Source: a virus
Lineage: Duplodnaviria; Caudoviricetes
IMG/VR virus record: IMGVR_UViG_3300031784_000002
Direction: 5' to 3' (one strand)
Length of the DNA: 64,000 bases
In this document: piece after piece, positions 1 through 64,000 of the stretch
Numbering within the stretch: position 1 is the first letter of the stretch
Layout: each line of letters opens with the position of its first letter
Program-made: the position numbers and the translations under genes
The notes under the pieces: generated by a model
Databases searched by the model: none
The model's input: only the letters and a program-made list of their open reading frames with translations
What the model was told of the DNA's origin: nothing

Positions 1-2
1 TT

Positions 3-476
<474 letters not shown>

Positions 477-502
477 TAAAAACTGAATAACTGATATAAT
501 TA

Positions 503-527
503 GAGGGTGTAACAACCCTCTTTTTTT
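503..527 (+). terminator. Rho-independent terminator after psbA
   Basis: GAGGGT-gtaaca-ACCCTC then T7. Confidence 0.85.
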
Positions 528-650
528 ATGGCTCATAATAATCAACACCATCCTATGGAATCCTGGATAATCTGGGCAGGAGTAGGTATGATGGTATTTA
601 CAGTTCTTGTGTTTGTCTTATTCACTCTCGGTCAAATTTATTGGGGATGA
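528..650 (+). CDS. 40-aa single-TM membrane peptide between psbA and psbD
   Basis: Read by hand (below ORF-track cutoff): MAHNNQHHPMESWIIWAGVGMMVFTVLVFVLFTLGQIYWG*. Confidence 0.7.
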   Translation: MAHNNQHHPMESWIIWAGVGMMVFTVLVFVLFTLGQIYWG

Positions 651-663
651 GTACAAACACTCA

Positions 664-692
664 TTGACTCCCTTGTTAAGTAATGTTAAGAT
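664..692 (+). promoter_or_regulatory. sigma70-type promoter of psbD with 10-bp-period direct repeat
   Basis: TTGACT-N17-TAAGAT; TGTTAAG at 674 and 684; SD AGGAGG just before ATG 719. Confidence 0.75.
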
Positions 693-718
693 AAATATGA
701 GAAATAACTAAGGAGGTT

Positions 719-1780
719 ATGACTTCTTCTACACTTTCACAACCAATTTCACAACGAGGATGGTTCGATGTACTCGACGACTGGCTTAAGAGAGATCGTT
801 TCGTTTTTGTTGGCTGGTCTGGACTTCTTCTTTTTCCCACTGCTTACCTTGCTCTTGGTGGTTGGCTTACTGGGACAACTTTCGTTACGAGTTGGTATAC
901 TCACGGGCTTGCGAGTTCCTATCTTGAGGGTGCAAACTTTCTTACTGCAGCAGTTAGCACTCCAGCAGATTCTATGGGTCATTCTCTTCTTCTTCTCTGG
1001 GGTCCTGAGGCTCAAGGGGATATCGTCAGGTGGTTCCAACTTGGGGGACTCTGGACTTTTGTGGCGCTCCACGGGGTTTTCAGCCTGATTGGGTTTATGC
1101 TTCGTCAGTTTGAGATTGCTCGCCTGGTCGGCATCCGTCCTTATAACGCAATCGCATTCTCTGGTCCTATTGCAGTCTTCGTGAGCGTCTTTCTGATGTA
1201 TCCACTGGGGCAATCCAGTTGGTTCTTCGCACCTTCATTTGGTGTAGCAGCAATCTTCAGGTTCCTACTATTCTTACAAGGTTTTCATAACTGGACTCTT
1301 AACCCTTTCCATATGATGGGAGTTGCTGGTATACTGGGTGGAGCACTACTCTGTGCGATTCACGGAGCAACTGTAGAAAATACTCTGTATGAAGATGGCG
1401 AGCAAGCAAATACATTCAAAGGATTTGAACCTACGCAAGAGGAAGAGACTTACTCGATGGTTACTGCAAACCGATTCTGGTCACAGATTTTTGGTATTGC
1501 TTTCAGTAATAAGCGTTGGCTTCATTTCTTCATGCTTTTCGTTCCCGTTATGGGCCTTTGGACTTCTTCTATCGGTATTATTGGTCTGGCTCTTAATCTT
1601 CGTGCTTACGACTTTGTAAGTCAGGAGATTCGTGCAGCAGAGGACCCAGAGTTTGAAACCTTCTATACTAAGAACATTCTATTGAATGAAGGTCTACGTG
1701 CTTGGATGGCTCCTGTTGATCAACCTCATGAGAACTTTGTGTTCCCAGAAGAGGTCTTGCCGAGAGGTAACGCTCTCTGA
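719..1780 (+). CDS. psbD: Photosystem II D2 protein
   Basis: [23 protein letters not shown]...[10 protein letters not shown], full length, uninterrupted. Confidence 0.99.
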
Positions 1781-1787
1781 TATAATA

Positions 1788-1812
1788 GAGGGTCTTTAGG
1801 CCCTCTTTTTTT
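1788..1812 (+). terminator. Rho-independent terminator after psbD
   Basis: GAGGGTC-ttta-GGCCCTC then T7. Confidence 0.85.
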
Positions 1813-2082
1813 ATGTTATATATTTTTTCTAAGACGGATTGTGGACCATGCATCCTAGTTAAAAAATATTTTAAAACCATGAATGATCCTAGAACGGAAT
1901 CTATAAAAGAGATTCTTCTGGATGTTGGTCAAGAAGAGAGTATTGAATTTGCTAAAAAACACTCCATTACTGCAACTCCAACTCTTATTATTGTTGATGC
2001 AAATGGAGATAAAGCTGAAGAATATGTTGGAGCTGTTCCAATTACACAAAACATTGTAAAATTGTTAGATGATTACGCATAA
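1813..2082 (+). CDS. Thioredoxin-like protein
   Basis: DCGPC active site; ITATPTLII cis-Pro motif; 89 aa. Confidence 0.85.
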   Translation: MLYIFSKTDCGPCILVKKYFKTMNDPRTESIKEILLDVGQEESIEFAKKHSITATPTLIIVDANGDKAEEYVGAVPITQNIVKLLDDYA

Positions 2083-2083
2083 A

Positions 2084-2200
2084 GTGATAAGTTCTGAGAC
2101 GCCTTACAAACTCGCAGAGATAATTAGAGACACTTGGCCTCAACTTTATATACCATCAAAGGATAAGGAAAAACCCGATGAACCTCCCAAAAAACTTTGA
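2084..2200 (+). CDS. Small hypothetical protein (GTG start)
   Basis: Hand-read MISSETPYKLAEIIRDTWPQLYIPSKD...; fills the intergenic gap. Confidence 0.5.
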   Translation: MISSETPYKLAEIIRDTWPQLYIPSKDKEKPDEPPKKL

Positions 2201-2387
2201 ACAAACTTCTGACGAACCTTATGTTCGTCATGAATATAAGTTAGTTTATTCTAATGATCAGTCTGTTGTATTTGATAATTATGAGGATCTGAGACGATCC
2301 TGGTGGGAGACACCCGATCAGTTTTTGAGTCACGTTGAAGTTTTGGATAAGAAAAAAAAGAAAACAAAAACCAAAGGATTTTCCTAA
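2178..2387 (+). CDS. Hypothetical protein
   Basis: ORF track; stop overlaps next ATG. Confidence 0.7.
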   Translation: MNLPKNFEQTSDEPYVRHEYKLVYSNDQSVVFDNYEDLRRSWWETPDQFLSHVEVLDKKKKKTKTKGFS

Positions 2388-2692
2388 TGAAAAAGTATAA
2401 TGAAGAGTATTTTTCAGTAATTGATAAAAAAACTGGAAAAAAACTATTGGATTGTGGTGATGAAATTGATGCCATTACTATGGTAAATTTTGCCCCACAC
2501 AATCGCACTTATACTCGTAATAAATTTTTGATGGGCCAAGTTGTGGATATTGAAATGCCTAAGTCACTTCCTACAAATGAGATTGTTGTGAATATGGATG
2601 GTGGTGTTGGCGGTTCTTGGGAGGTTAAAGAACCAGAAAAATTACCCCAAATTAAACTTCCAGAGGGACAACAAGAACCTTTTAGGGTATGA
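2387..2692 (+). CDS. Hypothetical protein
   Basis: ORF track; coupled on both sides. Confidence 0.7.
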   Translation: MKKYNEEYFSVIDKKTGKKLLDCGDEIDAITMVNFAPHNRTYTRNKFLMGQVVDIEMPKSLPTNEIVVNMDGGVGGSWEVKEPEKLPQIKLPEGQQEPFRV

Positions 2693-2829
2693 GTAAGTTT
2701 AAGTATCCCAACGACCCACCTGATGCCAAGTGCCCTTATTGTGGGGAGTCTGGTAAACCTTGTTCCCATATAGACAGTATGGCCAGGGCGTATGCTCGTG
2801 GTGTTTGTAAAAAGAAAAATCAAAATTAG
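2689..2829 (+). CDS. Small Cys-rich (Zn-finger-like) protein
   Basis: Hand-read MSKFKYPNDPPDAKCPYCGESGKPCSH...GVCKKKNQN; ATGA overlap. Confidence 0.6.
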   Translation: MSKFKYPNDPPDAKCPYCGESGKPCSHIDSMARAYARGVCKKKNQN

Positions 2830-2917
2830 CCTTTGGCTTCATTTTGACCCTAAAAAATTTCCCGGTAAAAAATGACCCCATAGGATTTTCCTATATAATA
2901 TCTGATGTTGTGTTTTT

Positions 2918-3073
2918 ATGCCAAAAAATCAGTTGTTGAAAGATGAGTTTAAGGTTAGAGTTATGAAATTGAAACATCAACTCCAATCTGAACATAAGTA
3001 TCCTGGAGAAAAAGAACTTGCCAATAAGTACTTAGATGAAGTATTATTCATTATTGATCAGTATTCTAGATGA
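2918..3073 (+). CDS. Small hypothetical protein
   Basis: Hand-read MPKNQLLKDEFKVRVMKLKHQL..., 51 aa. Confidence 0.6.
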   Translation: MPKNQLLKDEFKVRVMKLKHQLQSEHKYPGEKELANKYLDEVLFIIDQYSR

Positions 3074-3076
3074 GTT

Positions 3077-3400
3077 ATGACTCTACCACAACAAGAACAC
3101 AACTCTCTAATTGCCACTAGAGAGTTTCTAGTTGATTTAATGAATTCCAAAAAAATTCCTGGAGTTCCAGAAAAAGTTAGGTTATCTGCCAGAGCTCTTC
3201 TGAAACACTATCCAATGCGTCATAAAATTGATGAACTTTATTCTGGGAATACATTTTCAGAATATGTCTCATCCAATAAATCTGATATTACTGAAGAAGA
3301 ACAGGAAAATAATAATAGAATCTATAACAATAATCAAACTTGGGAAACTCCAGGATTTAAATGGAAAACTGAGGTTGAGTTTGTTCCTGCAGAGTCGTAA
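3077..3400 (+). CDS. Hypothetical protein
   Basis: ORF track. Confidence 0.7.
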   Translation: MTLPQQEHNSLIATREFLVDLMNSKKIPGVPEKVRLSARALLKHYPMRHKIDELYSGNTFSEYVSSNKSDITEEEQENNNRIYNNNQTWETPGFKWKTEVEFVPAES

Positions 3401-3410
3401 GACTCTTCAC

Positions 3411-3481
3411 GGGGAATTAGTTAAACGGTATAACGGGTGCTTTGCAAGCACTTATTAGGAGTTCGATTCTCCTATTCTCCA
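3411..3481 (+). tRNA. tRNA-Ala(UGC)
   Basis: Cloverleaf: acceptor GGGGAAT/ATTCTCC with the G3:U70 Ala determinant; anticodon loop TTTGCAA; T-loop TTCGATT; CCA not encoded. Confidence 0.92.
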
Positions 3482-3484
3482 TTC

Positions 3485-3512
3485 TTGACAAATAGGCTAA
3501 ATAACTTATAAT
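3485..3512 (+). promoter_or_regulatory. sigma70 promoter with embedded late-type CTAAATA
   Basis: TTGACA-N16-TATAAT. Confidence 0.75.
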
Positions 3513-3535
3513 TACTAGGTGTTTAGTATTCGTTT

Positions 3536-3709
3536 ATGAAAGTTCCTAACAAATCTGAATTGATGCACCTTCGCCTTCAAGCTTTTATGCGTGAATTTAG
3601 ATGTGATGATATTGAATATATTGGGATAAAGAAAGGAGAACATTATTATCGAATTGCTGATCACGAAGTACCAGTATCATCTATCGAAGATTTAGAGGAA
3701 GTATCATGA
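3536..3709 (+). CDS. Small hypothetical protein
   Basis: Hand-read MKVPNKSELMHLRLQAFMRE..., 57 aa, directly after promoter. Confidence 0.65.
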   Translation: MKVPNKSELMHLRLQAFMREFRCDDIEYIGIKKGEHYYRIADHEVPVSSIEDLEEVS

Positions 3710-3903
3710 CAAAGCCTTATTTCATTTACGATGCAGAGTCAAAACGAGACAAATGGAATCGAGGATTGGACTTGTTTATTGAAAGTGTACATAAACCTGA
3801 TAACGAATTGAGACAAGCTGCTCATGATCAAAAATGTTTTCATGAACTTATGGATGTAAGAGATACGGTTCTGGAATATCTAAAAACAATTCGTTGGGAG
3901 TGA
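3706..3903 (+). CDS. Hypothetical protein
   Basis: ORF track; ATGA coupling. Confidence 0.7.
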   Translation: MTKPYFIYDAESKRDKWNRGLDLFIESVHKPDNELRQAAHDQKCFHELMDVRDTVLEYLKTIRWE

Positions 3904-3904
3904 T

Positions 3905-4147
3905 ATGGAATACTACTACGTTTGGTTTTTTCTATTTGTAATAGCTGCATATTTTATTGTAACTGACAATAGTGTATCGCAAGCAGTTTATTATGTTAGT
4001 AAACTTTTAAAATTTCAATATGAAAAAACTAAGTGGTGGGTATTTAATAATCCTCGTAATCCCATAGTAAAATATTTAATGTGGAGACGGGCGATGAAAC
4101 TTGCAAAAGAGTTAGAAAAAGAATTTAACAAAAATAATGGCAGTTAA
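3905..4147 (+). CDS. Hypothetical membrane protein
   Basis: N-terminal hydrophobic segment. Confidence 0.7.
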   Translation: MEYYYVWFFLFVIAAYFIVTDNSVSQAVYYVSKLLKFQYEKTKWWVFNNPRNPIVKYLMWRRAMKLAKELEKEFNKNNGS

Positions 4148-5315
4148 ATTAATATGTTTTGAACCCTGGAGAGGAGTTGGTATAACCAAGTATGATAGTG
4201 GATTTGGAGATAGAATTAGATTTTGGGTTTTAGCACATCACCTTTCTACTATTATTAATGATGTGCAAATAATTGTAGAAGAAAAATATTGGCCTGAATT
4301 ATTATTAATTGATTTTCCAAATACTACCTCACAAGATATTTCTTCATTGAAGTTATCTAAAAATCAATTACTCCCAATTAGTTGTGAAAAAGTTAGAAAT
4401 ATTATATTAACTGGAGATATTAATTTATTAAATTCTTCTGACGACACTTACTATTATTTTAATTTTTCTATACATCATATTGGCGATATCTTTGGTGGAC
4501 TTGATATCACATACAACTTCATGATGCATAATGCTATATCAAAGATTAAATTGAATGTACCTGATGCTTCCAATTTTATGCAACAGGAATTTTCAGATTG
4601 TTGTTGCATACATTTGCGAAGAGGTAATGGAACTTTTCCTACTTTAAAATTCTTAAGTGAGATGGAACGATTTTTATCGAAAGAAGTTGTGGATTCTTAT
4701 TGGAAAACATTTCATAAAGAAAGGTTGGGAAATTCTGTAAATTCAAAACAATATAAGTATTATGATTTTTTAATCGAAAGAGATACTGATATTGAAAAAA
4801 AAGATTTACCCACAAACACAACCCTTCGAGACTTTAATTGGGTAAATGAATATAAAATCATAACAGATGAAGATTATTTTAATTTAATCATTAATACTAT
4901 TCTCAAAGAAAATTGCAATCAAAAAATTTACATAAGTTCAGATATTCCCAGAAAATATTATTCATATTACTATGATAATTTTCCAAGTAATATAATAGAT
5001 GAAACTCTTTATTTTGAGACATTCTTAAAATTTTATGAAAACAAATTTCCCCCAGAAAAATTAGAAAAAAAATATTCAGTTCCAGTTTCTAAAGTTTTTG
5101 AAAATGTATTTGACTTAATGATTGGGTGTTATTCAAAAACAATAGTTAAATCAACTTCGAATTGGAGTAAGATTGCTTCATTGTATAAAAGAAAAAAAAT
5201 TATACACGCAGGAAGAGTAACGTCAGTCAATTCTTTGGGAAATTGGATTTTTATGGATGGGGAGATTGACTTTAAGGATGAATTCCTCTATAATCAAGTG
5301 AATTCCAAAATTTGA
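4137..5315 (+). CDS. Putative GT-B fucosyltransferase-like glycosyltransferase (GT11/GT23-like)
   Basis: GFGDRIR; CIHLRRGNG; IYISSD; DLMIGCYSKTIVKSTSNWSKIASL match the three fucosyltransferase motifs. Confidence 0.6.
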   Translation: MAVKLICFEPWRGVGITKYDSGFGDRIRFWVLAHHLSTIINDVQIIVEEKYWPELLLIDFPNTTSQDISSLKLSKNQLLPISCEKVRNIILTGDINLLNSSDDTYYYFNFSIHHIGDIFGGLDITYNFMMHNAISKIKLNVPDASNFMQQEFSDCCCIHLRRGNGTFPTLKFLSEMERFLSKEVVDSYWKTFHKERLGNSVNSKQYKYYDFLIERDTDIEKKDLPTNTTLRDFNWVNEYKIITDEDYFNLIINTILKENCNQKIYISSDIPRKYYSYYYDNFPSNIIDETLYFETFLKFYENKFPPEKLEKKYSVPVSKVFENVFDLMIGCYSKTIVKSTSNWSKIASLYKRKKIIHAGRVTSVNSLGNWIFMDGEIDFKDEFLYNQVNSKI

Positions 5316-5316
5316 T

Positions 5317-5574
5317 ATGATGACAGAACGTATTCTAAACCTTCGAAACATTGCTTTTTTTGGACTCACACTCCTAATCGGTGGGTCTATTGGATCTGCT
5401 GGTGGATCTTCTCGTTCTACACAAGATACTTTGATTCTCTGTAATCAAAGGCCTCACGAATGCAAGTTCAAGTATGACATTTTAATGTATGAAAAGGAGG
5501 GGAGAGTTCCTTACGTTGACCCGGCTAAAGTTCAACCCAAAACTCAAACTAAAGTTCAAACTGAAACAAAATGA
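5317..5574 (+). CDS. Hypothetical membrane/secreted protein
   Basis: N-terminal TM segment. Confidence 0.65.
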   Translation: MMTERILNLRNIAFFGLTLLIGGSIGSAGGSSRSTQDTLILCNQRPHECKFKYDILMYEKEGRVPYVDPAKVQPKTQTKVQTETK

Positions 5575-5810
5575 AAGATCTTAGAATCCCAAGGTTTCCT
5601 TCTCATAATATTAAAAAAGATGATTATGTAAAGTTTGTCGGTTGCACTCGGGAACAAGTCAACTGGGGAAATAATACTGATCCAACTGACCTATTAATTC
5701 ATGGTGGAATTTATTATGTACAAGAGATAATTGTAAAATCATCTCATACTAAATTAATTCTTCGTGGAGTTGAGGGAAAATTTAATAGTGTGTGTTTTGA
5801 GAGAATGTAA
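5571..5810 (+). CDS. Hypothetical protein
   Basis: ORF track; coupled. Confidence 0.7.
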   Translation: MKDLRIPRFPSHNIKKDDYVKFVGCTREQVNWGNNTDPTDLLIHGGIYYVQEIIVKSSHTKLILRGVEGKFNSVCFERM

Positions 5811-6031
5811 TGTCTCTTTCTGACAAAGCAAAAATCTATTACAATGTTTGGTGTTGTGCTTATCGTAGAAGATACGAAGCAAAAATAAAACAAGACTGGG
5901 CATTGTATGAAAGAGAACATTCAACATTGTTGATGTGTCTGAATATGAAAGACGCTAAGTGGGTTATATTTGACAGTGATAAAAAATATAACATTTTACT
6001 GTCCCTTGACAAAACCCTTGAGTCAGAGTAG
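5810..6031 (+). CDS. Hypothetical protein
   Basis: ORF track; coupled. Confidence 0.65.
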   Translation: MSLSDKAKIYYNVWCCAYRRRYEAKIKQDWALYEREHSTLLMCLNMKDAKWVIFDSDKKYNILLSLDKTLESE

Positions 6032-6034
6032 TAT
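6006..6034 (+). promoter_or_regulatory. sigma70 promoter
   Basis: TTGACA-N17-TAGTAT. Confidence 0.55.
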
Positions 6035-6062
6035 AGTGGACGAGAAATGAAGGTTCAAACAG

Positions 6063-6206
6063 ATGAGGTGTAAAGTGCAACTCTATGTTGCTGGTAAGGT
6101 ATTCGATGAGATTGTCGAAGCCAGAGATTATAGAGAAGCGAGAGAAGTAGCTCTTGCACGAAATCCAAATGCAAAAGTTATTGGTGTTACAGCTACATTC
6201 AAATGA
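6063..6206 (+). CDS. Small hypothetical protein
   Basis: Hand-read MRCKVQLYVAGKVFDEIVEARDYREAREVALARNPNAKVIGVTATFK. Confidence 0.65.
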   Translation: MRCKVQLYVAGKVFDEIVEARDYREAREVALARNPNAKVIGVTATFK

Positions 6207-6418
6207 AAAATAAAAGTCATCAAGTAAAGTCTAAGTGGTATTACATCTTCTGGGGTGTTATGGCTGTTGCCGTAGTGGGAGGTCAAATTTATGTTGGGTC
6301 AGGTTATCGTGAAATGGCAGAAGCAACAAAGGGTTCTGATATTCGTATAACTTGTGAAGTCTTTCCTCCATATATTCCTCCAGTAAAAAAAAGTAACAAC
6401 ACAAGGAAATTCGAGTAA
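6203..6418 (+). CDS. Hypothetical membrane protein
   Basis: TM segment WYYIFWGVMAVAVVGG. Confidence 0.65.
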   Translation: MKNKSHQVKSKWYYIFWGVMAVAVVGGQIYVGSGYREMAEATKGSDIRITCEVFPPYIPPVKKSNNTRKFE

Positions 6419-6612
6419 TGTTTTCTATACATGATCTTCAACATGATGAACGCCGTTATGGTTGGATTGTAGATAAACATTACGATTGGATTAATATGTT
6501 AAATAAAATGCAAAAAAATAATCCAAGACGATTCAAAGAATTTCGTTATTCACAAGAAACCATCTATAACCATATAGATAGATTGCAACAAGAACAGAAC
6601 TTGTACGATTAG
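6418..6612 (+). CDS. Hypothetical protein
   Basis: ORF track; coupled. Confidence 0.65.
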   Translation: MFSIHDLQHDERRYGWIVDKHYDWINMLNKMQKNNPRRFKEFRYSQETIYNHIDRLQQEQNLYD

Positions 6613-6616
6613 AATA

Positions 6617-7597
6617 ATGAATAAAAAAATTATCAAGGTAATTCAAAAAGATGATTCTTTGATGCAACTGACTTGGGTAATTAATAATATCTGTAACAAT
6701 AGATGTTCTTATTGTGTACCTGCACTGAATAGTGGTATTGGTCACCATTATAGTTGGGAAAATGCTGACAAATTTTTAGATAAATTATTTGAAAAGTATC
6801 CTAAAGTTCACTGTTCTATAAGTGGAGGAGAACCAAGTCTTAGTCCTTTCTTTCCAGATCTTGTAAAAAAGTTTAATTATTCTGGAAATACTGTAGGTAC
6901 AACTAGTAATGCTTTCCAACCAGTAGAGTATTGGAAAGACGTTTCAAAATATTTGTACTATATTTGTTTTTCATATCACCCAGAATTTCCAGTCAAAGAC
7001 TTTAGAAAAAAAGTAATTGCTTCTAGTCTTAATACTTACGTTACAGTAAGAATTATGATGCTTCCATCTGCCTGGGATCATTGTGTAGAAGTGTTTAATT
7101 CTTTGAAAAATGTTCCTACTCTTCTTGTAGAACCTGTTAGAATTTTAGACTGGGGTGGTTCAAATAGAGAGGCTCACATTTATACCAAAAAACAGTTAGA
7201 TTGGTTTGAAAAAAAAGAAGTCTTACAAGCTCATATTAAACCAATGGGCCACTTAATTGATATAAAAGAACCTGTAGACACAGAATCTTCCTTTCAATTA
7301 GATGATGGATCTATTGTATCAGGTAATGATGCAAATCCTCTTCAATTCATTAACTTTGGAATGACTAACTTTGAAGGATACACTTGTGAAATAGGATTGA
7401 AAAGTTTGTTCGTCCATTATCATGGAGGAATACAAATGGGAAATTGTATGGTTGGAGGATTTATTGGAGAAATAGAAAATTTTGAAAACATTCAATGGCC
7501 GACAGAACCAGTTATTTGCAATAAAACTGAATGTCATTGTGCTACTGATGTCAACGTAAGTAAATGGGCGCCAAACTATGATGAATACATACAATGA
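6617..7597 (+). CDS. Radical SAM enzyme with C-terminal Cys (twitch/SPASM-like) extension
   Basis: CNNRCSYC (CxxxCxxC); ISGGEP; TTSN; C-terminal C...GNC...CNKTECHC. Confidence 0.88.
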   Translation: MNKKIIKVIQKDDSLMQLTWVINNICNNRCSYCVPALNSGIGHHYSWENADKFLDKLFEKYPKVHCSISGGEPSLSPFFPDLVKKFNYSGNTVGTTSNAFQPVEYWKDVSKYLYYICFSYHPEFPVKDFRKKVIASSLNTYVTVRIMMLPSAWDHCVEVFNSLKNVPTLLVEPVRILDWGGSNREAHIYTKKQLDWFEKKEVLQAHIKPMGHLIDIKEPVDTESSFQLDDGSIVSGNDANPLQFINFGMTNFEGYTCEIGLKSLFVHYHGGIQMGNCMVGGFIGEIENFENIQWPTEPVICNKTECHCATDVNVSKWAPNYDEYIQ

Positions 7598-7617
7598 GGA
7601 GTATCTAAACTACTAAA

Positions 7618-8091
7618 ATGAGCGAAGTTCAATTCAAGAAACATAGAGTGTTCCGCGAAACAGAAGCGGTAGTATTCTATGATATTTCTGTAGATGGTTC
7701 TAACGCACAGGACCTTGTATGTCACACTGGACCTGCTATCTCTCCACCCGATGACATTGTGGGGGCTAAACAATTTTATATTCATTATCACCAGATTGAT
7801 CACAACCGTGTTTTATCTGGTCTTCGCACATTTGAACTAGTAAACCCTGAGTGGAGATACCCATATCATATCGTTCATCTGAATCGCAGTTCTGGTGCTC
7901 TCGTCATTCCTAAAATGACATTTCATCGTTCATACTCTGGTGCAGAAGGATCAATAGTTATCAATCAAGCTATTCGTGACGAAGAGTTTGATCCAGAAAC
8001 AGAATTTGTTCCAGTCTCTGCTGCAAAAAATCCAGATCTTTATCACATTCTTGCTCACGAAAAACCCGTAATCCACACTCTTGGTGAATAA
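7618..8091 (+). CDS. Cupin-like conserved hypothetical protein
   Basis: HYHQIDHN...VIPKMTFHRS cupin-like His spacing. Confidence 0.55.
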   Translation: MSEVQFKKHRVFRETEAVVFYDISVDGSNAQDLVCHTGPAISPPDDIVGAKQFYIHYHQIDHNRVLSGLRTFELVNPEWRYPYHIVHLNRSSGALVIPKMTFHRSYSGAEGSIVINQAIRDEEFDPETEFVPVSAAKNPDLYHILAHEKPVIHTLGE

Positions 8092-8094
8092 CTC

Positions 8095-8268
8095 ATGGTC
8101 ATTTCTACTGGTGAAAAATTTCCATATCCTATGTTTCCATACCGACTTGAATTAATGGATGGTAAGGACAAACGAATTTGTTGGTTCGAATGTCAGGAAC
8201 ATGTGGACAGATTCTTGAAGAGACAAAATTTGAAGAAAAAAGACTACACTTTGGAGATTAAAAAGTAA
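8095..8268 (+). CDS. Small hypothetical protein
   Basis: Hand-read MVISTGEKFPYPMFPYRLEL...; TAATG coupling. Confidence 0.6.
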   Translation: MVISTGEKFPYPMFPYRLELMDGKDKRICWFECQEHVDRFLKRQNLKKKDYTLEIKK

Positions 8269-8480
8269 TGGCTGATTATGATTGGATTGACGATTGTTTC
8301 CGAGTGGAAGAAAAACGATGGGGAACTTGGACTTCTTACGATAAAGAAGAAAAAGAACTTCTTACTTCTCTTCATAAGGATGGATGTATCAATGCAACTC
8401 GTTGGTATTTGAAAAATAAACAAGAAGGGTTTGTAGAAAACTCTATTAAATATGAGGGGGTTGTAGGAGGAAAACTCTGA
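8268..8480 (+). CDS. Hypothetical protein
   Basis: ORF track; coupled. Confidence 0.7.
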   Translation: MADYDWIDDCFRVEEKRWGTWTSYDKEEKELLTSLHKDGCINATRWYLKNKQEGFVENSIKYEGVVGGKL

Positions 8481-8746
8481 TGTATGTTCCACAGGTTAAC
8501 GATTACGTTATCTGGAATGATGGAAAAGGTGTGGAGGGTTGGGTCTATTTTAAAGACGATGCATACATAACGATTGAAGTTTGTGTGCGGCCTAAAGACT
8601 GTATAAATTATGAAGCTTGTTCTTTACATCGTAATGAACGACTTTTAGTATTATGTTATCACGGCCAATGGAAGGAATTATCATATGTCAGATCTAGAGA
8701 ATCAGTCTATGAAGAAACGGAAAACATTATGGCGTTGGTGGGCTAA
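8480..8746 (+). CDS. Hypothetical protein
   Basis: ORF track; coupled. Confidence 0.7.
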   Translation: MYVPQVNDYVIWNDGKGVEGWVYFKDDAYITIEVCVRPKDCINYEACSLHRNERLLVLCYHGQWKELSYVRSRESVYEETENIMALVG

Positions 8747-8942
8747 AGCACTTGGAGAAAAGGCATCTAAATGTGATAGAGAATCAGATTCTGTTGCTCG
8801 GATACGCACCTTTATTTTTATTACTTACTTGGTTACTAACTGTTTTATTGTGGCTGGAGTAATTCGACATTGGAATGATACCTCTCCAGTAATTTACATA
8901 GAGATTAAACAAGAAGATGGACCACAACTCCCAGAAGTCTAG
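8709..8942 (+). CDS. Hypothetical membrane protein
   Basis: Likely start MKKRKTLWRWW; one TM segment. Confidence 0.65.
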   Translation: MKKRKTLWRWWAKALGEKASKCDRESDSVARIRTFIFITYLVTNCFIVAGVIRHWNDTSPVIYIEIKQEDGPQLPEV

Positions 8943-9319
8943 TACTACACCACTTATTATTGTATTGGGAATTCTTTTTTTGCTTGACCTGGCCATAATA
9001 GGTGGTATACTGTATAAGGGACACGCAAACTTTTCAGAATTATTTAAACATTTGAATCATGGCTAAAAGAACTTACACAATCGAAAAGAAAGATCCAACA
9101 CACGCTCAAGTATGGGAATGGAATGAAACTCCAGAATTGGTTAAACTCCTTAAAGAATTACACTCAAACAAGTCCACATCCAGCACTGGATCCAACAACT
9201 CCGTGGTATGATTGGTTATGTTACTGTGAAATCTGCGAAAGTCTAGGGCCCATCCCAGGGCAACCTTCTCTTCGCAGATTTATGTCATATAGGAGATATC
9301 TCAAAGAAGTAGGTGTATT

Positions 9320-9535
9320 ATGATTGCGACAAATTGGTTTCAAAAAAAGTGGGGTCTTGAAGATCCTGTTTTGACTGATGAACTTTATAATAGGATTGTT
9401 GAATTGGAACAACGAGTTAGAGTACTCGAAGAAGAAAATATAGAAACTACAAATGAATTATATCGTCTTGAGAACTCTTTGGATGCTCGTATAGATATTA
9501 TTGCTGAACGTTGTCAAATTAACTACGATGTATGA
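9320..9535 (+). CDS. Hypothetical coiled-coil protein
   Basis: ORF track. Confidence 0.65.
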   Translation: MIATNWFQKKWGLEDPVLTDELYNRIVELEQRVRVLEEENIETTNELYRLENSLDARIDIIAERCQINYDV

Positions 9536-9701
9536 CTTGGATGACTTTGAACGTGCCCTTGCTCACTTCGGCACAAGAGTTGACATCATCATTGCGCTTG
9601 AATTGGGTGGGAAGATTGATTCTCTTTCTGCTTACAAAGAAATCAAAGCAGAACTTAAAGAACTTAAACGAGCAAAAAAACAGTACGGAAAGGACATGTA
9701 G
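9528..9701 (+). CDS. Hypothetical protein
   Basis: Likely start MYDLDDFERALAHFG. Confidence 0.65.
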   Translation: MYDLDDFERALAHFGTRVDIIIALELGGKIDSLSAYKEIKAELKELKRAKKQYGKDM

Positions 9702-9816
9702 TAAGTGTGGTGAAACTAAACCATTGACTATTGAGTATTATCAATCTGTAAAGTCTTTTAAATATAAGTTTAGTTATTATTGTAATAGGTGCAATAATCC
9801 AAAATCTAAGGAATAA
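9532..9816 (+). CDS. Zn-ribbon protein overlapping the previous gene (start uncertain)
   Basis: C-terminal CSKC...CNRC. Confidence 0.45.
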   Translation: MTWMTLNVPLLTSAQELTSSLRLNWVGRLILFLLTKKSKQNLKNLNEQKNSTERTCSKCGETKPLTIEYYQSVKSFKYKFSYYCNRCNNPKSKE

Positions 9817-9825
9817 GTATTGACT

Positions 9826-9833
9826 TATAAATA
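9826..9833 (+). promoter_or_regulatory. T4-type late promoter
   Basis: Perfect TATAAATA about 30 nt upstream of ATG 9866. Confidence 0.75.
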
Positions 9834-9865
9834 CTCTAAACGTAGGTAATATCTTAATATAAACT

Positions 9866-10432
9866 ATGGCTCAATTGACATCCAGTGGAATAAGGTTTGC
9901 AACTATTCCCGCAGTAGATGAATTAAATTCAAGAAGAGGAATTTTTCCTACTAGCACTGCTTGGGTTTTTTATCAAACCTCAGCTCCTACTGGATGGACT
10001 AAATCCACAACTCATAATAATAAAGCCCTTAGAGTAGTGTCTGGAGATGGTGGTGGATCCGGAGGAACAAATAGTTTTACTTCCACTATGAGTAGTTTTA
10101 CTCTTGGTGGATCATTAACCTCCTCGAATGCCACAGGGGGAACTGAATTATCTGATACCCAAATTCCTGGGCACGTTCACCCTACAGGAGTAAGGTTAAA
10201 TGCTGTTCCTACATTAAACAATCCAGACGGTGCTTTTACTGGATGGAATGGTGGTGATGTAGCTCGTAGCACTGGTTGGACTAGAAATACTCCAGCAACT
10301 GGAGCTACAGGTGGAATTCCTAATGGAGCAGCACACGCTCACCCTTTTAGTGCAACAGGAACTCTTACAAATCAATCTGTAGACATAGCAGTTCAATACA
10401 TAGATGTTATCATCTGTACGTTTGATGGATAA
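9866..10432 (+). CDS. Putative tail-fibre/virion protein, paralog 1
   Basis: Gly/Thr/Ser-rich; FYQTSAPTGWTK collar-like motif; HxH motifs; late promoter. Confidence 0.7.
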   Translation: MAQLTSSGIRFATIPAVDELNSRRGIFPTSTAWVFYQTSAPTGWTKSTTHNNKALRVVSGDGGGSGGTNSFTSTMSSFTLGGSLTSSNATGGTELSDTQIPGHVHPTGVRLNAVPTLNNPDGAFTGWNGGDVARSTGWTRNTPATGATGGIPNGAAHAHPFSATGTLTNQSVDIAVQYIDVIICTFDG

Positions 10433-10469
10433 ATACTTTAAATAACATCTGTAGTTTACATCATATAAA

Positions 10470-10997
10470 ATGGCTAAATTAACAGCATCTGGAATAGTTT
10501 TTGGTGACTCAACTATTTTAAATTCTAAGTACGGAATTGTTCCACAAAACTCAGTATCCATATTTTATCAAACCTCGGCTCCTACTGGATGGACTAAATC
10601 CACAACTCATAATGATAAAACTCTCAGAGTTGTTAATGGAGACGGTGGTGGATCTGGAGGAACTTCATCGTTCACCACAGTATTTCCTGGTAGCTTGAGA
10701 ACAATATCGTCATCAAGTATTACAATGACTGGAACTGTTGGTAATACAACGTTAACTACCCCACAGTTACCTAGTCACACTCATCCTAATGGAGGTTTTG
10801 TTGGATTAACTTTGAGTCCTGGTGCTGGTGACGTTGCTTTTGGAGCCGGTTGGACTAGAAGTACTCCTGATACTGGTAGTGGACCGATTAATGGTGGCGG
10901 TTCTCATAGTCACCCTTGGTCGGGTACAGCTTCATTTTCTATAGATGTAGATTTTAGAGTTCAATACATAGATGTTATTGTTTGTACTTTTGCTTAA
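10470..10997 (+). CDS. Putative tail-fibre/virion protein, paralog 2
   Basis: Same FYQTSAPTGWTKSTTHN and VQYIDVI motifs; ATAAATA at 10429. Confidence 0.7.
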   Translation: MAKLTASGIVFGDSTILNSKYGIVPQNSVSIFYQTSAPTGWTKSTTHNDKTLRVVNGDGGGSGGTSSFTTVFPGSLRTISSSSITMTGTVGNTTLTTPQLPSHTHPNGGFVGLTLSPGAGDVAFGAGWTRSTPDTGSGPINGGGSHSHPWSGTASFSIDVDFRVQYIDVIVCTFA

Positions 10998-11031
10998 TCC
11001 GTGATAGAATAAGAAAAATATTTTTGTCTAT

Positions 11032-11376
11032 ATGAAAAAGAACGAATCAGGTAATTTTTGTCCTCTTATCAGGAAAGATTGTATCGAACATAAATGTTCG
11101 TGGTATACACATGTGAGAGGAATGAATCCAAATACAGGAGAAGATGTAGATCATTGGTCTTGTGCTGTAACTTGGATGCCTATGTTAACAATTGAAAATT
11201 CTCAACAACAAAGACAAACTGGATCAGCTGTAGAATCCTTTAGAAACGAAGTAGTCAAATCTAATACTGAGAATAGACAACTATATATTGATATGATTCA
11301 ACAAAATGGTATATTGCCAGTAAATGTAACTTCTTTGACAAGTACTCATACACTACCAGAAAATACAGGAGAATAA
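11032..11376 (+). CDS. Conserved Cys-containing hypothetical protein
   Basis: CPLIRKDC..KCSW..CAVTW. Confidence 0.7.
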   Translation: MKKNESGNFCPLIRKDCIEHKCSWYTHVRGMNPNTGEDVDHWSCAVTWMPMLTIENSQQQRQTGSAVESFRNEVVKSNTENRQLYIDMIQQNGILPVNVTSLTSTHTLPENTGE

Positions 11377-11379
11377 ATT

Positions 11380-11868
11380 ATGAAACTGACCATCATCCCT
11401 TCAGATAAATCTGTTTATGTAAATCAGATTGGTTATACCAATATTGATATGACTTGGGTTCCTATTATTGATGGAAAAAAAGTTCATGCAGTTCAATGGT
11501 TGGATGATGAAGGTGAAATTGAGTTTGTTGGACCTCATCAAAATTTAAAGATTACTAAGTTAGATGTATTCGAACAAGCAATTGAGTTGTGGAATGAAAA
11601 GAAACTCGAAGAAGAAACTCTCCTACGACAAAAACTAGAATCAGAAGAAAGACATAGAAAACAAGAAGAAGAACGTCTAAGATCACAATTTATTGGCGTT
11701 GATGATGAATTTGAAGTTGATGTTAGTGAACTTGATGAATATGGATATAGTGAAAAACCTTATATTGCTCCTTCAGAAACTCACATGCCTCCAGTAGAGC
11801 CTTTAATGTATGAGGATGAAGATGAAGATTTATTCTACGATATTGAAGAACTCCTAAAAGAAATTTGA
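11380..11868 (+). CDS. Hypothetical protein (possible fibre assembly factor)
   Basis: VHAVQW..EGEIEF N-terminal domain, acidic tail; follows fibre genes. Confidence 0.6.
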   Translation: MKLTIIPSDKSVYVNQIGYTNIDMTWVPIIDGKKVHAVQWLDDEGEIEFVGPHQNLKITKLDVFEQAIELWNEKKLEEETLLRQKLESEERHRKQEEERLRSQFIGVDDEFEVDVSELDEYGYSEKPYIAPSETHMPPVEPLMYEDEDEDLFYDIEELLKEI

Positions 11869-11889
11869 GTTTAAATTATTGAATTTGAA

Positions 11890-13056
11890 ATGATGAATCA
11901 AAAATTAATTGATAATAACTATATTGTCCTGTCAAATTTTATTTCAAAAGAAAGGGCGTTAAGTCTTTCTTCTGAATTTTTAAAACATTGCGAAGAAAAC
12001 AATATAGAAGGAGATCCTCAGGCTCCAAATTCATATTCTGCATATAATTACATATCATTTCTGGAATTACTCTGTGAAAAAACTACGGTAATCTCTTCGG
12101 CAATTGGCGAAACAGTTTTACCTACCTATGCATATTCTAGGGTATATAAAAAAGGAAGTGAATTAAAAAAACATATAGATAGAGATGCTTGTGAGATATC
12201 ATTAACTCTTCATCTACATGGAGATGTTGCTTGGCCTATATGGATTGAAACTTCTTCTGGGGAAACTCGTTGTGTGCAATTAAATCCCGGAGATGCTATG
12301 ATCTATATGGGAAAAATTGCTCCACATTGGAGAGAACCTTTCAGTGGAGAATGGTATAGTCAAGTATTCCTGCATTATGTTAGAAGTCGTGGAGATTGTT
12401 CATATGCATATTTTGACAAAGATAGTGAGAAAACTAAACCAGTAGTTGAAGAAATTAATATTCCTACTGAAACAAAAATAATGTCTTCTAGAGCTAAAAA
12501 ATCTTTAGAAGACTACATCTTTACGTTGGATAATATTGTTCCATCGGAATTGTGTGATAGAATTTTAAAAGAATATTCTGAATGTAGTTTTTGGACTCCT
12601 ACAAGCGTTGGTGATGGTAATGTAAATAATCAGATTAGAAATTGCGATACTATTAGTATTTCTGAACAACTAGTAATTGAAAAAAATTTCGACGTTAGGA
12701 AAAGAATAGACGAAGATTTTTATCTTTGCGCTTCAAAAGCAATCAATGAATATAGAAATTTATTTCCTGAAGTTGCCTCGGAGATTGATACTGGATACGG
12801 ATTACTGAGATATAAAGAAGGACAGTTTTATGTTCAACACACAGATTCTTTTAAGAGTCAACAAAGATCAGTGAGTTGTTCTTTCATGTTAAATGATGAT
12901 TATGAGGGTGGTGAGTTTGCATTTTTTGATAGAGAAATTGTAATAAAAGGATTAAAAGGATCTATAGTAATGTTCCCATCCAATTTCATGTATCCACATG
13001 AAATTATGCCAGTAACTTCTGGTACTCGTTACTCAATTATTACTTGGTATGTCTGA
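11890..13056 (+). CDS. Two-domain 2OG-Fe(II) oxygenase (prolyl-4-hydroxylase-like)
   Basis: Domain 1 HIDRDACEIS...PHWRE...VFLHY; domain 2 HTD...DYEGGEF...HEIMPVTSGTRYSIITW. Confidence 0.88.
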   Translation: MMNQKLIDNNYIVLSNFISKERALSLSSEFLKHCEENNIEGDPQAPNSYSAYNYISFLELLCEKTTVISSAIGETVLPTYAYSRVYKKGSELKKHIDRDACEISLTLHLHGDVAWPIWIETSSGETRCVQLNPGDAMIYMGKIAPHWREPFSGEWYSQVFLHYVRSRGDCSYAYFDKDSEKTKPVVEEINIPTETKIMSSRAKKSLEDYIFTLDNIVPSELCDRILKEYSECSFWTPTSVGDGNVNNQIRNCDTISISEQLVIEKNFDVRKRIDEDFYLCASKAINEYRNLFPEVASEIDTGYGLLRYKEGQFYVQHTDSFKSQQRSVSCSFMLNDDYEGGEFAFFDREIVIKGLKGSIVMFPSNFMYPHEIMPVTSGTRYSIITWYV

Positions 13057-13843
13057 GAAACTTGTAGGAATTCCAAGTATTTACTATCTAAATCTAGACT
13101 CTGAATTAGATAGAAGGGAATACATGGAAAAACAATTTGAGAGGTGGAATATCAATAATGTAACAAGATTTTCTGGATCAAATTATCTTGTAGAAAATTA
13201 TGATCATTGGAAAAATATCTTACATTTTCCTGAAAAAATTAAAGATAGACAACATCAATTAGCAGCTTCTATCACTCTATCAACCCTAGAAATGGTCAGA
13301 CATTGGTTAGAAACAACCGATGAAGACCATTTAATTTTATTTGAAGATGATTATGATTTAAATCTAATTGAATACTGGCATTTTGATTGGAATTATTTGA
13401 TGAAAAAAATTCCATACGATTGGGATTGTATTCAGTTGGGGTATGAATCATCTCATTATGTTAAATTTTTCCTTCACCCTAAGGATAAGACTAGTGCGTA
13501 TGGGCCGGTATTAATTAATAGACACTTCGCTCAGAAATTAATCAATTTACACTACTTTAAGGGTAAGTACTTGTTGATTCGTAAGTATGGTTCTTATCCA
13601 TATAATACTGGATACCGAGTTGTTTCATTGGATGATTTTGTTTGTTTTTTGGGAAAAACATATCAGTTGCCGTTAATAACTCAAAATCCACATCTAGATA
13701 AAGTATCAAAAAAACATCATTTTCTTTGCAAAGAAATCTATTATGATTGGTGGCAAAATAAAAGAGATAATTTTACTTTGGATGATTTTTTTTCTTATGG
13801 TAAACCAAATGATTATGAAATGACTGAAAAAGTAAATTACTAA
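13049..13843 (+). CDS. GT25-family glycosyltransferase 1
   Basis: YYLNLDSELDRREYME; LFEDD; DWDCIQLG. Confidence 0.8.
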   Translation: MSEKLVGIPSIYYLNLDSELDRREYMEKQFERWNINNVTRFSGSNYLVENYDHWKNILHFPEKIKDRQHQLAASITLSTLEMVRHWLETTDEDHLILFEDDYDLNLIEYWHFDWNYLMKKIPYDWDCIQLGYESSHYVKFFLHPKDKTSAYGPVLINRHFAQKLINLHYFKGKYLLIRKYGSYPYNTGYRVVSLDDFVCFLGKTYQLPLITQNPHLDKVSKKHHFLCKEIYYDWWQNKRDNFTLDDFFSYGKPNDYEMTEKVNY

Positions 13844-14667
13844 TGTCTACCAACCCTAAGTTAAAAAATCTTCCTCCAATATATTACTTTAATCTGGATC
13901 ACAGAAAAGATCGTAAAGAATATATTGAAAAACAATTTTTAGATCATGGAATAACAAACTATCATAGAGTTAATTCTTCTAGATATTCTGTAGAAAATTA
14001 TAAGGATTGGAGATCCAAAGTAGTAACTGACAAACTTAGAACTCAGGTGTGGTTTCTAGCTACCCTAATTGATAGAATACATGGTATAATTGATTGGTAT
14101 GAATCTAATATTTCTGAAACCTGTCTAATAGTTGAAGATGATTTTTGTTTAGATCCAGTTGAGTACTGGAACTTTGATTGGAAAACTTTTGTCGATAATC
14201 TACCTTGTACCTGGGAGTGCGTCCAACTTCACATTATTGGAGAGAAATTCATTAGAATGAATCTGTCTAAGTGGACTGTAAACAATCACTCCACAGGATG
14301 TATACTTATTAATAGATCATATGCAAAAAAATTAATTGATCTTCATTACATAGAAGGTAAATTTAAATTATATTCTAACTATGGATATAGTAAAAAATGG
14401 CCAGAATATCATTATCAATCAGTAGATTTTGTTTTATACCAAATAGGAGTTACATATTCAATTCCAATCTTTACCACCAACTACAACTTCATAAGTGATG
14501 GGTATAGGAATGGAAAAATAAATTATATGGCTAAAAATTCTGATCAATTAGTTTTAGATTGGTGGAAAAATAAGTCTCCAGATTACACATTAGATGATGT
14601 TTTTTATTTAAATTCAATTAAAAGAAAGGAATTAATTATAGAAGTTAATCATGAATTTGAAGGATAA
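13843..14667 (+). CDS. GT25-family glycosyltransferase 2
   Basis: YYFNLDHRKDRKEYIE; IVEDD; WECVQL. Confidence 0.8.
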   Translation: MSTNPKLKNLPPIYYFNLDHRKDRKEYIEKQFLDHGITNYHRVNSSRYSVENYKDWRSKVVTDKLRTQVWFLATLIDRIHGIIDWYESNISETCLIVEDDFCLDPVEYWNFDWKTFVDNLPCTWECVQLHIIGEKFIRMNLSKWTVNNHSTGCILINRSYAKKLIDLHYIEGKFKLYSNYGYSKKWPEYHYQSVDFVLYQIGVTYSIPIFTTNYNFISDGYRNGKINYMAKNSDQLVLDWWKNKSPDYTLDDVFYLNSIKRKELIIEVNHEFEG

Positions 14668-15517
14668 ATTAAAAGGCCTACCCCCAATTATTTTGGCTAC
14701 AATTGATGAAAGGCCAGATAGACAGGAATATGCTGAAATTCAGTATGATTATTGGGGTATTAAAAATTATACAAAAGTTTCTGGGTCAAAGTATCAACTT
14801 TCAACATATGAAGATTGGAAAGATTTGGTTATCTTGAATCCATTTGAAGAATATCATAGAAAAAATCATCATATTGCAGAAATTTCCATAACTCTGGCTC
14901 ACTTAATCAATATAAAAAATTGGTTAGAAACTACTAATGATCCATATGTAATTATCATGGAAGATGATTATGATTTAAATTTTATTGATTATTGGCATTT
15001 TGACTGGGAACATCTAATGAATAATATCCCATATGATTGGGATTGTATTCAAATGACTTTCGAGAATGAGGAGTGTATGCCATGTTTTTTGCATCCAATT
15101 CTAAGTGGACATGACACTGGTGCTTCTTTAATTAATAGGAGATATGCAGAAAAAATTATAAGTCTTCACTATAAAGATGGTAAATTTGATTTATCACAGA
15201 AAATTTCTAACTACAAATGGTCAAGTCAAGGTATAAAAACCTTTGAAGGTTTGGGAATGCCCAATTTTACAACGGATTATTTTCTAGGTCATAACGGAAA
15301 AACATATTGTATTCCACTTTTTTCAGTAAATCCTGGTTTTGGTAGTTGGGCTCAAAATATTGATAGAAGAGAGGAGAGAGTGGATTTAGCTTTTTCTTAT
15401 AAGGCTTGTAAAAAGTGGTGGACTGAATTGAGAGATCAGTATACACTCGAAGAATTCTTTACTTATGGTAAACCAAATGATAGAATAATTTTACCAAGTG
15501 AATTTGAAAATGTTTGA
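14651..15517 (+). CDS. GT25-family glycosyltransferase 3
   Basis: IDERPDRQEY; IMEDD; DWDCIQM. Confidence 0.8.
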   Translation: MNLKDKLKGLPPIILATIDERPDRQEYAEIQYDYWGIKNYTKVSGSKYQLSTYEDWKDLVILNPFEEYHRKNHHIAEISITLAHLINIKNWLETTNDPYVIIMEDDYDLNFIDYWHFDWEHLMNNIPYDWDCIQMTFENEECMPCFLHPILSGHDTGASLINRRYAEKIISLHYKDGKFDLSQKISNYKWSSQGIKTFEGLGMPNFTTDYFLGHNGKTYCIPLFSVNPGFGSWAQNIDRREERVDLAFSYKACKKWWTELRDQYTLEEFFTYGKPNDRIILPSEFENV

Positions 15518-16097
15518 GTACGTTACCGAGTTTGAATCACAAATTGCTGAGTTTTTTGGAGCTCCTTATGCAGTAGCTACTGATTCATGTACTCATGCAT
15601 TAGAACTTTGTTTGAGACATACTAGGCAAGATCATATTACAATTCCAACCAGAACATATATTTCGGTTCCGATGACTTGTATGAAACTTGGATTAAATTG
15701 GAATTGGAAAGAAGAAGAGTGGTCTGATTATTATCACTTAGGAAATACTACAATTGTTGATGCTGCTGTTCTTTGGGGTAAAAATACGTATCTATCGAAC
15801 ACATTTATGTGTTTAAGTTTTCAGTTCAAAAAACATTTGAACCTAGGAAGAGGTGGTGCAATTCTGTTGCAAAACAAAGAGGATTATGATACACTTAAAA
15901 AAATGTCTTATGATGGTCGTGATCTCAGTCGTCCATGGGCCGAACAAGACATAGATACTATCGGGTATCATTATTACATGACTCCTGAGGTGGCCAAAAC
16001 GGGAATTGAATTACTAAATGAGCGGAAAAAAACTCCCGGTAAAAAATGGAGCCACAGGGATTACCCAGATTTGAGAGAAATGTCAGTGTTCAAATGA
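15510..16097 (+). CDS. Short DegT/DnrJ/EryC1/StrS PLP sugar aminotransferase
   Basis: FESQIAEFFGAPYAVATDSCTHAL; VDAA; SFQFKK...GRGGAI; GYHYYM; only about 195 aa. Confidence 0.8.
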   Translation: MFEYVTEFESQIAEFFGAPYAVATDSCTHALELCLRHTRQDHITIPTRTYISVPMTCMKLGLNWNWKEEEWSDYYHLGNTTIVDAAVLWGKNTYLSNTFMCLSFQFKKHLNLGRGGAILLQNKEDYDTLKKMSYDGRDLSRPWAEQDIDTIGYHYYMTPEVAKTGIELLNERKKTPGKKWSHRDYPDLREMSVFK

Positions 16098-16606
16098 TCA
16101 ATCATATAACCCCTAATTGGGACATTAAGGATTTTTACGACCTTAACTACGAATTATCTACACATAAAGATGAAGAGTTGGTAAATCAGTATTTAAGTTC
16201 TGGACATAATAAAGAAAAATTGTCCATTTATAAGTATCAGTTACCAAATCCTATGCCAAAATGTGTAGATGAGTATATCATTCCACATTTTGACTTTTTG
16301 GATAAAGTGGCTGCTGCAGTTAATTACTTTAAACCTGGTCAATATCTACCTCTTCACACGGATTTATTTGGAAAGTATGTAGAAATCAATAATATTGGTT
16401 CCGAAAACGTAATAAGATGTATGGTAATGTTGGAAGATAATTCTCCAGGTCAAATTTTACAAATTAAAGATACTGCATATTCTACATGGAAGGCTGGAGA
16501 TTGTTTCTATTGGGATTATCATGAAATACATGCTTTTTATAATTTCAGTATGAAAGATAGGTACGCGATTCAAATTACGGGAGTTAAAAATGAAAAGTCA
16601 AAATGA
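16094..16606 (+). CDS. Cupin/2OG-type oxygenase-like protein
   Basis: PLHTD...HEIHAFYN...RYAIQITG; likely start at ATGA overlap. Confidence 0.65.
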   Translation: MINHITPNWDIKDFYDLNYELSTHKDEELVNQYLSSGHNKEKLSIYKYQLPNPMPKCVDEYIIPHFDFLDKVAAAVNYFKPGQYLPLHTDLFGKYVEINNIGSENVIRCMVMLEDNSPGQILQIKDTAYSTWKAGDCFYWDYHEIHAFYNFSMKDRYAIQITGVKNEKSK

Positions 16607-17552
16607 GTGGGGTAAACTAAAAAAAGTGATAGTGGGAGTTGCGGATCATGCAAGAGTTCCCGAAATGGATTTGAGTGTCCGTACAATCAACTATGCAGAT
16701 AGAAAAGACGTTTCTGATGTTCCAGTTGGATTATATCCTCAACAAGTTATAGACGAAGCCAATGAAGATTTGGAGCGTTTTGTTAATTTTTTACTTGGAG
16801 AGGGTGTAGAAGTTGTAAGACCGCAGAAAACTTCTACCGATTATTACAATTTTTGCCCAAGAGATGTTGTCTTTACTCATAAAGATTTGACTGTAACGAC
16901 TCCTATGCCATTAAAGTGTAGAAAAAATGCATGGGAACCTCTGATTGATCTATTGGGAACTACTATTATTGTTCCATGTAAACATAATGAAGATCTTTAC
17001 AATGAAAATTGTGTAGGAGATAAAGATGTTCTTGCTTTGACCGAAGTGACTCCCGCATTTGATGCTGCAAATGTTATTCGTGCAAACGATGATGTATTAT
17101 ATCTTGTTTCTAATAGTGGAAATGTGGAAGGCGCGAAGTTACTACAGGAAATGTTGAGGGATCGGGCAAAAGTTCACCTTTTACAAGGTGTTTATAGTTA
17201 CATGCACATAGATACAACAGTTGCGTTTCTTCGTGAAGGTTTAATGTTGTTAAATCCAGAACGAATTAAATCTGTCGATGTACTTCCAGAACCTTTTAGG
17301 AGTTGGGATGTAGTTTGGTGCCCAGAACCAGTAGATATTGGTTATCATCCTGGATATAATCACGCTTCAGAGTGGTGTAATATGAATCTTTTCAGTATTA
17401 ATCCAAACTTGGTGGCTTTAGAAGAACATCAAGAACCCACTCGAAAAGAACTTGAAAAGTATGGAATAGAGTGTGCAATGTTACCCATGAGACACTCAAG
17501 AACATTGAGTGGATGTTTCCACTGTGTTACACTTGACCTTGAAAGAGAATAG
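16590..17552 (+). CDS. Amidinotransferase (glycine/inosamine-phosphate amidinotransferase family)
   Basis: NEWGKLKKVIVG; FCPRD; FDAANV; HIDTT; catalytic GCFHCVTLDL. Confidence 0.92.
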   Translation: MKSQNEWGKLKKVIVGVADHARVPEMDLSVRTINYADRKDVSDVPVGLYPQQVIDEANEDLERFVNFLLGEGVEVVRPQKTSTDYYNFCPRDVVFTHKDLTVTTPMPLKCRKNAWEPLIDLLGTTIIVPCKHNEDLYNENCVGDKDVLALTEVTPAFDAANVIRANDDVLYLVSNSGNVEGAKLLQEMLRDRAKVHLLQGVYSYMHIDTTVAFLREGLMLLNPERIKSVDVLPEPFRSWDVVWCPEPVDIGYHPGYNHASEWCNMNLFSINPNLVALEEHQEPTRKELEKYGIECAMLPMRHSRTLSGCFHCVTLDLERE

Positions 17553-18409
17553 TGGACTTAGAAAATAAACTCAAGGGACTTCCTATGATTTATTATGTAA
17601 ATCTAGATCACAGAGTCGATAGGAAAGAATGGATGGAAACTCAGTTTAGTGACTGGGGGATAACAAATTATCACAGAGTTTGTGCATCGAAATATGATGT
17701 TTCGAAATATGATGAGTGGAAGGATATAGTTGTAGAAGAAGGAATTCTTGAGTGTGTTTCCTTAATGTCAACTGCCGTAAACAATATAGAAACAATCGTT
17801 AATTGGTATGACACTCATCCATCCGAAACTTGTATTATGATGGAGGATGATCTGTCTTTAGGGACAATAAAATATTGGAATTTTGACTGGACTTACTTTG
17901 AAAATAATCTACCAGAAAATTGGGAGTGTGTTCAACTTTATTTCTGTAGTACATATCATGAGGATGGACTGTCTTTCCCAATGTTTTTGCATAAAAGACA
18001 TGATGCAGGTTCAGCCGCAGCATATTTGATAAATCGTTCATATGCAAAGAAAGTCAAAGATTTGATGTATCGTGATGGTAGGTACAAATTAACTTTTAAC
18101 GATAACTCATTTCATAAAAGATACAGTAAAACTAATATAATACAAGACGCTAACTTATTTGACATCGGAATTACATATTCTATTCCTCTTTTCAATCTTA
18201 ACATAAATTTGGGTGGTGATAATCAACAAAATGGAAACAAAATGTTTCCTATGGATATAATTTGTAGTCGATTAATAGGTGATTGGTGGAAGAATCATCA
18301 TCATAAGTTTTCACTAGAAGATTTCTTCACTTATGGTAAACCCAATGATCATAAAATGACTTTAAAAGTGAAAATGGAATATATAATAAAATTTTTAGAA
18401 AAATGTTAA
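17552..18409 (+). CDS. GT25-family glycosyltransferase 4
   Basis: YYVNLDHRVDRKEWME; MMEDD; NWECVQL (probable GTG start). Confidence 0.8.
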   Translation: MDLENKLKGLPMIYYVNLDHRVDRKEWMETQFSDWGITNYHRVCASKYDVSKYDEWKDIVVEEGILECVSLMSTAVNNIETIVNWYDTHPSETCIMMEDDLSLGTIKYWNFDWTYFENNLPENWECVQLYFCSTYHEDGLSFPMFLHKRHDAGSAAAYLINRSYAKKVKDLMYRDGRYKLTFNDNSFHKRYSKTNIIQDANLFDIGITYSIPLFNLNINLGGDNQQNGNKMFPMDIICSRLIGDWWKNHHHKFSLEDFFTYGKPNDHKMTLKVKMEYIIKFLEKC

Positions 18410-19899
18410 TATTGAGTATTCATTTAGGTCATGATTCTTCCATATGTATTTTTAATAATGGTTGCGTAGAGAAATATTTTCTATTAGAGAGATTTACGAG
18501 AATAAAACATGATTACGATAAAGATATAATATTAGAGTTGGTTGATAATATTTGTAGTGAATATAATGTCGATATACTTTGTATATCTAATTTTAATGAT
18601 CATGATGATATCATATTAAAAATTCTTGAAAAATGTAGGGAATTTAATATAAATGTTGAATTGATTATGCAATCGGATCACCATTTAAATCACGCTTCTC
18701 TTGCTTTTTATAATAGTGGTTTTGATGAAAGTCTTGTTATTGTTGCTGATGGAGCTGGGTCAACAATACAAGATAACTTGGTGGAAGTAGAAAGTGTGTT
18801 TTTGTTCAATCAAAAGAATAATACTTTAATTTATAAAAACGTTGTTGAAGAATCTTCTTTTGGTGTAGGGGGATTGTATGACATTGCAGCTGTAATGATT
18901 GGAAATACTCCAGATGATTGCGGAAAAGCAATGGGACTTTCGTCGTATGGATCTTCAAATAATTTATTTGAAAATTTATTCTCGGAGAGTGGGTGGGATA
19001 TAGAACCTATAAAAAAAGTAGAAATAGAAAATTACAAACTACATGCAGATTTTTGTTATGAAGTTCAACATCAAACTCAAAAAGTAATAGGAGACTTAAT
19101 AGAAAATTATGTAAAACAAACTGACGTTAAAAAAGTTTGCATTTCTGGTGGTTATGGTATGAATATAGTCGCAAATTACTATTATCTACAACGATTTCCT
19201 AACATACAATTTTATTTTGAACCATTGTGTAATGATAATGGTGTAAGCATTGGTGCAGCAATGAATACTTACGTTGAATTATCAAAAAAAATTCCAAATT
19301 CTATTGGAACAATATATTTTCATGGATCACATTATGATCTTTCTTCATATAAAGGTACAACAACCTCAATAAAGGATATCGCCAATCTATTATATAAAAA
19401 TAAGTCTGTTGGAGTTTATACGGGTCTTGCTGAAGTTGGACAAAGAGCATTAGGTAATAGATCTATCTTATTCAATCCACTAAATCAAAATGCAAAAGAC
19501 ATTGTAAATCAAATAAAAAAAAGAGAGTGGTATCGTCCTTTTGCTTGCATGGTATTGGAGGAAGATGCCAATGTTTATTTTGATATGGGAGATATAAAAT
19601 CAAGTCCATTTATGACCATATGTTTCCCAGTAAGGTCAAAGTATGTTAAAATAATACATGGAGTAACTCATATAGATAAAACGTGTAGAATTCAAACGGT
19701 TTCTAAAACAGATGGGTACTTGTATGAACTTTTACACGAATTTAAAAAACTATCTGGATATGGAATACTTTTGAATACTAGTTTTAATTTATCCGGAGAA
19801 CCATTAGTGGAAACTCCAATGGATGCATTTAATACTTTAAACAATTCTTATTTGGATTATCTTTGGTTTGAAAAAACACGACAATTATTTAATAGCTGA
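18403..19899 (+). CDS. NodU/CmcH-type O-carbamoyltransferase
   Basis: HLGHDSS; HHLNHA; DGAG; RALGNRSIL; KKREWYRPFA; RIQTV; LLNTSFN..GEPLVET. Confidence 0.93.
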   Translation: MLILSIHLGHDSSICIFNNGCVEKYFLLERFTRIKHDYDKDIILELVDNICSEYNVDILCISNFNDHDDIILKILEKCREFNINVELIMQSDHHLNHASLAFYNSGFDESLVIVADGAGSTIQDNLVEVESVFLFNQKNNTLIYKNVVEESSFGVGGLYDIAAVMIGNTPDDCGKAMGLSSYGSSNNLFENLFSESGWDIEPIKKVEIENYKLHADFCYEVQHQTQKVIGDLIENYVKQTDVKKVCISGGYGMNIVANYYYLQRFPNIQFYFEPLCNDNGVSIGAAMNTYVELSKKIPNSIGTIYFHGSHYDLSSYKGTTTSIKDIANLLYKNKSVGVYTGLAEVGQRALGNRSILFNPLNQNAKDIVNQIKKREWYRPFACMVLEEDANVYFDMGDIKSSPFMTICFPVRSKYVKIIHGVTHIDKTCRIQTVSKTDGYLYELLHEFKKLSGYGILLNTSFNLSGEPLVETPMDAFNTLNNSYLDYLWFEKTRQLFNS

Positions 19900-19900
19900 T

Positions 19901-20089
19901 ATGGAGAACAAACAAATTCATGAATCTGGTCTCAACATTATTGAAAATCCAGATGGATCCTACGCATTTGAGTGGGATCCAAAAGACGAAAGATGGTCTT
20001 GGATGAATGGGTTGACAGATTCACAAATCAAGTCTATAGTAGAAGACATAATTGCAAAACAGTCAGAGTTTGACGCAAATGACAAGTAA
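19901..20089 (+). CDS. Hypothetical protein
   Basis: Likely start MENKQIHESG. Confidence 0.65.
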   Translation: MENKQIHESGLNIIENPDGSYAFEWDPKDERWSWMNGLTDSQIKSIVEDIIAKQSEFDANDK

Positions 20090-20792
20090 AGTGTGGGAAG
20101 TGATGAACGATCTTGAGATGATAACATCCAAGATTGTATCTGCTCGTGAGATTATTGATACCGCAGCAGAGGCAATTCAGAGAAATGAATATGATAAGGC
20201 AGAGACTCTTGCGATGGCAGCATATGAGTTTCTTGGATATTATCTGGATGAGTTTGATACAAAGTTCAAACTTGCCTGGCAGGAAACTGTAAAAAAACAA
20301 GATAAAGGATTTGAAGTAGATACCACACTTGATGATTGTATGCCACCTTGGGGTCATAGTGATTTAGAGTACGCATCTAAACACAAAGAACCTCTGAGTT
20401 GTGATAAAGATGATCCTTCCCCAGAATGTCAAGGCGCCTGGAATAGTTTCTGGGAAGATAATTATTATCAAGATTATATGATTTCTCGTAATGATCCGAC
20501 TCGACTAAAGTATGAATCGGGATGGGTTTATGAATCTCCTAATGGCGGAAAGACAATTACTAAACGTAAAGTTGGGTCTACTGAAAAGATTATTGTGAAA
20601 GAAGATAAGGTTGTTAAGTGGCAACTTCCTGTTGAGATGGATCCAAGTGGTGAATGCTTTGTTTTATTCCCAGATGATTTGTTAGAAGCAACAAATCTTA
20701 AAGAAGGTGATCAAGTAGAGTGGGTTGATAGGGGTGATGGATCCTATCTTCTTCGTAAGGTAAATGCACCACTCGGAATGGATGAGTGCTGA
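20079..20792 (+). CDS. Composite protein with C-terminal AbrB/MazE-like domain
   Basis: C-terminus WQLPVEMD...LFPDDLLEATNLKEGDQVEWVDRGDGSYLLRKV. Confidence 0.6.
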   Translation: MTSKVWEVMNDLEMITSKIVSAREIIDTAAEAIQRNEYDKAETLAMAAYEFLGYYLDEFDTKFKLAWQETVKKQDKGFEVDTTLDDCMPPWGHSDLEYASKHKEPLSCDKDDPSPECQGAWNSFWEDNYYQDYMISRNDPTRLKYESGWVYESPNGGKTITKRKVGSTEKIIVKEDKVVKWQLPVEMDPSGECFVLFPDDLLEATNLKEGDQVEWVDRGDGSYLLRKVNAPLGMDEC

Positions 20793-21046
20793 TGTACACT
20801 CTTTATGTACTGAAGGGTCTTGCTCCATTTATTGGGGCAATGTGTTTAGATAATTTTATTCGTAGACAAGGAGACCTTTGTAACTCAAAAGATTATCCTG
20901 CACAAGTAACAAAATATGATCCCCAAAGTCCAGAAAATGCCTGTTATCGAGATGGTATTTTTTATCCAAGATGTAAAGATCTAGAAAATCCAGAGGTCTT
21001 AAAGTATCACAATTTACTCAAAGCTGAAAATGACAAACTACGATAA
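20786..21046 (+). CDS. Hypothetical protein
   Basis: ORF track. Confidence 0.6.
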   Translation: MLMYTLYVLKGLAPFIGAMCLDNFIRRQGDLCNSKDYPAQVTKYDPQSPENACYRDGIFYPRCKDLENPEVLKYHNLLKAENDKLR

Positions 21047-21193
21047 ACTTGTTGACGCCATTTCAAACGAAATTTATCTTTTGAATGTTTCTCATGAAAG
21101 TTGGGATGAAGAATCTGCAAAAAACACATCTAAACGAATTCTAGAAATTGTAGAAGAATTTCAACAAAAACGATCAAATATTATTCCTTAATT

Positions 21194-21427
21194 ATGTCAT
21201 TATCCGAATCCGTCGAAACTAGTCTAAGAGAAGCAGAAGCTGCATTACGAAATGCTCTTGCTTATGCTGCCCGTCAAGAAAAACCTTTTGTGGGTAAACA
21301 CATTGCTGAAATGATTATGCAAATTGATAATCTTATTGCAGCAGATCAACTTATGGATAAACTCGAACAGAGAATGAATGGTGATGAAGATACTAAGAGG
21401 GGCCGTTGGGGTCCCTTTGGATCTTGA
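21194..21427 (+). CDS. Hypothetical protein
   Basis: ORF track. Confidence 0.7.
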   Translation: MSLSESVETSLREAEAALRNALAYAARQEKPFVGKHIAEMIMQIDNLIAADQLMDKLEQRMNGDEDTKRGRWGPFGS

Positions 21428-21456
21428 CTAGATAGTGATAGCTCATAAAAAAGGTC

Positions 21457-21933
21457 ATGCATGAGTTACCAATAGAACCCTATAAAACAGTATTGGTTTT
21501 AAATTCTAGTTATGAACCAATTAATTTTACAAACTGGAAACGGGCTATCGTTCTTCTTTTAAAGGAAAAAGCACAAGTACTTTCGAGTAGAGTCATTAGA
21601 CTCTTAGATTATGTAAAGTTGCCTATATCTAAAATTATGAACATTTCTCCTTCTCGTTCTATGATTTATAAGAGGGATAATCATACTTGCCAATACTGTG
21701 GAGCAAGGTCTAGACTCACTATAGATCATGTAATTCCTCGTTCTAAGGGAGGTGAAGATTCGTGGGAAAATTTAGTAGTGGCTTGTTCTTCATGTAATAC
21801 CAAAAAAGGTAATATACTTCTTGAACATACTGGAATGAAATTGGCTAGAAAACCAAGAGCTCCAGTTAATAAAATGATTTTTGATCTTGAAAAAACTAAC
21901 GTTGAAGAATGGAGACAGTATCATTATGAATGA
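21457..21933 (+). CDS. HNH endonuclease (McrA-like, cyanobacterial type)
   Basis: RDNHTCQYC; TIDHVIPRSKGG; WENLVVACSSCNTKKGN. Confidence 0.92.
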   Translation: MHELPIEPYKTVLVLNSSYEPINFTNWKRAIVLLLKEKAQVLSSRVIRLLDYVKLPISKIMNISPSRSMIYKRDNHTCQYCGARSRLTIDHVIPRSKGGEDSWENLVVACSSCNTKKGNILLEHTGMKLARKPRAPVNKMIFDLEKTNVEEWRQYHYE

Positions 21934-22288
21934 AAAACAACCAAACGAACTTGGTAAGGCACTAAAAGAATGGTGGGATAGTGATGCCTGTAAGAAAATG
22001 CAGAAAGAAAATGAAGAGGCAAAGCAACGTGCAGTAGGAAAGTACTTTATGCTTTCCGAAGAAGATAAACTTGATATGGTTCAGGCAATCTGCCATATTA
22101 TGTGTAAAGCAGAAAGTGAGGGGACCAGTCACAGAGGACTGATGGATGAACTTGGCATTTATCCTGTTGGGTTCTGGGTTGATCAGCTGATGGATGTCCA
22201 TAATGCTCTCTGGACATACTATCACGACAAGAAGAGGGATCAAGAACTTAAAGACGATCTTGATGCACTTGAAGAATTCATTAAGTAA
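21926..22288 (+). CDS. Hypothetical protein
   Basis: Likely start MNEKQPNEL. Confidence 0.7.
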   Translation: MNEKQPNELGKALKEWWDSDACKKMQKENEEAKQRAVGKYFMLSEEDKLDMVQAICHIMCKAESEGTSHRGLMDELGIYPVGFWVDQLMDVHNALWTYYHDKKRDQELKDDLDALEEFIK

Positions 22289-22375
22289 TGTAACTCAATC
22301 CCAAAGAGATCATTAAGTTTATAGATAGTCATATAATTGTGTGTTAGAATTTCAACACAATCAGAAGGAGATTTC

Positions 22376-22585
22376 ATGACTTATTCGCAACCAAAGACTG
22401 AACAACTTACGGATGCGGAATGGAAAGAATTGGTTGCCCTTAAAGAGGCCATTAATCAAAATCCAGCGGCAGTTCATCCAGAAAAAATGGAACTCTTTAC
22501 GGAATTGCTTGTTCGATCTTGGGATGCAAAGTGTGAACCTCCAGACATGACCAAATGGCGAACTGGTCATCCGATGGAAGAGTAA
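22376..22585 (+). CDS. Hypothetical protein
   Basis: SD GGAG before MTYSQPK. Confidence 0.7.
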   Translation: MTYSQPKTEQLTDAEWKELVALKEAINQNPAAVHPEKMELFTELLVRSWDAKCEPPDMTKWRTGHPMEE

Positions 22586-22590
22586 TTATA

Positions 22591-22619
22591 TTGACATACT
22601 TAAAATTTTAGTGTATTAT
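22591..22619 (+). promoter_or_regulatory. sigma70 promoter
   Basis: TTGACA-N17-TATTAT. Confidence 0.7.
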
Positions 22620-22665
22620 TTACTATAAATCACAACTCTAAATATTACAAAACACAACAAATGAA

Positions 22666-22902
22666 ATGAAGTTCACTGTTTATTCTAAACCTGAGTGTCC
22701 ATATTGTTATAAAGTTAAACAAGTTCTTGACCTATGTGGGAAGGACTTTGTTGTTTATACTTTAGGTGAACATTTTACAAAGAACGAATTTTACGCAGAA
22801 TTTGGAAAGGGGTCTACATTTCCGCAAGTGGTGATGGATGATAAACATATTGGGGGTTGTACTGATACAATCGAGTATCTTAAAGGACTTTCAATAATTT
22901 GA
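22666..22902 (+). CDS. nrdC: Glutaredoxin
   Basis: CPYC; TFPQV; IGGCTD. Confidence 0.92.
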   Translation: MKFTVYSKPECPYCYKVKQVLDLCGKDFVVYTLGEHFTKNEFYAEFGKGSTFPQVVMDDKHIGGCTDTIEYLKGLSII

Positions 22903-22904
22903 TT

Positions 22905-23081
22905 ATGAGTGAGCCTAAAGAGCTTCACATAAATAGAGGTGTGGAATTATTGTTAAGAAAAAGGAGGAGAGAACCTGAAGCACCAAAAACGTTTCAATTC
23001 AGTTTTGGTAAAATGGTCTCTCTCTTCAAAAGAGAGATTCATTTTTATCTAAAAGTTTCATTAGATATCAAAAAAAAGTAA
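22905..23081 (+). CDS. Conserved hypothetical protein
   Basis: HINRGVELLLR. Confidence 0.65.
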   Translation: MSEPKELHINRGVELLLRKRRREPEAPKTFQFSFGKMVSLFKREIHFYLKVSLDIKKK

Positions 23082-23099
23082 TCTCTCGGAGGTAGGGCC

Positions 23100-23324
23100 A
23101 TGACAGCACCCTTAATTGCCATCTTTTGTTTAATATCATTCATGTTCTTGATAATTGGTGGTGTAGTTGGTTGGTTATGGAAAGAACATGTAGTTTTCTC
23201 CACCCCTCAACAAGTATTTGCTCATCCAGAAATGTTTGACAATAATGGGAATCTCATTCCCGATGAAGTAATTGCAGTACGATTTGAAAATAGCTATGAC
23301 GACTACGAAGAAGACGACGACTAG
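23100..23324 (+). CDS. Small membrane protein
   Basis: TM segment, then HPEMFD.NGNL. Confidence 0.7.
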   Translation: MTAPLIAIFCLISFMFLIIGGVVGWLWKEHVVFSTPQQVFAHPEMFDNNGNLIPDEVIAVRFENSYDDYEEDDD

Positions 23325-23859
23325 TAGTGGGAGATCTACATCAACTACTACTAAAAAACCAGTTGCAAAAAAGACAACAACTCCTAAGACAACCCAAGTC
23401 GCAGAGAAGATTGAACTGACTTCAAGTTCTTACGTTCATGAAATCTTTGCGGCTGTTGTTGCGGAAAGAACTAAAGATAAAAAGATTAATATTCTTCAAC
23501 AATATAATGAAAACTTTATCAAGGCTCTTTTAATTTGGAACTTTGATCCAAGTGTTGAATCTGCCATTCCAGAAGGTGAAGTTCCTATTCAACCTAAGGA
23601 AGATGCAGATACGGCAAAACCTTCATCCAATATTCGTAAAGAATGGAGTAAGTTTTATAACTTTGTGAAAGGAGGTAATGATGCAATGAACAGACTTCGT
23701 AAAGAAACTCTGTTCATCAATCTTCTAGAATCTTTCCATCCTGGGGAAGCAGAAGTGTTATGTCTTGTAAAGGACAAAAAATTGCAAACTAAATATAATA
23801 TCACCAAAGAACTTGTTTCTGAGGCGTATCCTGACATCCAATGGGGGAATCGTTCTTGA
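23296..23859 (+). CDS. Conserved T4-like phage hypothetical protein
   Basis: Thr/Lys-rich N-terminus; FINLLESFHPGEAEVL; YNITKELVSEAYP. Confidence 0.75.
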   Translation: MTTTKKTTTSSGRSTSTTTKKPVAKKTTTPKTTQVAEKIELTSSSYVHEIFAAVVAERTKDKKINILQQYNENFIKALLIWNFDPSVESAIPEGEVPIQPKEDADTAKPSSNIRKEWSKFYNFVKGGNDAMNRLRKETLFINLLESFHPGEAEVLCLVKDKKLQTKYNITKELVSEAYPDIQWGNRS

Positions 23860-23860
23860 T

Positions 23861-24121
23861 ATGTCTGTGAATATTATTCATGGGGATTGTGATCCATCCG
23901 CTGCTAAAAATAGAGATCTGCCAAGAAATTCTTATTTGGTAGCTTATGGAGTAGACGATTCTATTCAGTATGATGTGGTTCAATGTGGATCACAGGCTGA
24001 GATTTTTAATTATTATTGGGACAAATACAGAGACGTGAGAGGTATTAAATGGACAGAGGGAACAGTGAATCCAAAAATGTGGAATTACCAACCGAAAACG
24101 GAAAAGAAGAGACCAAAGTAA
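23861..24121 (+). CDS. Conserved hypothetical protein
   Basis: Likely start MSVNIIHGDC. Confidence 0.7.
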   Translation: MSVNIIHGDCDPSAAKNRDLPRNSYLVAYGVDDSIQYDVVQCGSQAEIFNYYWDKYRDVRGIKWTEGTVNPKMWNYQPKTEKKRPK

Positions 24122-24132
24122 TTTCCGGTGAC

Positions 24133-24294
24133 ATGAATCTTGAGATGAATCTTGATGCAATCAAAGATGTGAGAAAACAATATAAGAAAATTAAAAGATA
24201 CATGCGATCCTCTATTTACACTGTAGCCATGATGGACGGGAAAGAACAAATCGTAAGTCGTTTACTAAAGGACCAGGAGGATAATCCTGCATAA
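24133..24294 (+). CDS. Hypothetical protein
   Basis: Likely start MNLEMNLD. Confidence 0.6.
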   Translation: MNLEMNLDAIKDVRKQYKKIKRYMRSSIYTVAMMDGKEQIVSRLLKDQEDNPA

Positions 24295-24621
24295 ATGGGG
24301 AAACACTATCTTCTTAACTTATTTGGATGCTCATTCGCTCACTTGAACGATGAGCATTTTCTTATGGATCTTTTAGAAAATGCAGCTGCAGCAAGTGGCG
24401 CAACTGTATGTCAAACGATCTTTAAAAAATTTGATCCACAAGGAGTTACGGTGTTGTGTTTGTTATCTGAGAGCCATATAAGTATTCATACATGGCCAGA
24501 AGATGGTAAAGCTGCATGTGATGTTTATACATGTGGAGATTGCAACCCAAAAATCGGGTGTGACATAATCATTCAACAATTAAGTGCAACAAATCATACT
24601 CTAAGTTATATTGAGAGATGA
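24295..24621 (+). CDS. speD: S-adenosylmethionine decarboxylase proenzyme (class 1b)
   Basis: GKH; GVTVLCLLSESHISIHTWPE autocleavage motif; DVYTCG. Confidence 0.92.
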   Translation: MGKHYLLNLFGCSFAHLNDEHFLMDLLENAAAASGATVCQTIFKKFDPQGVTVLCLLSESHISIHTWPEDGKAACDVYTCGDCNPKIGCDIIIQQLSATNHTLSYIER

Positions 24622-24660
24622 TATAATTACATTCTAAATAATCCTATATGGAGAATAATT

Positions 24661-24981
24661 ATGCTTTCAACGCAGTATCGTCTAAGACTTGAAGGCATTT
24701 GCAATAAAATCGTTGCTCGTGAAGAAGTAAGTCTTGACGAAATGATTTGGGCAGAAAAACTTGCAAAAGCAAATCGAACTGCAGGAACAATCTTAAGACA
24801 AGCAAGAAGAACAGCAGAAAATCCTGACATGATGAAGGGAGACATGGATGATTTTTTAAATCAACTTGACATCGGTGGTTTGGGACATGAACGATTTGGT
24901 AAGCGTGGTTTTGACGATATAGATGATATGGTTGACTGGTGGACAAAAGATAAACCCGAAGATTGGCGTCAAAGAGATTAA
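24661..24981 (+). CDS. Conserved hypothetical protein
   Basis: MLSTQYRLRLEGIC...WRQRD. Confidence 0.75.
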   Translation: MLSTQYRLRLEGICNKIVAREEVSLDEMIWAEKLAKANRTAGTILRQARRTAENPDMMKGDMDDFLNQLDIGGLGHERFGKRGFDDIDDMVDWWTKDKPEDWRQRD

Positions 24982-24984
24982 ATG

Positions 24985-25036
24985 GTAACAAATGTTACAA
25001 AAGTGGTTGACTACATAGAGTGAATAGGAGTATACT
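24985..25036 (+). promoter_or_regulatory. NtcA-like box plus sigma70 promoter
   Basis: GTA-ACAAATGT-TAC (GTA-N8-TAC; palindrome GTAACA-aa-TGTTAC) at 24985-24998; TTGACT 25007, N18, TATACT 25031. Confidence 0.6.
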
Positions 25037-25046
25037 AATCTCCTAA

Positions 25047-25298
25047 CGTTCATCCTATGACTAAAGCACTTTTGCTTTTAGCATGGGTTCCACTTCTTTC
25101 TTTTGCTTCACCACAACCTACTAAGACTGAATTTCTAGTCACAATAAGTTGTGATACAGCGTGGGAACTAATGGACATCGTTAAAAACGACGATGTAGTA
25201 CACCAAAGAAAAGAAGACCAATTGCTATTAGAACTACGAAAAGACGTAGTTACCAAGTGTTAAAACCTAATAGGACGGAAGTAAGCCGACTCGGAACG
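25047..25298 (+). ncRNA. Glutamine-II/Downstream-peptide-like aptamer 1 (ORF inside variable loop)
   Basis: CGTTCA 25047 pairs GAACG 25294; TCCTAT 25053 pairs ATAGGA 25270; then CGGAAGTAAGCCGAC. Confidence 0.65.
25057..25263 (+). CDS. 68-aa protein with signal-like N-terminus and two Cys, nested in aptamer 1
   Basis: ORF track; ATG lies in the 5' stem strand. Confidence 0.65.
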   Translation: MTKALLLLAWVPLLSFASPQPTKTEFLVTISCDTAWELMDIVKNDDVVHQRKEDQLLLELRKDVVTKC

Positions 25299-25301
25299 GA
25301 T

Positions 25302-25470
25302 CGTTCATCTATGGAAGCAATCATTCTCACTTGTTTACAAGCACAACTGATGGCAGGAAGAGTCCTTAAACACGACATTTCCAACCATGTAAAGAATGAT
25401 ATTATTTGGGAGATCAAACAGATTACCCCAAAGAATTGCCCCATAGACGCAAAAGCCGACTGAAGGAACG
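25302..25470 (+). ncRNA. Glutamine-II/Downstream-peptide-like aptamer 2 (ORF inside variable loop)
   Basis: CGTTCA 25302 pairs GAACG 25466; TCTATGG 25308 pairs CCATAGA 25441; then CGCAAAAGCCGACTGAAGGAACG. Confidence 0.7.
25311..25463 (+). CDS. 50-aa two-Cys protein nested in aptamer 2
   Basis: MEAIILTCLQAQ...ITPKNCPIDAKAD*; internal ATG of track ORF 25257..25463. Confidence 0.6.
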   Translation: MEAIILTCLQAQLMAGRVLKHDISNHVKNDIIWEIKQITPKNCPIDAKAD

Positions 25471-25503
25471 CTCTTTAACTTAAACCCCTAAGGAGAAAAC
25501 CTA

Positions 25504-25668
25504 ATGTCACAAGCAACCTATCGTGGGTGCAAGTATAATACTGACACCCCAAAACAAGAATATCAACACTGGTATTCTGAAACACATGCACCAGCACATC
25601 CACAAAATAAGTATCGTGGTGTTGCCTACCGTCCATGCAATAACTGGAACTGGGAGGAAGCAAAATGA
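25504..25668 (+). CDS. DUF4278-like small protein (two YRG motifs)
   Basis: Hand-read MSQATYRGCKY...NKYRGVAYRP...; SD AGGAG at about 25490. Confidence 0.7.
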   Translation: MSQATYRGCKYNTDTPKQEYQHWYSETHAPAHPQNKYRGVAYRPCNNWNWEEAK

Positions 25669-25763
25669 AAAAACTTAATTTTCTTCAACTCATCAAAGAT
25701 AAAAAACAAAAAGAAGATCGTCAGCATCAAGCCAAGTTAGTACAATTAATTGGTGCAAAGTAA
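25665..25763 (+). CDS. 32-aa basic helical peptide
   Basis: MKKLNFLQLIKDKKQKEDRQHQAKLVQLIGAK; ATGA coupling. Confidence 0.6.
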   Translation: MKKLNFLQLIKDKKQKEDRQHQAKLVQLIGAK

Positions 25764-25849
25764 TGGCACAATTCCTTATTTCTGCAACAGCAATGATCAC
25801 TCTATTAACTGTTGGATTCTCACTATACATTCAATGGATTTATAAATGA
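25763..25849 (+). CDS. 28-aa hydrophobic peptide
   Basis: MAQFLISATAMITLLTVGFSLYIQWIYK; TAATG coupling. Confidence 0.55.
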   Translation: MAQFLISATAMITLLTVGFSLYIQWIYK

Positions 25850-25857
25850 ATTTTTAG

Positions 25858-25884
25858 AAGGAGGGTTTACACCCTCCTTTTTTT
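25858..25884 (+). terminator. Rho-independent terminator
   Basis: AAGGAGGGT-ttac-ACCCTCCTT then T run. Confidence 0.88.
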
Positions 25885-25915
25885 GTAGTAAAATTGTAAG
25901 AGACTATGCATAATC

Positions 25916-26086
25916 ATGGACAAAGAAAGACTCAAATTAATTGTAAGAAATCTGGAGTCACTTGTATCTGCGCTCAAATCAGAAATTTATTCTGATCCAG
26001 ATTCTTATCGACAAGTAAAACAAAAAGAAGATCACATCTCAGATTACGATGAGATCTTTGAAGACGATGATGGTTACCCCGATTGA
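25916..26086 (+). CDS. Small acidic hypothetical protein upstream of thyX
   Basis: Hand-read MDKERLKLIVRNLESLV...YDEIFEDDDGYPD. Confidence 0.7.
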   Translation: MDKERLKLIVRNLESLVSALKSEIYSDPDSYRQVKQKEDHISDYDEIFEDDDGYPD

Positions 26087-26094
26087 GGACTTAA

Positions 26095-26727
26095 ATGACT
26101 GTAAAACTTATTTCTATCACTCCTGATGCAGAACAAACAATGGCGTATATTGCGCGAGTTTCTAATCCTGCGAATCAAGACAACCAAAACTATGCCAAGT
26201 TGCTTGCTTATTGTATTAAGCATAATCATTGGTCTGTTTTTGAACAGTCTACTATGACCCTTGAGATTGAGACGACTCGTGGCATTGCGGCCCAAATTTT
26301 GCGTCATAGGTCTTTTACATTTCAAGAATTTTCTCAACGATATGCAGACACCAATCTCTTAGGAGAAGATATTCCTTTGCCTGAACTTCGTCGTCAGGAC
26401 ACAAAGAACCGTCAGAACTCCATTGATGACCTTCCAGTAGATCTGAAGATTCATTTATACGCAAAGATCCAGGATCATTTTGACGCTGCCCAGGAACTCT
26501 ACAAGGAACTCCTAGAGTATGAGGTCGCAAAGGAGTGTGCTCGCTTTGTACTCCCCTTGGCGACTCCCACACGCATCTATATGACGGGCTCATGCCGTTC
26601 TTGGATACATTACATCAATCTTCGTTCTGCACACGGGACTCAAAAGGAACATATGGACATCGCTTTGGAATGTAGGAGAGTATTTACCGAACAATTCCCA
26701 TCCGTTTCAGAAGCCCTGGAATGGTAA
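26095..26727 (+). CDS. thyX: Flavin-dependent thymidylate synthase
   Basis: HWSVFEQ; QILRHRSFTFQEFSQRY; KECARFVLP; HGTQKEH. Confidence 0.97.
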   Translation: MTVKLISITPDAEQTMAYIARVSNPANQDNQNYAKLLAYCIKHNHWSVFEQSTMTLEIETTRGIAAQILRHRSFTFQEFSQRYADTNLLGEDIPLPELRRQDTKNRQNSIDDLPVDLKIHLYAKIQDHFDAAQELYKELLEYEVAKECARFVLPLATPTRIYMTGSCRSWIHYINLRSAHGTQKEHMDIALECRRVFTEQFPSVSEALEW

Positions 26728-26758
26728 TATATACCAATGCCGCCTAAGGAGGTAACAC

Positions 26759-26938
26759 ATGTACTACCAAACTAAAGCAGTATCAAAAGACGAAGCCTGG
26801 ACTACATGCACGATTGTTGATACCACAGAAAATAATTATATCGTAGAGTATAATGAAGATGGAAAGTTTGTTACTAAAGAAATCAAACCAGAAGAACTTC
26901 AAAAACTAGATTATTCCGAACTTGAGATCAGTCAATAA
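26759..26938 (+). CDS. Small hypothetical protein
   Basis: SD AAGGAGG; hand-read MYYQTKAVSKDEAW... Confidence 0.7.
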   Translation: MYYQTKAVSKDEAWTTCTIVDTTENNYIVEYNEDGKFVTKEIKPEELQKLDYSELEISQ

Positions 26939-26939
26939 A

Positions 26940-27791
26940 ATGTCCGTTTCTATCATAACAGCATGTAAAAATAGAAAGAAAGCTTTGGCTATATCCATGG
27001 CTTCATGGATGCAATTTGATGAGGTTGAAGAAATCATCGTTACGAATTGGAATTCGGACGAACCTATAGATCATTTAACTATTTTAAGTGAAAAGGTAAA
27101 AATCATTAATGTAAAAGATGAACCTTACTTCAATCAACCCCAACCATTGAACCTGGCTGCATCTTTAGTTAAGAGTGAGTATCTTTTAAAATTAGATTGC
27201 GATCATATCCTTAATCCTTATTTTAACTTTTTTGACTTCCACAAAATTGAAGAAAAGTCTTTTATTACTGGATCAAATAACCTGTTGCAGGGATTGGATT
27301 TTGAGTTTTTACATCCTCTTTGGGGACTACTATATGTAAAAACCCAAATCTTTAAAGAAATTGGTGGATACAACGAAAGTATGGGTAAATATTATGCAGC
27401 AGAAGATGATGAATTGGCTGCGAGATTAATATCATATGGTCTCAATCCAGTTCTAATAGACTCTCAGAAATTATCTGCTTTACATATTCCACATTCAAAT
27501 AAAGAAAGGGTAAAGAACTTTGAGTCATTTGAAAGTATAACTAAAATTTTGAGTGAATTTGGAAAAGATTTTGTGGGAGACGATCTTTATACTTACATAG
27601 CAAAATTATGTAAAGATAAAAATCACAATGTATTTCCAACATCTTCTAGAATGTTGGAAATACTTGACTTACACGAGAAAGACAAATACAGTGAGGAGGT
27701 AACTGCGGAAGCAGATCCTTATTGTGAACCAATTTACAAGTGGGAAGTTACCCAAATAAATGACCAAGTATATGAAGCTGTTAAGGTATGA
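26940..27791 (+). CDS. GT-A glycosyltransferase (GT2/GT7C-like), paralog 1
   Basis: LKLDCD (DxD); IGGYNESM..YAAEDDEL..RL. Confidence 0.82.
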   Translation: MSVSIITACKNRKKALAISMASWMQFDEVEEIIVTNWNSDEPIDHLTILSEKVKIINVKDEPYFNQPQPLNLAASLVKSEYLLKLDCDHILNPYFNFFDFHKIEEKSFITGSNNLLQGLDFEFLHPLWGLLYVKTQIFKEIGGYNESMGKYYAAEDDELAARLISYGLNPVLIDSQKLSALHIPHSNKERVKNFESFESITKILSEFGKDFVGDDLYTYIAKLCKDKNHNVFPTSSRMLEILDLHEKDKYSEEVTAEADPYCEPIYKWEVTQINDQVYEAVKV

Positions 27792-28639
27792 GTGTTTCTA
27801 TAATATCAGCATGTAAGAATAGAGGTGAGGCCTTAGCCGTATCCATAAGTTCATGGATTCAATTTGATGAGGTTGAGGAAATCATCGTCACAGATTGGAA
27901 CTCTGATGAACCAGTGTCACATCTGACTCGATTAGACAGTAGAATTAAAATCATTACTGTTCCGTGGGAACCTTACTTCAATCAACCCCAACCATTGAAC
28001 CTGGCTGCATCTTTAGTTAAAAGCGATTATATTTTAAAATTGGATTCTGATACTGTTATGAATCCATACTTTAATTTTTTTGATCACCATACTATTGATG
28101 ATGAATCATTTTTAACTGGTACGGATGAAACATGGCACTTTACTCATGAAAAACTTGATTCAAGACATGTCTACCAAAAATACAAATATATAAAACCCCT
28201 TTGGGGTACTTTGTACATATCAAAGGAAAATTATATGAAAATTGGTGGATATAATGAAAACATGGATAAGTTTGCTGCTTGGGAGGATACTGAGATATAT
28301 GAACGGTTATTAATTTTGGGTTTGAATCATGTAAACATAAACTTTAAGGAAAAGACTCTATTTTCATTACCACACGCAACGAAAAAACGAGTAGAAAACT
28401 TTAAAGCTTATTGTGAGAACAAACATATTGAAGTCGCAATCAGAGACCACATTAAAAAATTCAATAATATTGAAGATGATAATGTTGTACATCGGTTAAT
28501 TCTGGAAAAACATAATAGAATTAACTACAAGAAATTCAAATTAAAAGAAGATAGTGATTATTATGTAGAACCTATGGTAAAATGGGACATACAACAAGAA
28601 TCTCCTCAACACTATACTGCATATAAAATTGCACAATAA
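27788..28639 (+). CDS. GT-A glycosyltransferase (GT2/GT7C-like), paralog 2
   Basis: LKLDSD; IGGYNENM..AAWEDTEI..RL. Confidence 0.82.
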   Translation: MSVSIISACKNRGEALAVSISSWIQFDEVEEIIVTDWNSDEPVSHLTRLDSRIKIITVPWEPYFNQPQPLNLAASLVKSDYILKLDSDTVMNPYFNFFDHHTIDDESFLTGTDETWHFTHEKLDSRHVYQKYKYIKPLWGTLYISKENYMKIGGYNENMDKFAAWEDTEIYERLLILGLNHVNINFKEKTLFSLPHATKKRVENFKAYCENKHIEVAIRDHIKKFNNIEDDNVVHRLILEKHNRINYKKFKLKEDSDYYVEPMVKWDIQQESPQHYTAYKIAQ

Positions 28640-28667
28640 ATAAATCATACTGAATTTTATTAATTAA

Positions 28668-28916
28668 ATGGCGACCTATCCTGTTATAAACAAAGTCACT
28701 GGTGAACAGAAAGAAGTGAATATGAGTGTTCACGACTGGTCTCAGTGGAAGTTAGATAATCCGGACTGGGATAGAGATTGGAGTGATCCATCTACTTGTC
28801 CTGGTTCTGGTGAAGTAGGCGAGTGGAAAGACAAACTCATTTCCAGAAATCCAGGCTGGAATGATGTTCTCACTAAGGCCGGAAAAGCGCCTGGTTCTCG
28901 TGTAAAGAAAATCTAA
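28668..28916 (+). CDS. Conserved cyanomyovirus protein upstream of phoH
   Basis: MATYPVINKVTGEQKE...GWNDVL; ATAAATA at 28636. Confidence 0.8.
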   Translation: MATYPVINKVTGEQKEVNMSVHDWSQWKLDNPDWDRDWSDPSTCPGSGEVGEWKDKLISRNPGWNDVLTKAGKAPGSRVKKI

Positions 28917-29675
28917 ATGGCAAGACAAAGAAAGACATCTAACGGCAACATTGGGATTGGCATGAGCGCAAAACAACTGCGTCGTAAAAAACCAATTAAT
29001 TCTGATTTGATGGTGGATATTTCACCACTGACTGACAATCAAAAAGTATTTTTTGATGAATATAAAAAAGGTAAAAACATTTTTGCCTATGGTGCAGCGG
29101 GAACAGGTAAAACTTTTGTAGGATTATACTTAGCACTTAAGGATGTTTTAGACGAAAGAACTCCTTATGAAAAGGTTTATATTGTTCGTTCTCTAGTCGC
29201 TACAAGAGAAATTGGATTCTTGCCTGGAGACCATGAAGATAAGTCTTCACTCTATCAGATTCCATACAAGAACATGTGTAAGTACATGTTTGAGTTGCCT
29301 TCTGATGCGGACTTTGAAATGCTTTATGGCAATCTAAAGGGTCAAGAAACTATTTCATTCTGGTCTACATCATTCATTCGTGGTACTACACTAGATAACG
29401 CGATTGTTCTTGTTGATGAAATGCAAAACTTGAACTTTCACGAATTAGATAGTATAATTACTCGTATTGGTGAAAATAGTAAGATTATTTTTTGTGGTGA
29501 TGCTACTCAATCTGATCTTGTTAAAACTCACGAAAAGAATGGTATTCTAGATTTTATGAAAATCATTCGTGCAATGGAATATGATTTTTCCAGTGTAGAA
29601 TTTGGTGTTGATGATATTGTTCGTTCTGGACTTGTCAAAAACTATATTGTTACAAAGTTGGCTTTAGGTATGTAA
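28917..29675 (+). CDS. phoH: PhoH-family ATPase
   Basis: GAAGTGKT; IGFLPGD; FIRGTTLDNAIVLVDEMQN; DIVRSGLV. Confidence 0.97.
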   Translation: MARQRKTSNGNIGIGMSAKQLRRKKPINSDLMVDISPLTDNQKVFFDEYKKGKNIFAYGAAGTGKTFVGLYLALKDVLDERTPYEKVYIVRSLVATREIGFLPGDHEDKSSLYQIPYKNMCKYMFELPSDADFEMLYGNLKGQETISFWSTSFIRGTTLDNAIVLVDEMQNLNFHELDSIITRIGENSKIIFCGDATQSDLVKTHEKNGILDFMKIIRAMEYDFSSVEFGVDDIVRSGLVKNYIVTKLALGM

Positions 29676-30361
29676 TGTTTGTCCATCTAGATTATTTAAA
29701 AGAAGAGGTTGATCTACAAGCCCAAAGTATTGAAGGAACTCGTTTTTATCGGGTTCCTTCTGGTAGATTGTATCCCTCTATCACTTCTGTCACCAGTTTT
29801 TATGGTAGACAGAAATTTATTGACTGGCGTAAGAAAGTTGGTGAGGAAGAAGCCAATAAGATTACTAAGGTTGCTACAGAAAAAGGAACTAAGTTTCACG
29901 ATATTGTTGAAAAGTATTTGTTGAATGAAGATATTGACAAATATAATCCCCTTCCTATTACGAAGTACCTTTTTCTTGCAGCTAAACCCTATCTAGATCG
30001 TATAAATAATATACATGCTTTAGAAAAGTCACTTTATAGTGACTACTTGGGACTCGCGGGTAGAGTTGATTGCATCGCAGAGTACGAGGGAGAGCTCGCA
30101 GTCATTGACTTCAAGACTTCAAAAAAAATAAAACCTGAAGAATGGATTGAAAATTACTTTGTCCAGGAAACAGCATATGCTTGCATGTATTATGAAATGA
30201 CTGGTATTCCAGTCCAAAAACTGATTACTATTATGGTCGCTGACAATGGAGAATGCTTCGTCTATGAAAAAAGAAACAAAGGTTACTATATTAAACTTCT
30301 TACCAAATACATCCGAGAGTTCGTCGCTCATCATACCGAAACCCATGCAGAACAACACTGA
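29675..30361 (+). CDS. PD-(D/E)xK exonuclease
   Basis: YPSITSV; GTKFH; AGRVDCIAEY..LAVIDFKTS; YFVQ.TAYA.M. Confidence 0.9.
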   Translation: MFVHLDYLKEEVDLQAQSIEGTRFYRVPSGRLYPSITSVTSFYGRQKFIDWRKKVGEEEANKITKVATEKGTKFHDIVEKYLLNEDIDKYNPLPITKYLFLAAKPYLDRINNIHALEKSLYSDYLGLAGRVDCIAEYEGELAVIDFKTSKKIKPEEWIENYFVQETAYACMYYEMTGIPVQKLITIMVADNGECFVYEKRNKGYYIKLLTKYIREFVAHHTETHAEQH

Positions 30362-30608
30362 AGATGTAAATTCACTCATTAAAGAAAAATTTCTCTGTCA
30401 GTCTAAGTTTGCACAAGACATTGAACATCTTGTGATGAATTCAAAAATTAATTATATTGAAGCCATCGTCACTTATTGTGAAGAAAATGGTATTGAATTT
30501 GAGTCAGTTTCAAAACTCATTTCAAAACCACTGAAAGAGAAACTAAAACATGAGGCAACCCAACTTAACTTTCTGAAAAAAACAAGTCGTGCTAAATTAG
30601 TATTCTGA
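30345..30608 (+). CDS. gp33: Late-promoter transcription coactivator gp33
   Basis: YIEAIVTYCEEN.IE.ESVSKLISKPLKEKLK.EA..LNFLK. Confidence 0.92.
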   Translation: MQNNTEDVNSLIKEKFLCQSKFAQDIEHLVMNSKINYIEAIVTYCEENGIEFESVSKLISKPLKEKLKHEATQLNFLKKTSRAKLVF

Positions 30609-31198
30609 TGACGCCAATAGAGGTATATAAAACATACCTGGCATTCAAGAATCATTTCACCAAATCAAACTACGATTACTTTCAATATTGCGGAAAGTCT
30701 AGAGCTTCCAAAGAGTCCTTTAACAAAAGGAAAGATCGATACTTCTTTGAACGTATGTCTCGTCAAAAGTCTGATGACGAGATTCGTCAATATTTCTTAG
30801 CTAATTTTGTAGAATGTGATGATCCCGCAAAACTTTGGATCGGTGAAATTATTGAATCCGGTGAAAAAAATTATTCAAACTGGTTGAAGAGATCTCAAAG
30901 TCTCTTCTATCTCTTTAAGACAGAAGCTGCAGTTTTTGTGCATAAAGATAACTTCAATCAGTTATTTGAAATTCAGGGATCTTCCCATCCAGATATTCTT
31001 AAAAAGTATTTACAAAACGCTATATCCATAGAAACTTTCATAATTTTGGATATGATTCTTAATTTTTCCAAAAAATTTGATAAGAAACTACTAGATCCAG
31101 TGTGGGAATCCGTCAGTTTACGCATCAAAAAATACAAATCATTCCTAAATATTGATAAGGAAAAGTACACACAAACTCTAAAGGAGATTGTATTGTGA
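30608..31198 (+). CDS. gp59: Helicase loader gp59
   Basis: VYKTYLAFKNHFT..NYDYF; RKDRYFFERMS. Confidence 0.92.
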   Translation: MTPIEVYKTYLAFKNHFTKSNYDYFQYCGKSRASKESFNKRKDRYFFERMSRQKSDDEIRQYFLANFVECDDPAKLWIGEIIESGEKNYSNWLKRSQSLFYLFKTEAAVFVHKDNFNQLFEIQGSSHPDILKKYLQNAISIETFIILDMILNFSKKFDKKLLDPVWESVSLRIKKYKSFLNIDKEKYTQTLKEIVL

Positions 31199-31593
31199 AT
31201 GAAGTTTTTCAGTATGAAGTGGAAGAACTTAAACGAATCCTTGACTCTCTCAAGGATTTTGTAGTATCTAACAACAAAACTATAAGATGTACTGAATATT
31301 ATATAGCTTTAGATAATAAAAACTTCCTTCAAGTTCTTGAAGATACTTTTAATGATTCTACTTTAAATGAAAATTTAAAAAAAGAACATCTAAAGTTAAT
31401 TAAAATTTTTCTCGAAAAACAAAAAAACTTATATCATAAACTTTGTTTTGAAAGTAATGCACAGTCACTTGATTTAAAATCAAGATTTGAAGATGTTTTA
31501 ATGTTTTTAGGATTTTCCGAAAATAAAAATAATTTATTTTCAAATTTAGAAAATACAATAAATCGTATAGATATAAAGGAGATTGTACAGTGA
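31195..31593 (+). CDS. Diverged paralog of the following gene
   Basis: KKEH..LIKIFLEKQKNLY...FLGF shared with 31590..31922. Confidence 0.65.
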   Translation: MNEVFQYEVEELKRILDSLKDFVVSNNKTIRCTEYYIALDNKNFLQVLEDTFNDSTLNENLKKEHLKLIKIFLEKQKNLYHKLCFESNAQSLDLKSRFEDVLMFLGFSENKNNLFSNLENTINRIDIKEIVQ

Positions 31594-31922
31594 GTGGATT
31601 TTTCCAATCCGAAATTGTAAGAGAAGCCATCAAAGAGATGGAAGAACTTCAACAACGAATTATTCAAGACACATTCAAAGCTCCACTTATGAGCAAAGAA
31701 GAAAAGAAAGAACATGTTGAGTTAATGAGAACTTTCTTAGAGAAACAAAAAAACTTATATTTCCGTCTATCCCTCTCAGATGATCCAGAAGCATTAGAAA
31801 TGAAAGAAAGAATCCAAGAAGCTGCAGAGTTTCTTGGATTTAAAGGTAATAATGTAAACCAATTATTTTCCGAAATGGAAAACACTCTGAAAAGACTAGA
31901 TAAAATTGCAGAGATAGAGTAA
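31590..31922 (+). CDS. Conserved cyanomyovirus protein between gp59 and gp32
   Basis: FFQSEIVR...FLEKQKNLYFRLSLSDDPEA. Confidence 0.8.
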   Translation: MSGFFQSEIVREAIKEMEELQQRIIQDTFKAPLMSKEEKKEHVELMRTFLEKQKNLYFRLSLSDDPEALEMKERIQEAAEFLGFKGNNVNQLFSEMENTLKRLDKIAEIE

Positions 31923-31923
31923 C

Positions 31924-32193
31924 ATGTCCTACTACTACAAAATCACCTCCGCATATTGTTATCACAATGGTGAAATTGTAGATATGTATTTCATAAACGG
32001 AATTCCTTTTACATTTGATGATATTCCTTTAATTATGCAACAAGATCCTTACATTCAAATGGAAGCCGAAGACCATGAATCATATTCATCCGAAGACATG
32101 TACAGGTGGTCAAATTACTTAATTGACGAAATGTGTCACCCTCTTTTGTTTGAGTTACAGATCGAAAACCCCGAAGAAATGCCTAAAGACTAG
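31924..32193 (+). CDS. Hypothetical protein
   Basis: ORF track. Confidence 0.7.
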   Translation: MSYYYKITSAYCYHNGEIVDMYFINGIPFTFDDIPLIMQQDPYIQMEAEDHESYSSEDMYRWSNYLIDEMCHPLLFELQIENPEEMPKD

Positions 32194-32196
32194 GGC

Positions 32197-32225
32197 TTGA
32201 CAACCCTTCTGCCCTGCGGTAAGAT
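32197..32225 (+). promoter_or_regulatory. sigma70 promoter of gp32
   Basis: TTGACA-N17-TAAGAT. Confidence 0.78.
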
Positions 32226-32269
32226 AAAGTCGTCCCAAAGGCCAAATACACTCAATACGGAGAATACAA

Positions 32270-33193
32270 ATGTCTTTTGCTGATCTCAAGAAACAGTCCC
32301 GTGCTGGTTCACTGACTGAAAAACTGATCAAACAAGTTGAAAAACTGAATAGTGGAGAATCTGGTGGCGATGATCGTTTCTGGAAACCAGAAGTAGACAA
32401 AGCCGGAAATGGTTATGCAGTAATCCGATTCCTCCCCGCACCTGAAGGATGTGAACTTCCTTGGGCCCAAGTCTGGAGTCACGCTTTCCAAGGCCCTGGT
32501 GGTTGGTATATTGAAAATAGTCTGACGACTATGGGACAAAAAGATCCTGTTTCTGAACACAATCGTGTTCTGTGGAACTCTGGGTCTGATCGTGACAAGG
32601 AGATTGCTCGGAAACAGAAACGCAAACTCTCTTACTACGCTAACATTTATGTGGTGAGTGATCCTGCACACCCCGAGAACGAAGGTCGTGTGTTCCTCTA
32701 CAAGTTCGGTAAGAAGATCTATGACAAGATTACCGAAGCGATGCAACCTCAGTTTGCAGATGAGGAAGCCATTAATCCTTTTGACTTCTGGAGTGGTGCA
32801 AACTTCAAACTGAAGATTCGTAAGGTTGAAGGTTACTGGAACTACGATAAGTCGGAGTTTGATAAGCCTTCCGCACTTCTAGATGATGATGACAAACTGG
32901 AACGCATCTACAAGAACCTGAACGATCTCAATGAGTTCAGTGCCGCAAGTAACTTCAAGTCTTATGAAGATTTGAAGAAGCGTCTTGACTATGTTCTGGG
33001 TGCAAAAGCTCCTGCACGTCAAGATCCTGAGACTGTTGAAGAGGATGAACAGTGGGAAGCCGAACGTCGCGGTGAGTCTGCACCGAAGCGTTCAACTCCT
33101 TCCTTTGAGATTGCTCGTCCTGCAGTCCAAGAAGAGGATGATGAAGATGCAGATGATGCTCTGAGTTACTTCCAGAAACTCGCTGAGTCCTGA
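32270..33193 (+). CDS. gp32: Single-stranded DNA-binding protein gp32
   Basis: DDRFWKP..DKAGNGYAVIRFLP; GPGGWYIENSLTT; acidic tail. Confidence 0.97.
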   Translation: MSFADLKKQSRAGSLTEKLIKQVEKLNSGESGGDDRFWKPEVDKAGNGYAVIRFLPAPEGCELPWAQVWSHAFQGPGGWYIENSLTTMGQKDPVSEHNRVLWNSGSDRDKEIARKQKRKLSYYANIYVVSDPAHPENEGRVFLYKFGKKIYDKITEAMQPQFADEEAINPFDFWSGANFKLKIRKVEGYWNYDKSEFDKPSALLDDDDKLERIYKNLNDLNEFSAASNFKSYEDLKKRLDYVLGAKAPARQDPETVEEDEQWEAERRGESAPKRSTPSFEIARPAVQEEDDEDADDALSYFQKLAES

Positions 33194-33200
33194 TAGTTCA

Positions 33201-33228
33201 AAGGAGGGGTAAATCCCCTCCTTTTTTT
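33201..33228. terminator. Terminator between convergent gp32 and gp53
   Basis: AAGGAGGGG-taaa-TCCCCTCCTT with T run on + and A-rich flank for the - strand. Confidence 0.85.
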
Positions 33229-35557
33229 ATATTCTCATAACTTTTTCATTATAAGTTTTCTTAAGTTTTTCATTAATATAGTTTGGATCATCTTCATTAT
33301 ACGTCATAATATTTCTAAATTCATCAATAACTACAGGTAAGTATTCTGGTTTTATAATTATTATTTTTCTTTTTTCTTCGTTCAATCTAGATTCATATTC
33401 ATAATTGGTTATAGGTTTAGAAAGAGAAGATCCGGGAATTCTGATTATAGAACTTGTACTTGGATCAAAATATTGAAACTCTTCTGTAATTTTTTCTTGC
33501 CATTTACTTCCAGTCCATCTCCAAGTTGTTTGATTTTGACTGTAGGTATCATTTGGTTCAATGTTTACAATTTCTTCTGGCAAACTTACAGTAATAGTTG
33601 GACTAGAGACATAATTCAATCCACCATCAGTAACAGTAACTTTTTCTATACTAGTATTTGTTAATTGGAATGAAAATGCCGCTTTTCTTGAAATAGGAGC
33701 CTTTTCAAGGGTAACAGTTGGAGGTACAGTATATCCAAATCCAACATTAGTTATAGAAATAGTGGTAACAATTCCAGTGTTTAAATTTGCTACCCCTGTT
33801 GCTTTAACCGCAGGGTATGGAGATCCAACAGTAATAGTTGGAGCAACAGTATATCCAACTCCAGGATTTGTAATATTGATTCCACTTACAGATCCATTTG
33901 TTATTTCCGTTGTTCCTTTTGCAGTAGAAGTTAAATTATATTCATAAATTTTATCTAATGGACCACCAGCAATTAAAAATTTATCTCTACTTAAACTAAT
34001 TATAATGTCACACGGAGATCCAACCCTGTCTCCAACATAAAAACTATAAGCATAAGTTGCGGTGTTTATTTGCCAAGATTCTAAATTATATTCGTAAATA
34101 CTGGAACTACCTTCACTTGTAGTGAATAATTTAGTACCATCAGAATTAAAACCAAACCCAAGAATAAAATTATCACCAGTACTACTAGTAATATTCAAAC
34201 TGTTTAATGCGGACCCACTCCTCGTAGTGATATTCCAAGGAATCCCAAGAGAATATTCCCTAATTACATCGGGATTGGAAAAGTCTAAAACAAACATTCT
34301 AGTTCCATCTGGTTTGAATCTTATTCCGCCAGGAGAAGCTATTGTGATTTGATTTAACTTAGTTGCGGTCGATAAATCCCACGGAGTAGATAACTCATAA
34401 GCTACAATTTTATAAGATAATCCAACTCCACCAGTTACATACACTATAGTTCCATCTGGTTTAAATTCAACACCAGTTGTATAGTTAAAATCGGCACTTA
34501 CATCTAATTGATAGGTTATTGAAATTGTATCAATATTCCAGGCGGTACTTAAAGTATATTGTTTAATTTGATTTGCACCAGTAAAACTAGCAGTATATAA
34601 GTAATTACCTGCGTCATTTAAGTAAAAACCTTCGAGGTCATTACCAATTGCAATTGCAGATTCTTTGTTATATAATCCAGCAATAACTCGTGGTGACTGG
34701 GAAAATGTTACTATTGGTGCAGTGAGTCCGTAACCTATTCCCCCTACTAAATTTTTAATAGTTGTAACTCTGTCAATATTAATTCCATCACCCAATTCAC
34801 ATTCAGCAGTTGCTTGTACTGATGGAGTAGGATCCGAAAATGTTACTTGCGGAGCATTATTATATCCCTGACCTCCCACTAAATTTACAATTGCAGATAC
34901 TCTAAAGTCGGTAACTAAACAATTCGCTGAAGCATCACTGGTAACTGGTGGATTTGAAATTGTAATTGTTGGAATTTTGGTATAACCTAATCCAGGATTT
35001 GTAATCTCAATTGTTTGTATAGTATTGCCAGCACCAACCACAGGAGTTAATACAGCTTGAGTACCTGGTATGTAAATTGGTGGAAAAGTTATTCCGGGTG
35101 GAGTTTCTTCTACGTCTTTATATTCTGGTGTATTATAAAAAATTTCATCAAGTATTACCCCACTAGGAAAAACTTCTCTACCGAAAGAATCTTTAGTTGA
35201 AATAGATTCATAGTGGTGAATGTTTAAAAAAGCACTTTCGGAACCATATTTTTCCAACATGTACTTATTGAAACTATCGACGTTTAGGGGCCACTCGTCT
35301 TGAATATTGATAATATTATTAGAAATTAATATAACCCAATCTAATCCAGAATCTCCATAGATTCTTTCTGCAATCTGGTCAGGTCGTTCATTTTCAGTAA
35401 TGATATAATACTCAAAAGCCGAGGCTATTGAGATAATATCTTCTCTAAGTTTTGCTCTCTTGAAGATATTCTTAACAATCAGGGTTTCATCATTAGATAC
35501 CTGATTTTTCGTTCTATTAAGAACTTGAATATTTGGTAATTCTTTAAAGTACGACAT
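33227..35557 (-). CDS. gp53: Baseplate wedge gp53 with a large internal insertion
   Basis: MSYFKELPN; NIFKRAKLR; ERPDQIA..YG; IHHYE; C-terminal TNYEYE.RLNEEKRKI. Confidence 0.85.
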   Translation of the reverse strand: MSYFKELPNIQVLNRTKNQVSNDETLIVKNIFKRAKLREDIISIASAFEYYIITENERPDQIAERIYGDSGLDWVILISNNIINIQDEWPLNVDSFNKYMLEKYGSESAFLNIHHYESISTKDSFGREVFPSGVILDEIFYNTPEYKDVEETPPGITFPPIYIPGTQAVLTPVVGAGNTIQTIEITNPGLGYTKIPTITISNPPVTSDASANCLVTDFRVSAIVNLVGGQGYNNAPQVTFSDPTPSVQATAECELGDGINIDRVTTIKNLVGGIGYGLTAPIVTFSQSPRVIAGLYNKESAIAIGNDLEGFYLNDAGNYLYTASFTGANQIKQYTLSTAWNIDTISITYQLDVSADFNYTTGVEFKPDGTIVYVTGGVGLSYKIVAYELSTPWDLSTATKLNQITIASPGGIRFKPDGTRMFVLDFSNPDVIREYSLGIPWNITTRSGSALNSLNITSSTGDNFILGFGFNSDGTKLFTTSEGSSSIYEYNLESWQINTATYAYSFYVGDRVGSPCDIIISLSRDKFLIAGGPLDKIYEYNLTSTAKGTTEITNGSVSGINITNPGVGYTVAPTITVGSPYPAVKATGVANLNTGIVTTISITNVGFGYTVPPTVTLEKAPISRKAAFSFQLTNTSIEKVTVTDGGLNYVSSPTITVSLPEEIVNIEPNDTYSQNQTTWRWTGSKWQEKITEEFQYFDPSTSSIIRIPGSSLSKPITNYEYESRLNEEKRKIIIIKPEYLPVVIDEFRNIMTYNEDDPNYINEKLKKTYNEKVMRI

Positions 35558-35558
35558 T

Positions 35559-37157
35559 TTAGTATCCTATTGAGTTCGAACTTACTGAGGATAAATCACC
35601 TCTATTGTCAAAAATATTATTTTCTTGATAATCAGTATCATAAATTGGTTCAAGTTCATTAAAGGTCATTTGCATGATAGTCGAAACTGGTTGACCTTTT
35701 TCATATGCAGCCCACAAACCATCTGGAGTATAATTGCAACTAAAACTTATCAATGCACAAGTTTTAAACTTATTTACACCTGGAATTTCATTTTTTCCTC
35801 CTGTTCTAAATTGCAGTTTAAAAACATTTGGAGTTCCCAAGAAAAATGATGCTTGTCCAGATTTACCTTTCATTTTTTTAACAGCCATTCCCTGTTTGAA
35901 AAATCTTATAATTTTTCTAACCATTGCAGCTTCTTCTGCACTTCTTGGGGATAATCTATAATTAAAACTAAAACTTCTAAGTGTTGGAGAATTGAATAAT
36001 AATTCCAAATTAGAATTAGGCACAATACCTGCACCTCTTGCAAGAATTGATTCCGATTCAACACCCATGCCTTGCATTTTTAATAACTTTGAAGCTCCTT
36101 CGGATCCGACTAACATTGCCAATTCTTCACTCACTTTTCCTTCTTTATATAACTTCATTAAGTTATTTGCTATTAAAGCCTTAGCAGCCAGTCCCTCAAC
36201 TCCAGTAAGTCCACCGAAGGCAGATGCAGCAAGTGCTATTCCCGCTTCTCCTTTAAGATTACCAAGTGTACTTGCAGTTGCTGCAGCTGCTAGGTTTCCC
36301 ATCGAATCTTCACCCCAACTAACGTTATTGCTGTCTGCAATAGTGTTAGGCATTGGCAGAAATACTGTACCAATTATTTCTGATAAATTTGATACAGTTT
36401 GAAGACCCCCAGATAATGCCTGACTAGCGGCTGCAGTTCCCCCAAAGATTGCATCTGCTTTAGATGGTTTATATCTATATTGAGAAATTGCAAAATGGTC
36501 CTGTTGACTTGTCATCAAATCCGCAGGATATTTCATTTCACCACTGAATAATTTCTTTTCGTTTCCAACTCCAAAATTATCCCCATTGACTGCAAAGTTT
36601 TTATAACTTTCTTTGGGGTTTTGTAGAAATGAAAATAAAGATCCGACTCCACCACCCCCACCGACTGCAGCTGTTGCACTACTTGCAGGTGTTGTTCCTG
36701 GAATCGCAGTGGACCCTGGAGTACCGCCAGTAGTTGTTGTAGTTTTAACAACAGTTCCTGCAGACGTAGTAGTTACTGACAGATTTGATCCACCCAATCC
36801 ACCGACTGCTCCAGATACTGGACTTTGGGGAGTAATTGATGATTGTCCAGGAGCTCCAGTAGTAAAATTCTCAGATGCCCATTGTGCTAATTTTGAATTG
36901 GAATTGACTCCCCCAACACTTTTATATGCCGATTGAATTGATATAATTGTTTGAATATGTAATTGATTCTTTTCATTATCCGTAAATCCCAATAATGTTG
37001 AGGATGCGTTCCATTTACCGTCTTGGTAAATTGGCTTTGTTCCTGCAGGAGCATTTTGTTGTATAATTTGAACGTCACCAGTCCCTAGATCATATTGGAG
37101 ATTATATGAAATTCCATTTTTGGTAACTAATGGTGATTTAACGTTTGTATACGCCAC
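35559..37157 (-). CDS. gp48: Baseplate tail-tube cap gp48
   Basis: LPMPN.I.DSNNVSW; N.N.ELLFNSPTLRSFSF..RLSPRS.EEA; MTFNELEPI. Confidence 0.85.
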   Translation of the reverse strand: MAYTNVKSPLVTKNGISYNLQYDLGTGDVQIIQQNAPAGTKPIYQDGKWNASSTLLGFTDNEKNQLHIQTIISIQSAYKSVGGVNSNSKLAQWASENFTTGAPGQSSITPQSPVSGAVGGLGGSNLSVTTTSAGTVVKTTTTTGGTPGSTAIPGTTPASSATAAVGGGGGVGSLFSFLQNPKESYKNFAVNGDNFGVGNEKKLFSGEMKYPADLMTSQQDHFAISQYRYKPSKADAIFGGTAAASQALSGGLQTVSNLSEIIGTVFLPMPNTIADSNNVSWGEDSMGNLAAAATASTLGNLKGEAGIALAASAFGGLTGVEGLAAKALIANNLMKLYKEGKVSEELAMLVGSEGASKLLKMQGMGVESESILARGAGIVPNSNLELLFNSPTLRSFSFNYRLSPRSAEEAAMVRKIIRFFKQGMAVKKMKGKSGQASFFLGTPNVFKLQFRTGGKNEIPGVNKFKTCALISFSCNYTPDGLWAAYEKGQPVSTIMQMTFNELEPIYDTDYQENNIFDNRGDLSSVSSNSIGY

Positions 37158-37688
37158 TTAAGATTTGCTCCAGGCTTTGTGATTGGGAAAGGGTTGACCT
37201 CTTATATCAACAAATTTTTCAGTGGGTAATATTGCAACGGAGGGCCAATCTTTTTCTGGAACTCTCAAAAATCCCCCAGCAACTCCAGAAAAAAAGTAAC
37301 GATGAATAGTATTACGAGGTATGCCTACTGTATCTGCATTATTTATTAGACCTTTTGCAATTCCTTCACGATATTGTCTCCCAACATAATGCAGGTTAAT
37401 TCCGATAAAATAGTCTTGATTATAATTAATTTCTGTAATATACGTTAATGGTTGTCTGTCAAAAAACGACAACTTAGGAGTATTTGATCCATAAATGAAA
37501 AAATACATTCGTCCAACTTCAATTCCACCAGTATCCGAAAGATTTATATCACTTTGATCCAATTCCCCAAGATATTGTCTAAGTTGCCCAGAAAACCAAT
37601 CCCCACTTTTATTTTTTCCTTTTACTTGTTTAAGTAAGTCATATCCAAAACCTTTACCATTGACATAAGGTTCGTCTTTCCAAGTCAT
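37158..37688 (-). CDS. gp2: DNA end protector gp2-like
   Basis: GRMYFFIY...FDRQPL...GINLHY; position between gp4 and gp48. Confidence 0.75.
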   Translation of the reverse strand: MTWKDEPYVNGKGFGYDLLKQVKGKNKSGDWFSGQLRQYLGELDQSDINLSDTGGIEVGRMYFFIYGSNTPKLSFFDRQPLTYITEINYNQDYFIGINLHYVGRQYREGIAKGLINNADTVGIPRNTIHRYFFSGVAGGFLRVPEKDWPSVAILPTEKFVDIRGQPFPNHKAWSKS

Positions 37689-38122
37689 ATACCTAAATCC
37701 TCCTCAGTCATGATTCGGAATTCATAATTACGATCTGCACAATATTCTCTTGCAGCCTTCCATTTTGCTTGATTTTTTACCCAAGTTTGAACTTTATATG
37801 CCCAGGCCTTTGTTCTTCTTTTTGGATTTTGTTCAGGCATTTCCACTTCTTTTTTTGGTTTGATTTCAATTACAACTGTTCGTGTATTTCCACTTTTGTC
37901 CTTATACTTTACAAAGAAATCCGGAAAGTAACGATGAACTTTATTGTCAAGTGGAGAAAGATACGGAATCCAAAACTCTTCAGACTGCCATTGATTCACA
38001 TTTTCATTTAAGTCACAATAACGCATAAACTTTCTTTCCCATAAAGAACGGTAAACGATATTTGTGGGATCTCCTTTATACTTTTTGGGGTTTTCTGGTC
38101 TGTATTTTCCCTTATAACTCAT
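37685..38122 (-). CDS. gp4: Head completion protein gp4
   Basis: MSYKGKYRPENPKKYKGDPTNIVYRSLWERKFM; YFPDF; EIKP; TEEDLGI. Confidence 0.95.
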   Translation of the reverse strand: MSYKGKYRPENPKKYKGDPTNIVYRSLWERKFMRYCDLNENVNQWQSEEFWIPYLSPLDNKVHRYFPDFFVKYKDKSGNTRTVVIEIKPKKEVEMPEQNPKRRTKAWAYKVQTWVKNQAKWKAAREYCADRNYEFRIMTEEDLGI

Positions 38123-38147
38123 ATACATACTATAGATCCTTAAGTAA

Positions 38148-38155
38148 TATTTATA
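38148..38155 (-). promoter_or_regulatory. T4-type late promoter for the gp4-gp2-gp48-gp53 unit
   Basis: TATTTATA on + = TATAAATA on -. Confidence 0.75.
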
Positions 38156-38156
38156 G

Positions 38157-39125
38157 ATGGCTGAGCCATTCAGATCCGATTTTCCAAGTAATCCATATAG
38201 AGTAGACCCCATCTATGCAAGGATGACCTTGCCCAGAAATACAAATGATGGTCGTACTGCTTTACCCGGAGTTAGTGAGTTATTTGGTGAATTATCTGTT
38301 ACAAGTCAATTCAAAGTTACTTTATTTTTAGGTGATACATATCCAATTACAAACTCAGATTCTGATATCAATGCTTGGTTAGTTACTTGCGGGGTCCTGG
38401 GTTCAAATTTATTTAATGGTGGATCTTCATATTTGAATTCTCTACGTTATGAATTTATGTGTAATGAAACTTCTCTTCCAGGAGCTTCGTTTAGTATGAT
38501 TGAAGAGACTGGAAGTAGACAAGGAATTGTCGAGAGATTTCCAAATAGAAGAGACTTTCCAGAAGTTACAATGACTTTCTATGTTGATGCGGAATATGGA
38601 ATTATTCGTCTATTTGAAGAGTGGATGAATTTCATAAATCCCCTTTATAGTACAAGAGGTAGATTGGTTTCAGGTAATCCTAGAGGTGGAGTTGGTCAAT
38701 TTTCAGACGATCAATTTTTCAGATTCAGATATCCAAACACATATAAAAGAGATTTAGCGATAACAAAGTTTGAAAGAGATATTTACGTAGATCCAAACAC
38801 TAGAGATGTAGAAAAAACACCTTCAATGATGACTTATAAATTTATTAATGCATTCCCAACAAATTTAACTGCTCTTCCTGTCACTTATGAAGGTAGTACA
38901 ATCACAAAAACTACAGTGAGTTTTAATTATGATCGATATGTAATATTGAATCACTTCGGTACAGGTCAAAATCAATATTCAAACCAATTTGTAACAGAAA
39001 ATGGAGAGAATATAAGTCTTACACAACCATCCTTCTCTTGGGGTGAGGCTCCAGAATACTTTACAAATCCAACATTTGGAGTTAACTCTGCAATTGATGT
39101 TTCTCCTTCCTTTAAACCACTCTAA
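38157..39125 (+). CDS. Tail-tube-fold baseplate protein (gp54/gp19-like)
   Basis: C...SLPG; FEEWMNFI; FRYPNTY; Y.FINAFP...V.F.YDRY. Confidence 0.75.
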   Translation: MAEPFRSDFPSNPYRVDPIYARMTLPRNTNDGRTALPGVSELFGELSVTSQFKVTLFLGDTYPITNSDSDINAWLVTCGVLGSNLFNGGSSYLNSLRYEFMCNETSLPGASFSMIEETGSRQGIVERFPNRRDFPEVTMTFYVDAEYGIIRLFEEWMNFINPLYSTRGRLVSGNPRGGVGQFSDDQFFRFRYPNTYKRDLAITKFERDIYVDPNTRDVEKTPSMMTYKFINAFPTNLTALPVTYEGSTITKTTVSFNYDRYVILNHFGTGQNQYSNQFVTENGENISLTQPSFSWGEAPEYFTNPTFGVNSAIDVSPSFKPL

Positions 39126-39151
39126 ATAAATTTAATTGATTACATAATTAT

Positions 39152-39880
39152 ATGCCATTACCTAAGATTGCTACACCAACTTATGAGCTTAAATTACCTT
39201 CTACAGGAAAACCGGTAAAATATAGACCATTTCTAGTAAAAGAAGAAAAAGTTCTAATTTTGGCTCTAGAAAGTCAAGATATTAAACAAATTACCCTGGC
39301 AATTAAATCAGTTTTGAAAGACTGCATTTTAACAAAAGGAATTAAAGTAGAAGAGTTACCATCTTTCGATATCGAATATATTTTCTTGAATGTTCGAGGA
39401 AAATCGGTAGGAGAATCTATAGATTTAATTGTAACTTGTTCAGATGATGGGACAACAGAAGTTCCTGTTAAAATTTTTGTAGATGAAGTTCAAGTCCAAA
39501 AAGACGAAGAACATTCTACAGAAATAAAAATTGATGATAATATCATGATTAAAATGAAGTACCCTTCACTGGATCAATTTATTAAAAACAATTTTGATTT
39601 TACAACTCAGGAATCTGTATCAACTATTGAAAGATCTTTTGATATTATATCCTCATGCATTGAATCTATTTTTACAGAAGAAGAAGCTTGGGCTGCTTCA
39701 GATGTGACTAAGAAAGAGTTGATTGAATTCATTGAAAGTATGAACGCAGATCAATTCAAGAAGATTGAAAAGTTTTTTGAGACAATGCCTAAACTGTCTC
39801 ATACTTTCACCGTTATTAATCCAAATACAAAAGTAGAAAATACAGTAACTCTGGAGGGCCTAACAAGTTTTTTCGGCTAA
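39152..39880 (+). CDS. gp26: Baseplate hub subunit gp26
   Basis: MPLPKIATPTYEL; YRPFLVKEEK; LPSFDIEYIFL..RGKSVGE; CTAAATA at 39122. Confidence 0.93.
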   Translation: MPLPKIATPTYELKLPSTGKPVKYRPFLVKEEKVLILALESQDIKQITLAIKSVLKDCILTKGIKVEELPSFDIEYIFLNVRGKSVGESIDLIVTCSDDGTTEVPVKIFVDEVQVQKDEEHSTEIKIDDNIMIKMKYPSLDQFIKNNFDFTTQESVSTIERSFDIISSCIESIFTEEEAWAASDVTKKELIEFIESMNADQFKKIEKFFETMPKLSHTFTVINPNTKVENTVTLEGLTSFFG

Positions 39881-39882
39881 TT

Positions 39883-40068
39883 ATGGCTCATATTGATCTT
39901 GAGTCATATTTCCGCATTAATTTCGCTCTCATGCAGTTTCATAAATACTCTTTGACAGAGATTGAAAACATGATGCCTTGGGAAAGAGATATCTATCTCG
40001 CCCTGTTGAAACAACACATTGAAGAAGAAAACCTAAAGGCACAACAGGCAGCAAACCGTGGCAGTTAG
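39883..40068 (+). CDS. gp51: Baseplate hub assembly protein gp51
   Basis: NFALMQFHKYSLTEIENMMPWERDIY. Confidence 0.9.
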   Translation: MAHIDLESYFRINFALMQFHKYSLTEIENMMPWERDIYLALLKQHIEEENLKAQQAANRGS

Positions 40069-41833
40069 TTCACTACTCAATCCATCTAGAATTGTAAGAG
40101 AAAGACAAACGACGGCTGCAGCTGCTCAAAATTTTATCACTGGTGGATCTCCTCTAGGTCAAGGAGTCGTTGCTAGTGCCGCTAATAAAATTGTTGGATT
40201 TCAACGAGGTGCAGCTGCAGTTTCTGCGCGACCACCAGATTTAAATTCCATCATTCAAACATTATCATCAAACATTTTAAATAATGTTGAAAATAGAGTA
40301 CAATCTGTAAATAAAAATGTAACTCAGATAGTTAATCAAAAAATTGATGGATTAGAAAAAAAATATCAAGATAGATTAGGTAAGATTGAAGCTGCAACAC
40401 CAAATTCTATCTTGCAGAATTTCTTAAATCTATACAAAGAAGCATTAGGATATATTCAGTTTCTAGGCAATAGAAAAAACGTAAGAACTCTTGGCGAAAA
40501 TTTAAAAGCACTTCAAAACGTATTTACTGAGACTTTTAATGTTGCAAAGATTATTCGTCAAACTATTATAAACATTGTAAAACAACTTTCAAATCTACCT
40601 ACTGCAAGTGCTGGCGGAGGTGGATTAAATTTAGATATTGACATTCCTGGTGGATCTCTTAGAAGGGGATCTATGGGTGGTCTATCTAGAGCTCTTAGAC
40701 GTGGTGGCAAACCTGCCATGATGTTGGGTGGTGCCGCATTAGCAGGTGGATTAGGTTCCAAAGTAGTAAGTGGAATGATGGATCTTGGTGGGGACGTTCA
40801 AGCTGCGCCCATGTCAGAAGGAGCTATACCAGGAGTTCTATTAGACCGTTTTAACTCAATATTAGATAGATTTTCGGCAGCGATAAATTCATTATCAAGT
40901 ACTAAAAAGTCTCAACCTGCTCCTGGAGGTGCTGCTCCAGCACCACAAAAAGCACCAGGAAAACCACCCGCAAGTGGTGGAGCTCCTACTACACCAGTAA
41001 CTACATCTGCTCCTGGAGATGAAAAGTTAGCTGCATTTGTTGCAACTATGGAAGCATCATCTCCAGAAAATGCTGCTGACGCACTCCAAGTAATGTTAAA
41101 TCGTTCAGCATCTGGAAAATATGGTAAAGGATTGCCTGGCGTCTTATCGGGATATGATCAATTTTCTCCAATTTCTGCAGCAATTTTTGGAAAAAGTAAA
41201 GATCCAGATGCTGCAGCAAAATATGGACCAATTGCGGCTAAACTACCTGGAAATACTCCTCAAGAAAAATTCAAATATTTACAACAAGTTGCCTCTGAAC
41301 CTGATGGATTAAATAAACTTCAACAAATATTTGGTGGAGGTAGTGCTAGTGTTGCTGGAACAATTTTAAATGATCCAAAATATCTGGAGATGTCCAGACA
41401 AAATGTTAAGGGTGCTCAGAATTTTTATGGTGGAAGACAATCACAATCTGGAGATATTCAATTTAGATCTGGAGGTAATTGGTTTTATAATTTTGGTGGA
41501 CCAGTAGGAAAATTAGGAACACAACCAACTGGCACTGTAACTACTCCACCACAAAAACCTTCAGCAGTCGCACCAGCTCCATCACAGGCAACAAATCAAC
41601 AACAACTTGCACAGACCGTATCTAGACCTCCAGTTCAACAAGCTCCTCAAGTCAATATAGCTCCTTTAAATCTCTCCACGCCGCAAGCACAATCTACAAA
41701 AGTGGGAGATACAATTACTCCTCCACCAATAATGAGTAAAGGTGGTGTTACTGTTCCATTCTTATCATCATCAAATTATGATAATTTTCTTACATTATAT
41801 TCCAAAATGGTTTATAACATTGTGGACGGATAA
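40058..41833 (+). CDS. Baseplate/tape-measure-like protein with SleB/Hydrolase_2-like domain
   Basis: MEA...ADALQVMLNR..GKYG.....QFSP...GAQNFY...GGNWFY. Confidence 0.6.
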   Translation: MAVSSLLNPSRIVRERQTTAAAAQNFITGGSPLGQGVVASAANKIVGFQRGAAAVSARPPDLNSIIQTLSSNILNNVENRVQSVNKNVTQIVNQKIDGLEKKYQDRLGKIEAATPNSILQNFLNLYKEALGYIQFLGNRKNVRTLGENLKALQNVFTETFNVAKIIRQTIINIVKQLSNLPTASAGGGGLNLDIDIPGGSLRRGSMGGLSRALRRGGKPAMMLGGAALAGGLGSKVVSGMMDLGGDVQAAPMSEGAIPGVLLDRFNSILDRFSAAINSLSSTKKSQPAPGGAAPAPQKAPGKPPASGGAPTTPVTTSAPGDEKLAAFVATMEASSPENAADALQVMLNRSASGKYGKGLPGVLSGYDQFSPISAAIFGKSKDPDAAAKYGPIAAKLPGNTPQEKFKYLQQVASEPDGLNKLQQIFGGGSASVAGTILNDPKYLEMSRQNVKGAQNFYGGRQSQSGDIQFRSGGNWFYNFGGPVGKLGTQPTGTVTTPPQKPSAVAPAPSQATNQQQLAQTVSRPPVQQAPQVNIAPLNLSTPQAQSTKVGDTITPPPIMSKGGVTVPFLSSSNYDNFLTLYSKMVYNIVDG

Positions 41834-41836
41834 TAT

Positions 41837-43786
41837 ATGGCACCTCCAAAGAAAGATACTCCATTAAGATCACCATTAGTCTCGGCTTTTAGTAATATTG
41901 TCAATATTAATAGATCTAAATCTCAAATGAAGTCTACACAGGCTTCGTATAGTGAATTTTTGAGATTTATGACTACGGAAGTAAGAAATATTGAAGCAAT
42001 TAAACTTCCAGATGAAAAAAAGATCAAAAGGTTATCAAGTATCAATGTAAGTTCTACATTTGGATCCGCCGGAAGTTTGCTTTCTGGTTTAGCTAGTGGT
42101 GCTTTAGATGCTGCAGGATTGGTTGGTAATTTATTTGGTGGTGGAGGGAAAGGTGGTAAAGGCGGCAAACCTGGTGCAAAACCGAGTCCAAAAGCAGGAA
42201 AACCAATACCAAAAGGTACAAAAATCAGACTTCCTGGTGTTAGAGGATTGCCGATTCTTTCCGCTGCTTTAGCTGGATTAGATTTTGCACAAGGAATATC
42301 CGAAGGAGAATCTGTGGGCAAAGCAGGTGCTGGTGCAGTTGGATCTGCTGCTGGTGCTGCTGGTGGCGCTCTTGCTGGTGCAGCATTAGCGGGAGCTATT
42401 GGTCAGACATTGGTTCCAATTCCTGGATTAGGTTTTGTATTAGGAGCTGCAGTTGGTAGTTTGGGAGGACTTGCTGGAGGTTATTTAGCTGATAGAGCAT
42501 ATGAATCTGCGACTGGGGAAGGAAAAGTAAAAGAAAAACAAAAAGCAAAATTAAAACAACAAGAACAAAAACAAAAACTTGCAGCAACATCAGCTTCCAA
42601 AGTTACATTGCCTCAGGTATTGGATAAATTTGAAAATGTTGTTATTAAATTTGAAAAAGTTTCAATGAATCTTGCCGCGCCACAAGAAGTTGTCCCTCAA
42701 GGATATGATGAAGAACTTGGAGAAGATGAGGCTCCAAAATTACCGGAAGACACAACTCCTGGAGGTGTAGATTCCATCCAATATGGATCAGGAAATGCAG
42801 AATTTGGTGAAACTGGAAATGTAAGTAATGCTCCTGGTTGGGTTCATGGACATTTTCAAGGTGATAGTGCGGGTGCGGTTGTTAAAGATACAACAATGGT
42901 AGTCAAAGCTTTATTGAAACAAGGATCTCCAGTTTACCTGAATCCTGGAGTAGACTTAAATCCATCTAAACAGTACAGCGATGAAGAAATAAGAAGTTAT
43001 GTTGAACAAGCAAGAAGAGCCCATACCCATAGTGGAACAGGAAAATCTATCGATGTTTTTGTAAAAAAAGGTACGAAAATACCAGTCCCTCTTACTAATG
43101 TTGGTCCAACTGGATCTGGTTTTGGTGGTTATGGTAGAGGCGGAATTGCTGGTTATATTCAAGGAACACGTACTTGGATTGGTCACTTGAAACCTGGTTC
43201 TAAATCTGGTTTATCTGAAACCAAAGGAAAAATAGAATCAAAAGGTAAAGAAACTGGAGATATGGAAGATTTAAAACCTGGAGTAGTTCCAGATAAATCA
43301 CAAAATCCTGCTGCACCATCTCCTCCAAGTGCCGAGATGCAACAAAAGTTTCAAATGGCATGGGACAATAGAAGTAATCCTTTTGCAAGAGGAAAAATTG
43401 AATCTGCTTGGACAAATCTGACACCGGAACAACAACAACAAGCTAAAATATGGGCAAAATCAAAAGGATATAATTGGAATGAAATGAAGTTGAAAGAAAA
43501 ACCCATGAATGTTCAAGCTGCCCCAGCAACAGTCACTGCAGTTCCATCAATGCAACAGACTGTACCTCAACAAATAGAACAATATCCAGATTATAACTTA
43601 CCACAATCAAGTATAACGTTAATGCCAATTGTTATGGGTGGTCCTAGTGGATCACAACAACGACCTATGGTTATTGCTGGAGGTAGTGGAGGAGGAGGTA
43701 CAACGATCTTACCTCCAACTCCTGAAGGTCAGGTGTTAAATAGTTTATTCAAGACCATCTTGTTAACGAACTTATCGGGAACGTAA
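41837..43786 (+). CDS. Baseplate/tape-measure-like protein with TM-like Gly/Ala segment and M23-like motifs
   Basis: GAAAGAAGGALAG repeats; GETG..VHGHFQ and HSGTGKSID...GYG...IGHL. Confidence 0.6.
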   Translation: MAPPKKDTPLRSPLVSAFSNIVNINRSKSQMKSTQASYSEFLRFMTTEVRNIEAIKLPDEKKIKRLSSINVSSTFGSAGSLLSGLASGALDAAGLVGNLFGGGGKGGKGGKPGAKPSPKAGKPIPKGTKIRLPGVRGLPILSAALAGLDFAQGISEGESVGKAGAGAVGSAAGAAGGALAGAALAGAIGQTLVPIPGLGFVLGAAVGSLGGLAGGYLADRAYESATGEGKVKEKQKAKLKQQEQKQKLAATSASKVTLPQVLDKFENVVIKFEKVSMNLAAPQEVVPQGYDEELGEDEAPKLPEDTTPGGVDSIQYGSGNAEFGETGNVSNAPGWVHGHFQGDSAGAVVKDTTMVVKALLKQGSPVYLNPGVDLNPSKQYSDEEIRSYVEQARRAHTHSGTGKSIDVFVKKGTKIPVPLTNVGPTGSGFGGYGRGGIAGYIQGTRTWIGHLKPGSKSGLSETKGKIESKGKETGDMEDLKPGVVPDKSQNPAAPSPPSAEMQQKFQMAWDNRSNPFARGKIESAWTNLTPEQQQQAKIWAKSKGYNWNEMKLKEKPMNVQAAPATVTAVPSMQQTVPQQIEQYPDYNLPQSSITLMPIVMGGPSGSQQRPMVIAGGSGGGGTTILPPTPEGQVLNSLFKTILLTNLSGT

Positions 43787-43787
43787 T

Positions 43788-45086
43788 ATGTCTAATGCGT
43801 TAACTACGTTAAAATATAATTCAGTTATAATCGAATCTTCAGAAACAAAGAGAAAAATTGATCTAACCAGTTCTCTCATTTTCTGTGATTATTTTGAAGA
43901 TATATTATCTCCTTGTGTGACGATGACTATGCAGATCGCTGCCACTTATTCAATATTCAATAATCTTCCAATTCGAGGTGGAGAAAAAGTTGTTATTGAT
44001 ATAGAAACTCTAAGTGGAAATTTTAAGTTGGATGGTGATTATGCAATGTATGTTTATAAAGTGGGTGGAATTGTTTCTGATGGTGCAAAAGAATACTTTA
44101 CTCTTCACTTATGTTCTCGTGAGGCATTGACAAATGAGACGGCTAGAGTTCAAAAAAAGTATGATAAAAAACCAATCAATGATCATGTAACTGCAATTCT
44201 CAAAGATGTACTAAAAACTAAAAAATTTAAGAGTGCAAATATCGAGAAAACATCTAATTCTTATAGTTTTATTGGTACTCTAAAAAAACCATTTCACATA
44301 TTAACTTGGTTAGGTCCTAAAGGTATTCCAGCTACTTCATCGTCTGGAAACAGTGGAACAATTGCAAAGGGAGTTGCTGGATTTTTATTCTATGAAAATA
44401 AAGATGGATTTCATTTTAGAAGTATTGATACATTAGTTTCTGCAACAATGTCTCAAACTGGTAGTACATCGAAAGAATCAATACCAAAATATAATTACAA
44501 TCCCGGAATTACGGAGTCTGGAAATTTAAATGCAAATTTCAACATTTTAAATTATAACTTTGAAAAGAATATTGATTTAATGAAATCTCTCCGGGTCGGA
44601 ATGTATGCAAATATCACATATTTTTACGACTTATATGAGAACAAAATTAGTGGGATTACTTATAGTTTAAATTCAGAAATTAAATCTAAACTAGGTAGTA
44701 CTAGTAAATTGGCATACCCAAGAGATTTTGGTAATAGACCATCAAGAATTCTGTTTAGATCTGCAGATGTGGGAATATTAGACAAAACTGGTAGAACTGA
44801 TGATTCTGGTAGGGACAATACTGATATGGCAAAAGCTTTTTCTCGTTATAATTTATTGTTTACTCAGTCGCTAAATATTGTAGTACCTATGAATGTCAAT
44901 TTGAAAGCTGGTAACATACTTTACGCACAATTTCAAAAAATTGATGCAGGACAAACTGCTGAAGTAGATCCTGAACAAAGTGGAAATTATTTGATTAAAG
45001 AAGTTAGACATCATTTCGAAGGCAATCAAATGGTATCATCACTAAAACTCGTCAGAGACTCCTACGGATTATATGGGGCAAAATAA
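43788..45086 (+). CDS. Baseplate hub protein (gp27-like)
   Basis: YFEDILSP; LPIRGGE; FYENKDGFHFRSID; SGNYLIKEVRH; position before cp12/gp5. Confidence 0.7.
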   Translation: MSNALTTLKYNSVIIESSETKRKIDLTSSLIFCDYFEDILSPCVTMTMQIAATYSIFNNLPIRGGEKVVIDIETLSGNFKLDGDYAMYVYKVGGIVSDGAKEYFTLHLCSREALTNETARVQKKYDKKPINDHVTAILKDVLKTKKFKSANIEKTSNSYSFIGTLKKPFHILTWLGPKGIPATSSSGNSGTIAKGVAGFLFYENKDGFHFRSIDTLVSATMSQTGSTSKESIPKYNYNPGITESGNLNANFNILNYNFEKNIDLMKSLRVGMYANITYFYDLYENKISGITYSLNSEIKSKLGSTSKLAYPRDFGNRPSRILFRSADVGILDKTGRTDDSGRDNTDMAKAFSRYNLLFTQSLNIVVPMNVNLKAGNILYAQFQKIDAGQTAEVDPEQSGNYLIKEVRHHFEGNQMVSSLKLVRDSYGLYGAK

Positions 45087-45298
45087 TGAACAACATAGAT
45101 ACCCACATTGCAAAAGATAGAGAAATTCTCGATAACCCTGTCACTTCTCCACAAGCGAGAAGACATACTCAAGAAGAATTAGAAGCTTTAGAAGCTTATA
45201 AGGCTAATCATCCAGAAGATGATCATGATCCAACTCCATTAGAGTTATATTGCGATAGTCATCCAGGTGCCGCAGAATGTAAAATTTACGAAGACTAA
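45086..45298 (+). CDS. cp12: Calvin-cycle inhibitor CP12
   Basis: C-terminal PLELYCDSHPGAAECKIYED. Confidence 0.93.
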   Translation: MNNIDTHIAKDREILDNPVTSPQARRHTQEELEALEAYKANHPEDDHDPTPLELYCDSHPGAAECKIYED

Positions 45299-47595
45299 TG
45301 ATAGACGAATCTTTTGTAAAATCAAATTTTTTAGGTAGAGACGGATTCATTTGGTGGATCGGCCAAGTTGCCGATCCTAAAGTATGGCGCACTGAAAAAA
45401 CAAGAATTGATGAAGGCAAATCATCTTGGGGATATAGATGCAAAATACGAATTATTGGATATCATAGTTTTGATAGAAATGAGTTAAAAGATGAAGACCT
45501 TCCTTGGGCTCATGTTCTAACTAGTGCAGCAGATGGAGCTCCAGCTCAAGGTGGTTTTGGTAAATTACCTTTACTTGTTGGAGGAGAGTCTGTATTTGGA
45601 TTCTTTCTGGATGGGGAAGAAGCTCAACAACCTGTCATAATGTCTTGCTTCTATAGAAGCCCAATGGTTGAAAACATACCAAATCCGAATCCATTTGAAC
45701 CATTTGCAGGAGCACCAACAAGTGGACCTCTTGGGGGAGGAGACCCAAAAAGAAGGAGTCAATCTACAAGAAATAAAAGACAAGATGATGGAGTTGCAAA
45801 AGAAATAGATGAAAAAATTGGAGAGGGATCCCAATTTGAAATGTTTGCCAACCCACTCTTCGGAGCAGCTACAACAAAAAGTTTGGATTTAAGTCCCGGA
45901 TTCGCTCCAATTACAACAGATACTAGTAGTAAAGCCGGAGCAATATTTGGAGCTCCAAATATTCCTAGAGATCAGTTATTTTACGATGAAAAAGCAGAAG
46001 TTGCATTTCTATCTGCATTTGATAAAGTAGGTAATGTTGAAACTGATAATGGGTGTGGAAATAATATTTTAAGTCAAATTACAAATACTCTACAAAGTTT
46101 TATCAAAACAGTAAATGGACTTGAAAAAACTGCATTAGGATTCATAGACCCAGTTAGAAATGTTGTTGTAGATGTTCAACAAACTGTTAGGTCTGTAGCT
46201 AGAATTGTTGCATCCATTATGAAGTTTGTGATTAATGGAATGCGTGATAGTATTTTCTGTTTAATTGGAAAATTATTTAAAGTACTATCAATTACATTAC
46301 CATCTTCGATTAAACTTCCCATCTCTGAAGCTGCTAAAAATATATTAAATCTAATATTTTGTCTTTTTGAAAAACTATTTGGTCCTCTTATGGACTTTAT
46401 CAAGGGTCTTTTAAATGGACTTATTGGTAAAAGTCCAAATATACCTTTGTGTGCAATAGAAGAAATTACGAGTGCATTGGTAAATAAGTTGGCAGATATG
46501 GCAGATAATGCTCTATCTGCTATTTTAAGTGGACTAGATTGGTTAGCTAGTGGAATTAGTTCAATTGCTGGTGCTTTAACCAGTGGATTGAACATGATTA
46601 GTCAGATCCTAAGTTTTTTAAGTTGCGATTCCTTAGCTTGTCAAAGTACAACTTCTTGGAATCCTTTTAGTGGAGCATCATTCCCAGCTTTGGATAGTTG
46701 GAATAGTATTATAGGAAACATGGATGTATTGAGTGGACTTGGTGGAGCCAATCAGTCTCTAGGTTATTTGTCTATGTTCGGATCTTCAAATACACCATTC
46801 AGTAAGTGCAGGAAAAAAATTACAAATCCACAAACACAAGATGATCTTGCTCCAATGCCAATTGGTGTCAAATTTTATAACTGTATCCCCCCAGAAATTA
46901 GAATCTATGGAGATGGAGTTGGTGCAAGAGCAAAAGCAGTAGTATCTGAAGTAGATGGATCCATTGTAACATTTTTACTATGCGATCCTGGAAAAGGGTA
47001 TACATATCCACCAGAAATAAGAGTTGTTGATAATTCAAATCATGGAAAAGGTGCTCAAGCTAGAGCAACAGTATCAAATGGAGGAATAGATTCGATCTAT
47101 GTTATTAATCCCGGAACTGGTTATTGTCAAACCAACTTAACCGAAGAGACTGGTGGTGGTGCTGGTACTGCCTCTCTACCACCATGTTTAGATGTGGGAG
47201 ACGGTCAACTTTCTCCAGTTGTTATTGGAATCACTACTAATTTTGTAATAGGAAGTCCCGGAATAGGATATACTTTTGGAGATACTATACAAGTTGGAGA
47301 TGATTTGTTTAAACCAGTGATTACAGATAACGGTTCTATTATTGATGTGGAATACCCAAGTTTTGCGGTTCAACCAACTCAACCAGGTCAAGCGCCCCCT
47401 CCCAATCAAACTACACAAACTGGATCATCTGGTCAAACTTTCAAATCTGTTCCACCAGTGATTATAAATACAAGGACGGGAGAAGGTGCCATCATCTATC
47501 CAGTTCTACAATTCGTACCACAATTTATCACTGATACTCTTGATCAAAATATTGTTGGTATTGGCTCCATCGTAAACGTAGTCGATTGTGTGTAA
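45298..47595 (+). CDS. gp5: Baseplate central spike gp5 (OB-fold N-terminus)
   Basis: GRDGFIWWIGQV; RCKIRIIGYH; LPWAHV; VFGFFLDGEEAQQPVI; no lysozyme motif seen. Confidence 0.85.
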   Translation: MIDESFVKSNFLGRDGFIWWIGQVADPKVWRTEKTRIDEGKSSWGYRCKIRIIGYHSFDRNELKDEDLPWAHVLTSAADGAPAQGGFGKLPLLVGGESVFGFFLDGEEAQQPVIMSCFYRSPMVENIPNPNPFEPFAGAPTSGPLGGGDPKRRSQSTRNKRQDDGVAKEIDEKIGEGSQFEMFANPLFGAATTKSLDLSPGFAPITTDTSSKAGAIFGAPNIPRDQLFYDEKAEVAFLSAFDKVGNVETDNGCGNNILSQITNTLQSFIKTVNGLEKTALGFIDPVRNVVVDVQQTVRSVARIVASIMKFVINGMRDSIFCLIGKLFKVLSITLPSSIKLPISEAAKNILNLIFCLFEKLFGPLMDFIKGLLNGLIGKSPNIPLCAIEEITSALVNKLADMADNALSAILSGLDWLASGISSIAGALTSGLNMISQILSFLSCDSLACQSTTSWNPFSGASFPALDSWNSIIGNMDVLSGLGGANQSLGYLSMFGSSNTPFSKCRKKITNPQTQDDLAPMPIGVKFYNCIPPEIRIYGDGVGARAKAVVSEVDGSIVTFLLCDPGKGYTYPPEIRVVDNSNHGKGAQARATVSNGGIDSIYVINPGTGYCQTNLTEETGGGAGTASLPPCLDVGDGQLSPVVIGITTNFVIGSPGIGYTFGDTIQVGDDLFKPVITDNGSIIDVEYPSFAVQPTQPGQAPPPNQTTQTGSSGQTFKSVPPVIINTRTGEGAIIYPVLQFVPQFITDTLDQNIVGIGSIVNVVDCV

Positions 47596-47598
47596 ACC

Positions 47599-48150
47599 AT
47601 GCCCGAACAACCAAAAGAATATTATGAAAAGAAACCAGGCTATATAATTAAGTCTGGAACTGAAGATGCTGTGGGGAGAATAATAGATTATGCGATGTTC
47701 ACGGATAATGGCCAAGGGTTTGAGTACACAACCGATGGTCAATACATGCAACAATGTAATAAAACCTCATATGAACTTTGTGGGGTAGATGGAAAAGATA
47801 AAGAACCTGCTAAAATTATAAGAGCTAGAAAGGGTGATATTATCATCGAAGCAATGGATGGTGATATTATTCTAAGAGGTAAAAATATTAGAGTTGTTGC
47901 TCTAGATGGAACTGGAGAAGTGACTGTAGTTTCAGGAAAACATTTTGCTGTAAATGCTCCTGTACAATCTTTTAAAGGAAGTAACTCCAATACAGTTATG
48001 TCCAACAGTGCATCTATTGGAGCTCAAGCAACAGATACCACTGGAAATATACAAAATAGTCAAACTTCTGGTGCAGAAGATTGTGAAGGGTCAATTTTAA
48101 CTAGACTTTTAAATATTGCTAAGAAATTTGAAAAATGGTTAAGTTGTTGA
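47599..48150 (+). CDS. Virion protein downstream of gp5 (spike beta-helix-like)
   Basis: GDIIIEAMDGDIILRGKNI beta-repeat. Confidence 0.6.
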   Translation: MPEQPKEYYEKKPGYIIKSGTEDAVGRIIDYAMFTDNGQGFEYTTDGQYMQQCNKTSYELCGVDGKDKEPAKIIRARKGDIIIEAMDGDIILRGKNIRVVALDGTGEVTVVSGKHFAVNAPVQSFKGSNSNTVMSNSASIGAQATDTTGNIQNSQTSGAEDCEGSILTRLLNIAKKFEKWLSC

Positions 48151-48167
48151 ATACTAGGAGGTGAAAT

Positions 48168-49040
48168 ATGCCTGCAGAACCCGTTAAGTATATTGGTGAT
48201 AAACTCTGTGTAGGTCCTTTAGATTACTCATTTTTACCTGCTGTCCCCGCTATACCTGGAACTTCAGTATTAAATGGACCTGCATGGATTGGTGCAGGTG
48301 GACCCCAAATTCCTACAGCTAATTGTATGATTGGTCCTGGAATTGGAGGTCCAATTTCTTTACAAGTTATTGGTATTGCTAATTTTATTTCTATTACCAA
48401 CCAAATAGGAATTAATAATAGATCTGGTCTTGCAAATATAACTGGATTTACTCAAAAACTTGGTGCAAGTACAAAAGCTGCATTTTCGGCTACCACTGGA
48501 TTTAGTGCAAAATCTACCACACAAACTACAGCTGGACCACAGTATTCTCAAGCATTTGCTGAAACTCCTTTATTAAAGGCTAAAGTAATTCTGGGAAATG
48601 TTTCAGGAACTACAGGAATCAATCCAACTCAAGCTGCAGCATTAGCTACAAAAAAACCATTTGATATTAAACACCCAACCAAAGAAGGTTGGAGACTTAG
48701 ACATGTTTGTGTCGAAGGTCCAACTGCGGATGTTTATGTCAGAGGTGTGATGGAATCCTGCGATACTATTGAACTTCCAGATTACTGGACAGGACTAGTA
48801 GATTCTGAAACAATCACAATTAGTTTAACCGCAGTCGGAGAATATCAAGAACTTTTTGCAAAACTATCGGAGTGTGGTACTAAAGTAAAAGTCTCCAACG
48901 CTTTAGGTGAAGTAAAAAAATATAGTTATTTGATATTCGGTGAAAGAAAAGATGTTGAAAGAAATATTGCAGAATATGAGGGAGAATCGGTAACAGATTA
49001 TCCCGGAGATAATGCACAATACGGATTGTTTACTTTATAA
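48168..49040 (+). CDS. Virion structural protein, paralog A
   Basis: KPFDIKHP...LRHVCVEGP.ADVYVRG...ELPDYW..LVD. Confidence 0.7.
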   Translation: MPAEPVKYIGDKLCVGPLDYSFLPAVPAIPGTSVLNGPAWIGAGGPQIPTANCMIGPGIGGPISLQVIGIANFISITNQIGINNRSGLANITGFTQKLGASTKAAFSATTGFSAKSTTQTTAGPQYSQAFAETPLLKAKVILGNVSGTTGINPTQAAALATKKPFDIKHPTKEGWRLRHVCVEGPTADVYVRGVMESCDTIELPDYWTGLVDSETITISLTAVGEYQELFAKLSECGTKVKVSNALGEVKKYSYLIFGERKDVERNIAEYEGESVTDYPGDNAQYGLFTL

Positions 49041-49045
49041 TTATT

Positions 49046-49951
49046 ATGCCTGCAGAACCCGTTAAGTATATTGGTGATAAACTCTGTGTAGGTCCAATAG
49101 ATTATTCATTCTTACCTGGATGCGTTCCATCAATTCCAGGAACAACAGTTTTAAATGGGCCTGTGTGGATTGGTGCTGGAGGACCACCAATTCCTACAGC
49201 TAATTGTATGATTGGACCTGGATTGGGGGGACCAATCTCCCTACAAGTTATTGGTATTGCCAATATTCCAGCTATTAATAATCAATCCGGAATCTACAAT
49301 AGATCAGGTCTTGCAAATGTTACTGGATACAGTAACAAAGTTGGTTCCGACGTAAAAGCTGCATTTTCGGCTACAACTGCATATAGTGCAAAAGCCGCAG
49401 TACAAACCACTGCTGGTCCAGATTATTCTCAAGCATTCAGAGAAACGCCATTATTAAGAGCTAGGGTGATTATTGGAAACATGTCCGGAACAAAGGGCAT
49501 GAATACGCAATTCAAAACAAGAGTGCAAGCAAAAAAACCTTTGGGACATCCAAATTTTGACATTAAACATCCCACAAAAAATGGTTGGAGAGTTCGTTAT
49601 GTTTGTACAGAGGGCCCGACTGCCGATGTTTTTATCAAAGGAACTCTTAAAAATAAAAATATTATTGAACTTCCAGATTATTGGGAAGGTTTAGTTGATT
49701 CTGAAACCATAAATGTAATATTAACTTCGATTAATCAACATCAAAAACTCTTTTATAATGTTTCCAAATGTGGAACCAAAATTGAAGTTTTCTCTAACTC
49801 TGATAATTCAATCAATTGTTACTATAAAATATTTGCAGAAAGAAAAGACACTCCTAAAAATATTGTAGAATATAAAGGGTTGAATCATACCGATTATCCT
49901 GGAGATAATAACGAATATAGATTCTGGTTTAGTCCCACAGTGTTCCCATAA
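49046..49951 (+). CDS. Virion structural protein, paralog B
   Basis: Same architecture; first 50 nt identical to paralog A. Confidence 0.7.
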   Translation: MPAEPVKYIGDKLCVGPIDYSFLPGCVPSIPGTTVLNGPVWIGAGGPPIPTANCMIGPGLGGPISLQVIGIANIPAINNQSGIYNRSGLANVTGYSNKVGSDVKAAFSATTAYSAKAAVQTTAGPDYSQAFRETPLLRARVIIGNMSGTKGMNTQFKTRVQAKKPLGHPNFDIKHPTKNGWRVRYVCTEGPTADVFIKGTLKNKNIIELPDYWEGLVDSETINVILTSINQHQKLFYNVSKCGTKIEVFSNSDNSINCYYKIFAERKDTPKNIVEYKGLNHTDYPGDNNEYRFWFSPTVFP

Positions 49952-49990
49952 ATAATACTAAACAATCTTTGACAATATAATTAACTAATT

Positions 49991-51649
49991 ATGGCCGGTG
50001 TATCTACTCATTTCATTGCAGAATGTAAGGAAGAACTTGAATTTAAAAAGCAAGAAAAAGAACAGTTACTGGAACAACTTGCATTATATGATGTAAGAAT
50101 AGATCGATATGATGCAGTTATTGAAAATATGGACAGGTCATTATTGCCTGGGATAGCAGAAATTAATGCTGGAGCGACTGCTGCAGCTGCAGCATATGAG
50201 TCTAGAGTTTCTACTGGGTGTAAAAGTGATTTAGCTTGGGTTCAAACCGGCCAACGTACTTTTAGAGTCGGTTTTACAAGCGTAGTGACTGAAACAATCT
50301 ATGAAGTCAAAAAAGATTCTTCCACATATACACAGTATGGAAAATGGGGAATAAAATATTACAGAAGACCTAAAAATCAAGATTATGGTTCCAATATTGT
50401 TTCTGAATTTTATGGAGCTATCAGTGCAGGAACTACCAACTTAGCAATTGTTCAAGCTGGTGTTGCTGGAACTGTTGGTATTTTGCCTGGTGATCTTATT
50501 ACGGATGATCTAGAAAATCCTACTGTATTTGGAATAAATAATCTTCCCAATATTGTTGGTTTCGGACAAAGTACCTTAGTAATTGAAACCAAAATTTTTA
50601 ATGGTAAGGTTACAATTGGATCTACTGTTATTGCACAAGCAGGAGTTGGAGATACAACTCAAATTCAAGTAGGTAATAGAATTATTGGAACCAGTGTTTT
50701 ACCTTTTGAAACTACTGTAGTGGCTATTAGTTCTGCTCCAATTGATATTGAAATATGGGATTTTGATTTTGGTGGATTTATTACCACTAGTGTTACTGTT
50801 CCATCTTTGGTCATAAGTAATCCAGCTTTAGGTTCAACTACTATTGACTTTGCAATAGGAATTACAAGTACTTATGATTCATTTTTAATAGATGTCCCTG
50901 CAAGTCAAGATGTTAATCCTAGTGATCCTACGAATTTTACTATAATTAGAACTACGCAATCAGTATTGGATGAATTTGATGCTACAAATAATCCTATAGA
51001 TCCAGTTACTGTGGGGATTATGAATGAAAGCACTGTAGGATTTGGCCATAGTGTTGTGAGAGTTAGTAGTACTGCTCCTCCGGGACCTTTTCAGTGGAGA
51101 GAAGTTCTCGGTGATTTTGATCCAGAACCTGAGTGTGGGGCTGGATTTGTAGATTGGTATGAAGGAACTACTCAATGGCCTGTATTGATTACCAATACAT
51201 TTGATTCTGAAGGAGCCTTAATTAGTTCGAGTAGCGCACATGCGCCAGAAGGAACTACAGTTACATTATCAGTTGGAAGTACTGTTCCACAAAGATATGG
51301 AATAGGATATACTGGAACCAGTTCAAATAATCCATCTTTTTCTGGTTGTGGGGCACAAAATACTGCTATATCAAACGCGGAATCAACAAGAAATTCAAGT
51401 ATTACAAAGTCACAAGCAACAGTGGATGAAACTCTTGCTGCTTCATTAAGACTTAGACAACTTAGAGATAAGTTGGAAGGTCAAGCATTTGTCTTTTTAC
51501 AAGGAAGAGCTGCAGCGGACGCAGAAATAGTTAGATTAACTAAGGCAATTGCAGAGTTGGAAGCGGTAGATTTATCGCAATATGAACCAACAACGAACAT
51601 AAACAAAAATAAATACACAAACAATACGGTCGGGGTGCCAACCACTTAA
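49991..51649 (+). CDS. Virion structural protein (coiled-coil ends, Thr/Gly-rich middle)
   Basis: ORF track; ATAAATA at 49948. Confidence 0.7.
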   Translation: MAGVSTHFIAECKEELEFKKQEKEQLLEQLALYDVRIDRYDAVIENMDRSLLPGIAEINAGATAAAAAYESRVSTGCKSDLAWVQTGQRTFRVGFTSVVTETIYEVKKDSSTYTQYGKWGIKYYRRPKNQDYGSNIVSEFYGAISAGTTNLAIVQAGVAGTVGILPGDLITDDLENPTVFGINNLPNIVGFGQSTLVIETKIFNGKVTIGSTVIAQAGVGDTTQIQVGNRIIGTSVLPFETTVVAISSAPIDIEIWDFDFGGFITTSVTVPSLVISNPALGSTTIDFAIGITSTYDSFLIDVPASQDVNPSDPTNFTIIRTTQSVLDEFDATNNPIDPVTVGIMNESTVGFGHSVVRVSSTAPPGPFQWREVLGDFDPEPECGAGFVDWYEGTTQWPVLITNTFDSEGALISSSSAHAPEGTTVTLSVGSTVPQRYGIGYTGTSSNNPSFSGCGAQNTAISNAESTRNSSITKSQATVDETLAASLRLRQLRDKLEGQAFVFLQGRAAADAEIVRLTKAIAELEAVDLSQYEPTTNINKNKYTNNTVGVPTT

Positions 51650-51698
51650 AGAACTGTCACACACCCCCTGGACACCCCCCCACACTTCTTGGTATGAT
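51640..51698 (+). promoter_or_regulatory. Early-type promoter with upstream element
   Basis: CCACTTAAAGAACTGTCAC, then TGGACA-N18-TATGAT. Confidence 0.55.
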
Positions 51699-51724
51699 AG
51701 CCATGTTAATCCAAACAACCCCTA

Positions 51725-51901
51725 ATGCAAATTGATCGTGATGTTTTGAAGAATCTTCAGGAACTGCAAGAAGATGTTGCAGAGGCCTTTACTGACGAAA
51801 ACTTCCCTATGAGTGGTGAAGTTTATTGGACTGCGGTAGAGTGTCTTGCAACTGCAAAACTCGCAGAACTTCGTGGTGAACTGGTTGCAGATGAAGTATA
51901 A
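51725..51901 (+). CDS. Small hypothetical protein
   Basis: Hand-read MQIDRDVLKNLQELQEDVAE..., 58 aa. Confidence 0.65.
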   Translation: MQIDRDVLKNLQELQEDVAEAFTDENFPMSGEVYWTAVECLATAKLAELRGELVADEV

Positions 51902-52040
51902 AGTCCAGTACTTTAAACCCAAAAAGAAAGGCCTTGCCAAACACGAAGCAGTGTTCTACAATATAGAAGACGCAATGAGGTGGGAGTCTTACGTTAAATA
52001 CGAATTGAACGCACAAAATCTAGAAATAGTTCCAATCTAA
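51891..52040 (+). CDS. Small hypothetical protein
   Basis: Likely start MKYKVQYFKPKK. Confidence 0.6.
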   Translation: MKYKVQYFKPKKKGLAKHEAVFYNIEDAMRWESYVKYELNAQNLEIVPI

Positions 52041-52041
52041 T

Positions 52042-52251
52042 ATGAGTCTACTCAAAATTAACAGAGCATCACTTTACGAATATCCAGTGAAAACAACTCC
52101 TCAAAATGTCAAAGAATCAAACGAAGGACTGTTTCATGCTAAAATGACTCTACCTGCGGCTGCAAAACATTGCGGAATGACACAAAAAGAAATGAAGTTG
52201 ACATTCTTCGAGTTTTTGAAGTATAATCCTCCTACCTACCAACCCGAGTAA
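52042..52251 (+). CDS. Hypothetical protein
   Basis: MTLPAAAKHCGMT, HTH-like. Confidence 0.7.
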   Translation: MSLLKINRASLYEYPVKTTPQNVKESNEGLFHAKMTLPAAAKHCGMTQKEMKLTFFEFLKYNPPTYQPE

Positions 52252-52260
52252 GGTTTTCGA

Positions 52261-52335
52261 GGGACTGTCGCCTATTGGTTAAGGCCCACTGCTTATAACG
52301 GTGTGAACGGAGTTCAATTCTCCGCAGTCCTACCA
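52261..52335 (+). tRNA. tRNA-Ile(UAU)
   Basis: Acceptor GGGACTG/CAGTCCT; anticodon loop CTTATAA; GTTCAATT; encoded CCA. Confidence 0.92.
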
Positions 52336-52343
52336 AAATAAAT

Positions 52344-52426
52344 GGGAGCATGGTGGAATCGGTAGACACACCAGACTTAAAATCTGTCGGGCATAGCCTG
52401 TGGGAGTTCAAGTCTCCCTGCTCCTA
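52344..52426 (+). tRNA. tRNA-Leu(UAA)
   Basis: GGTGGAATCGGTAGACAC D-arm; loop CTTAAAA; long variable arm; GTTCAAGTC. Confidence 0.93.
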
Positions 52427-52450
52427 TTAGTATACATAGTTATACTATTT

Positions 52451-52522
52451 GCCCTTGTAGCTCAGTGGTAGAGCAACGGTTTTGTAAACCGTTGGTCGCT
52501 GGTTCAAATCCGGTCGGGGGCT
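52451..52522 (+). tRNA. tRNA-Thr(UGU)
   Basis: TAGCTCAGTGGTAGAGC; loop TTTGTAA; GGTTCAAATCC. Confidence 0.95.
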
Positions 52523-52540
52523 TCAGTAATTAAAAGATTC

Positions 52541-52699
52541 ATGATCATCAATCTCTGGTACAATAAAGACATGAATCAATGGAGATGGTCGTTGACTGAT
52601 CCATCCACAATGGAACAACATACAGGAGGACAACCAAATCTTAGAACAGCAATGAATGACATTGCCAATACAGTAGAATTCATTTTAAGTAAAAAATGA
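52541..52699 (+). CDS. Small hypothetical protein
   Basis: Hand-read MIINLWYNKDMNQWRWSLTD... Confidence 0.65.
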   Translation: MIINLWYNKDMNQWRWSLTDPSTMEQHTGGQPNLRTAMNDIANTVEFILSKK

Positions 52700-53262
52700 A
52701 TAATACACATGTGTATTATAAAAAACTAAACGAGAAATCAATATTTTTATATGATTTTTGTAATTCAACAATGAACAATATCCCTGAAGATCAAAGAAAA
52801 AAATTAGTAAATCGTGCAGATTTTAAAGTTGTCAGGATAAACAAAGACCACTTTTTAAAAGAACCTTTAATTAAAAAGATACATGAACAATTTGAGATAA
52901 GTTTTGCTGGTATTTTTATCTTAGAAAAAAATACCGCATGTGAATTTCACATAGATGAGCCAAGAAAAGTAGCCATCAATATGTTGTTATCTTCTGGAAT
53001 AAGTCATAGTATTTTTAAAAAAGAAAATAAAGAATCCGATAACGCATATCAATACGAATTTGAAGAACTGATATTTGAAGAAAAATATTTTTATTTGTAT
53101 AATGTCTCAAAAGAACATAGTGTAATAAACTTCGATAAACCAAGATATATGTTCTCAATCAAATTTAAAGATGGCAAATTGTCTTACGACGAATTATCAA
53201 AGTGGTGTGAAGAAAATAATTTGTTAGAAAACCAAAACAAAATAAGTAATTATACTCAGTGA
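52696..53262 (+). CDS. Cupin/2OG-type oxygenase-like protein
   Basis: FHIDEPRKVAIN...YNVSKEHSVIN...RYMFSI. Confidence 0.6.
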   Translation: MNNTHVYYKKLNEKSIFLYDFCNSTMNNIPEDQRKKLVNRADFKVVRINKDHFLKEPLIKKIHEQFEISFAGIFILEKNTACEFHIDEPRKVAINMLLSSGISHSIFKKENKESDNAYQYEFEELIFEEKYFYLYNVSKEHSVINFDKPRYMFSIKFKDGKLSYDELSKWCEENNLLENQNKISNYTQ

Positions 53263-53870
53263 AAAGTCAATTTTACATAGATAAAGTTGGTAAAGATGAA
53301 ATAAAAGAACTTCTTTATACTCATCATTACCTTAAAGACGAATCTAAAGATTTTAAATCTGGGTATAACTATGGACTTTTCAAACATCCTGACTGGGAAT
53401 GTCCCCTTAGAATTAGCAGGTGCCTTGGTGCTTGCATTTTTAGTACACTCCCAGTACCAGAAATCGCCGTAGGAGCTTTTGGTTTAAATCGTAATGAACA
53501 ACAAGGAATTTTTGAACTATCCCGCCTCTGCATCCTCCCAGAAATTCAATCAGATGAATATAATATCACTTCTTGGTTTGTTTCAAGATCGATTAGACAG
53601 TTACGGAAGGATACTAAAGTTAAAGCAATCCTCTCTTACGCTGATAGTAATCGCCATACTGGCACAATCTATCGCGCTTGTAACTTTAAGTATTACGGTC
53701 TCACGGATCGAAAAAAAGATTTCTACTATGCGGATGGAACTAAACACTCTCGTGGAAAAATAAAAGGTGAAAATGGCGAATGGAAAGATCGTAGTAGAAA
53801 ACATAGATACTTAATGATTTTTGATAATTCTTTAAAAGAAAGCCTTGCCTGGAAAGAAGTTAAATGGTAA
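53259..53870 (+). CDS. Mom-like GNAT (putative DNA adenine acyltransferase)
   Basis: HHYL; GACIF; ELSRLC; SWFVSRSIR; ILSYAD..HTGTIYRACNFKYYG. Confidence 0.75.
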   Translation: MKSQFYIDKVGKDEIKELLYTHHYLKDESKDFKSGYNYGLFKHPDWECPLRISRCLGACIFSTLPVPEIAVGAFGLNRNEQQGIFELSRLCILPEIQSDEYNITSWFVSRSIRQLRKDTKVKAILSYADSNRHTGTIYRACNFKYYGLTDRKKDFYYADGTKHSRGKIKGENGEWKDRSRKHRYLMIFDNSLKESLAWKEVKW

Positions 53871-53925
53871 TATATACTTGGTGGTACTAAGACACCAGCG
53901 ACAAAATCCCTTCCGTGTGAACTTT

Positions 53926-53954
53926 AAAACCTCCTCATTGAGAGGAGGTTTTTT
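53926..53954 (+). terminator. Rho-independent terminator
   Basis: AAAACCTCCTC-attga-GAGGAGGTTTT. Confidence 0.88.
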
Positions 53955-54000
53955 AGTGTCTAAATATAAAAAGAATAATTTGTCACTGTAGGAAAACAAG

Positions 54001-57000
54001 ATGCCGCTAAGTAGATTAGAGAATTTCCTAAAAAATGCTGAGGGTAATATCCTATATGTTAACCCTTCTGATTTTGATGCTACTGATAGTATTGAGAATA
54101 GAGGTAACTCCTTAACTAGACCGTTTAGAACTATCCAGAGAGCTGTTCTGGAAGCGGCAAGATTTTCATATTTGGTAGGAAAGAATAACGATAAAATTGA
54201 TACTACAACTATTCTAGTTTATCCAGGCGTTCACTACATTGATAATAGACCTGGACATTCAATTACAAATCAAAGTGGTACTGCAGAATTTAAAAGATTT
54301 GTAAATGGATCTTGGACTACATCTGGCGCTACATTATCAGAATTCACATTGAATTCTAATTTTGATCTTTTTGATGAAGATAACGATTTATACAAATATA
54401 ATTCTACCGAAGGTGGTGTAATTCTACCTAGAGGTACTTCAATTGTTGGTCTAGATCTTAGAAAGACTAAGATTCGTCCAATGTATGTACCAGATCCACT
54501 GAATGATAATGTAGATCCTACAGCTGTGTTCAGAGTTACTGGTACTTGTTACTTTACGGCATTTAGTATTTTTGATGCTGATCCACAGAGGGCTTGTTAT
54601 AAGGATTCTACATCAAGAAAAGTTGTTCCAAACTATTCGCACCATAAACTAACTTGTTTTGAATATGCTGATGGTGTAAATCAAGTTAAGTTGGGATCTG
54701 AGCATACAGGTCTCACCGACTTGGATATGTATTACTATAAGGTTTCATATGCCTATGGTGATACTTCTGGAAGAGGTATTCCAAATTACCCAGTAAACAA
54801 TAGTTCAGACTTTGAGCCGTCTATTGATGAATATAGAATTGTTGGAGATCTTCGTGCTGATCCTATTGGAATTACGAGTATTAAGTCTGGTAATGGTATT
54901 GTAGCGACTACAACTATTACAGTAACAACTGATGTTCCACATAATTTATTCAAAGATACACCTGTTCTTATTACTGGAATTACAACAAGTGTTGATGAGT
55001 ATAATGGATCTTTCTTAGTTAGTGATGTAACAAGTGCAACAGAATTTAAATATGTTGCTCCATCAACTCCAGTTATAGCTCTACCAACATCAGGACAAAT
55101 TCTTAATGCTAGAGCTATTGTAGAGTCTGACAGCGTTTCTTCAGCTTCTCCATATATTTTCTCTTGTACATTGAGATCCGTTTATGGTATGAACGGACTT
55201 CATGCTGATGGTAACAAGGCAACAGGATTTAAATCCATGTTGACTGCTCAGTTTACTGGAATTTCTCTACAGAAAGATGACAATGCTTTCCTATTGTATG
55301 ATACGGAAACAGGGATATACAATGAAAATTTAACTGTTGACGACGCAGATAAACCACTTCATACAAATTCTAGGGCAATTTATAGACCTGGTTGGGAAAA
55401 CTTCCACATGAAGTGTAGTAATAATTCTATTCTTCAGTGTGTTTCTATTTTCGCAATCGGATTCGCAAGACACTTTGTAGCTGAATCTGGTGGTGACCAA
55501 TCTATTACTAACTCAAACTCAAACTTTGGCGCAGTTTCATTAGAAGCTGTGGGATTCAGACCAGAGTCGTTTGATAGAGACGATGTTGGTTATATTACAC
55601 ACGTAATTCCACCAAGAGACTTAACATTTAGAGAAACTAACGTAACTTGGTTGCCTCTTGATGTCAACAAGATTATTTCAGCTGCTAACACTGCAAGACT
55701 TTACATATCTGGTTATGACAGTTCGGACATTGCTCCACCATCACAGATTGACTCCTATAGAATTGGTGCAAAAGAGAATGAAGAGTTATATCTGTCTGTA
55801 ATCATTGGATCTCAACAAAATAACTTTAAAGCCCCAATTTTGATGCAGGTTCCTAGTGGAATCGGAACTTCGTCTAAAAAAGTATATACAGTTGGTAGAA
55901 ATTCAGGAATCAACAGTATTACCTCAAATATCCTAACTCTCCAGTCAAATCACCAATTTTTCAATGGAGAAAAGGTAAGAATTGTAAGTGACAATGGCGA
56001 TTTACCAGAAAATGTGGCTTCTGATAAAATTTATTATGCTTATACAACAGGATTATCAGCTAATCAAATTAGACTATCCTCCACATTAAATGATGCAAAC
56101 GCTGGAAATACTATCACCGGCATTTCCAATGGTGGTGGAAGACTCGAAGTAATCAGTTATGTTTCAGATAAACGACCAGGAGATGTAGGTCACCCGATAC
56201 AATATGATAGTACAGTAAGTAACTGGTATATTCAAAGTACACCAGTTACCCTATTCAACACCATTTATACTGGTATTGTAGGAATTGGATCAACTACACT
56301 AGGAACTCAAACTGGATCAACATTTATCACTAGAAGAATTGATAACAGAGGTCTAGATGATAGAATTTATAAGTTCCGTTATGTCATTCCAAAAGAATTT
56401 GTAGATGCTAGACCACCGACTGATGGATTTGTTCTTCAAGAATCAAAATCCGTAGGTATCAGTAGTGTATCTTATTTAACATCCGCACTCACAGATGTAA
56501 CTCAATTAAGAAATCCTAGAATAATTAAAACTATCAATTATTCTAGTGGTAGTGCGTTTGTAAAGACCGAATTGCCTCACAATCTTGTCATTGGTGATAC
56601 TGTAAAAATTTCAAACGTAGTAAGTTCAGCTCAAACTGTAGCATCTTATAATGGATCTTTTGAAGTTATTTCAATAACAAATTCAAAAGAGTTTGCCATT
56701 GGTGGTTTCGATGCCAGCCCTGGAACATTTTTAAATCAAACTAACCAAAGATCAACTCAACAACAAATTGAGGCTTTACCAACAATACAAAAGGAAAAGT
56801 CTAGAGACAGTATTTACATCTATAGAAGTCAAGAAATTAAACCATTCATTCCTGGTGCTGGTGGTCAGGATGGAATTTATAACATTATTGCACTATCTGG
56901 TAGTATTAAACCAAATTCTAAGGTTGGATTTGGTTTAAGTAATACCAACTTTAACCAAGACGTAAGAAATCTATATCCACAAATAGACAGAGATAATTAC

Positions 57001-60000
57001 AACTCTGATCCACTACCCACATTAAGTTATGCTGAACTATATCCAACTGGAATCGTCAAAACAAGTGATAAGAAAAACTCTCTTACTAAAGAATCTTTAA
57101 ACCATTTCTTCGATAATAACAGAGTTGGATATGCAATTACTGGAGCAGTAATTACTGGATCTGGAAACACAACTATCACACTCTTTACAGATATTGATCA
57201 TAATCTAAATTCAATTAGATCTCTAACCTTAACAAACGCAGGTTCTGGTTATAACAACAGTGCTGGAGTTACAAGTGCAATTTATTCCGCTGAGTTAATT
57301 AACAATTTCATTACTGGAAAAAATGCTACCGTAAAAGTAACTATTTCAGTTGGAAATACTATTTCATCTGTAGAAATCGTTGATCCCGGTTCAGTATATG
57401 GAATCGGAAATACTATGACCATTTCTGCGGATCCTGCAGGAGCTCCTTCAACTTATGCTGTTGTTCAAGTTGCATCCATTAACAACAATATTGGCGATTC
57501 TCTAGAATTGAGTGGATTCATGGAACCACTCATGAATGGAACATTCAGAATCATAGATGTTCCTTCAACTAAAACTATCGCCTTAATCAGAGAAGGTGGT
57601 CTACCTTCAGCGACTTATCGAACCAGAAATGATGAAAGATTGCCAATTGCATATCTATCCGCAAAAGGAGTTGGAGTAAGTACCATCAGACTTAATGGTA
57701 CAGTTGGAATTACAACAGTAGTTTGTTCGGAAGGTCATGGACTTCTCCCTGGTAATACATTCACTCTTGTTGGGGTAGGAAATACATACTTCTCTAAGAA
57801 ATTCATTGTTAATGAATCTTTAGGTATTACCTCATTCACATTTAGTTCCGGAATTACTACAGTTACTCAAACTTGGAATTTAACTGGAGTAACTGCACAT
57901 AAATCAACTCTTTCTGCAAATGGAAGAGCTCTAGGATCTGGAGAAGAAAATCTTGGTGGAAGAGGTAACTTCTTATACGCTGGAATCACTACTACAATAT
58001 CAACTCCAATCACTTCGACAGACAGTTCTATAACATTAACAAGTGCTAATGGATTTAAGAAGGGTGACTTTATTTCTATAAATTCTGAAATTATTAGACT
58101 TTCAAGTGATCCTGCAGGAAATACATTCAATGTTCTAAGAGGACAATTTTCAACAGTTGCTGGTTCTGGTGGTTCGGGTTCAGTAGTAAGAAAGATCCGT
58201 ATTCTTCCAGTAGAAATTCGTAGACCATCTATTCTTCGTGCATCTGGACATACATTTGAATATCTTGGATACGGTCCTGGTAACTATTCAACAGGTTTAC
58301 CTGTAAAACAAGACAGGATCTTAAGTACAGATGAAAGTCTAGTTTCTCAAGCACGAGAACAGGACGGTGGTACAGTCGTTTATACTGGCATGAACGACAG
58401 AGGTGAATTTTATACTGGTGCTTCAAAAGTTAATGGTGCAACTGGTGAAGAAGAGACTGTTGACGCTCCCGTTGTTTCATTCTTTGGAGATGATTTACTA
58501 ACAGGTACTGAAAAGAGAAACAGTGGTGTTTTTGATGACCTAGTTGTTAAAGAAAGAATCACCGTTGAAGGTGGTGAAAATAACAACCAAACATCTCAGT
58601 TCTACGGACCAGTTAACTTCTCTCAAAAGGTAACTAGCTCTGCTGACGATGGACTTGAGACTAGAGATCTATACATCAAGGGTCTTGCATCTCAACCAAA
58701 GCTTCTAACCGTTGGTATTTCAACTCCAACAGACGCTAAGAAGACTGGAGATATCTCATTCCTAGCTAACCCAGACCCTGCTGGATATATTGGTCACGTT
58801 TATGCTGATGGTGATTGGCGTCGTTGGGGAATGATTTCTCAAGATAAGAATAGAGATTACCTCAAGTTAGATCAGGTTGCTATTGGTCAGTCTGCTGGTG
58901 TTTATAACTTCTCCGACGCACTAGAAGTTAATGGAACGGTTAAGGTTAGAAACCTCTATGTGGGTGGTGCTGTTACATTCGCTGGTGCTCAGGCAATCGG
59001 TAACGCTTCATTTGATAATATTACAGTCAATAATACAACTGTATTCTCTGGAGTTGGAACAAATTATACAATTAGAACAACTAATGCAAATACAATTGCA
59101 CAATTCCAAAACATAGAAGTTATTGGAACTGCTGCAACATTTACAAATGCAACGGTAAGATTTGAGAATTCTTTCAATTCCGTATTCACTGGAGTATCTA
59201 CTGTTGCTGGAACTTTAGTTGTTGGTAATTTGTCTGTGCCAGCTGGAATTATTTCCGCATCAAATATGATTATTGATAATCTAAACGTTAATAGATTATC
59301 AGTATCTACAGAAGCTTCAATACTATCTGGTATTATTACTGCAATTAGAACCAGATATATTGGTGGTGGCATTGGAACATTCCCATCTCTAGCATGTTTT
59401 AATGTTGGTGTTGTTACTTCATTGACTGGCGTTGCTTGTACAATTACTACAATTAATGGTACTAATGCTTTCATTACAGGTATCAGAGCTAATACATCTT
59501 TTGCAACTCCTCTTGCAACAATTAACACTGGTATTATTACAAACTTCGCAAGCACAGTTGCAGGAATTACAAGTGCATATGTAGTTACTGGATTCACAAC
59601 TACTGAAATTATTAGTAATTGGATCGGTGCTCCAACTGCTTATACTAATGTTGGATTTACTACTACTGCCGTTGTTACAGGTTGGATGGGGGCTCCAACT
59701 GCTTACGTCAACAGTGGTATTATCACTACTCTCAGTGGTACAACAGCTACCTACCAAAATGGACAATTTACTGGAGCACTACGATTAAACGGTACTGCAA
59801 CAGGACAGGGTATTTACGCAAATATTGGTATTATTAGTGCCTTTGGACCTGGTGCTACAAATCCAACTGCTGGTAGCATGAATATCAACTGTGGACCTTC
59901 TGGAGATATTACTGGAAGAGTAATCACTTCTACAGTTGCAACTGGAACAGCTCCATTAGTTGTTACATCAACAACGGAGGTAGCAAACTTAAACGCGAGT

Positions 60001-60510
60001 AGAATTGGTGGAAGACTGCCTGCAGGATTCTTAAGAGGTGTTGTTGATGTATGGCAGACATCTGATGACGGTAAGAATAGATTGTATTTTGGAAACAACT
60101 CCAAAACATATTTTGGATCAGCTGGCAGTGGATATGAATTTAGATCCAGTACCGATACCACTATCATCACAATAGACAATAGTGGAAATGCTTCATTTAC
60201 TGGAGAAGTTACCGCAAGTTCTGATGAAAGAATCAAAACCAACATCAAAACTATTGAAAATGGTTTAGATAAGGTTGTTCAACTTCGTGGTGTCGAATAT
60301 GATCGTATTGACATTGAATCTCATCAAATTGGTGTAATTGCACAAGAAGTTGAAAAAGTTCTGCCAAATATTGTTCATACAGATGAAAGGGGAATGAAGT
60401 CAGTTGCTTATGGTAATCTAACTGCAGTTCTAATTGAAGCAATCAAAGAACTTAAAGGCGAGATCTCCGAACTTCGTGCAGAATTGAATGAATTAAAGGG
60501 TACTAAATAA
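54001..60510 (+). CDS. Long tail fibre/virion protein with C-terminal peptidase S74 chaperone
   Basis: MPLSRLENFL...RPFRTIQRA N-terminus; C-terminal SDERIK...GVIAQEVE..VAYGNL..LIEAIKEL; CTAAATA at 53960. Confidence 0.85.
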   Translation: MPLSRLENFLKNAEGNILYVNPSDFDATDSIENRGNSLTRPFRTIQRAVLEAARFSYLVGKNNDKIDTTTILVYPGVHYIDNRPGHSITNQSGTAEFKRFVNGSWTTSGATLSEFTLNSNFDLFDEDNDLYKYNSTEGGVILPRGTSIVGLDLRKTKIRPMYVPDPLNDNVDPTAVFRVTGTCYFTAFSIFDADPQRACYKDSTSRKVVPNYSHHKLTCFEYADGVNQVKLGSEHTGLTDLDMYYYKVSYAYGDTSGRGIPNYPVNNSSDFEPSIDEYRIVGDLRADPIGITSIKSGNGIVATTTITVTTDVPHNLFKDTPVLITGITTSVDEYNGSFLVSDVTSATEFKYVAPSTPVIALPTSGQILNARAIVESDSVSSASPYIFSCTLRSVYGMNGLHADGNKATGFKSMLTAQFTGISLQKDDNAFLLYDTETGIYNENLTVDDADKPLHTNSRAIYRPGWENFHMKCSNNSILQCVSIFAIGFARHFVAESGGDQSITNSNSNFGAVSLEAVGFRPESFDRDDVGYITHVIPPRDLTFRETNVTWLPLDVNKIISAANTARLYISGYDSSDIAPPSQIDSYRIGAKENEELYLSVIIGSQQNNFKAPILMQVPSGIGTSSKKVYTVGRNSGINSITSNILTLQSNHQFFNGEKVRIVSDNGDLPENVASDKIYYAYTTGLSANQIRLSSTLNDANAGNTITGISNGGGRLEVISYVSDKRPGDVGHPIQYDSTVSNWYIQSTPVTLFNTIYTGIVGIGSTTLGTQTGSTFITRRIDNRGLDDRIYKFRYVIPKEFVDARPPTDGFVLQESKSVGISSVSYLTSALTDVTQLRNPRIIKTINYSSGSAFVKTELPHNLVIGDTVKISNVVSSAQTVASYNGSFEVISITNSKEFAIGGFDASPGTFLNQTNQRSTQQQIEALPTIQKEKSRDSIYIYRSQEIKPFIPGAGGQDGIYNIIALSGSIKPNSKVGFGLSNTNFNQDVRNLYPQIDRDNYNSDPLPTLSYAELYPTGIVKTSDKKNSLTKESLNHFFDNNRVGYAITGAVITGSGNTTITLFTDIDHNLNSIRSLTLTNAGSGYNNSAGVTSAIYSAELINNFITGKNATVKVTISVGNTISSVEIVDPGSVYGIGNTMTISADPAGAPSTYAVVQVASINNNIGDSLELSGFMEPLMNGTFRIIDVPSTKTIALIREGGLPSATYRTRNDERLPIAYLSAKGVGVSTIRLNGTVGITTVVCSEGHGLLPGNTFTLVGVGNTYFSKKFIVNESLGITSFTFSSGITTVTQTWNLTGVTAHKSTLSANGRALGSGEENLGGRGNFLYAGITTTISTPITSTDSSITLTSANGFKKGDFISINSEIIRLSSDPAGNTFNVLRGQFSTVAGSGGSGSVVRKIRILPVEIRRPSILRASGHTFEYLGYGPGNYSTGLPVKQDRILSTDESLVSQAREQDGGTVVYTGMNDRGEFYTGASKVNGATGEEETVDAPVVSFFGDDLLTGTEKRNSGVFDDLVVKERITVEGGENNNQTSQFYGPVNFSQKVTSSADDGLETRDLYIKGLASQPKLLTVGISTPTDAKKTGDISFLANPDPAGYIGHVYADGDWRRWGMISQDKNRDYLKLDQVAIGQSAGVYNFSDALEVNGTVKVRNLYVGGAVTFAGAQAIGNASFDNITVNNTTVFSGVGTNYTIRTTNANTIAQFQNIEVIGTAATFTNATVRFENSFNSVFTGVSTVAGTLVVGNLSVPAGIISASNMIIDNLNVNRLSVSTEASILSGIITAIRTRYIGGGIGTFPSLACFNVGVVTSLTGVACTITTINGTNAFITGIRANTSFATPLATINTGIITNFASTVAGITSAYVVTGFTTTEIISNWIGAPTAYTNVGFTTTAVVTGWMGAPTAYVNSGIITTLSGTTATYQNGQFTGALRLNGTATGQGIYANIGIISAFGPGATNPTAGSMNINCGPSGDITGRVITSTVATGTAPLVVTSTTEVANLNASRIGGRLPAGFLRGVVDVWQTSDDGKNRLYFGNNSKTYFGSAGSGYEFRSSTDTTIITIDNSGNASFTGEVTASSDERIKTNIKTIENGLDKVVQLRGVEYDRIDIESHQIGVIAQEVEKVLPNIVHTDERGMKSVAYGNLTAVLIEAIKELKGEISELRAELNELKGTK

Positions 60511-60539
60511 ATCGTCAGAGTTATTTTGATTTGAAACAC

Positions 60540-60701
60540 ATGGATGATAAAGCGCAACAAATGTCTGCACAACTTACTGAACGTGCTGAAACACTAAGAG
60601 AAGAGCTAATTGAACTTGAAAGACAATTCAACATTAAAAAAGAAGAGTTTTTCAAAGTTCAAGGAGCTCTAGAGGCAATTCAAGCTATGTCTCAGGATTG
60701 A
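60540..60701 (+). CDS. Small coiled-coil protein
   Basis: Hand-read MDDKAQQMSAQLTERAETLREEL...QGALEA; CTAAATA at 60503. Confidence 0.65.
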   Translation: MDDKAQQMSAQLTERAETLREELIELERQFNIKKEEFFKVQGALEAIQAMSQD

Positions 60702-60730
60702 AACCTCACAGAGTTATTATAAAAAGAATC

Positions 60731-60766
60731 AAGGGGCTTTGTCAAGATTGACAAATGCCCTTTTTT
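60731..60766 (+). terminator. Terminator hairpin overlapping a TTGACA box
   Basis: GGGC-TTTGTCAA-ga-TTGACAAA-t-GCCC then T6. Confidence 0.7.
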
Positions 60767-60794
60767 ACTTTATAACTAAACTATTTGATTTAAA

Positions 60795-61070
60795 ATGACT
60801 GATAAAACACCAGAATTTATAGATCCAAAACAATATCCAGATTTTTGGGAACAGATGAAAAACTTCAAGGAGTTTGCTAAGTCTGTTGGTCAAGATGCTG
60901 TAGAAGGAGATGGAATTTTTGTCTCGGAAGAAAAAAGAAAAAAAAGAGAAGAGGTTTGTATTAATTGTTCTCAATTTAATCCAGAAAGTAAAAGATGTTA
61001 TCTTTGCGGATGTTATATGGAGGTCAAATGGAAGTTTAAGTCTGCTGACTGTCCGATTAATATGTGGTGA
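60795..61070 (+). CDS. Cys-rich small protein
   Basis: CINC...RCYLCGCY...K...CPINMW. Confidence 0.75.
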   Translation: MTDKTPEFIDPKQYPDFWEQMKNFKEFAKSVGQDAVEGDGIFVSEEKRKKREEVCINCSQFNPESKRCYLCGCYMEVKWKFKSADCPINMW

Positions 61071-61074
61071 TCGC

Positions 61075-61103
61075 TTGACAAATTCCTAAATATCCAGTAT
61101 TGT
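61075..61103 (+). promoter_or_regulatory. sigma70 promoter
   Basis: TTGACA-N17-TATTGT. Confidence 0.6.
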
Positions 61104-61124
61104 AGACGGACATCATATAAAACC

Positions 61125-61514
61125 ATGAAAAAACTACTACTTTTACCTCTAGTTTTCTCATTGTTCTCAGTGCCTGTAAAGGCTCAACAAGTTAATGACT
61201 ATCAGACCTGCACAAAGTATCGTGAGGTCTATAATCCTGGATATTACGACGCAAATGGAAATTATGTTCAAGGAAATGTTTCTACTCAGTCATACCAAGT
61301 CCCTTGCGGAACTGGACCCATCAATTATCAGCCACGCGGAACTGTTTACAGTCGGGGTTATTATAATCGCGGCGGTTATTGTAATCCTACGCAGAGTGCG
61401 CTAGGCGCACTTCTAGGGGGTGGTGTGGGTGCTGCACTGTCTAGAGGTGATGGAAGATGGTGGGCGGTCCCTGTAGGCGCTGCCGTGGGCGGTGCAATGT
61501 TTGGATGTAACTAA
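61125..61514 (+). CDS. Secreted protein with glycine-zipper 2TM domain
   Basis: Signal peptide; GALLGGGVGAAL...AVPVGAAVGG. Confidence 0.75.
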   Translation: MKKLLLLPLVFSLFSVPVKAQQVNDYQTCTKYREVYNPGYYDANGNYVQGNVSTQSYQVPCGTGPINYQPRGTVYSRGYYNRGGYCNPTQSALGALLGGGVGAALSRGDGRWWAVPVGAAVGGAMFGCN

Positions 61515-61515
61515 C

Positions 61516-61812
61516 ATGAATCTCTTCAACTATAAACATCGTGAAGACTTTGGGGATGAGTGGTATATTCAACTTCTGAATACTGGAAGGCATGTTCCAA
61601 AGTTCATGAAGAACTGGTCACTTCTACAAGCATCAGTCAGTTGGAATGACTATCCTGGATGGCCTTATCTTCAAATCACATTTGGATCTAATGGTTTCTT
61701 TAGTATTCTTTTGTGGGTTTATAAGTTTGGATTAGATGTAGATATTCTTTCCCGTACTTGGAGATGGGATCATGTGGAGAACATAGATGAAAACGAAATT
61801 GAACTGGTTTGA
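61516..61812 (+). CDS. Hypothetical protein
   Basis: Likely start MNLFNYKHREDFG. Confidence 0.7.
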   Translation: MNLFNYKHREDFGDEWYIQLLNTGRHVPKFMKNWSLLQASVSWNDYPGWPYLQITFGSNGFFSILLWVYKFGLDVDILSRTWRWDHVENIDENEIELV

Positions 61813-62140
61813 GTATTACTTCGGTCATTGTTTCCAGACTGGATGGAGAGAAATCTGGAATAACTTTAAGATGTGGAGAGATCTGATCAGTGGAAACTAT
61901 GATGATTATGCTATACTGAGTCAAGATGATCCATACGAAGAATGTTATAATTGGTTTTGGACAAGTATCAACCTAGATGAAACCTATCCCAAAGAATTTC
62001 TTGAGTATCTGATGGAAATGTGTGATAGAATTGATAGAGGTGAAGAGAAAGTATATCCACTTGATGAAGACTTTTTTGATAGAATAAAAGAACTTACTGA
62101 TGGTGTTGATGTAGATTTGTTTGATGATGAGGACACTTGA
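61787..62140 (+). CDS. Hypothetical protein
   Basis: ORF track. Confidence 0.7.
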   Translation: MKTKLNWFEYYFGHCFQTGWREIWNNFKMWRDLISGNYDDYAILSQDDPYEECYNWFWTSINLDETYPKEFLEYLMEMCDRIDRGEEKVYPLDEDFFDRIKELTDGVDVDLFDDEDT

Positions 62141-62187
62141 TGAGCTGTCCATTGACCCTTGACTTCTGTGGTCAAGGGTTTTACTAT
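62131..62187 (+). promoter_or_regulatory. Early-type promoter with upstream palindrome
   Basis: GGACA-cttgatgagc-TGTCC; TTGACT-N17-TACTAT; inverted repeat ACCCTTGAC/GTCAAGGGT over the -35. Confidence 0.6.
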
Positions 62188-62209
62188 AGCCATATAAATC
62201 TCCAGATTC

Positions 62210-62791
62210 ATGACTTACGAAGCCACTCTGAAAGTTAAGTTTGATACCAAATTCGTCAATCATTCCACCTATGGTGTATATGATGATGAGATTCTTCCTG
62301 AAGAACATTATACTTTTGAGATTCCTGTTGACGACATCAATACCATTCAACTCTTTCGTTTCTTTGGAACGATTGCCCGCACGATGGGACATAATGAACT
62401 CGGTATTATGAAAGGTGCTTGTTCACTTGCATTTAATGATATGCGTAGTGAAGAGGACATGAAGAAGATTGCGGAAGAATTTGATCTGAAACTTTCTGAA
62501 GATTATTCTAAAGAACTTTGTGAGAATGAAAAAGAAATTCTCAAACTGAAATTTGAGATCAGTGATTTGAAAGCTAAACTTTCTCGCCTTGAACAACCAG
62601 AGAATCCTCAATATACTGATGAAGAAATAGATGCAATGACAGAGGATCAAATGAAACATTGGAAAGGTCTTGTTCCTGGTAGTTATGCTGCTGTTGAAAA
62701 TGGATGTAAGTGTCCTGTAATGGATAATGAAGAAATGCCTGATGATCGTAAATGGGTGAATGGTGATTGCCCTCTTCATGGTAAAAAGTGA
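62210..62791 (+). CDS. Composite hypothetical protein with C-terminal Cys/His cluster
   Basis: GCKCP...DCPLHG. Confidence 0.7.
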   Translation: MTYEATLKVKFDTKFVNHSTYGVYDDEILPEEHYTFEIPVDDINTIQLFRFFGTIARTMGHNELGIMKGACSLAFNDMRSEEDMKKIAEEFDLKLSEDYSKELCENEKEILKLKFEISDLKAKLSRLEQPENPQYTDEEIDAMTEDQMKHWKGLVPGSYAAVENGCKCPVMDNEEMPDDRKWVNGDCPLHGKK

Positions 62792-63075
62792 TGAGAACTG
62801 ATCAAGAAATCCTTGATAATGCAGCACTCAAGGTATCACAAATCCTTCGAATCTCTGTAGGAGAGATTGATAAGACCAAGTTCGTGTATTTGTATACTTT
62901 ACTCTACAACATGATGGGTCAGGGCCCAGATGGTCAACCTTGTGAGGAAGGTGATCTAAACATGAGACACTGGTTGAATACTCACAATAGCCACTTGGGA
63001 TTCTGTCCTGCAGCCCGCTTGACGGATGAGGGTTCTATGCGTATGATCATCTCATATCTTGAGAGTTTCCTATGA
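62788..63075 (+). CDS. Xre/MbcA/ParS antitoxin C-terminal-like protein
   Basis: HWLNTHNSHLGFCPAARLTDEGSMRMIISYLE resembles W..pn..Lg..P...l.t..G...v..yL. Confidence 0.5.
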   Translation: MMRTDQEILDNAALKVSQILRISVGEIDKTKFVYLYTLLYNMMGQGPDGQPCEEGDLNMRHWLNTHNSHLGFCPAARLTDEGSMRMIISYLESFL

Positions 63076-63257
63076 AACCCAACTTCCGTAAAGTTCTAGA
63101 AATGGCACTTGAAGAAGGTGTCCGTTTCGGTTATCATCGTGCCCACAAACATGTAGAGAATCCACACGAAGATGCAGTGGTTGATCTTGTTGTGGAGGGT
63201 GCGATGAACTCTATTTACGAATGGTTTGAATTTGAGGAGAATCATGTCTCTAATTGA
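63072..63257 (+). CDS. Hypothetical protein
   Basis: ORF track; coupled. Confidence 0.7.
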   Translation: MKPNFRKVLEMALEEGVRFGYHRAHKHVENPHEDAVVDLVVEGAMNSIYEWFEFEENHVSN

Positions 63258-63453
63258 TACACTAGAATACTTCATTGATGATACCAGAGCACGTTGTTCT
63301 GATATTGAATGGGAGATCCGTGAGGAAGGTAACTATGCTCATGAAGAAGACCATACATCACGATTTGATTACTTCTGTGAAGAGTATGATGAGGCTAAAG
63401 CACGTTTAGATGATCTCATGCAAATCAAATCTATTATTGAGGCACAACAATGA
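63244..63453 (+). CDS. Hypothetical protein
   Basis: Likely start MSLIDTLEYF. Confidence 0.65.
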   Translation: MSLIDTLEYFIDDTRARCSDIEWEIREEGNYAHEEDHTSRFDYFCEEYDEAKARLDDLMQIKSIIEAQQ

Positions 63454-63710
63454 AAATCAAATTTAACGGACACTCTCCCACTGAATGTGAGGTAGAGTTT
63501 GACAAAGACGACCAAGTGCGCCTGTTTGAGATTATGAAACAAGAGTTTATTGAACATATTACTTACTCTAAGTTTAGTAATCTCAGTTATCCTACACACA
63601 CTGAACGACAACTCGAAAACTTCTGTAAAAATTATGGTGTAGACATCGAGTATTCAAAAGACCGTATAGCATTCTTCACTGCCCTTATCAAGGAGATGAA
63701 ATTCCAATGA
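63450..63710 (+). CDS. Hypothetical protein
   Basis: ORF track; coupled. Confidence 0.65.
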   Translation: MKIKFNGHSPTECEVEFDKDDQVRLFEIMKQEFIEHITYSKFSNLSYPTHTERQLENFCKNYGVDIEYSKDRIAFFTALIKEMKFQ

Positions 63711-64000
63711 GCGGAGGACACTTTGGAAACTGCGGTTATGATTACTACAAGGTATCTCAGTTTGCTGATGAGTTGGAAGTAGAAATCCAGGACAAAAAGG
63801 ATGAGTATGGGCATTCCTATAACTTTTCACCAGAAACTATCAACTACTTGAGGAATCAACTTATTCCGATGCGTAAGATGGCAGAGATCATGAGGCACAT
63901 TGATTATCTGTATTCGGGTGATCATGGTGAAGATAGTTTTATGTATCGTGTAAAAGAAGTTGAGAAACACTGGAAAGAGTGTGAAGACCTTGCTACTCGT
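63707..64000 (+). CDS. Hypothetical protein, runs off the window end
   Basis: Hand-read MSGGHFGNCGYDYYKVSQFADELEVEI...YLYSGDHGEDSF. Confidence 0.65.
   Translation, partial: MSGGHFGNCGYDYYKVSQFADELEVEIQDKKDEYGHSYNFSPETINYLRNQLIPMRKMAEIMRHIDYLYSGDHGEDSFMYRVKEVEKHWKECEDLATR

Follow-up and report, generated by a model that had tools for sequence, protein, structure and literature searches.

What is made by a run of overlapping glycosyltransferase, aminotransferase, oxygenase, amidinotransferase and carbamoyltransferase genes in a phage genome, and to what is the product attached? The genes in question belong to a freshwater (lake) T4-like cyanomyovirus, and we analyzed them in a 64,000-nt window within a 90-kb contig that is 44% complete. 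The features are listed in Table 1.

Table 1. Features of the array and its flanks in the 64,000-nt window
Feature	Position	Strand	Description	Basis or remark
Late motif	9826..9833	+	T4-type late-promoter-like motif TATAAATA	40 nt 5' of first fiber-like gene
u1	9866..10432	+	tail-fiber-tip-like, 188 aa, APTGW motif and two HxH motifs	family profile
u2	10470..10997	+	tail-fiber-tip-like, 175 aa	paralogue of u1, family profile
u3	11032..11376	+	Cys-rich, 114 aa, function unknown	co-inherited with array
u4	11380..11868	+	162 aa, acidic C-terminus, function unknown	co-inherited with array
A	11890..13056	+	two-domain 2OG/Fe(II) oxygenase	PF13640 and PDB matches; overlaps B by 8 nt
B	13049..13843	+	GT25-like glycosyltransferase, 264 aa	phrog_2835 E=3.2e-35
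C	13843..14667	+	GT25-like glycosyltransferase, 274 aa	phrog_2835 E=1.9e-38
D	14651..15517	+	GT25-like glycosyltransferase, 288 aa	phrog_2835 E=2.5e-38; paralogue alignment
E	15498..16097 (ORF)	+	"mini-DegT" PLP enzyme	PF01041 59.8 bits
F	16046..16606 (ORF)	+	small 2OG/Fe(II) oxygenase	fold, invariant residues
G	16590..17552	+	StrB1-like L-arginine amidinotransferase, 320 aa	1BWD E=1.2e-57
H	17552..18409	+	GT25-like glycosyltransferase, 285 aa, GTG start	phrog_2835 E=5.3e-40
I	18403..19899	+	TobZ/NodU-type O-carbamoyltransferase, 498 aa, accessory	PF16861, PF02543 and TobZ matches
Promoter	20012..20040	+	sigma-70-like, TTGACA-17-TATAGT, 11/12	consensus match only; after array

The coupled unit extends upstream and is probably transcribed late

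An earlier note on this DNA had described eight genes with overlapping stops and starts between 13049 and 19899. We found all eight (B to I) as intact, overlapping plus-strand ORFs in the order described, with an overlap at every junction: 1 nt at B/C, 17 nt at C/D, 20 nt at D/E, 52 nt at E/F, 17 nt at F/G, 1 nt at G/H, and 7 nt at H/I. The D/E overlap is 8 nt if E starts at the ATG at 15510, and the E/F overlap is 4 nt (ATGA) if F starts at the ATG at 16094; these are the likely starts, giving proteins of 195 and 170 aa, respectively. The upstream boundary did not hold, however, because A overlaps B, so the coupled unit is larger and begins upstream of B. The synteny survey that the note had proposed recovered the same array in dozens of diverged viral contigs, and thus the gene arrangement is not due to chance.

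The onset of the array is probably the late-promoter motif at 9826, from which the fuller unit runs through two tail-fiber-tip-like genes (u1 and u2) and then u3 and u4 to A and B. Of 31 distinct upstream regions from related loci, 29 carry the motif NATAAATA 28-54 nt ahead of the first fiber-like gene. When the plus strand was scanned between 9 and 21 kb, the late-promoter motif occurred only at 9826 and 10428, and none was found ahead of the enzyme genes. The array is therefore probably transcribed late, with promoter and operon calls here being motif-based, and the sigma-70-like sequence downstream of I probably opens the next transcription unit. The two head genes are paralogues (53% identity), and their family profile (A6) matched the solved tail fiber proteins 9QGO (E=6.2e-7) and 9NXK (E=2.1e-5). 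The homologue of u2 in S-SCSM1, gp128 (49.5% identity), is annotated as "tail fiber protein (virion protein)".

Aminotransferase-like, oxygenase and amidinotransferase genes form a conserved core

Relatives of G are encoded by 207 IMG/VR stretches, and we followed co-inheritance in 81 loci, comprising 80 IMG/VR loci and the window. The conserved core is a trio: G, present in all 81 loci, together with E (76 loci) and F (72 loci). We counted 211 copies of GT25-like genes, spread over 65 loci; A, u3 and u4 were each found in 45, fiber-like genes in 43, and I in 27. The dominant tight array reads fiber, fiber, u3, u4, A, three to four GT25-like genes, E, F and G, followed optionally by a further GT25-like gene and a carbamoyltransferase; a GT25-like gene after G, as H is here, was restricted to closer relatives. 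Besides hundreds of uncultured phages, the array has one cultured carrier, the isolate Synechococcus phage S-SCSM2R.

E consists of the large PLP-binding domain alone and lacks the C-terminal domain present in all solved DegT enzymes, which leaves its activity and its binding of a sugar nucleotide uncertain. Its model (pLDDT 93) has the fold of the PLP domain of nucleotide-sugar aminotransferases when compared with solved structures, with GDP-perosamine synthase, AtS13, ArnB and WbpE as the top Foldseek matches (TM by query 0.65-0.77). The 31 non-redundant homologues are 194-202 aa long, and Asp88, Ser107 and Lys112 are invariant among homologues. A homodimer model scored 0.91 (best control 0.02), with runs agreeing in 95% of contacts and a partner pLDDT of 94. 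Among 30 proteins whose solved structures are one-chain pairs, 20 reached the same score mark, and among 23 single-chain structures, 1 did; since solved DegT dimers already exist, the pass shows likeness to them.

The model of F (pLDDT 87) aligned to 2OG oxygenases with VIA-align Z scores of 11-13.8, and His104-x-Asp106...His162 and Arg172 are invariant. With PF05118 it scored 22.5 bits, just under the 22.6-bit cut-off.

Among solved structures, G was most similar to StrB1 (1BWD), followed by HsvA, SxtG and AGAT (E=1e-26 to 1e-31). The earlier observation of intact catalytic Asp, His and Cys residues was confirmed: the catalytic residues of StrB1 correspond in the alignment to Asp92, Asp158, His206, Asp208 and Cys312 of G, all five of which are invariant among 25 viral homologues. 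The nearest cellular relatives (36-41% identity) lie in small-molecule contexts, next to SbnA/SbnB-like genes and an NRPS-like gene, or next to a carbamoyltransferase and a class-III aminotransferase. Neither E nor F was found beside these nearest cellular relatives.

Glycosyltransferases, a double oxygenase and an accessory carbamoyltransferase

The GT25 assignment of B, C, D and H stood only at the family level; among window proteins only B touched PF01755, below the cut-off (E=0.0081). PF01755 was matched, however, by 17 of 50 relatives (best E=5.4e-7), and in the Atlas feature search with C, 95 of 100 named matches were PF01755 clusters (score 0.97). In the ED(D) motif of B, D100 is invariant among 50 relatives, and E99 and D101 are kept in at least 90% of them. 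In relatives of the array, GT25 paralogues in tandem number as many as six or seven.

The C-terminal domain of A is of the prolyl-4-hydroxylase/PHD type (PF13640 E=2.2e-20, residues 304-387), with EGLN1 and P. putida P4H as PDB matches. Its N-terminal domain, labeled "ferrochelatase" in cyanophages, resembles 2OG oxygenase clusters in both features and shape and is probably a second oxygenase. Neither u3, which invariably lies between the fiber genes and A, nor u4 had a match in Pfam or PHROG.

Both carbamoyltransferase domains of I scored above cut-off (PF16861 E=1.7e-54, PF02543 E=5.4e-19), and TobZ was matched at E of about 1e-37. The earlier note had counted this enzyme as an integral part of the pathway, which its distribution does not support: beyond its presence in only 27 of 81 loci, it lies 44 kb away in S-SCSM2R beside another glycan cluster, and carbamoyltransferases of this type are common in cyanomyoviruses without the trio (146 phage records).

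A possible route to a guanidino sugar

The substrate is likely to be a nucleotide sugar, judging from coupled or adjacent genes in relatives. In three loci (L031, L035, L040), the beginning of G overlaps a gene for GDP-mannose 4,6-dehydratase (PF16363, E=2.5e-113), and in 18 loci a UDP-Glc/GDP-Man dehydrogenase gene lies next to the trio. All five larger trio-bearing genomes encode GMD-family enzymes. No sugar-activating or keto-sugar-forming enzyme was found in the window or the 90-kb contig (44% complete); nucleotidyltransferases, SDR dehydratases and kinases are absent from the window. Because the window has no gene to supply an activated or keto sugar, the region from 13049 to 19899 falls short of the complete pathway previously proposed. 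The other part of that proposal, formation of an amine followed by amidino transfer on a sugar handled by GT25-like enzymes, agrees with the fold of E, the likeness of G to StrB1 and the sugar enzymes of relatives.

We favor, at a probability of about 0.5, a translationally coupled cassette for a short glycan in which one sugar becomes a guanidino (N-amidino-amino) deoxy sugar, optionally O-carbamoylated, with the phage's own fiber-tip proteins as the most likely acceptor. We infer the acceptor, the substrates, what F does and the order of steps, as follows. F would oxidize a sugar carbinol to a keto sugar; alternatively, the keto sugar would be GDP-4-keto-6-deoxymannose, the product of a GDP-mannose 4,6-dehydratase whose gene lies in another part of the phage genome or in the host, and F could act by hydroxylation on something else entirely. 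Dimeric E with PLP would then transaminate the keto sugar, and the active-site cysteine of G would carry the amidino group of L-arginine to the new amine with release of ornithine. The four GT25-like paralogues would add sugars singly, and I, like TobZ, would carbamoylate a hydroxyl via carbamoyl-AMP. The fiber-tip proteins, whose genes head the array, would be hydroxylated beforehand by A, with its C-terminal domain of prolyl-hydroxylase type.

Weighing the acceptor

The same guanidino-sugar chemistry could instead be aimed at the host envelope, with changes to the LPS or another surface glycan of the cyanobacterial host that might, for instance, block superinfection. The GT25 enzymes so far characterized in bacteria extend lipo-oligosaccharide, not protein, and Pfam names PF01755 "LPS biosynthesis protein". 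The window carries no acceptor-specific element, and host surface modification is favored in the literature on the hypervariable host-recognition cluster (PMC7029224) and on S-SCSM2R (PMC12801897). We nevertheless consider this reading unlikely: the array lies behind a conserved late-promoter motif together with fiber genes and lacks a separate promoter motif, surface remodeling shortly before lysis would bring little exclusion benefit, and a flippase, a polymerase, a lipid-carrier priming transferase and membrane proteins are all missing from the array. With fiber genes at its head and a conserved late promoter before them, a virion-protein acceptor becomes more likely, and we favor virion fiber proteins over the host envelope. 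The neighborhood may, however, only mirror a known habit of T4-like marine phages, which gather glycan genes and those for tail fibers into a single hypervariable island (PMC7029224).

Two further products were considered. A free small molecule, such as an aminoglycoside-like pseudo-oligosaccharide or guanidino metabolite, perhaps released or intracellular, would account for the aminoglycoside or cyanotoxin counterparts of nearly all families (DegT-type, StrB1, TobZ, KanJ-type 2OG oxygenase and the radical SAM genes of relatives), and for the NRPS-type or secondary-metabolite contexts of the closest cellular homologues of G; the S-SCSM2R authors call E, the radical SAM gene and G antibiotic genes (PMC12801897). 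This is distinctly improbable given that no cyclitol synthase, kinase, phosphatase or exporter was found in the array, that its transferases are GT25-like (GT-A fold, glycolipid or protein acceptors) versus GT-B in aminoglycoside pathways, and that it is inherited, behind a late promoter, together with fiber genes and an oxygenase of the protein-hydroxylase type. Phage DNA had been suggested as another acceptor, in which case a hydroxymethylated base would be glycosylated, amidinated or carbamoylated. Classic phage glycosyltransferases are DNA-modifying enzymes, and distant homologues of G (24-26% identity) occur in CP220-group Campylobacter phages, whose DNA is heavily modified. DNA glucosylation is also mentioned as a possibility for S-SCSM2R (PMC12801897). 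Against this, none of the CP220 neighbors could be matched by homology to E, to F or to the glycosyltransferase family, and the tandem GT25 paralogues point to an oligosaccharide. A ThyA-family enzyme, the source of hydroxymethyl-pyrimidines, is absent from three complete trio-bearing genomes (that of S-SCSM2R and two from IMG/VR rated 100% complete), as well as from a fourth (77% complete) and from the 90-kb contig (44% complete), which makes a hydroxymethyl-pyrimidine target unlikely. Taken together, we regard DNA as a very unlikely acceptor.

Comparison with known systems

With the streptidine branch of streptomycin biosynthesis (StrI dehydrogenase, StsC DegT-family aminotransferase, kinase and StrB1), the preferred pathway would share oxidation, DegT-family PLP transamination and arginine amidino transfer, and G keeps the StrB1 Cys/His/Asp residues. 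Unlike that branch, the array lacks genes for an inositol-phosphate synthase, an NAD dehydrogenase, a kinase and a phosphatase, its aminotransferase is a 195-aa single-domain form, its oxidant, if any, is a 2OG oxygenase, and these enzymes belong with four GT25-like transferases to a phage late unit. The tie of G to GDP-mannose 4,6-dehydratase in relatives implies a hexose rather than a cyclitol.

The direct coupling of a P4H/PHD-type 2OG oxygenase to GT25-like transferases recalls systems that hydroxylate and then glycosylate protein, namely collagen PLOD/COLGALT, Mimivirus L230 and R655, and Skp1 P4H with its glycosyltransferases. Mimivirus R655, a collagen galactosylhydroxylysyl glucosyltransferase (PMC9546862), is the sole solved relative of this glycosyltransferase family. 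In the array, the candidate substrates are small fiber-tip proteins, the window contains no collagen-like repeat, and the amine/amidino tailoring trio has no known counterpart in those systems.

The host recognition cluster of marine T4-like pelagi- and cyanomyophages likewise places tail-fiber genes among glycosyltransferases, sugar-nucleotide enzymes and radical SAM cassettes (PMC7029224). That cluster is defined by its position between VrlC and gp14, whereas the likeness here is in gene content, and its description is generic, naming no amidinotransferase, mini-DegT or oxygenase module (PMC7029224).

In S-SCSM2R, ORF301-ORF310 (PQ898602; PMC12801897) comprise the same syntenic double 2OG oxygenase, GT25-like genes and trio, with identities to the window of 67% for the mini-DegT, 65% for the small oxygenase and 71.5% for the amidinotransferase; an extra radical SAM gene and a GT2 gene lie in its cluster. 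The earlier statement that no characterized phage pathway of this kind is known still stands, although the isolate's genes have been listed, separately and without a pathway, under "antibiotic synthesis" and "cell wall modification" (PMC12801897). Finally, compared with TobZ, NodU and CmcH, I is shorter (498 versus about 570-700 aa) and its N-terminal Pfam match starts at profile position 122, but it has both Pfam domains and also matches NovN and GdmN.

Coupling of the array and its extension upstream of the glycosyltransferases

The earlier note described an eight-gene coupled operon and read it as a pathway for a guanidino/carbamoyl sugar. In order, the genes code for three GT25-like glycosyltransferases (B, C and D), a short DegT aminotransferase (mini-DegT; E), a small 2OG/Fe(II) oxygenase (F), a StrB1-like amidinotransferase (G), a fourth GT25-like enzyme (H) and a TobZ/NodU-type carbamoyltransferase (I). 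We found all eight open reading frames on the plus strand, with overlapping stop and start codons at every junction, which confirms the observation of a coupled operon. For E and F, the longest open reading frame probably begins upstream of the real start codon. The most likely start of E gives a protein of the length found in its homologues and an 8-nt overlap with D, and the most likely start of F gives an ATGA overlap with E. The coupling extends further 5', where the oxygenase gene A overlaps the first glycosyltransferase gene by 8 nt and is preceded by four further genes, the fibre-tip-like u1 and u2 and the unknown genes u3 and u4.

The contig is classed as viral in IMG/VR, is 90 kb long and is about 44% complete. 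The source is a T4-like cyanomyovirus, and the window holds a photosystem reaction-centre gene, gp32, baseplate gp53 and a large fibre gene. Contigs from freshwater and lake metagenomes of at least 16 studies (2017-2025) shared the full word content of window 9900-19899, and from this near-unchanged recurrence we conclude that the source is a widespread lake phage. Its nearest isolate is marine, and no GenBank phage matched the region by megablast.

Coordinates of features in the window and in related loci
Sequence	Feature	Position	Remarks
Window	Bases absent from the 90-kb contig	1-783	
Window	Region of differing G+C	1-2000	0.445, against about 0.35 elsewhere
Window	Photosystem reaction-centre ORF (PF00124)	719-1780	Crosses the contig boundary at 783; first 65 nt may be foreign to the ORF
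Window	Radical SAM gene	6617-7597	326 aa; 2.3 kb 5' of the array
Window	ORF, weakly HNH/endonuclease VII-like	9532-9816	94 aa; directly 5' of the late-promoter motif
Window	T4-type late-promoter motif TATAAATA	9826	40 nt 5' of u1
Window	u1, u2, u3, u4	9866-11868	Gaps of 3-37 nt up to A
Window	A, two-domain 2OG oxygenase	11890-13056	388 aa
Window	B to I	13049-19899	
Window	E, most likely start	ATG 15510	195 aa
Window	F, most likely start	ATG 16094	170 aa
Window	Near-consensus sigma-70-like promoter	20012-20040	
Window	AbrB/MazE-like gene	20052-20792	246 aa
Window	HNH endonuclease gene (PF01844, E = 1.9e-17)	21457-21933	About 1.5 kb 3' of the array
L031	Cluster lacking E and F	7054-9036	
L035	Cluster lacking E and F	306-2288	
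L094	Amidinotransferase cluster	7855-15275	Halioglobus chromosome
L164	Amidinotransferase cluster	70690-79273 of NC_027997	Campylobacter phage CP220

Conservation of the array across phage loci

Relatives of G were encoded in 207 IMG/VR stretches. We surveyed the best 80 of these 207 loci together with the window and clustered all open reading frames without reference to the window annotation. The same array recurred across phage loci, and its commonest tight form ran fibre, fibre, u3, u4, A, three or four GT25-like genes, E, F and G, with an optional radical SAM gene between F and G and optional GT25-like and carbamoyltransferase genes after G. The carbamoyltransferase, which the earlier note had placed within the pathway, was present at only a third of the loci. 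The cultured Synechococcus phage S-SCSM2R, grown on Synechococcus WH7803, carries the same cluster, with the carbamoyltransferase 44 kb away and adjoining a second glycan cluster that u2-like genes precede. From the co-inheritance counts and this distant copy we conclude that the E-F-G trio and the GT25-like genes form the core, to which the carbamoyltransferase adds an accessory tailoring function. A wcaG motif lies upstream of the S-SCSM2R carbamoyltransferase; when the window was scanned with Rfam at gathering thresholds, only tRNAs emerged and no wcaG motif.

Occurrence of gene families at the 81 surveyed loci, selected for a G homologue of at least 64% identity; counts are lower bounds because many contigs are incomplete
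Family	Loci
G (amidinotransferase)	81/81
E (mini-DegT)	76/81
F (small oxygenase)	72/81
GT25-like	65/81 (211 copies)
A, u3, u4	45/81 each
Fibre-like genes	43/81
Carbamoyltransferase	27/81
SPASM radical SAM	27/81
270-aa radical SAM	26/81
UDP-Glc/GDP-Man dehydrogenase	18/81
GT2	15/81
GDP-mannose 4,6-dehydratase	10/81

The radical SAM protein encoded upstream of the array in the window may act in the pathway of the array, because related loci often hold radical SAM genes within the array. Loci L031 and L035 lack E and F, and have between the GT25-like genes and the GDP-mannose 4,6-dehydratase (GMD) and amidinotransferase genes three genes of unknown family (c90, c56 and c68; 167, 364 and 136 aa), which may provide an alternative route to the amine. 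None of the three had a Pfam, PDB or profile match, and c56 was thus not established as a full-length DegT that naturally replaces E. Campylobacter phage CP220 has a distant amidinotransferase, 26% identical to G. Its gene lies among five radical SAM genes and two that code for GT-A-fold proteins, and a PAP2 phosphatase gene comes after this group. No homology to the E, F or GT profiles was detected in its neighbours gp085, gp088 and gp089, and the cluster is at most an analogy to the array.

A single-domain aminotransferase

E matched the DegT family PF01041 with 59.8 bits (cut-off 19.8), and its Lys112, in the motif SFQxxK, aligned with the PLP lysine Lys188 of AHBA synthase. Lys112, Ser107 and Asp88, which pairs with the pyridine nitrogen, were invariant in 32 sequences. 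DegT enzymes have about 360-400 residues and two domains, a large PLP domain and a C-terminal small domain; E does not have this architecture. The predicted structure of E (pLDDT 93) superposed on the large PLP-binding domain only (TM-score 0.64-0.77 by query, 0.33-0.43 by target), with the nucleotide-sugar aminotransferases GDP-perosamine synthase, AtS13, ArnB and WbpE as its matches. The length of 31 non-redundant homologues was 194-202 aa, the single-domain form also occurred in two short AlphaFold DB clusters, and a search of metagenome protein clusters found at least 8000 mini-DegT clusters. The conserved length and conserved catalytic residues rule out a pseudogene, and we conclude that E is a conserved single-domain mini-DegT rather than a fragment.

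A model of E as a homodimer with PLP scored 0.91, compared with 0.02 for the best control, with 95% run-to-run contact agreement and a partner pLDDT of 94. Of 30 proteins solved as one-chain pairs, 20 scored this high, as did one of 23 solved as single chains. DegT enzymes are homodimers whose active site lies where the subunits meet. The model supports, without proving, a dimer of E; the score may reflect likeness to DegT dimers already solved.

The oxygenases and the amidinotransferase

In F, the iron triad His104-x-Asp106...His162 was invariant, as was Arg172, ten residues past the distal histidine and the candidate basic residue for the C5 carboxylate of 2OG. Its predicted double-stranded beta-helix fold aligned with many 2OG/Fe(II) oxygenases (VIA-align Z 11-13.8), and its nearest predicted-structure clusters were all viral. 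In A, the C-terminal domain is of PHD/P4H type and the N-terminal one resembles another 2OG oxygenase; the name "ferrochelatase" for the latter was rejected as an inherited annotation.

G matched StrB1 (1BWD) over residues 4-319 with E = 1.2e-57, and HsvA, SxtG and AGAT with E values of about 1e-26 to 1e-31. Cys312 and His206 aligned with Cys332 and His227 of StrB1, Asp158 with the aspartate of its FDAAN motif, and Asp92 and Asp208 with Asp108 and Asp229. These residues cover the catalytic Cys-His-Asp triad and the guanidinium-binding aspartates of the pentein-fold L-arginine amidinotransferases. All five were invariant in 25 viral homologues, in agreement with the earlier description of an intact catalytic site. 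The amine acceptor proposed below for G is inferred from gene context. Neither E nor F adjoins the bacterial relatives of G, and therefore no characterised cellular cluster can serve as a model. Separately, a Halioglobus chromosome (L094) carries an amidinotransferase of the common bacterial type after SbnA-like (PALP) and SbnB-like (ornithine cyclodeaminase family) genes and before a gene for a 1409-aa adenylation-carrier-hexapeptide protein; this order suggests that marine Halieaceae make a product of the guanidinylated diaminopropionate type.

Glycosyltransferases and carbamoyltransferase

B, C, D and H are paralogues with 33-41% identity, and by sequence we class them as GT25-like at the family level only. 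Against PF01755 (cut-off 24 bits), B scored 16.5 bits and C, D and H had no match; PF01755 matched 17 of 50 relatives at E<=0.01 (best 5.4e-7). An Atlas feature search for a GT25-like protein gave PF01755 clusters in 95 of the 100 matches listed. A GT-A type DxD-like motif, E99-D100-D101, was invariant across the four paralogues; among the 50 relatives D100 was invariant and E99 and D101 were at least 90% conserved. The motif aligned with the EDD of Mimivirus R655, the one solved relative of the family, which is a collagen galactosylhydroxylysyl glucosyltransferase (PMC9546862). The carbamoyltransferase I matched PF02543 (69.3 bits, cut-off 24), PF16861 (184.3 bits, cut-off 27) and TobZ (E about 1e-37), and has both the Kae1-like N-terminal domain, whose match begins at profile position 122, and the YrdC-like C-terminal domain.

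A candidate guanidino amino sugar

In three loci (L031, L035 and L040) the 3' end of a GMD gene (PF16363, E=2.5e-113) overlaps the start of G, and in L064 and L073 a nucleotide-sugar 6-dehydrogenase gene adjoins the trio. The neighbourhood of L064 also holds a sulfotransferase, further oxygenases and a carbamoyltransferase. GMD-family enzymes were encoded in all five larger genomes with the trio. Together with the likeness of E to perosamine-type aminotransferases, these neighbours suggest that the substrate is either a 4-keto-6-deoxyhexose nucleotide or a sugar carbinol that F oxidises; it would first be aminated and then amidinated.

The logic of streptidine synthesis, invoked in the earlier note, is a good analogy for the chemistry of the array, but the array is not a member of that pathway, because no cyclitol-forming enzyme, NAD dehydrogenase or kinase/phosphatase was found among its 13 genes or in its flanks. 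Taken together, the best overall reading is a late glycan cassette making a guanidino amino sugar, to which we assign a probability of about 0.5; the interpretation in the earlier note is supported in part, with carbamoylation as an accessory step. No paper was found in which an amidinotransferase is tied to GDP-perosamine or another sugar nucleotide. The paper on S-SCSM2R labels the mini-DegT, radical SAM and amidinotransferase genes "antibiotic synthesis genes", files the glycosyltransferases under cell-wall modification and offers no pathway (PMC12801897).

Predicted late expression with fibre genes and the possible acceptor

In 29 of 31 distinct upstream regions, a NATAAATA motif preceded the first fibre gene, and it did so also where the flanking sequence had diverged. 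On the plus strand of window 9-21 kb there were only two such motifs, ahead of u1 and ahead of u2, and no convincing terminator, so the enzyme genes appear to be read through from these predicted late promoters. Profiles of u1 and u2 matched the receptor-binding ends of the solved tail fibre proteins 9QGO and 9NXK, and their S-SCSM1 homologue is annotated as a virion tail-fibre protein. The array belongs with known phage glycan islands beside fibre genes. In T4-like aquatic phages, fibre genes and glycan genes are gathered in one hypervariable region, the "host recognition cluster", which lies between VrlC and the neck gene gp14 (PMC7029224); here too, tail-fibre-like genes lie directly 5' of oxygenase and glycosyltransferase genes, and gene content differs between relatives, as in a variable island.

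The authors who described that cluster read it as modifying the host O-chain, and the product of the array could likewise be attached to the host envelope. The late-promoter layout, the protein-hydroxylase-type domain of A and the link to R655 favour virion fibre-tip proteins over the host envelope, which we consider an unlikely acceptor. Fibre proteins are themselves proposed only tentatively. A still less probable reading is that the cassette makes a free metabolite, for which it speaks that the cellular relatives of G (36-41% identity) sit in small-molecule contexts. Phage DNA, also suggested in the earlier note, is very improbable: no ThyA-family enzyme is encoded in S-SCSM2R or in two IMG/VR genomes with a completeness rating of 100%, all of them with the trio, and this argues against a route through hydroxymethyl-pyrimidines. 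A Tet_JBP family search gave no match in the controls either and therefore carries no weight.

If the acceptor is the fibre tip, the phage would decorate its own adhesins by a collagen/Skp1-like route: a 2OG oxygenase would hydroxylate them, the GT25-like paralogues would then glycosylate them stepwise, and one sugar would carry a guanidinium group supplied by a virus-specific three-enzyme module with a minimal single-domain DegT aminotransferase. As a whole this route is doubtful. The window contains no collagen-like G-X-Y repeats.

We know of no description of a guanidino sugar in a glycoconjugate; the product, if confirmed, would be the first, and, if carried by fibre tips, a form of virion modification that is new and acts on adsorption or host range. 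Picocyanobacteria are major primary producers, and a cationic glycan on the virion or cell surface would alter how their phages adsorb, which hosts they infect or how phages compete with one another. The module is common, to judge from the 207 stretches, the mini-DegT clusters and the freshwater and lake studies, and two of its enzymes, the DegT with a single domain and the small oxygenase known only from viruses, represent new architectures. Since the cultured phage S-SCSM2R carries the cluster, the question is directly testable.

Genes flanking the array

An HNH endonuclease gene and a weakly HNH-like reading frame flank the island and may be homing endonucleases. The protein encoded directly after the array carries an AbrB/MazE-like domain at its C-terminus, matched below the cut-off (PF04014, E=8.6e-4). 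Its gene sits behind a sigma-70-like promoter and lies 3' of the amidinotransferase gene in 46 of the 81 loci.

Follow-up and report, generated by a model that had tools for sequence, protein, structure and literature searches.

Riboswitch aptamers are usually treated, by search tools among others, as compact, contiguous and non-coding domains. The type-1 glutamine riboswitch, as found in the gifB leader of Synechocystis, has a core consisting of CGUUCA, CGGAAGUA and GAAGGAACGC, and its secondary structure shows a P1 helix, an inner hairpin and a mini-hairpin. It resides within a 5′ leader that precedes a DUF4278 (IF17-like) gene, and the ribosome-binding site is paired by an anti-Shine-Dalgarno (anti-SD) sequence situated directly 3′ of P1 (PMC6212724). 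Among 120 cellular type-1 loci sampled, loops are 83 nt or shorter and have no open reading frame within. Two apparent cellular cases of a nested gene were rejected: L178 is a parser artefact that joins two ordinary riboswitch-DUF4278 units, and L154, in which a 445 nt loop follows a degenerate 5′ half (CGTTTA), is presumed to be spurious.

Tandem glnA RNAs have been described in cyanophages (Weinberg 2010, PMC2864571; PMC9964418). Those of S-PM2 and S-CREM1 are direct homologues of the element reported here, with the same locus, cores, 3 nt linker and downstream YRG gene, but they have short loops and are visible to Rfam. The syntenic place is marked as a glnA riboswitch in the S-CREM1 annotation (PMC9964418), and in S-PM2 it lies between speD and td. 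The suggested overlap with the non-coding RNA CfrI is thus not supported, as CfrI in that phage is antisense both to psbA and to the gene of a homing endonuclease (PMC2984593).

Three other systems have partial resemblance. The Glutamine-II riboswitch (RF01704) shares the pattern CGUUCA...CGCA...GGAACGG and also has the start codon of the regulated open reading frame within the aptamer (consensus cCAUGGAACGG), but this frame, which starts within the 3′ pseudoknot region, extends downstream from there and is not enclosed. Group I introns of T4-type phages are ribozymes with mobile homing-endonuclease open reading frames looped out from peripheral hairpins. Like the present locus, they have an RNA core that folds by long-range pairing around a coding insert in a hairpin loop, and translation and RNA folding can interfere; they differ in that the RNA described here is a putative ligand sensor and its nested 50–68 amino acid helical hairpins are without nuclease features. 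In trpL-type leader-peptide attenuators, translation of a short leader open reading frame decides RNA pairing. The open reading frames considered here differ from these in that their products are conserved and subject to purifying selection, and the structure in competition would be a metabolite aptamer.

The window analyzed is a stretch of 64,000 nt from IMGVR_UViG_3300031784_000002, a freshwater, T4-like cyanophage. Positions 25047–25470 (+ strand) probably represent two type-1 glutamine riboswitch aptamers (glnA RNA, RF01739) placed back to back, which lead a five-gene operon of small proteins, with the inner hairpin of each aptamer closing around a protein-coding gene (68 and 50 amino acids) instead of a short stem-loop. 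A start codon is found in the aptamer stem of each unit, and the inserts that open the inner hairpins are 211 nt (unit 1) and 126 nt (unit 2); the sensor can therefore fold only by pairing of segments ∼210 and ∼130 nt apart. In both units, the 5′ strands of P1 and of the inner stem double as the translation-initiation region of the nested gene. No description of a gene-in-aptamer layout was found in the searchable literature.

The 5′ half of unit 1 (25047–25058) has the P1 5′ strand CGUUC (25047–25051), A25052 and the inner-stem 5′ strand UCCUAU (25053–25058), in which the A and U of the first nested start codon are situated. The 3′ half (25270–25298) consists of the inner-stem 3′ strand AUAGGA (25270–25275), the joining strand CGGAAGUA (25276–25283), the mini-hairpin AG-CCGA-CU (25284–25291), a CG and the P1 3′ strand GAACG (25294–25298). 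CGUUC pairs with GAACG, and UCCUAU with AUAGGA. A 3 nt linker, GAU (25299–25301), separates the units. The 5′ half of unit 2 (25302–25314) has CGUUC (25302–25306), A25307 and the inner-stem 5′ strand UCUAUGG (25308–25314), which encompasses the second AUG (25311–25313). Its 3′ half (25441–25470) has the complementary inner-stem strand CCAUAGA (25441–25447), the joining strand CGCAAA (25448–25453), the mini-hairpin AG-CCGA-CU (25454–25461), GAAG (25462–25465) and GAACG (25466–25470), which pairs with the CGUUC of this unit. In each unit the inner hairpin thus immediately follows CGUUCA and immediately precedes CG(G/C)AA, with stems of 6 bp (unit 1) and 7 bp (unit 2). All coordinates of stems and open reading frames given in an earlier, sequence-only reading hold. 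The pattern is not due to chance. Its junction, comprising the unit 1 3′ half and the unit 2 5′ half, is 93–96% identical in many Prochlorococcus and Synechococcus phages, and the two 3′ halves are the sole matches to CG[CG]A[AG]...GGAACG on both strands of the whole 64 kb window.

Unlike the canonical type-1 riboswitch, the phage cores have a degenerate loop-E region. Unit 1 has CGGAAGUA (AGUA), but CG instead of GAAG, and the opposing GAA is absent; unit 2 has GAAG, but CGCAAA instead of CGGAAGUA. In both units the mini-hairpin is limited to 2 bp. As both cores depart from the loop-E consensus, glutamine binding by either unit alone is not assured.

With respect to family assignment, Rfam searches of the whole window and of positions 24950–25700 at E ≤ 10 gave no glutamine-family match. 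Gene-bearing units are missed because long inserts defeat the covariance model; the inner-hairpin loops of both units are far beyond the normal range of RF01739, and the window has no full-length match, let alone one at its gathering score of 35 bits. The covariance model also has no match on P-SSM4, a phage of Prochlorococcus NATL2A in which both loops hold a gene, as in the window (genes PSSM4_169.2/169.3/170); in DSL-LC03 only the second loop does. When the 3′ halves are isolated, RF01739 is the only family matched among 4227, at 10.2 bits for unit 1 and 9.8 bits for unit 2. Short-loop versions of both cores in the syntenic place of S-PM2, S-CREM1 and DSL-LC03 score 24.4–34.2 bits with RF01739, which is below the gathering score. 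The unit 1 3′ half from ACGGAAGUA onward is identical to the DSL-LC03 aptamer (34.2 bits), and the unit 2 core with a short loop in S-PM2 and S-CREM1 gives 33 bits. These matches uphold the proposal of tandem glutamine-riboswitch folds made in the sequence-only reading. That reading had named the Downstream-peptide/glnA motifs; the family is glnA type 1 and not chiefly Downstream-peptide, since the isolated 3′ halves match RF01739 only and the short-loop homologues are matched by it as well. RF01704, characterized by a 3′ hairpin around GGAACG in pseudoknot with CGUUC (gathering score 33), has no match in the window or in the isolated halves, and its sole match, to S-PM2 unit 1, is sub-threshold at 24.6 bits and has non-canonical pairs. 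A weak RF01739 match elsewhere in the window (∼41956–42005, 14.8 bits) shares only ACGGAAGTAAG and is attributed to chance.

The long-range pairing can be assessed by covariation. Sixty distinct unit 2 sequences with an open reading frame were taken from related contigs, and pairs were counted by a script anchored at the stem base because gaps in the MAFFT alignment shifted the inner-stem strands out of register. At stem position 4, AU is found 34 times, CG 17, UA 8 and UG once, with no mismatches. Position 3 is UA, UG or CG, and position 5 is UA, AU, UG or CG with four mismatches. Paired cells number 128 of 144, compared with 100.8 ± 4.6 after shuffling, and the observed value was reached in none of 2000 shuffles, a control that ignores phylogeny. 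Covariation of the stems across relatives, a check named in the earlier reading, is observed for unit 2 in the form of compensatory changes. The unit 1 stem (TCCTAT/ATAGGA) is nearly invariant in relatives, and covariation thus says nothing on its pairing. The P1 helix is also invariant and shows no covariation. RNAalifold, applied to 49 unit 2 sequences aligned with MAFFT, displays only the invariant P1 and the mini-hairpin.

Thermodynamic predictions are divided. Unit 2 alone has a minimum free energy (MFE) structure that holds P1 and the inner stem (z = −3.6), and in the whole leader this inner stem has a probability of 0.98. The P1 helices have probabilities of 0.05 and 0.0 in the whole leader, and the long-range inner stem of unit 1 (p = 0.05) loses out to a hairpin formed locally over AUG1 (p = 0.92). 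A junction hairpin, GAACG-GAU-CGUUC, is present in the whole-leader MFE structure with a pair probability of 0.56 and excludes both P1 helices. The tandem conformer has an ensemble energy of −117.6 kcal/mol vs. −125.4 for the free ensemble, and is thus not favoured by secondary-structure thermodynamics.

An alternative is that the two units form one composite, interlocked sensor, with the junction hairpin inside and the outermost CGUUC (25047) paired to the outermost GAACG (25470), such that the half-degenerate cores complement each other, unit 1 contributing AGUA and unit 2 GAA. Besides the predicted junction hairpin, a conformer in which P1 is swapped and the two inner stems are present has an energy 2.7 kcal/mol more favourable than that of the tandem conformer (−120.3 vs. 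−117.6), and the consensus deviations of the two cores are indeed complementary. A 26 nt string of the junction is exactly conserved in at least 120 IMG/VR contigs. However, inner stems pair within units and not across them (9.65 of 10 vs. 6.44 of 10; of 52 stem combinations, 49 pair better within a unit), and RF01739 recognizes each unit singly when the loop is short. Swapping P1 would also place the strand that follows CGUUCA and the strand that precedes CGGAAGUA in different helices, unlike the junction of the solved aptamer. There is no covariation to support P1 or a trans loop-E; as P1 is invariant, tandem and swapped pairing are indistinguishable in this respect. Linkers in other viral tandem arrangements are 4–9 nt, although the sample is small: a scan of viral contigs for AGGAACG and CGTTCAT separated by 0–14 nt gave mostly chance matches, with 13 that are aptamer-like and have linkers of 3–9 nt. 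A single interlocked sensor therefore seems rather unlikely, and two tandem aptamers are the favoured arrangement.

Another possibility is that the aptamer halves serve mainly as conserved recombination linkers for the exchange of small genes; these genes would then be passengers and glutamine sensing would be lost. The linkers would resemble the PeSL (promoter-early stem-loop) cassettes of T4-type phages, which join an early promoter to a stem-loop and recur where variable genes begin or end. PeSL composite promoter/terminator motifs have been described for these phages (PMC4122927). A PeSL-like promoter stem-loop is present upstream of the array, and one 9 bp hairpin is found in unit 1 of some phages and in unit 2 of others. 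Insert presence is polymorphic among close relatives, even within single RNA libraries; the unit 1/unit 2 states in relatives are short/long in 43, short/short in 24, long/long in 18 and long/short in 6. Yet a dead aptamer would not be expected to keep a distant 5′ half invariant, or to keep compensatory inner-stem pairing across an insert. In addition, the AUG is always 9–12 nt after the start of CGUUCA, and the open reading frame families are found almost only inside aptamers. When relatives of the first nested gene were retrieved with peptide patterns that lie outside the aptamer, both aptamer halves flanked 40 of 44 distinct loci, and for the second gene 43 of 45, a retrieval that is partly circular because the aptamer core itself encodes DAKAD, one of its two patterns. 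The association of these open reading frames with the aptamer is obligate, and a role as mere linkers is quite improbable.

At the translated amino acid level, both inserts carry genuine protein-coding genes, to judge from their coding signatures. Nested gene 1 (25057–25263, +; 68 amino acids) has a hydrophobic N-terminus followed by a two-helix hairpin, with Cys32 and Cys68, and has 251 homologous clusters. Its AF2 model displays helices at residues 32–44 and 50–67 (pLDDT 64.5), the pN/pS of the family is 0.32, and codon-position entropy (0.28/0.19/0.45) is highest at the third position. Nested gene 2 (25311–25463, +; 50 amino acids) forms a two-helix hairpin with Cys8 and Cys43, modelled by AF2 at residues 2–20 and 25–38 (pLDDT 88.6). 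It has 53 homologous clusters and a phrog_504 match (E 0.003); the family pN/pS is high, at 0.73. All 60 distinct relatives keep this frame open, with about five stops in the other frames. Taken over all distinct inserts, 83 of 83 are open in one frame only, and other frames average about five stops. A pN/pS of 0.2–0.3 together with a codon-position pattern is found in two of the nested families, and Cys, Trp and Glu columns are invariant in the protein alignments. The nested frames were also called by gene callers and by the P-SSM4 annotators. Thus the proposal that each fold encloses a complete open reading frame, with its AUG within the 5′ stem strand, is borne out. That the inserts are RNA-only hairpin expansions with untranslated open frames is highly improbable: neither AUG has a Shine-Dalgarno sequence at the usual distance before it, both AUGs are predicted to be base-paired and the second family has its high pN/pS, but the single open frame, the codon-position and pN/pS patterns of two families, the invariant columns and the confident helical-hairpin model of the second protein all argue for translation, and RNAalifold sees no conserved structure within the second insert.

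The final five codons of nested gene 2 (DAKAD) and its stop are read from the aptamer core, with the TGA (25461–25463) inside the conserved cTGAAGGAACG. The sequence-only reading was correct on the position of this stop in the conserved 3′ strand; its selection as a stop codon is not supported, because the CTGAAGG and CTAAAGG variants are equally present in units without an open reading frame. Paralogy of the nested proteins had also been suggested. They do share a two-helix, two-Cys layout, but statistical support is absent (hhalign probability 3.6%); hhalign comparisons among the three nested families gave probabilities of 3.6%, 4.3% and 0.3%, which are too low to demonstrate a common origin. 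With respect to protein function, searches of Pfam, PHROGs, Atlas and, by Foldseek, AlphaFold DB clusters gave nothing; all Foldseek matches have E-values of 3 or above and are generic helical hairpins.

Immediately 3′ of unit 2 is an expression platform (25471–25495, +) in which the anti-SD CUCUUUA (25471–25477) pairs with UAAGGAG (25489–25495), encompassing the Shine-Dalgarno sequence AAGGAG (25490–25495). This pairing is in the MFE structure with a probability of 0.97. The design matches the gifB model (PMC6212724) and is also found in a canonical cyanobacterial riboswitch-DUF4278 locus (L178). It precedes a DUF4278/YRG gene (25504–25668, +) that encodes an IF17-like small protein of 54 amino acids, which confirms the YRG gene predicted downstream of the units. 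The match to PF14105 (22.3 bits, E 1.7e-4) is under the gathering score of 25.3, and kinship to DUF4278 is indicated by the YRG repeats and by phrog_5049 (E 2.6e-9). In almost all of the related loci listed, the gene after unit 2 has a product that begins M-S/A-K/Q-V-x-Y-R-G.

The most likely mode of action would be as follows. At low glutamine, or with the leader still being transcribed, the 5′ halves would be free or in alternative pairings, namely the junction hairpin and the local hairpin over AUG1. In this open state ribosomes would load the nested genes and the anti-SD (25471–25477) would keep the DUF4278 start shut. At high glutamine the aptamers would close and, as the sequence-only reading proposed, hide the two nested start codons within P1 and the inner stem; the closed aptamer, as proposed for gifB, would draw C25471 from the anti-SD helix, and the IF17-like gene would be translated. 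Ribosomes on a nested gene would block the folding of its aptamer, and sensing and translation would thus be coupled in one RNA. It is also possible, if less likely, that one phage RNA serves as sensor and message, with two glutamine aptamers coupled like a toggle through the shared junction hairpin: the bound fold would bury the nested starts and open the IF17-like gene, and low glutamine, or ribosomes already on the nested genes, would do the reverse. If so, it would be the first known riboswitch whose own aptamer encloses genes under its reciprocal control, and the phage would have a two-state read-out of the nitrogen status of its host.

The probable presence of whole genes in the aptamer hairpin of a validated riboswitch class extends to hundreds of cyanophage contigs, including that of cultured P-SSM4, sequenced in 2005; censuses of phage riboswitches are undercounts. 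If the split aptamers still bind glutamine, metabolite sensing and nested-gene translation in one RNA would represent a new regulatory logic, as well as a natural case in which an aptamer assembles at long range around an insert that is translated. Uncharacterized two-helix, two-Cys small phage proteins would also be tied to host nitrogen status, beside an IF17-like candidate inhibitor of glutamine synthetase.

Upstream of the array there is a sigma-70-like early promoter (25007–25036, +) with a −35 TTGACT (25007–25012), an 18 nt spacer and a −10 TATACT (25031–25036), with 10 of 12 matches. The predicted transcription start at ∼25043 is ∼4 nt upstream of unit 1, in agreement with the earlier reading, and almost all related loci have a promoter equally far from CGTTCA. 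In relatives, contigs from RNA libraries start at ∼25036–25043 with none upstream, one abutting adapter sequence there; this is a weak hint, as DNA carry-over is possible, and the gaps in cover (25366–25429 and upstream of 25014) are not readable as absence. The PeSL-like inverted repeat TAGGAG/CTCCTA (25025–25045, +) has the −10 hexamer in its loop, and its arms covary between loci (GGGG/CCCC, GAGG/CCTC, TGTGTT/AACACA, GGTC/GACC). In ∼100 loci the promoter has such a covarying repeat around its −10 hexamer. At the other end of the operon, two small open reading frames (25665–25849, +), one of 32 amino acids (25665–25763) and a hydrophobic one of 28 (25763–25849), have weak PHROG matches only, and their starts overlap the preceding stops. 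The operon ends with an intrinsic terminator (25856–25881, +) that has an 11 bp stem followed by a T run.

The tandem array has the anatomy that the sequence-only reading described. In unit 1 the outer helix P1 pairs CGTTC 25047-25051 with GAACG 25294-25298, and the inner stem, which follows CGUUCA, pairs TCCTAT 25053-25058 with ATAGGA 25270-25275. In unit 2 the corresponding helices are CGTTC 25302-25306 with GAACG 25466-25470 and TCTATGG 25308-25314 with CCATAGA 25441-25447. Each inner loop holds a complete gene, ORF1 of 68 aa (25057-25263) in unit 1 and ORF2 of 50 aa (25311-25463) in unit 2, and the stop codon of ORF2 (TGA 25461-25463) is part of the conserved 3′ strand, cTGAAGGAACG. Apart from the two 3′ halves, no sequence on either strand of the whole window matches CG[CG]A[AG]...GGAACG. 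The first ~15 nt of the transcript are the unit 1 5′ strands of P1 and inner stem, including start codon AUG1, and the 5′ half of unit 2 doubles as the initiation region of ORF2. Cyanophage glutamine riboswitches, their tandem arrangement and their link to DUF4278 genes are known (PMC2864571, PMC6212724, PMC9964418, PMC9004378). A gene inside the aptamer is not mentioned in these four papers, nor is it described in the searchable full-text literature; this coverage leaves out most subscription journals, and an earlier report is possible.

At gathering thresholds, Rfam finds four tRNAs and nothing else in the window, and a permissive scan of 24950-25700 does not report any glutamine family. The tRNA genes (RF00005, 55-69 bits) are at 3411-3481 and 52261-52522, with three clustered in the latter interval. 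BLAST against phage genomes aligns 25270-25316, where the 3′ half of unit 1 meets the 5′ half of unit 2, at 93-96% identity to many myoviruses of Prochlorococcus and Synechococcus. Short-loop forms of the same cores are found at the syntenic place in S-PM2 (between speD and td; 33.3 and 24.4 bits), S-CREM1 (33.5 bits) and DSL-LC03 (34.2 bits), and all match RF01739, the glnA RNA or type-1 glutamine riboswitch, whose gathering score is 35. The window array is flanked by speD (24295-24621) and thyX (26095-26727), a placement as in S-PM2, and the S-CREM1 authors annotated a glnA riboswitch at the syntenic place (PMC9964418). From ACGGAAGUA on, the 34.2-bit DSL-LC03 aptamer and the 3′ half of unit 1 agree letter for letter. 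When the 3′ halves were scanned singly, so that Infernal could treat each as a truncated match, RF01739 was the sole family reported of 4227 (10.2 bits for unit 1, 9.8 bits for unit 2). Because of the short-loop matches, the DSL-LC03 identity and the single-half matches, both units are, judged by sequence, homologues of type-1 glutamine aptamers with the inner loop grown to 211 and 126 nt. The hallmark glutamine motifs first recognized thus stand; of the two classes named with them, Downstream-peptide (glutamine-II, RF01704) and glnA, the RF01739 matches point to glnA RNA. Unit 1 in some phages shares CGCA/GGAACGG features with Downstream-peptide.

The layout is widespread, and the exact 26-nt junction string has at least 120 matches in IMG/VR. 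In loci parsed with CGTTCA and CG[CG]AA as anchors, unit loops fall into two size classes only, 3-27 nt or an insert of 103-215 nt, and the insert always carries an ORF with its ATG 9-12 nt past the C of CGTTCA. Unit 1 is short and unit 2 long in 43 parsed loci, both are short in 24, both are long, as in the window, in 18, and unit 1 is long with unit 2 short in 6. The cultured phage P-SSM4 is also double-nested, its nested ORFs being the annotated genes PSSM4_169.2 and PSSM4_169.3; Rfam gives no glutamine family for this array. A manA RNA (RF01745, 184 bits; positions 719-904 of the P-SSM4 locus) is ~100 nt upstream, and therefore two structured leaders adjoin there.

The proposed covariation check was borne out for the unit 2 stem around ORF2, which changes with compensation among 60 distinct ORF-bearing sequences. 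Stem position 3 is UA in 36, UG in 11 and CG in 13; position 4 is AU in 34, CG in 17, UA in 8 and UG in 1, with no mismatches; position 5 is UA in 30, AU in 19, UG in 5 and CG in 2, with 4 mismatches. Paired cells number 128 of 144, versus 100.8 ± 4.6 when 3′ strands are permuted among sequences, a shuffle that ignores phylogeny; the observed value was reached in 0 of 2000 shuffles. The varying 5′-strand bases are untranslated, lying just ahead of AUG2, and covary with the codon preceding Asp of the ORF2 C-terminal tail; it is therefore the RNA that is constrained and not the protein. The test covers the unit 2 stem only, as TCCTAT/ATAGGA of unit 1 is nearly invariant. Among 120 sampled cellular loci with a canonical 3′ core, mostly from filamentous cyanobacteria but also from SAR86, SAR116 and others, inner loops reach 83 nt at most and are free of ORFs, two outliers set aside; the nested layout therefore looks phage-specific within this sample. 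One outlier, L178, is actually two ordinary riboswitch-DUF4278 units in tandem, and the other, L154 (445-nt loop, degenerate CGTTTA 5′ half), is presumed spurious.

The two units might instead be interlocked into one composite sensor rather than form two independent aptamers. Secondary-structure thermodynamics for 25043-25520, leaving out tertiary contacts and ligand, favour this reading: the junction hairpin GAACG-GAU-CGUUC has a pair probability of 0.56, compared with 0.05 and 0.0 for P1 of units 1 and 2, and the swapped-P1 conformer (-120.3 kcal/mol) is lower in energy than the tandem-aptamer conformer (-117.6 kcal/mol), the unconstrained ensemble being at -125.4 kcal/mol. In addition, core deviations from the RF01739 consensus are complementary between units (25276-25293 versus 25448-25465), a pattern that over 100 contigs share: unit 1 has AGUA (CGGAAGUA) and lacks GAAG with the opposing GAA, and unit 2 has GAAG, carries CGCAAA and lacks AGUA. 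However, inner-stem pairing is 9.65/10 within units versus 6.44/10 across them, and higher within in 49 of 52 combinations; moreover, the family model recognizes each unit alone when the loop is short. A composite sensor thus seems unlikely, although P1 is invariant and comparative data do not separate tandem from swapped P1 topologies.

Transcription is predicted to start ~4 nt before unit 1. The sigma-70-like promoter (TTGACT at 25007, 18 nt, TATACT at 25031-25036) ends ~10 nt ahead of unit 1, and an inverted repeat (25025-25045) has its -10 hexamer as part of the loop, likewise in ~100 related loci. The arms covary between phages, GGAG/CTCC in the window and GGGG/CCCC, TGTGTT/AACACA or GGTC/GACC elsewhere, which favours a putative nucleic-acid hairpin over an operator bound by protein. 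The repeat resembles PeSL promoter/terminator cassettes of T4-type phages. This likeness, and inserts that are polymorphic, present or absent, would fit aptamer halves serving as recombination linkers, the sensors being dead. The compensatory stem changes and the invariance of the distant 5′ halves speak against dead sensors, and this explanation is quite improbable.

That the inserts are untranslated RNA expansions is hardly credible in view of their coding signatures: the stem-AUG frame is open in 83 of 83 distinct inserts, while the other two, with means of 4.8 and 5.3 stops, are open in none. The ORF1 family has a pN/pS of 0.32 and codon-position entropies of 0.28/0.19/0.45; pN/pS is 0.20 for a third family, which other phages carry in unit 1, and the ORF2 family is more diverged (0.73; 1.27/0.86/1.44). 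Homologues form 251 (ORF1) and 53 (ORF2) clusters at 90% identity, all of them unnamed and drawn from phages and aquatic metagenomes. ORF2 is modelled confidently by AlphaFold2 as a two-helix hairpin (pLDDT 88.6; helices 2-20 and 25-38; Cys8 and Cys43), and ORF1, at lower confidence, as a hydrophobic N-terminus plus two-helix hairpin (Cys32 and Cys68). The suggested paralogy would fit the shared layout and lacks statistical support (hhalign probability 3.6%). Family, Atlas and fold matches gave no function for either protein.

The nested genes and aptamer halves are, from the sequences retrieved, an obligate unit, since flanking is near-universal: both halves and a paired stem accompany 40 of 44 distinct ORF1 loci (best 80 of 261 viral stretches retrieved by protein) and 43 of 45 distinct ORF2 loci (best 80 of 418). 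ORF1 peptide patterns lie outside the aptamer, and of the two ORF2 patterns, DAKAD lies within the core, making ORF2 retrieval partly circular. Loci without both flanks either run into a contig end or have a 5′ half with CAGTTCA. This variant replaces CGTTCA in two ORF1-family loci (L400 and L402, ~385-400), whose aptamers are possibly decaying or variant. The core encodes the last five ORF2 codons (DAKAD) and the stop; ORF-less units carry the same core variants, CTGAAGG and CTAAAGG included, and the stop is therefore apparently a property of the RNA consensus and need not be a selected stop.

Downstream, the expected YRG gene is a 54-aa gene at 25504 (DUF4278 22.3 bits, slightly below the Pfam cut-off; phrog_5049, E 2.6e-9). 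After unit 2, an anti-SD, CUCUUUA 25471-25477, is predicted to pair with UAAGGAG 25489-25495 (pair probability 0.97), covering the Shine-Dalgarno (SD) of this gene; the ORF2-spanning inner stem has a pair probability of 0.98. The arrangement is that proposed for the gifB riboswitch, where bound glutamine engages the C that follows P1 in long-range pairing, the short RBS-blocking helix melts and IF17 synthesis is turned on (PMC6212724). A canonical cyanobacterial riboswitch locus in the cellular sample shares this anti-SD design. In the window, the ligand-free ground state would have the junction hairpin formed, both P1 helices excluded at once and the DUF4278 start closed. Glutamine and tertiary contacts would favour aptamer closure, burying the nested start codons and releasing the SD, from which we infer reciprocal regulation. 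A ribosome terminating ORF1 (stop 25261-25263) would cover the inner-stem 3′ strand, and one terminating ORF2 would cover core, P1 and anti-SD. With 5′ halves as initiation regions and 3′ parts under terminating ribosomes, aptamer folding and nested-gene translation would thus exclude each other. The ORF1 start codon is predicted to lie in a local hairpin, CCUAUG...CAUGGG (25054-25087; pair probability 0.92), and a CU-rich coding stretch (25091-25106) is complementary to AAUAGGACGGAAG of the unit 1 core. The consensus that RNAalifold derives from 20 relatives contains both pairings, two of the pairs showing GU and GC variants, and they could be a built-in anti-aptamer.

Relatives' contigs spanning the leader occur in three metatranscriptome libraries and include natural variants with a short hairpin in place of the ORF2 insert. 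Two contigs begin at ~25036-25043, one right behind adapter sequence, and none lies farther upstream, which weakly suggests transcription from the predicted site. The suspected overlap with CfrI falls away, as that RNA is antisense at psbA (PMC2984593) and unrelated to this locus. Two tiny ORFs of weak PHROG matches only (32 aa, and 28 aa hydrophobic; 25665-25849) follow the DUF4278 gene, to which both are translationally coupled via overlapping stop/start codons, and an intrinsic terminator is at 25856-25881. Best matches to 24950-25900 are from freshwater and lake metagenomes, and cultured relatives are nearly all marine; the window is a freshwater, double-nested instance of the layout, its closest isolates being DSL-LC02 and DSL-LC03, of lake origin.
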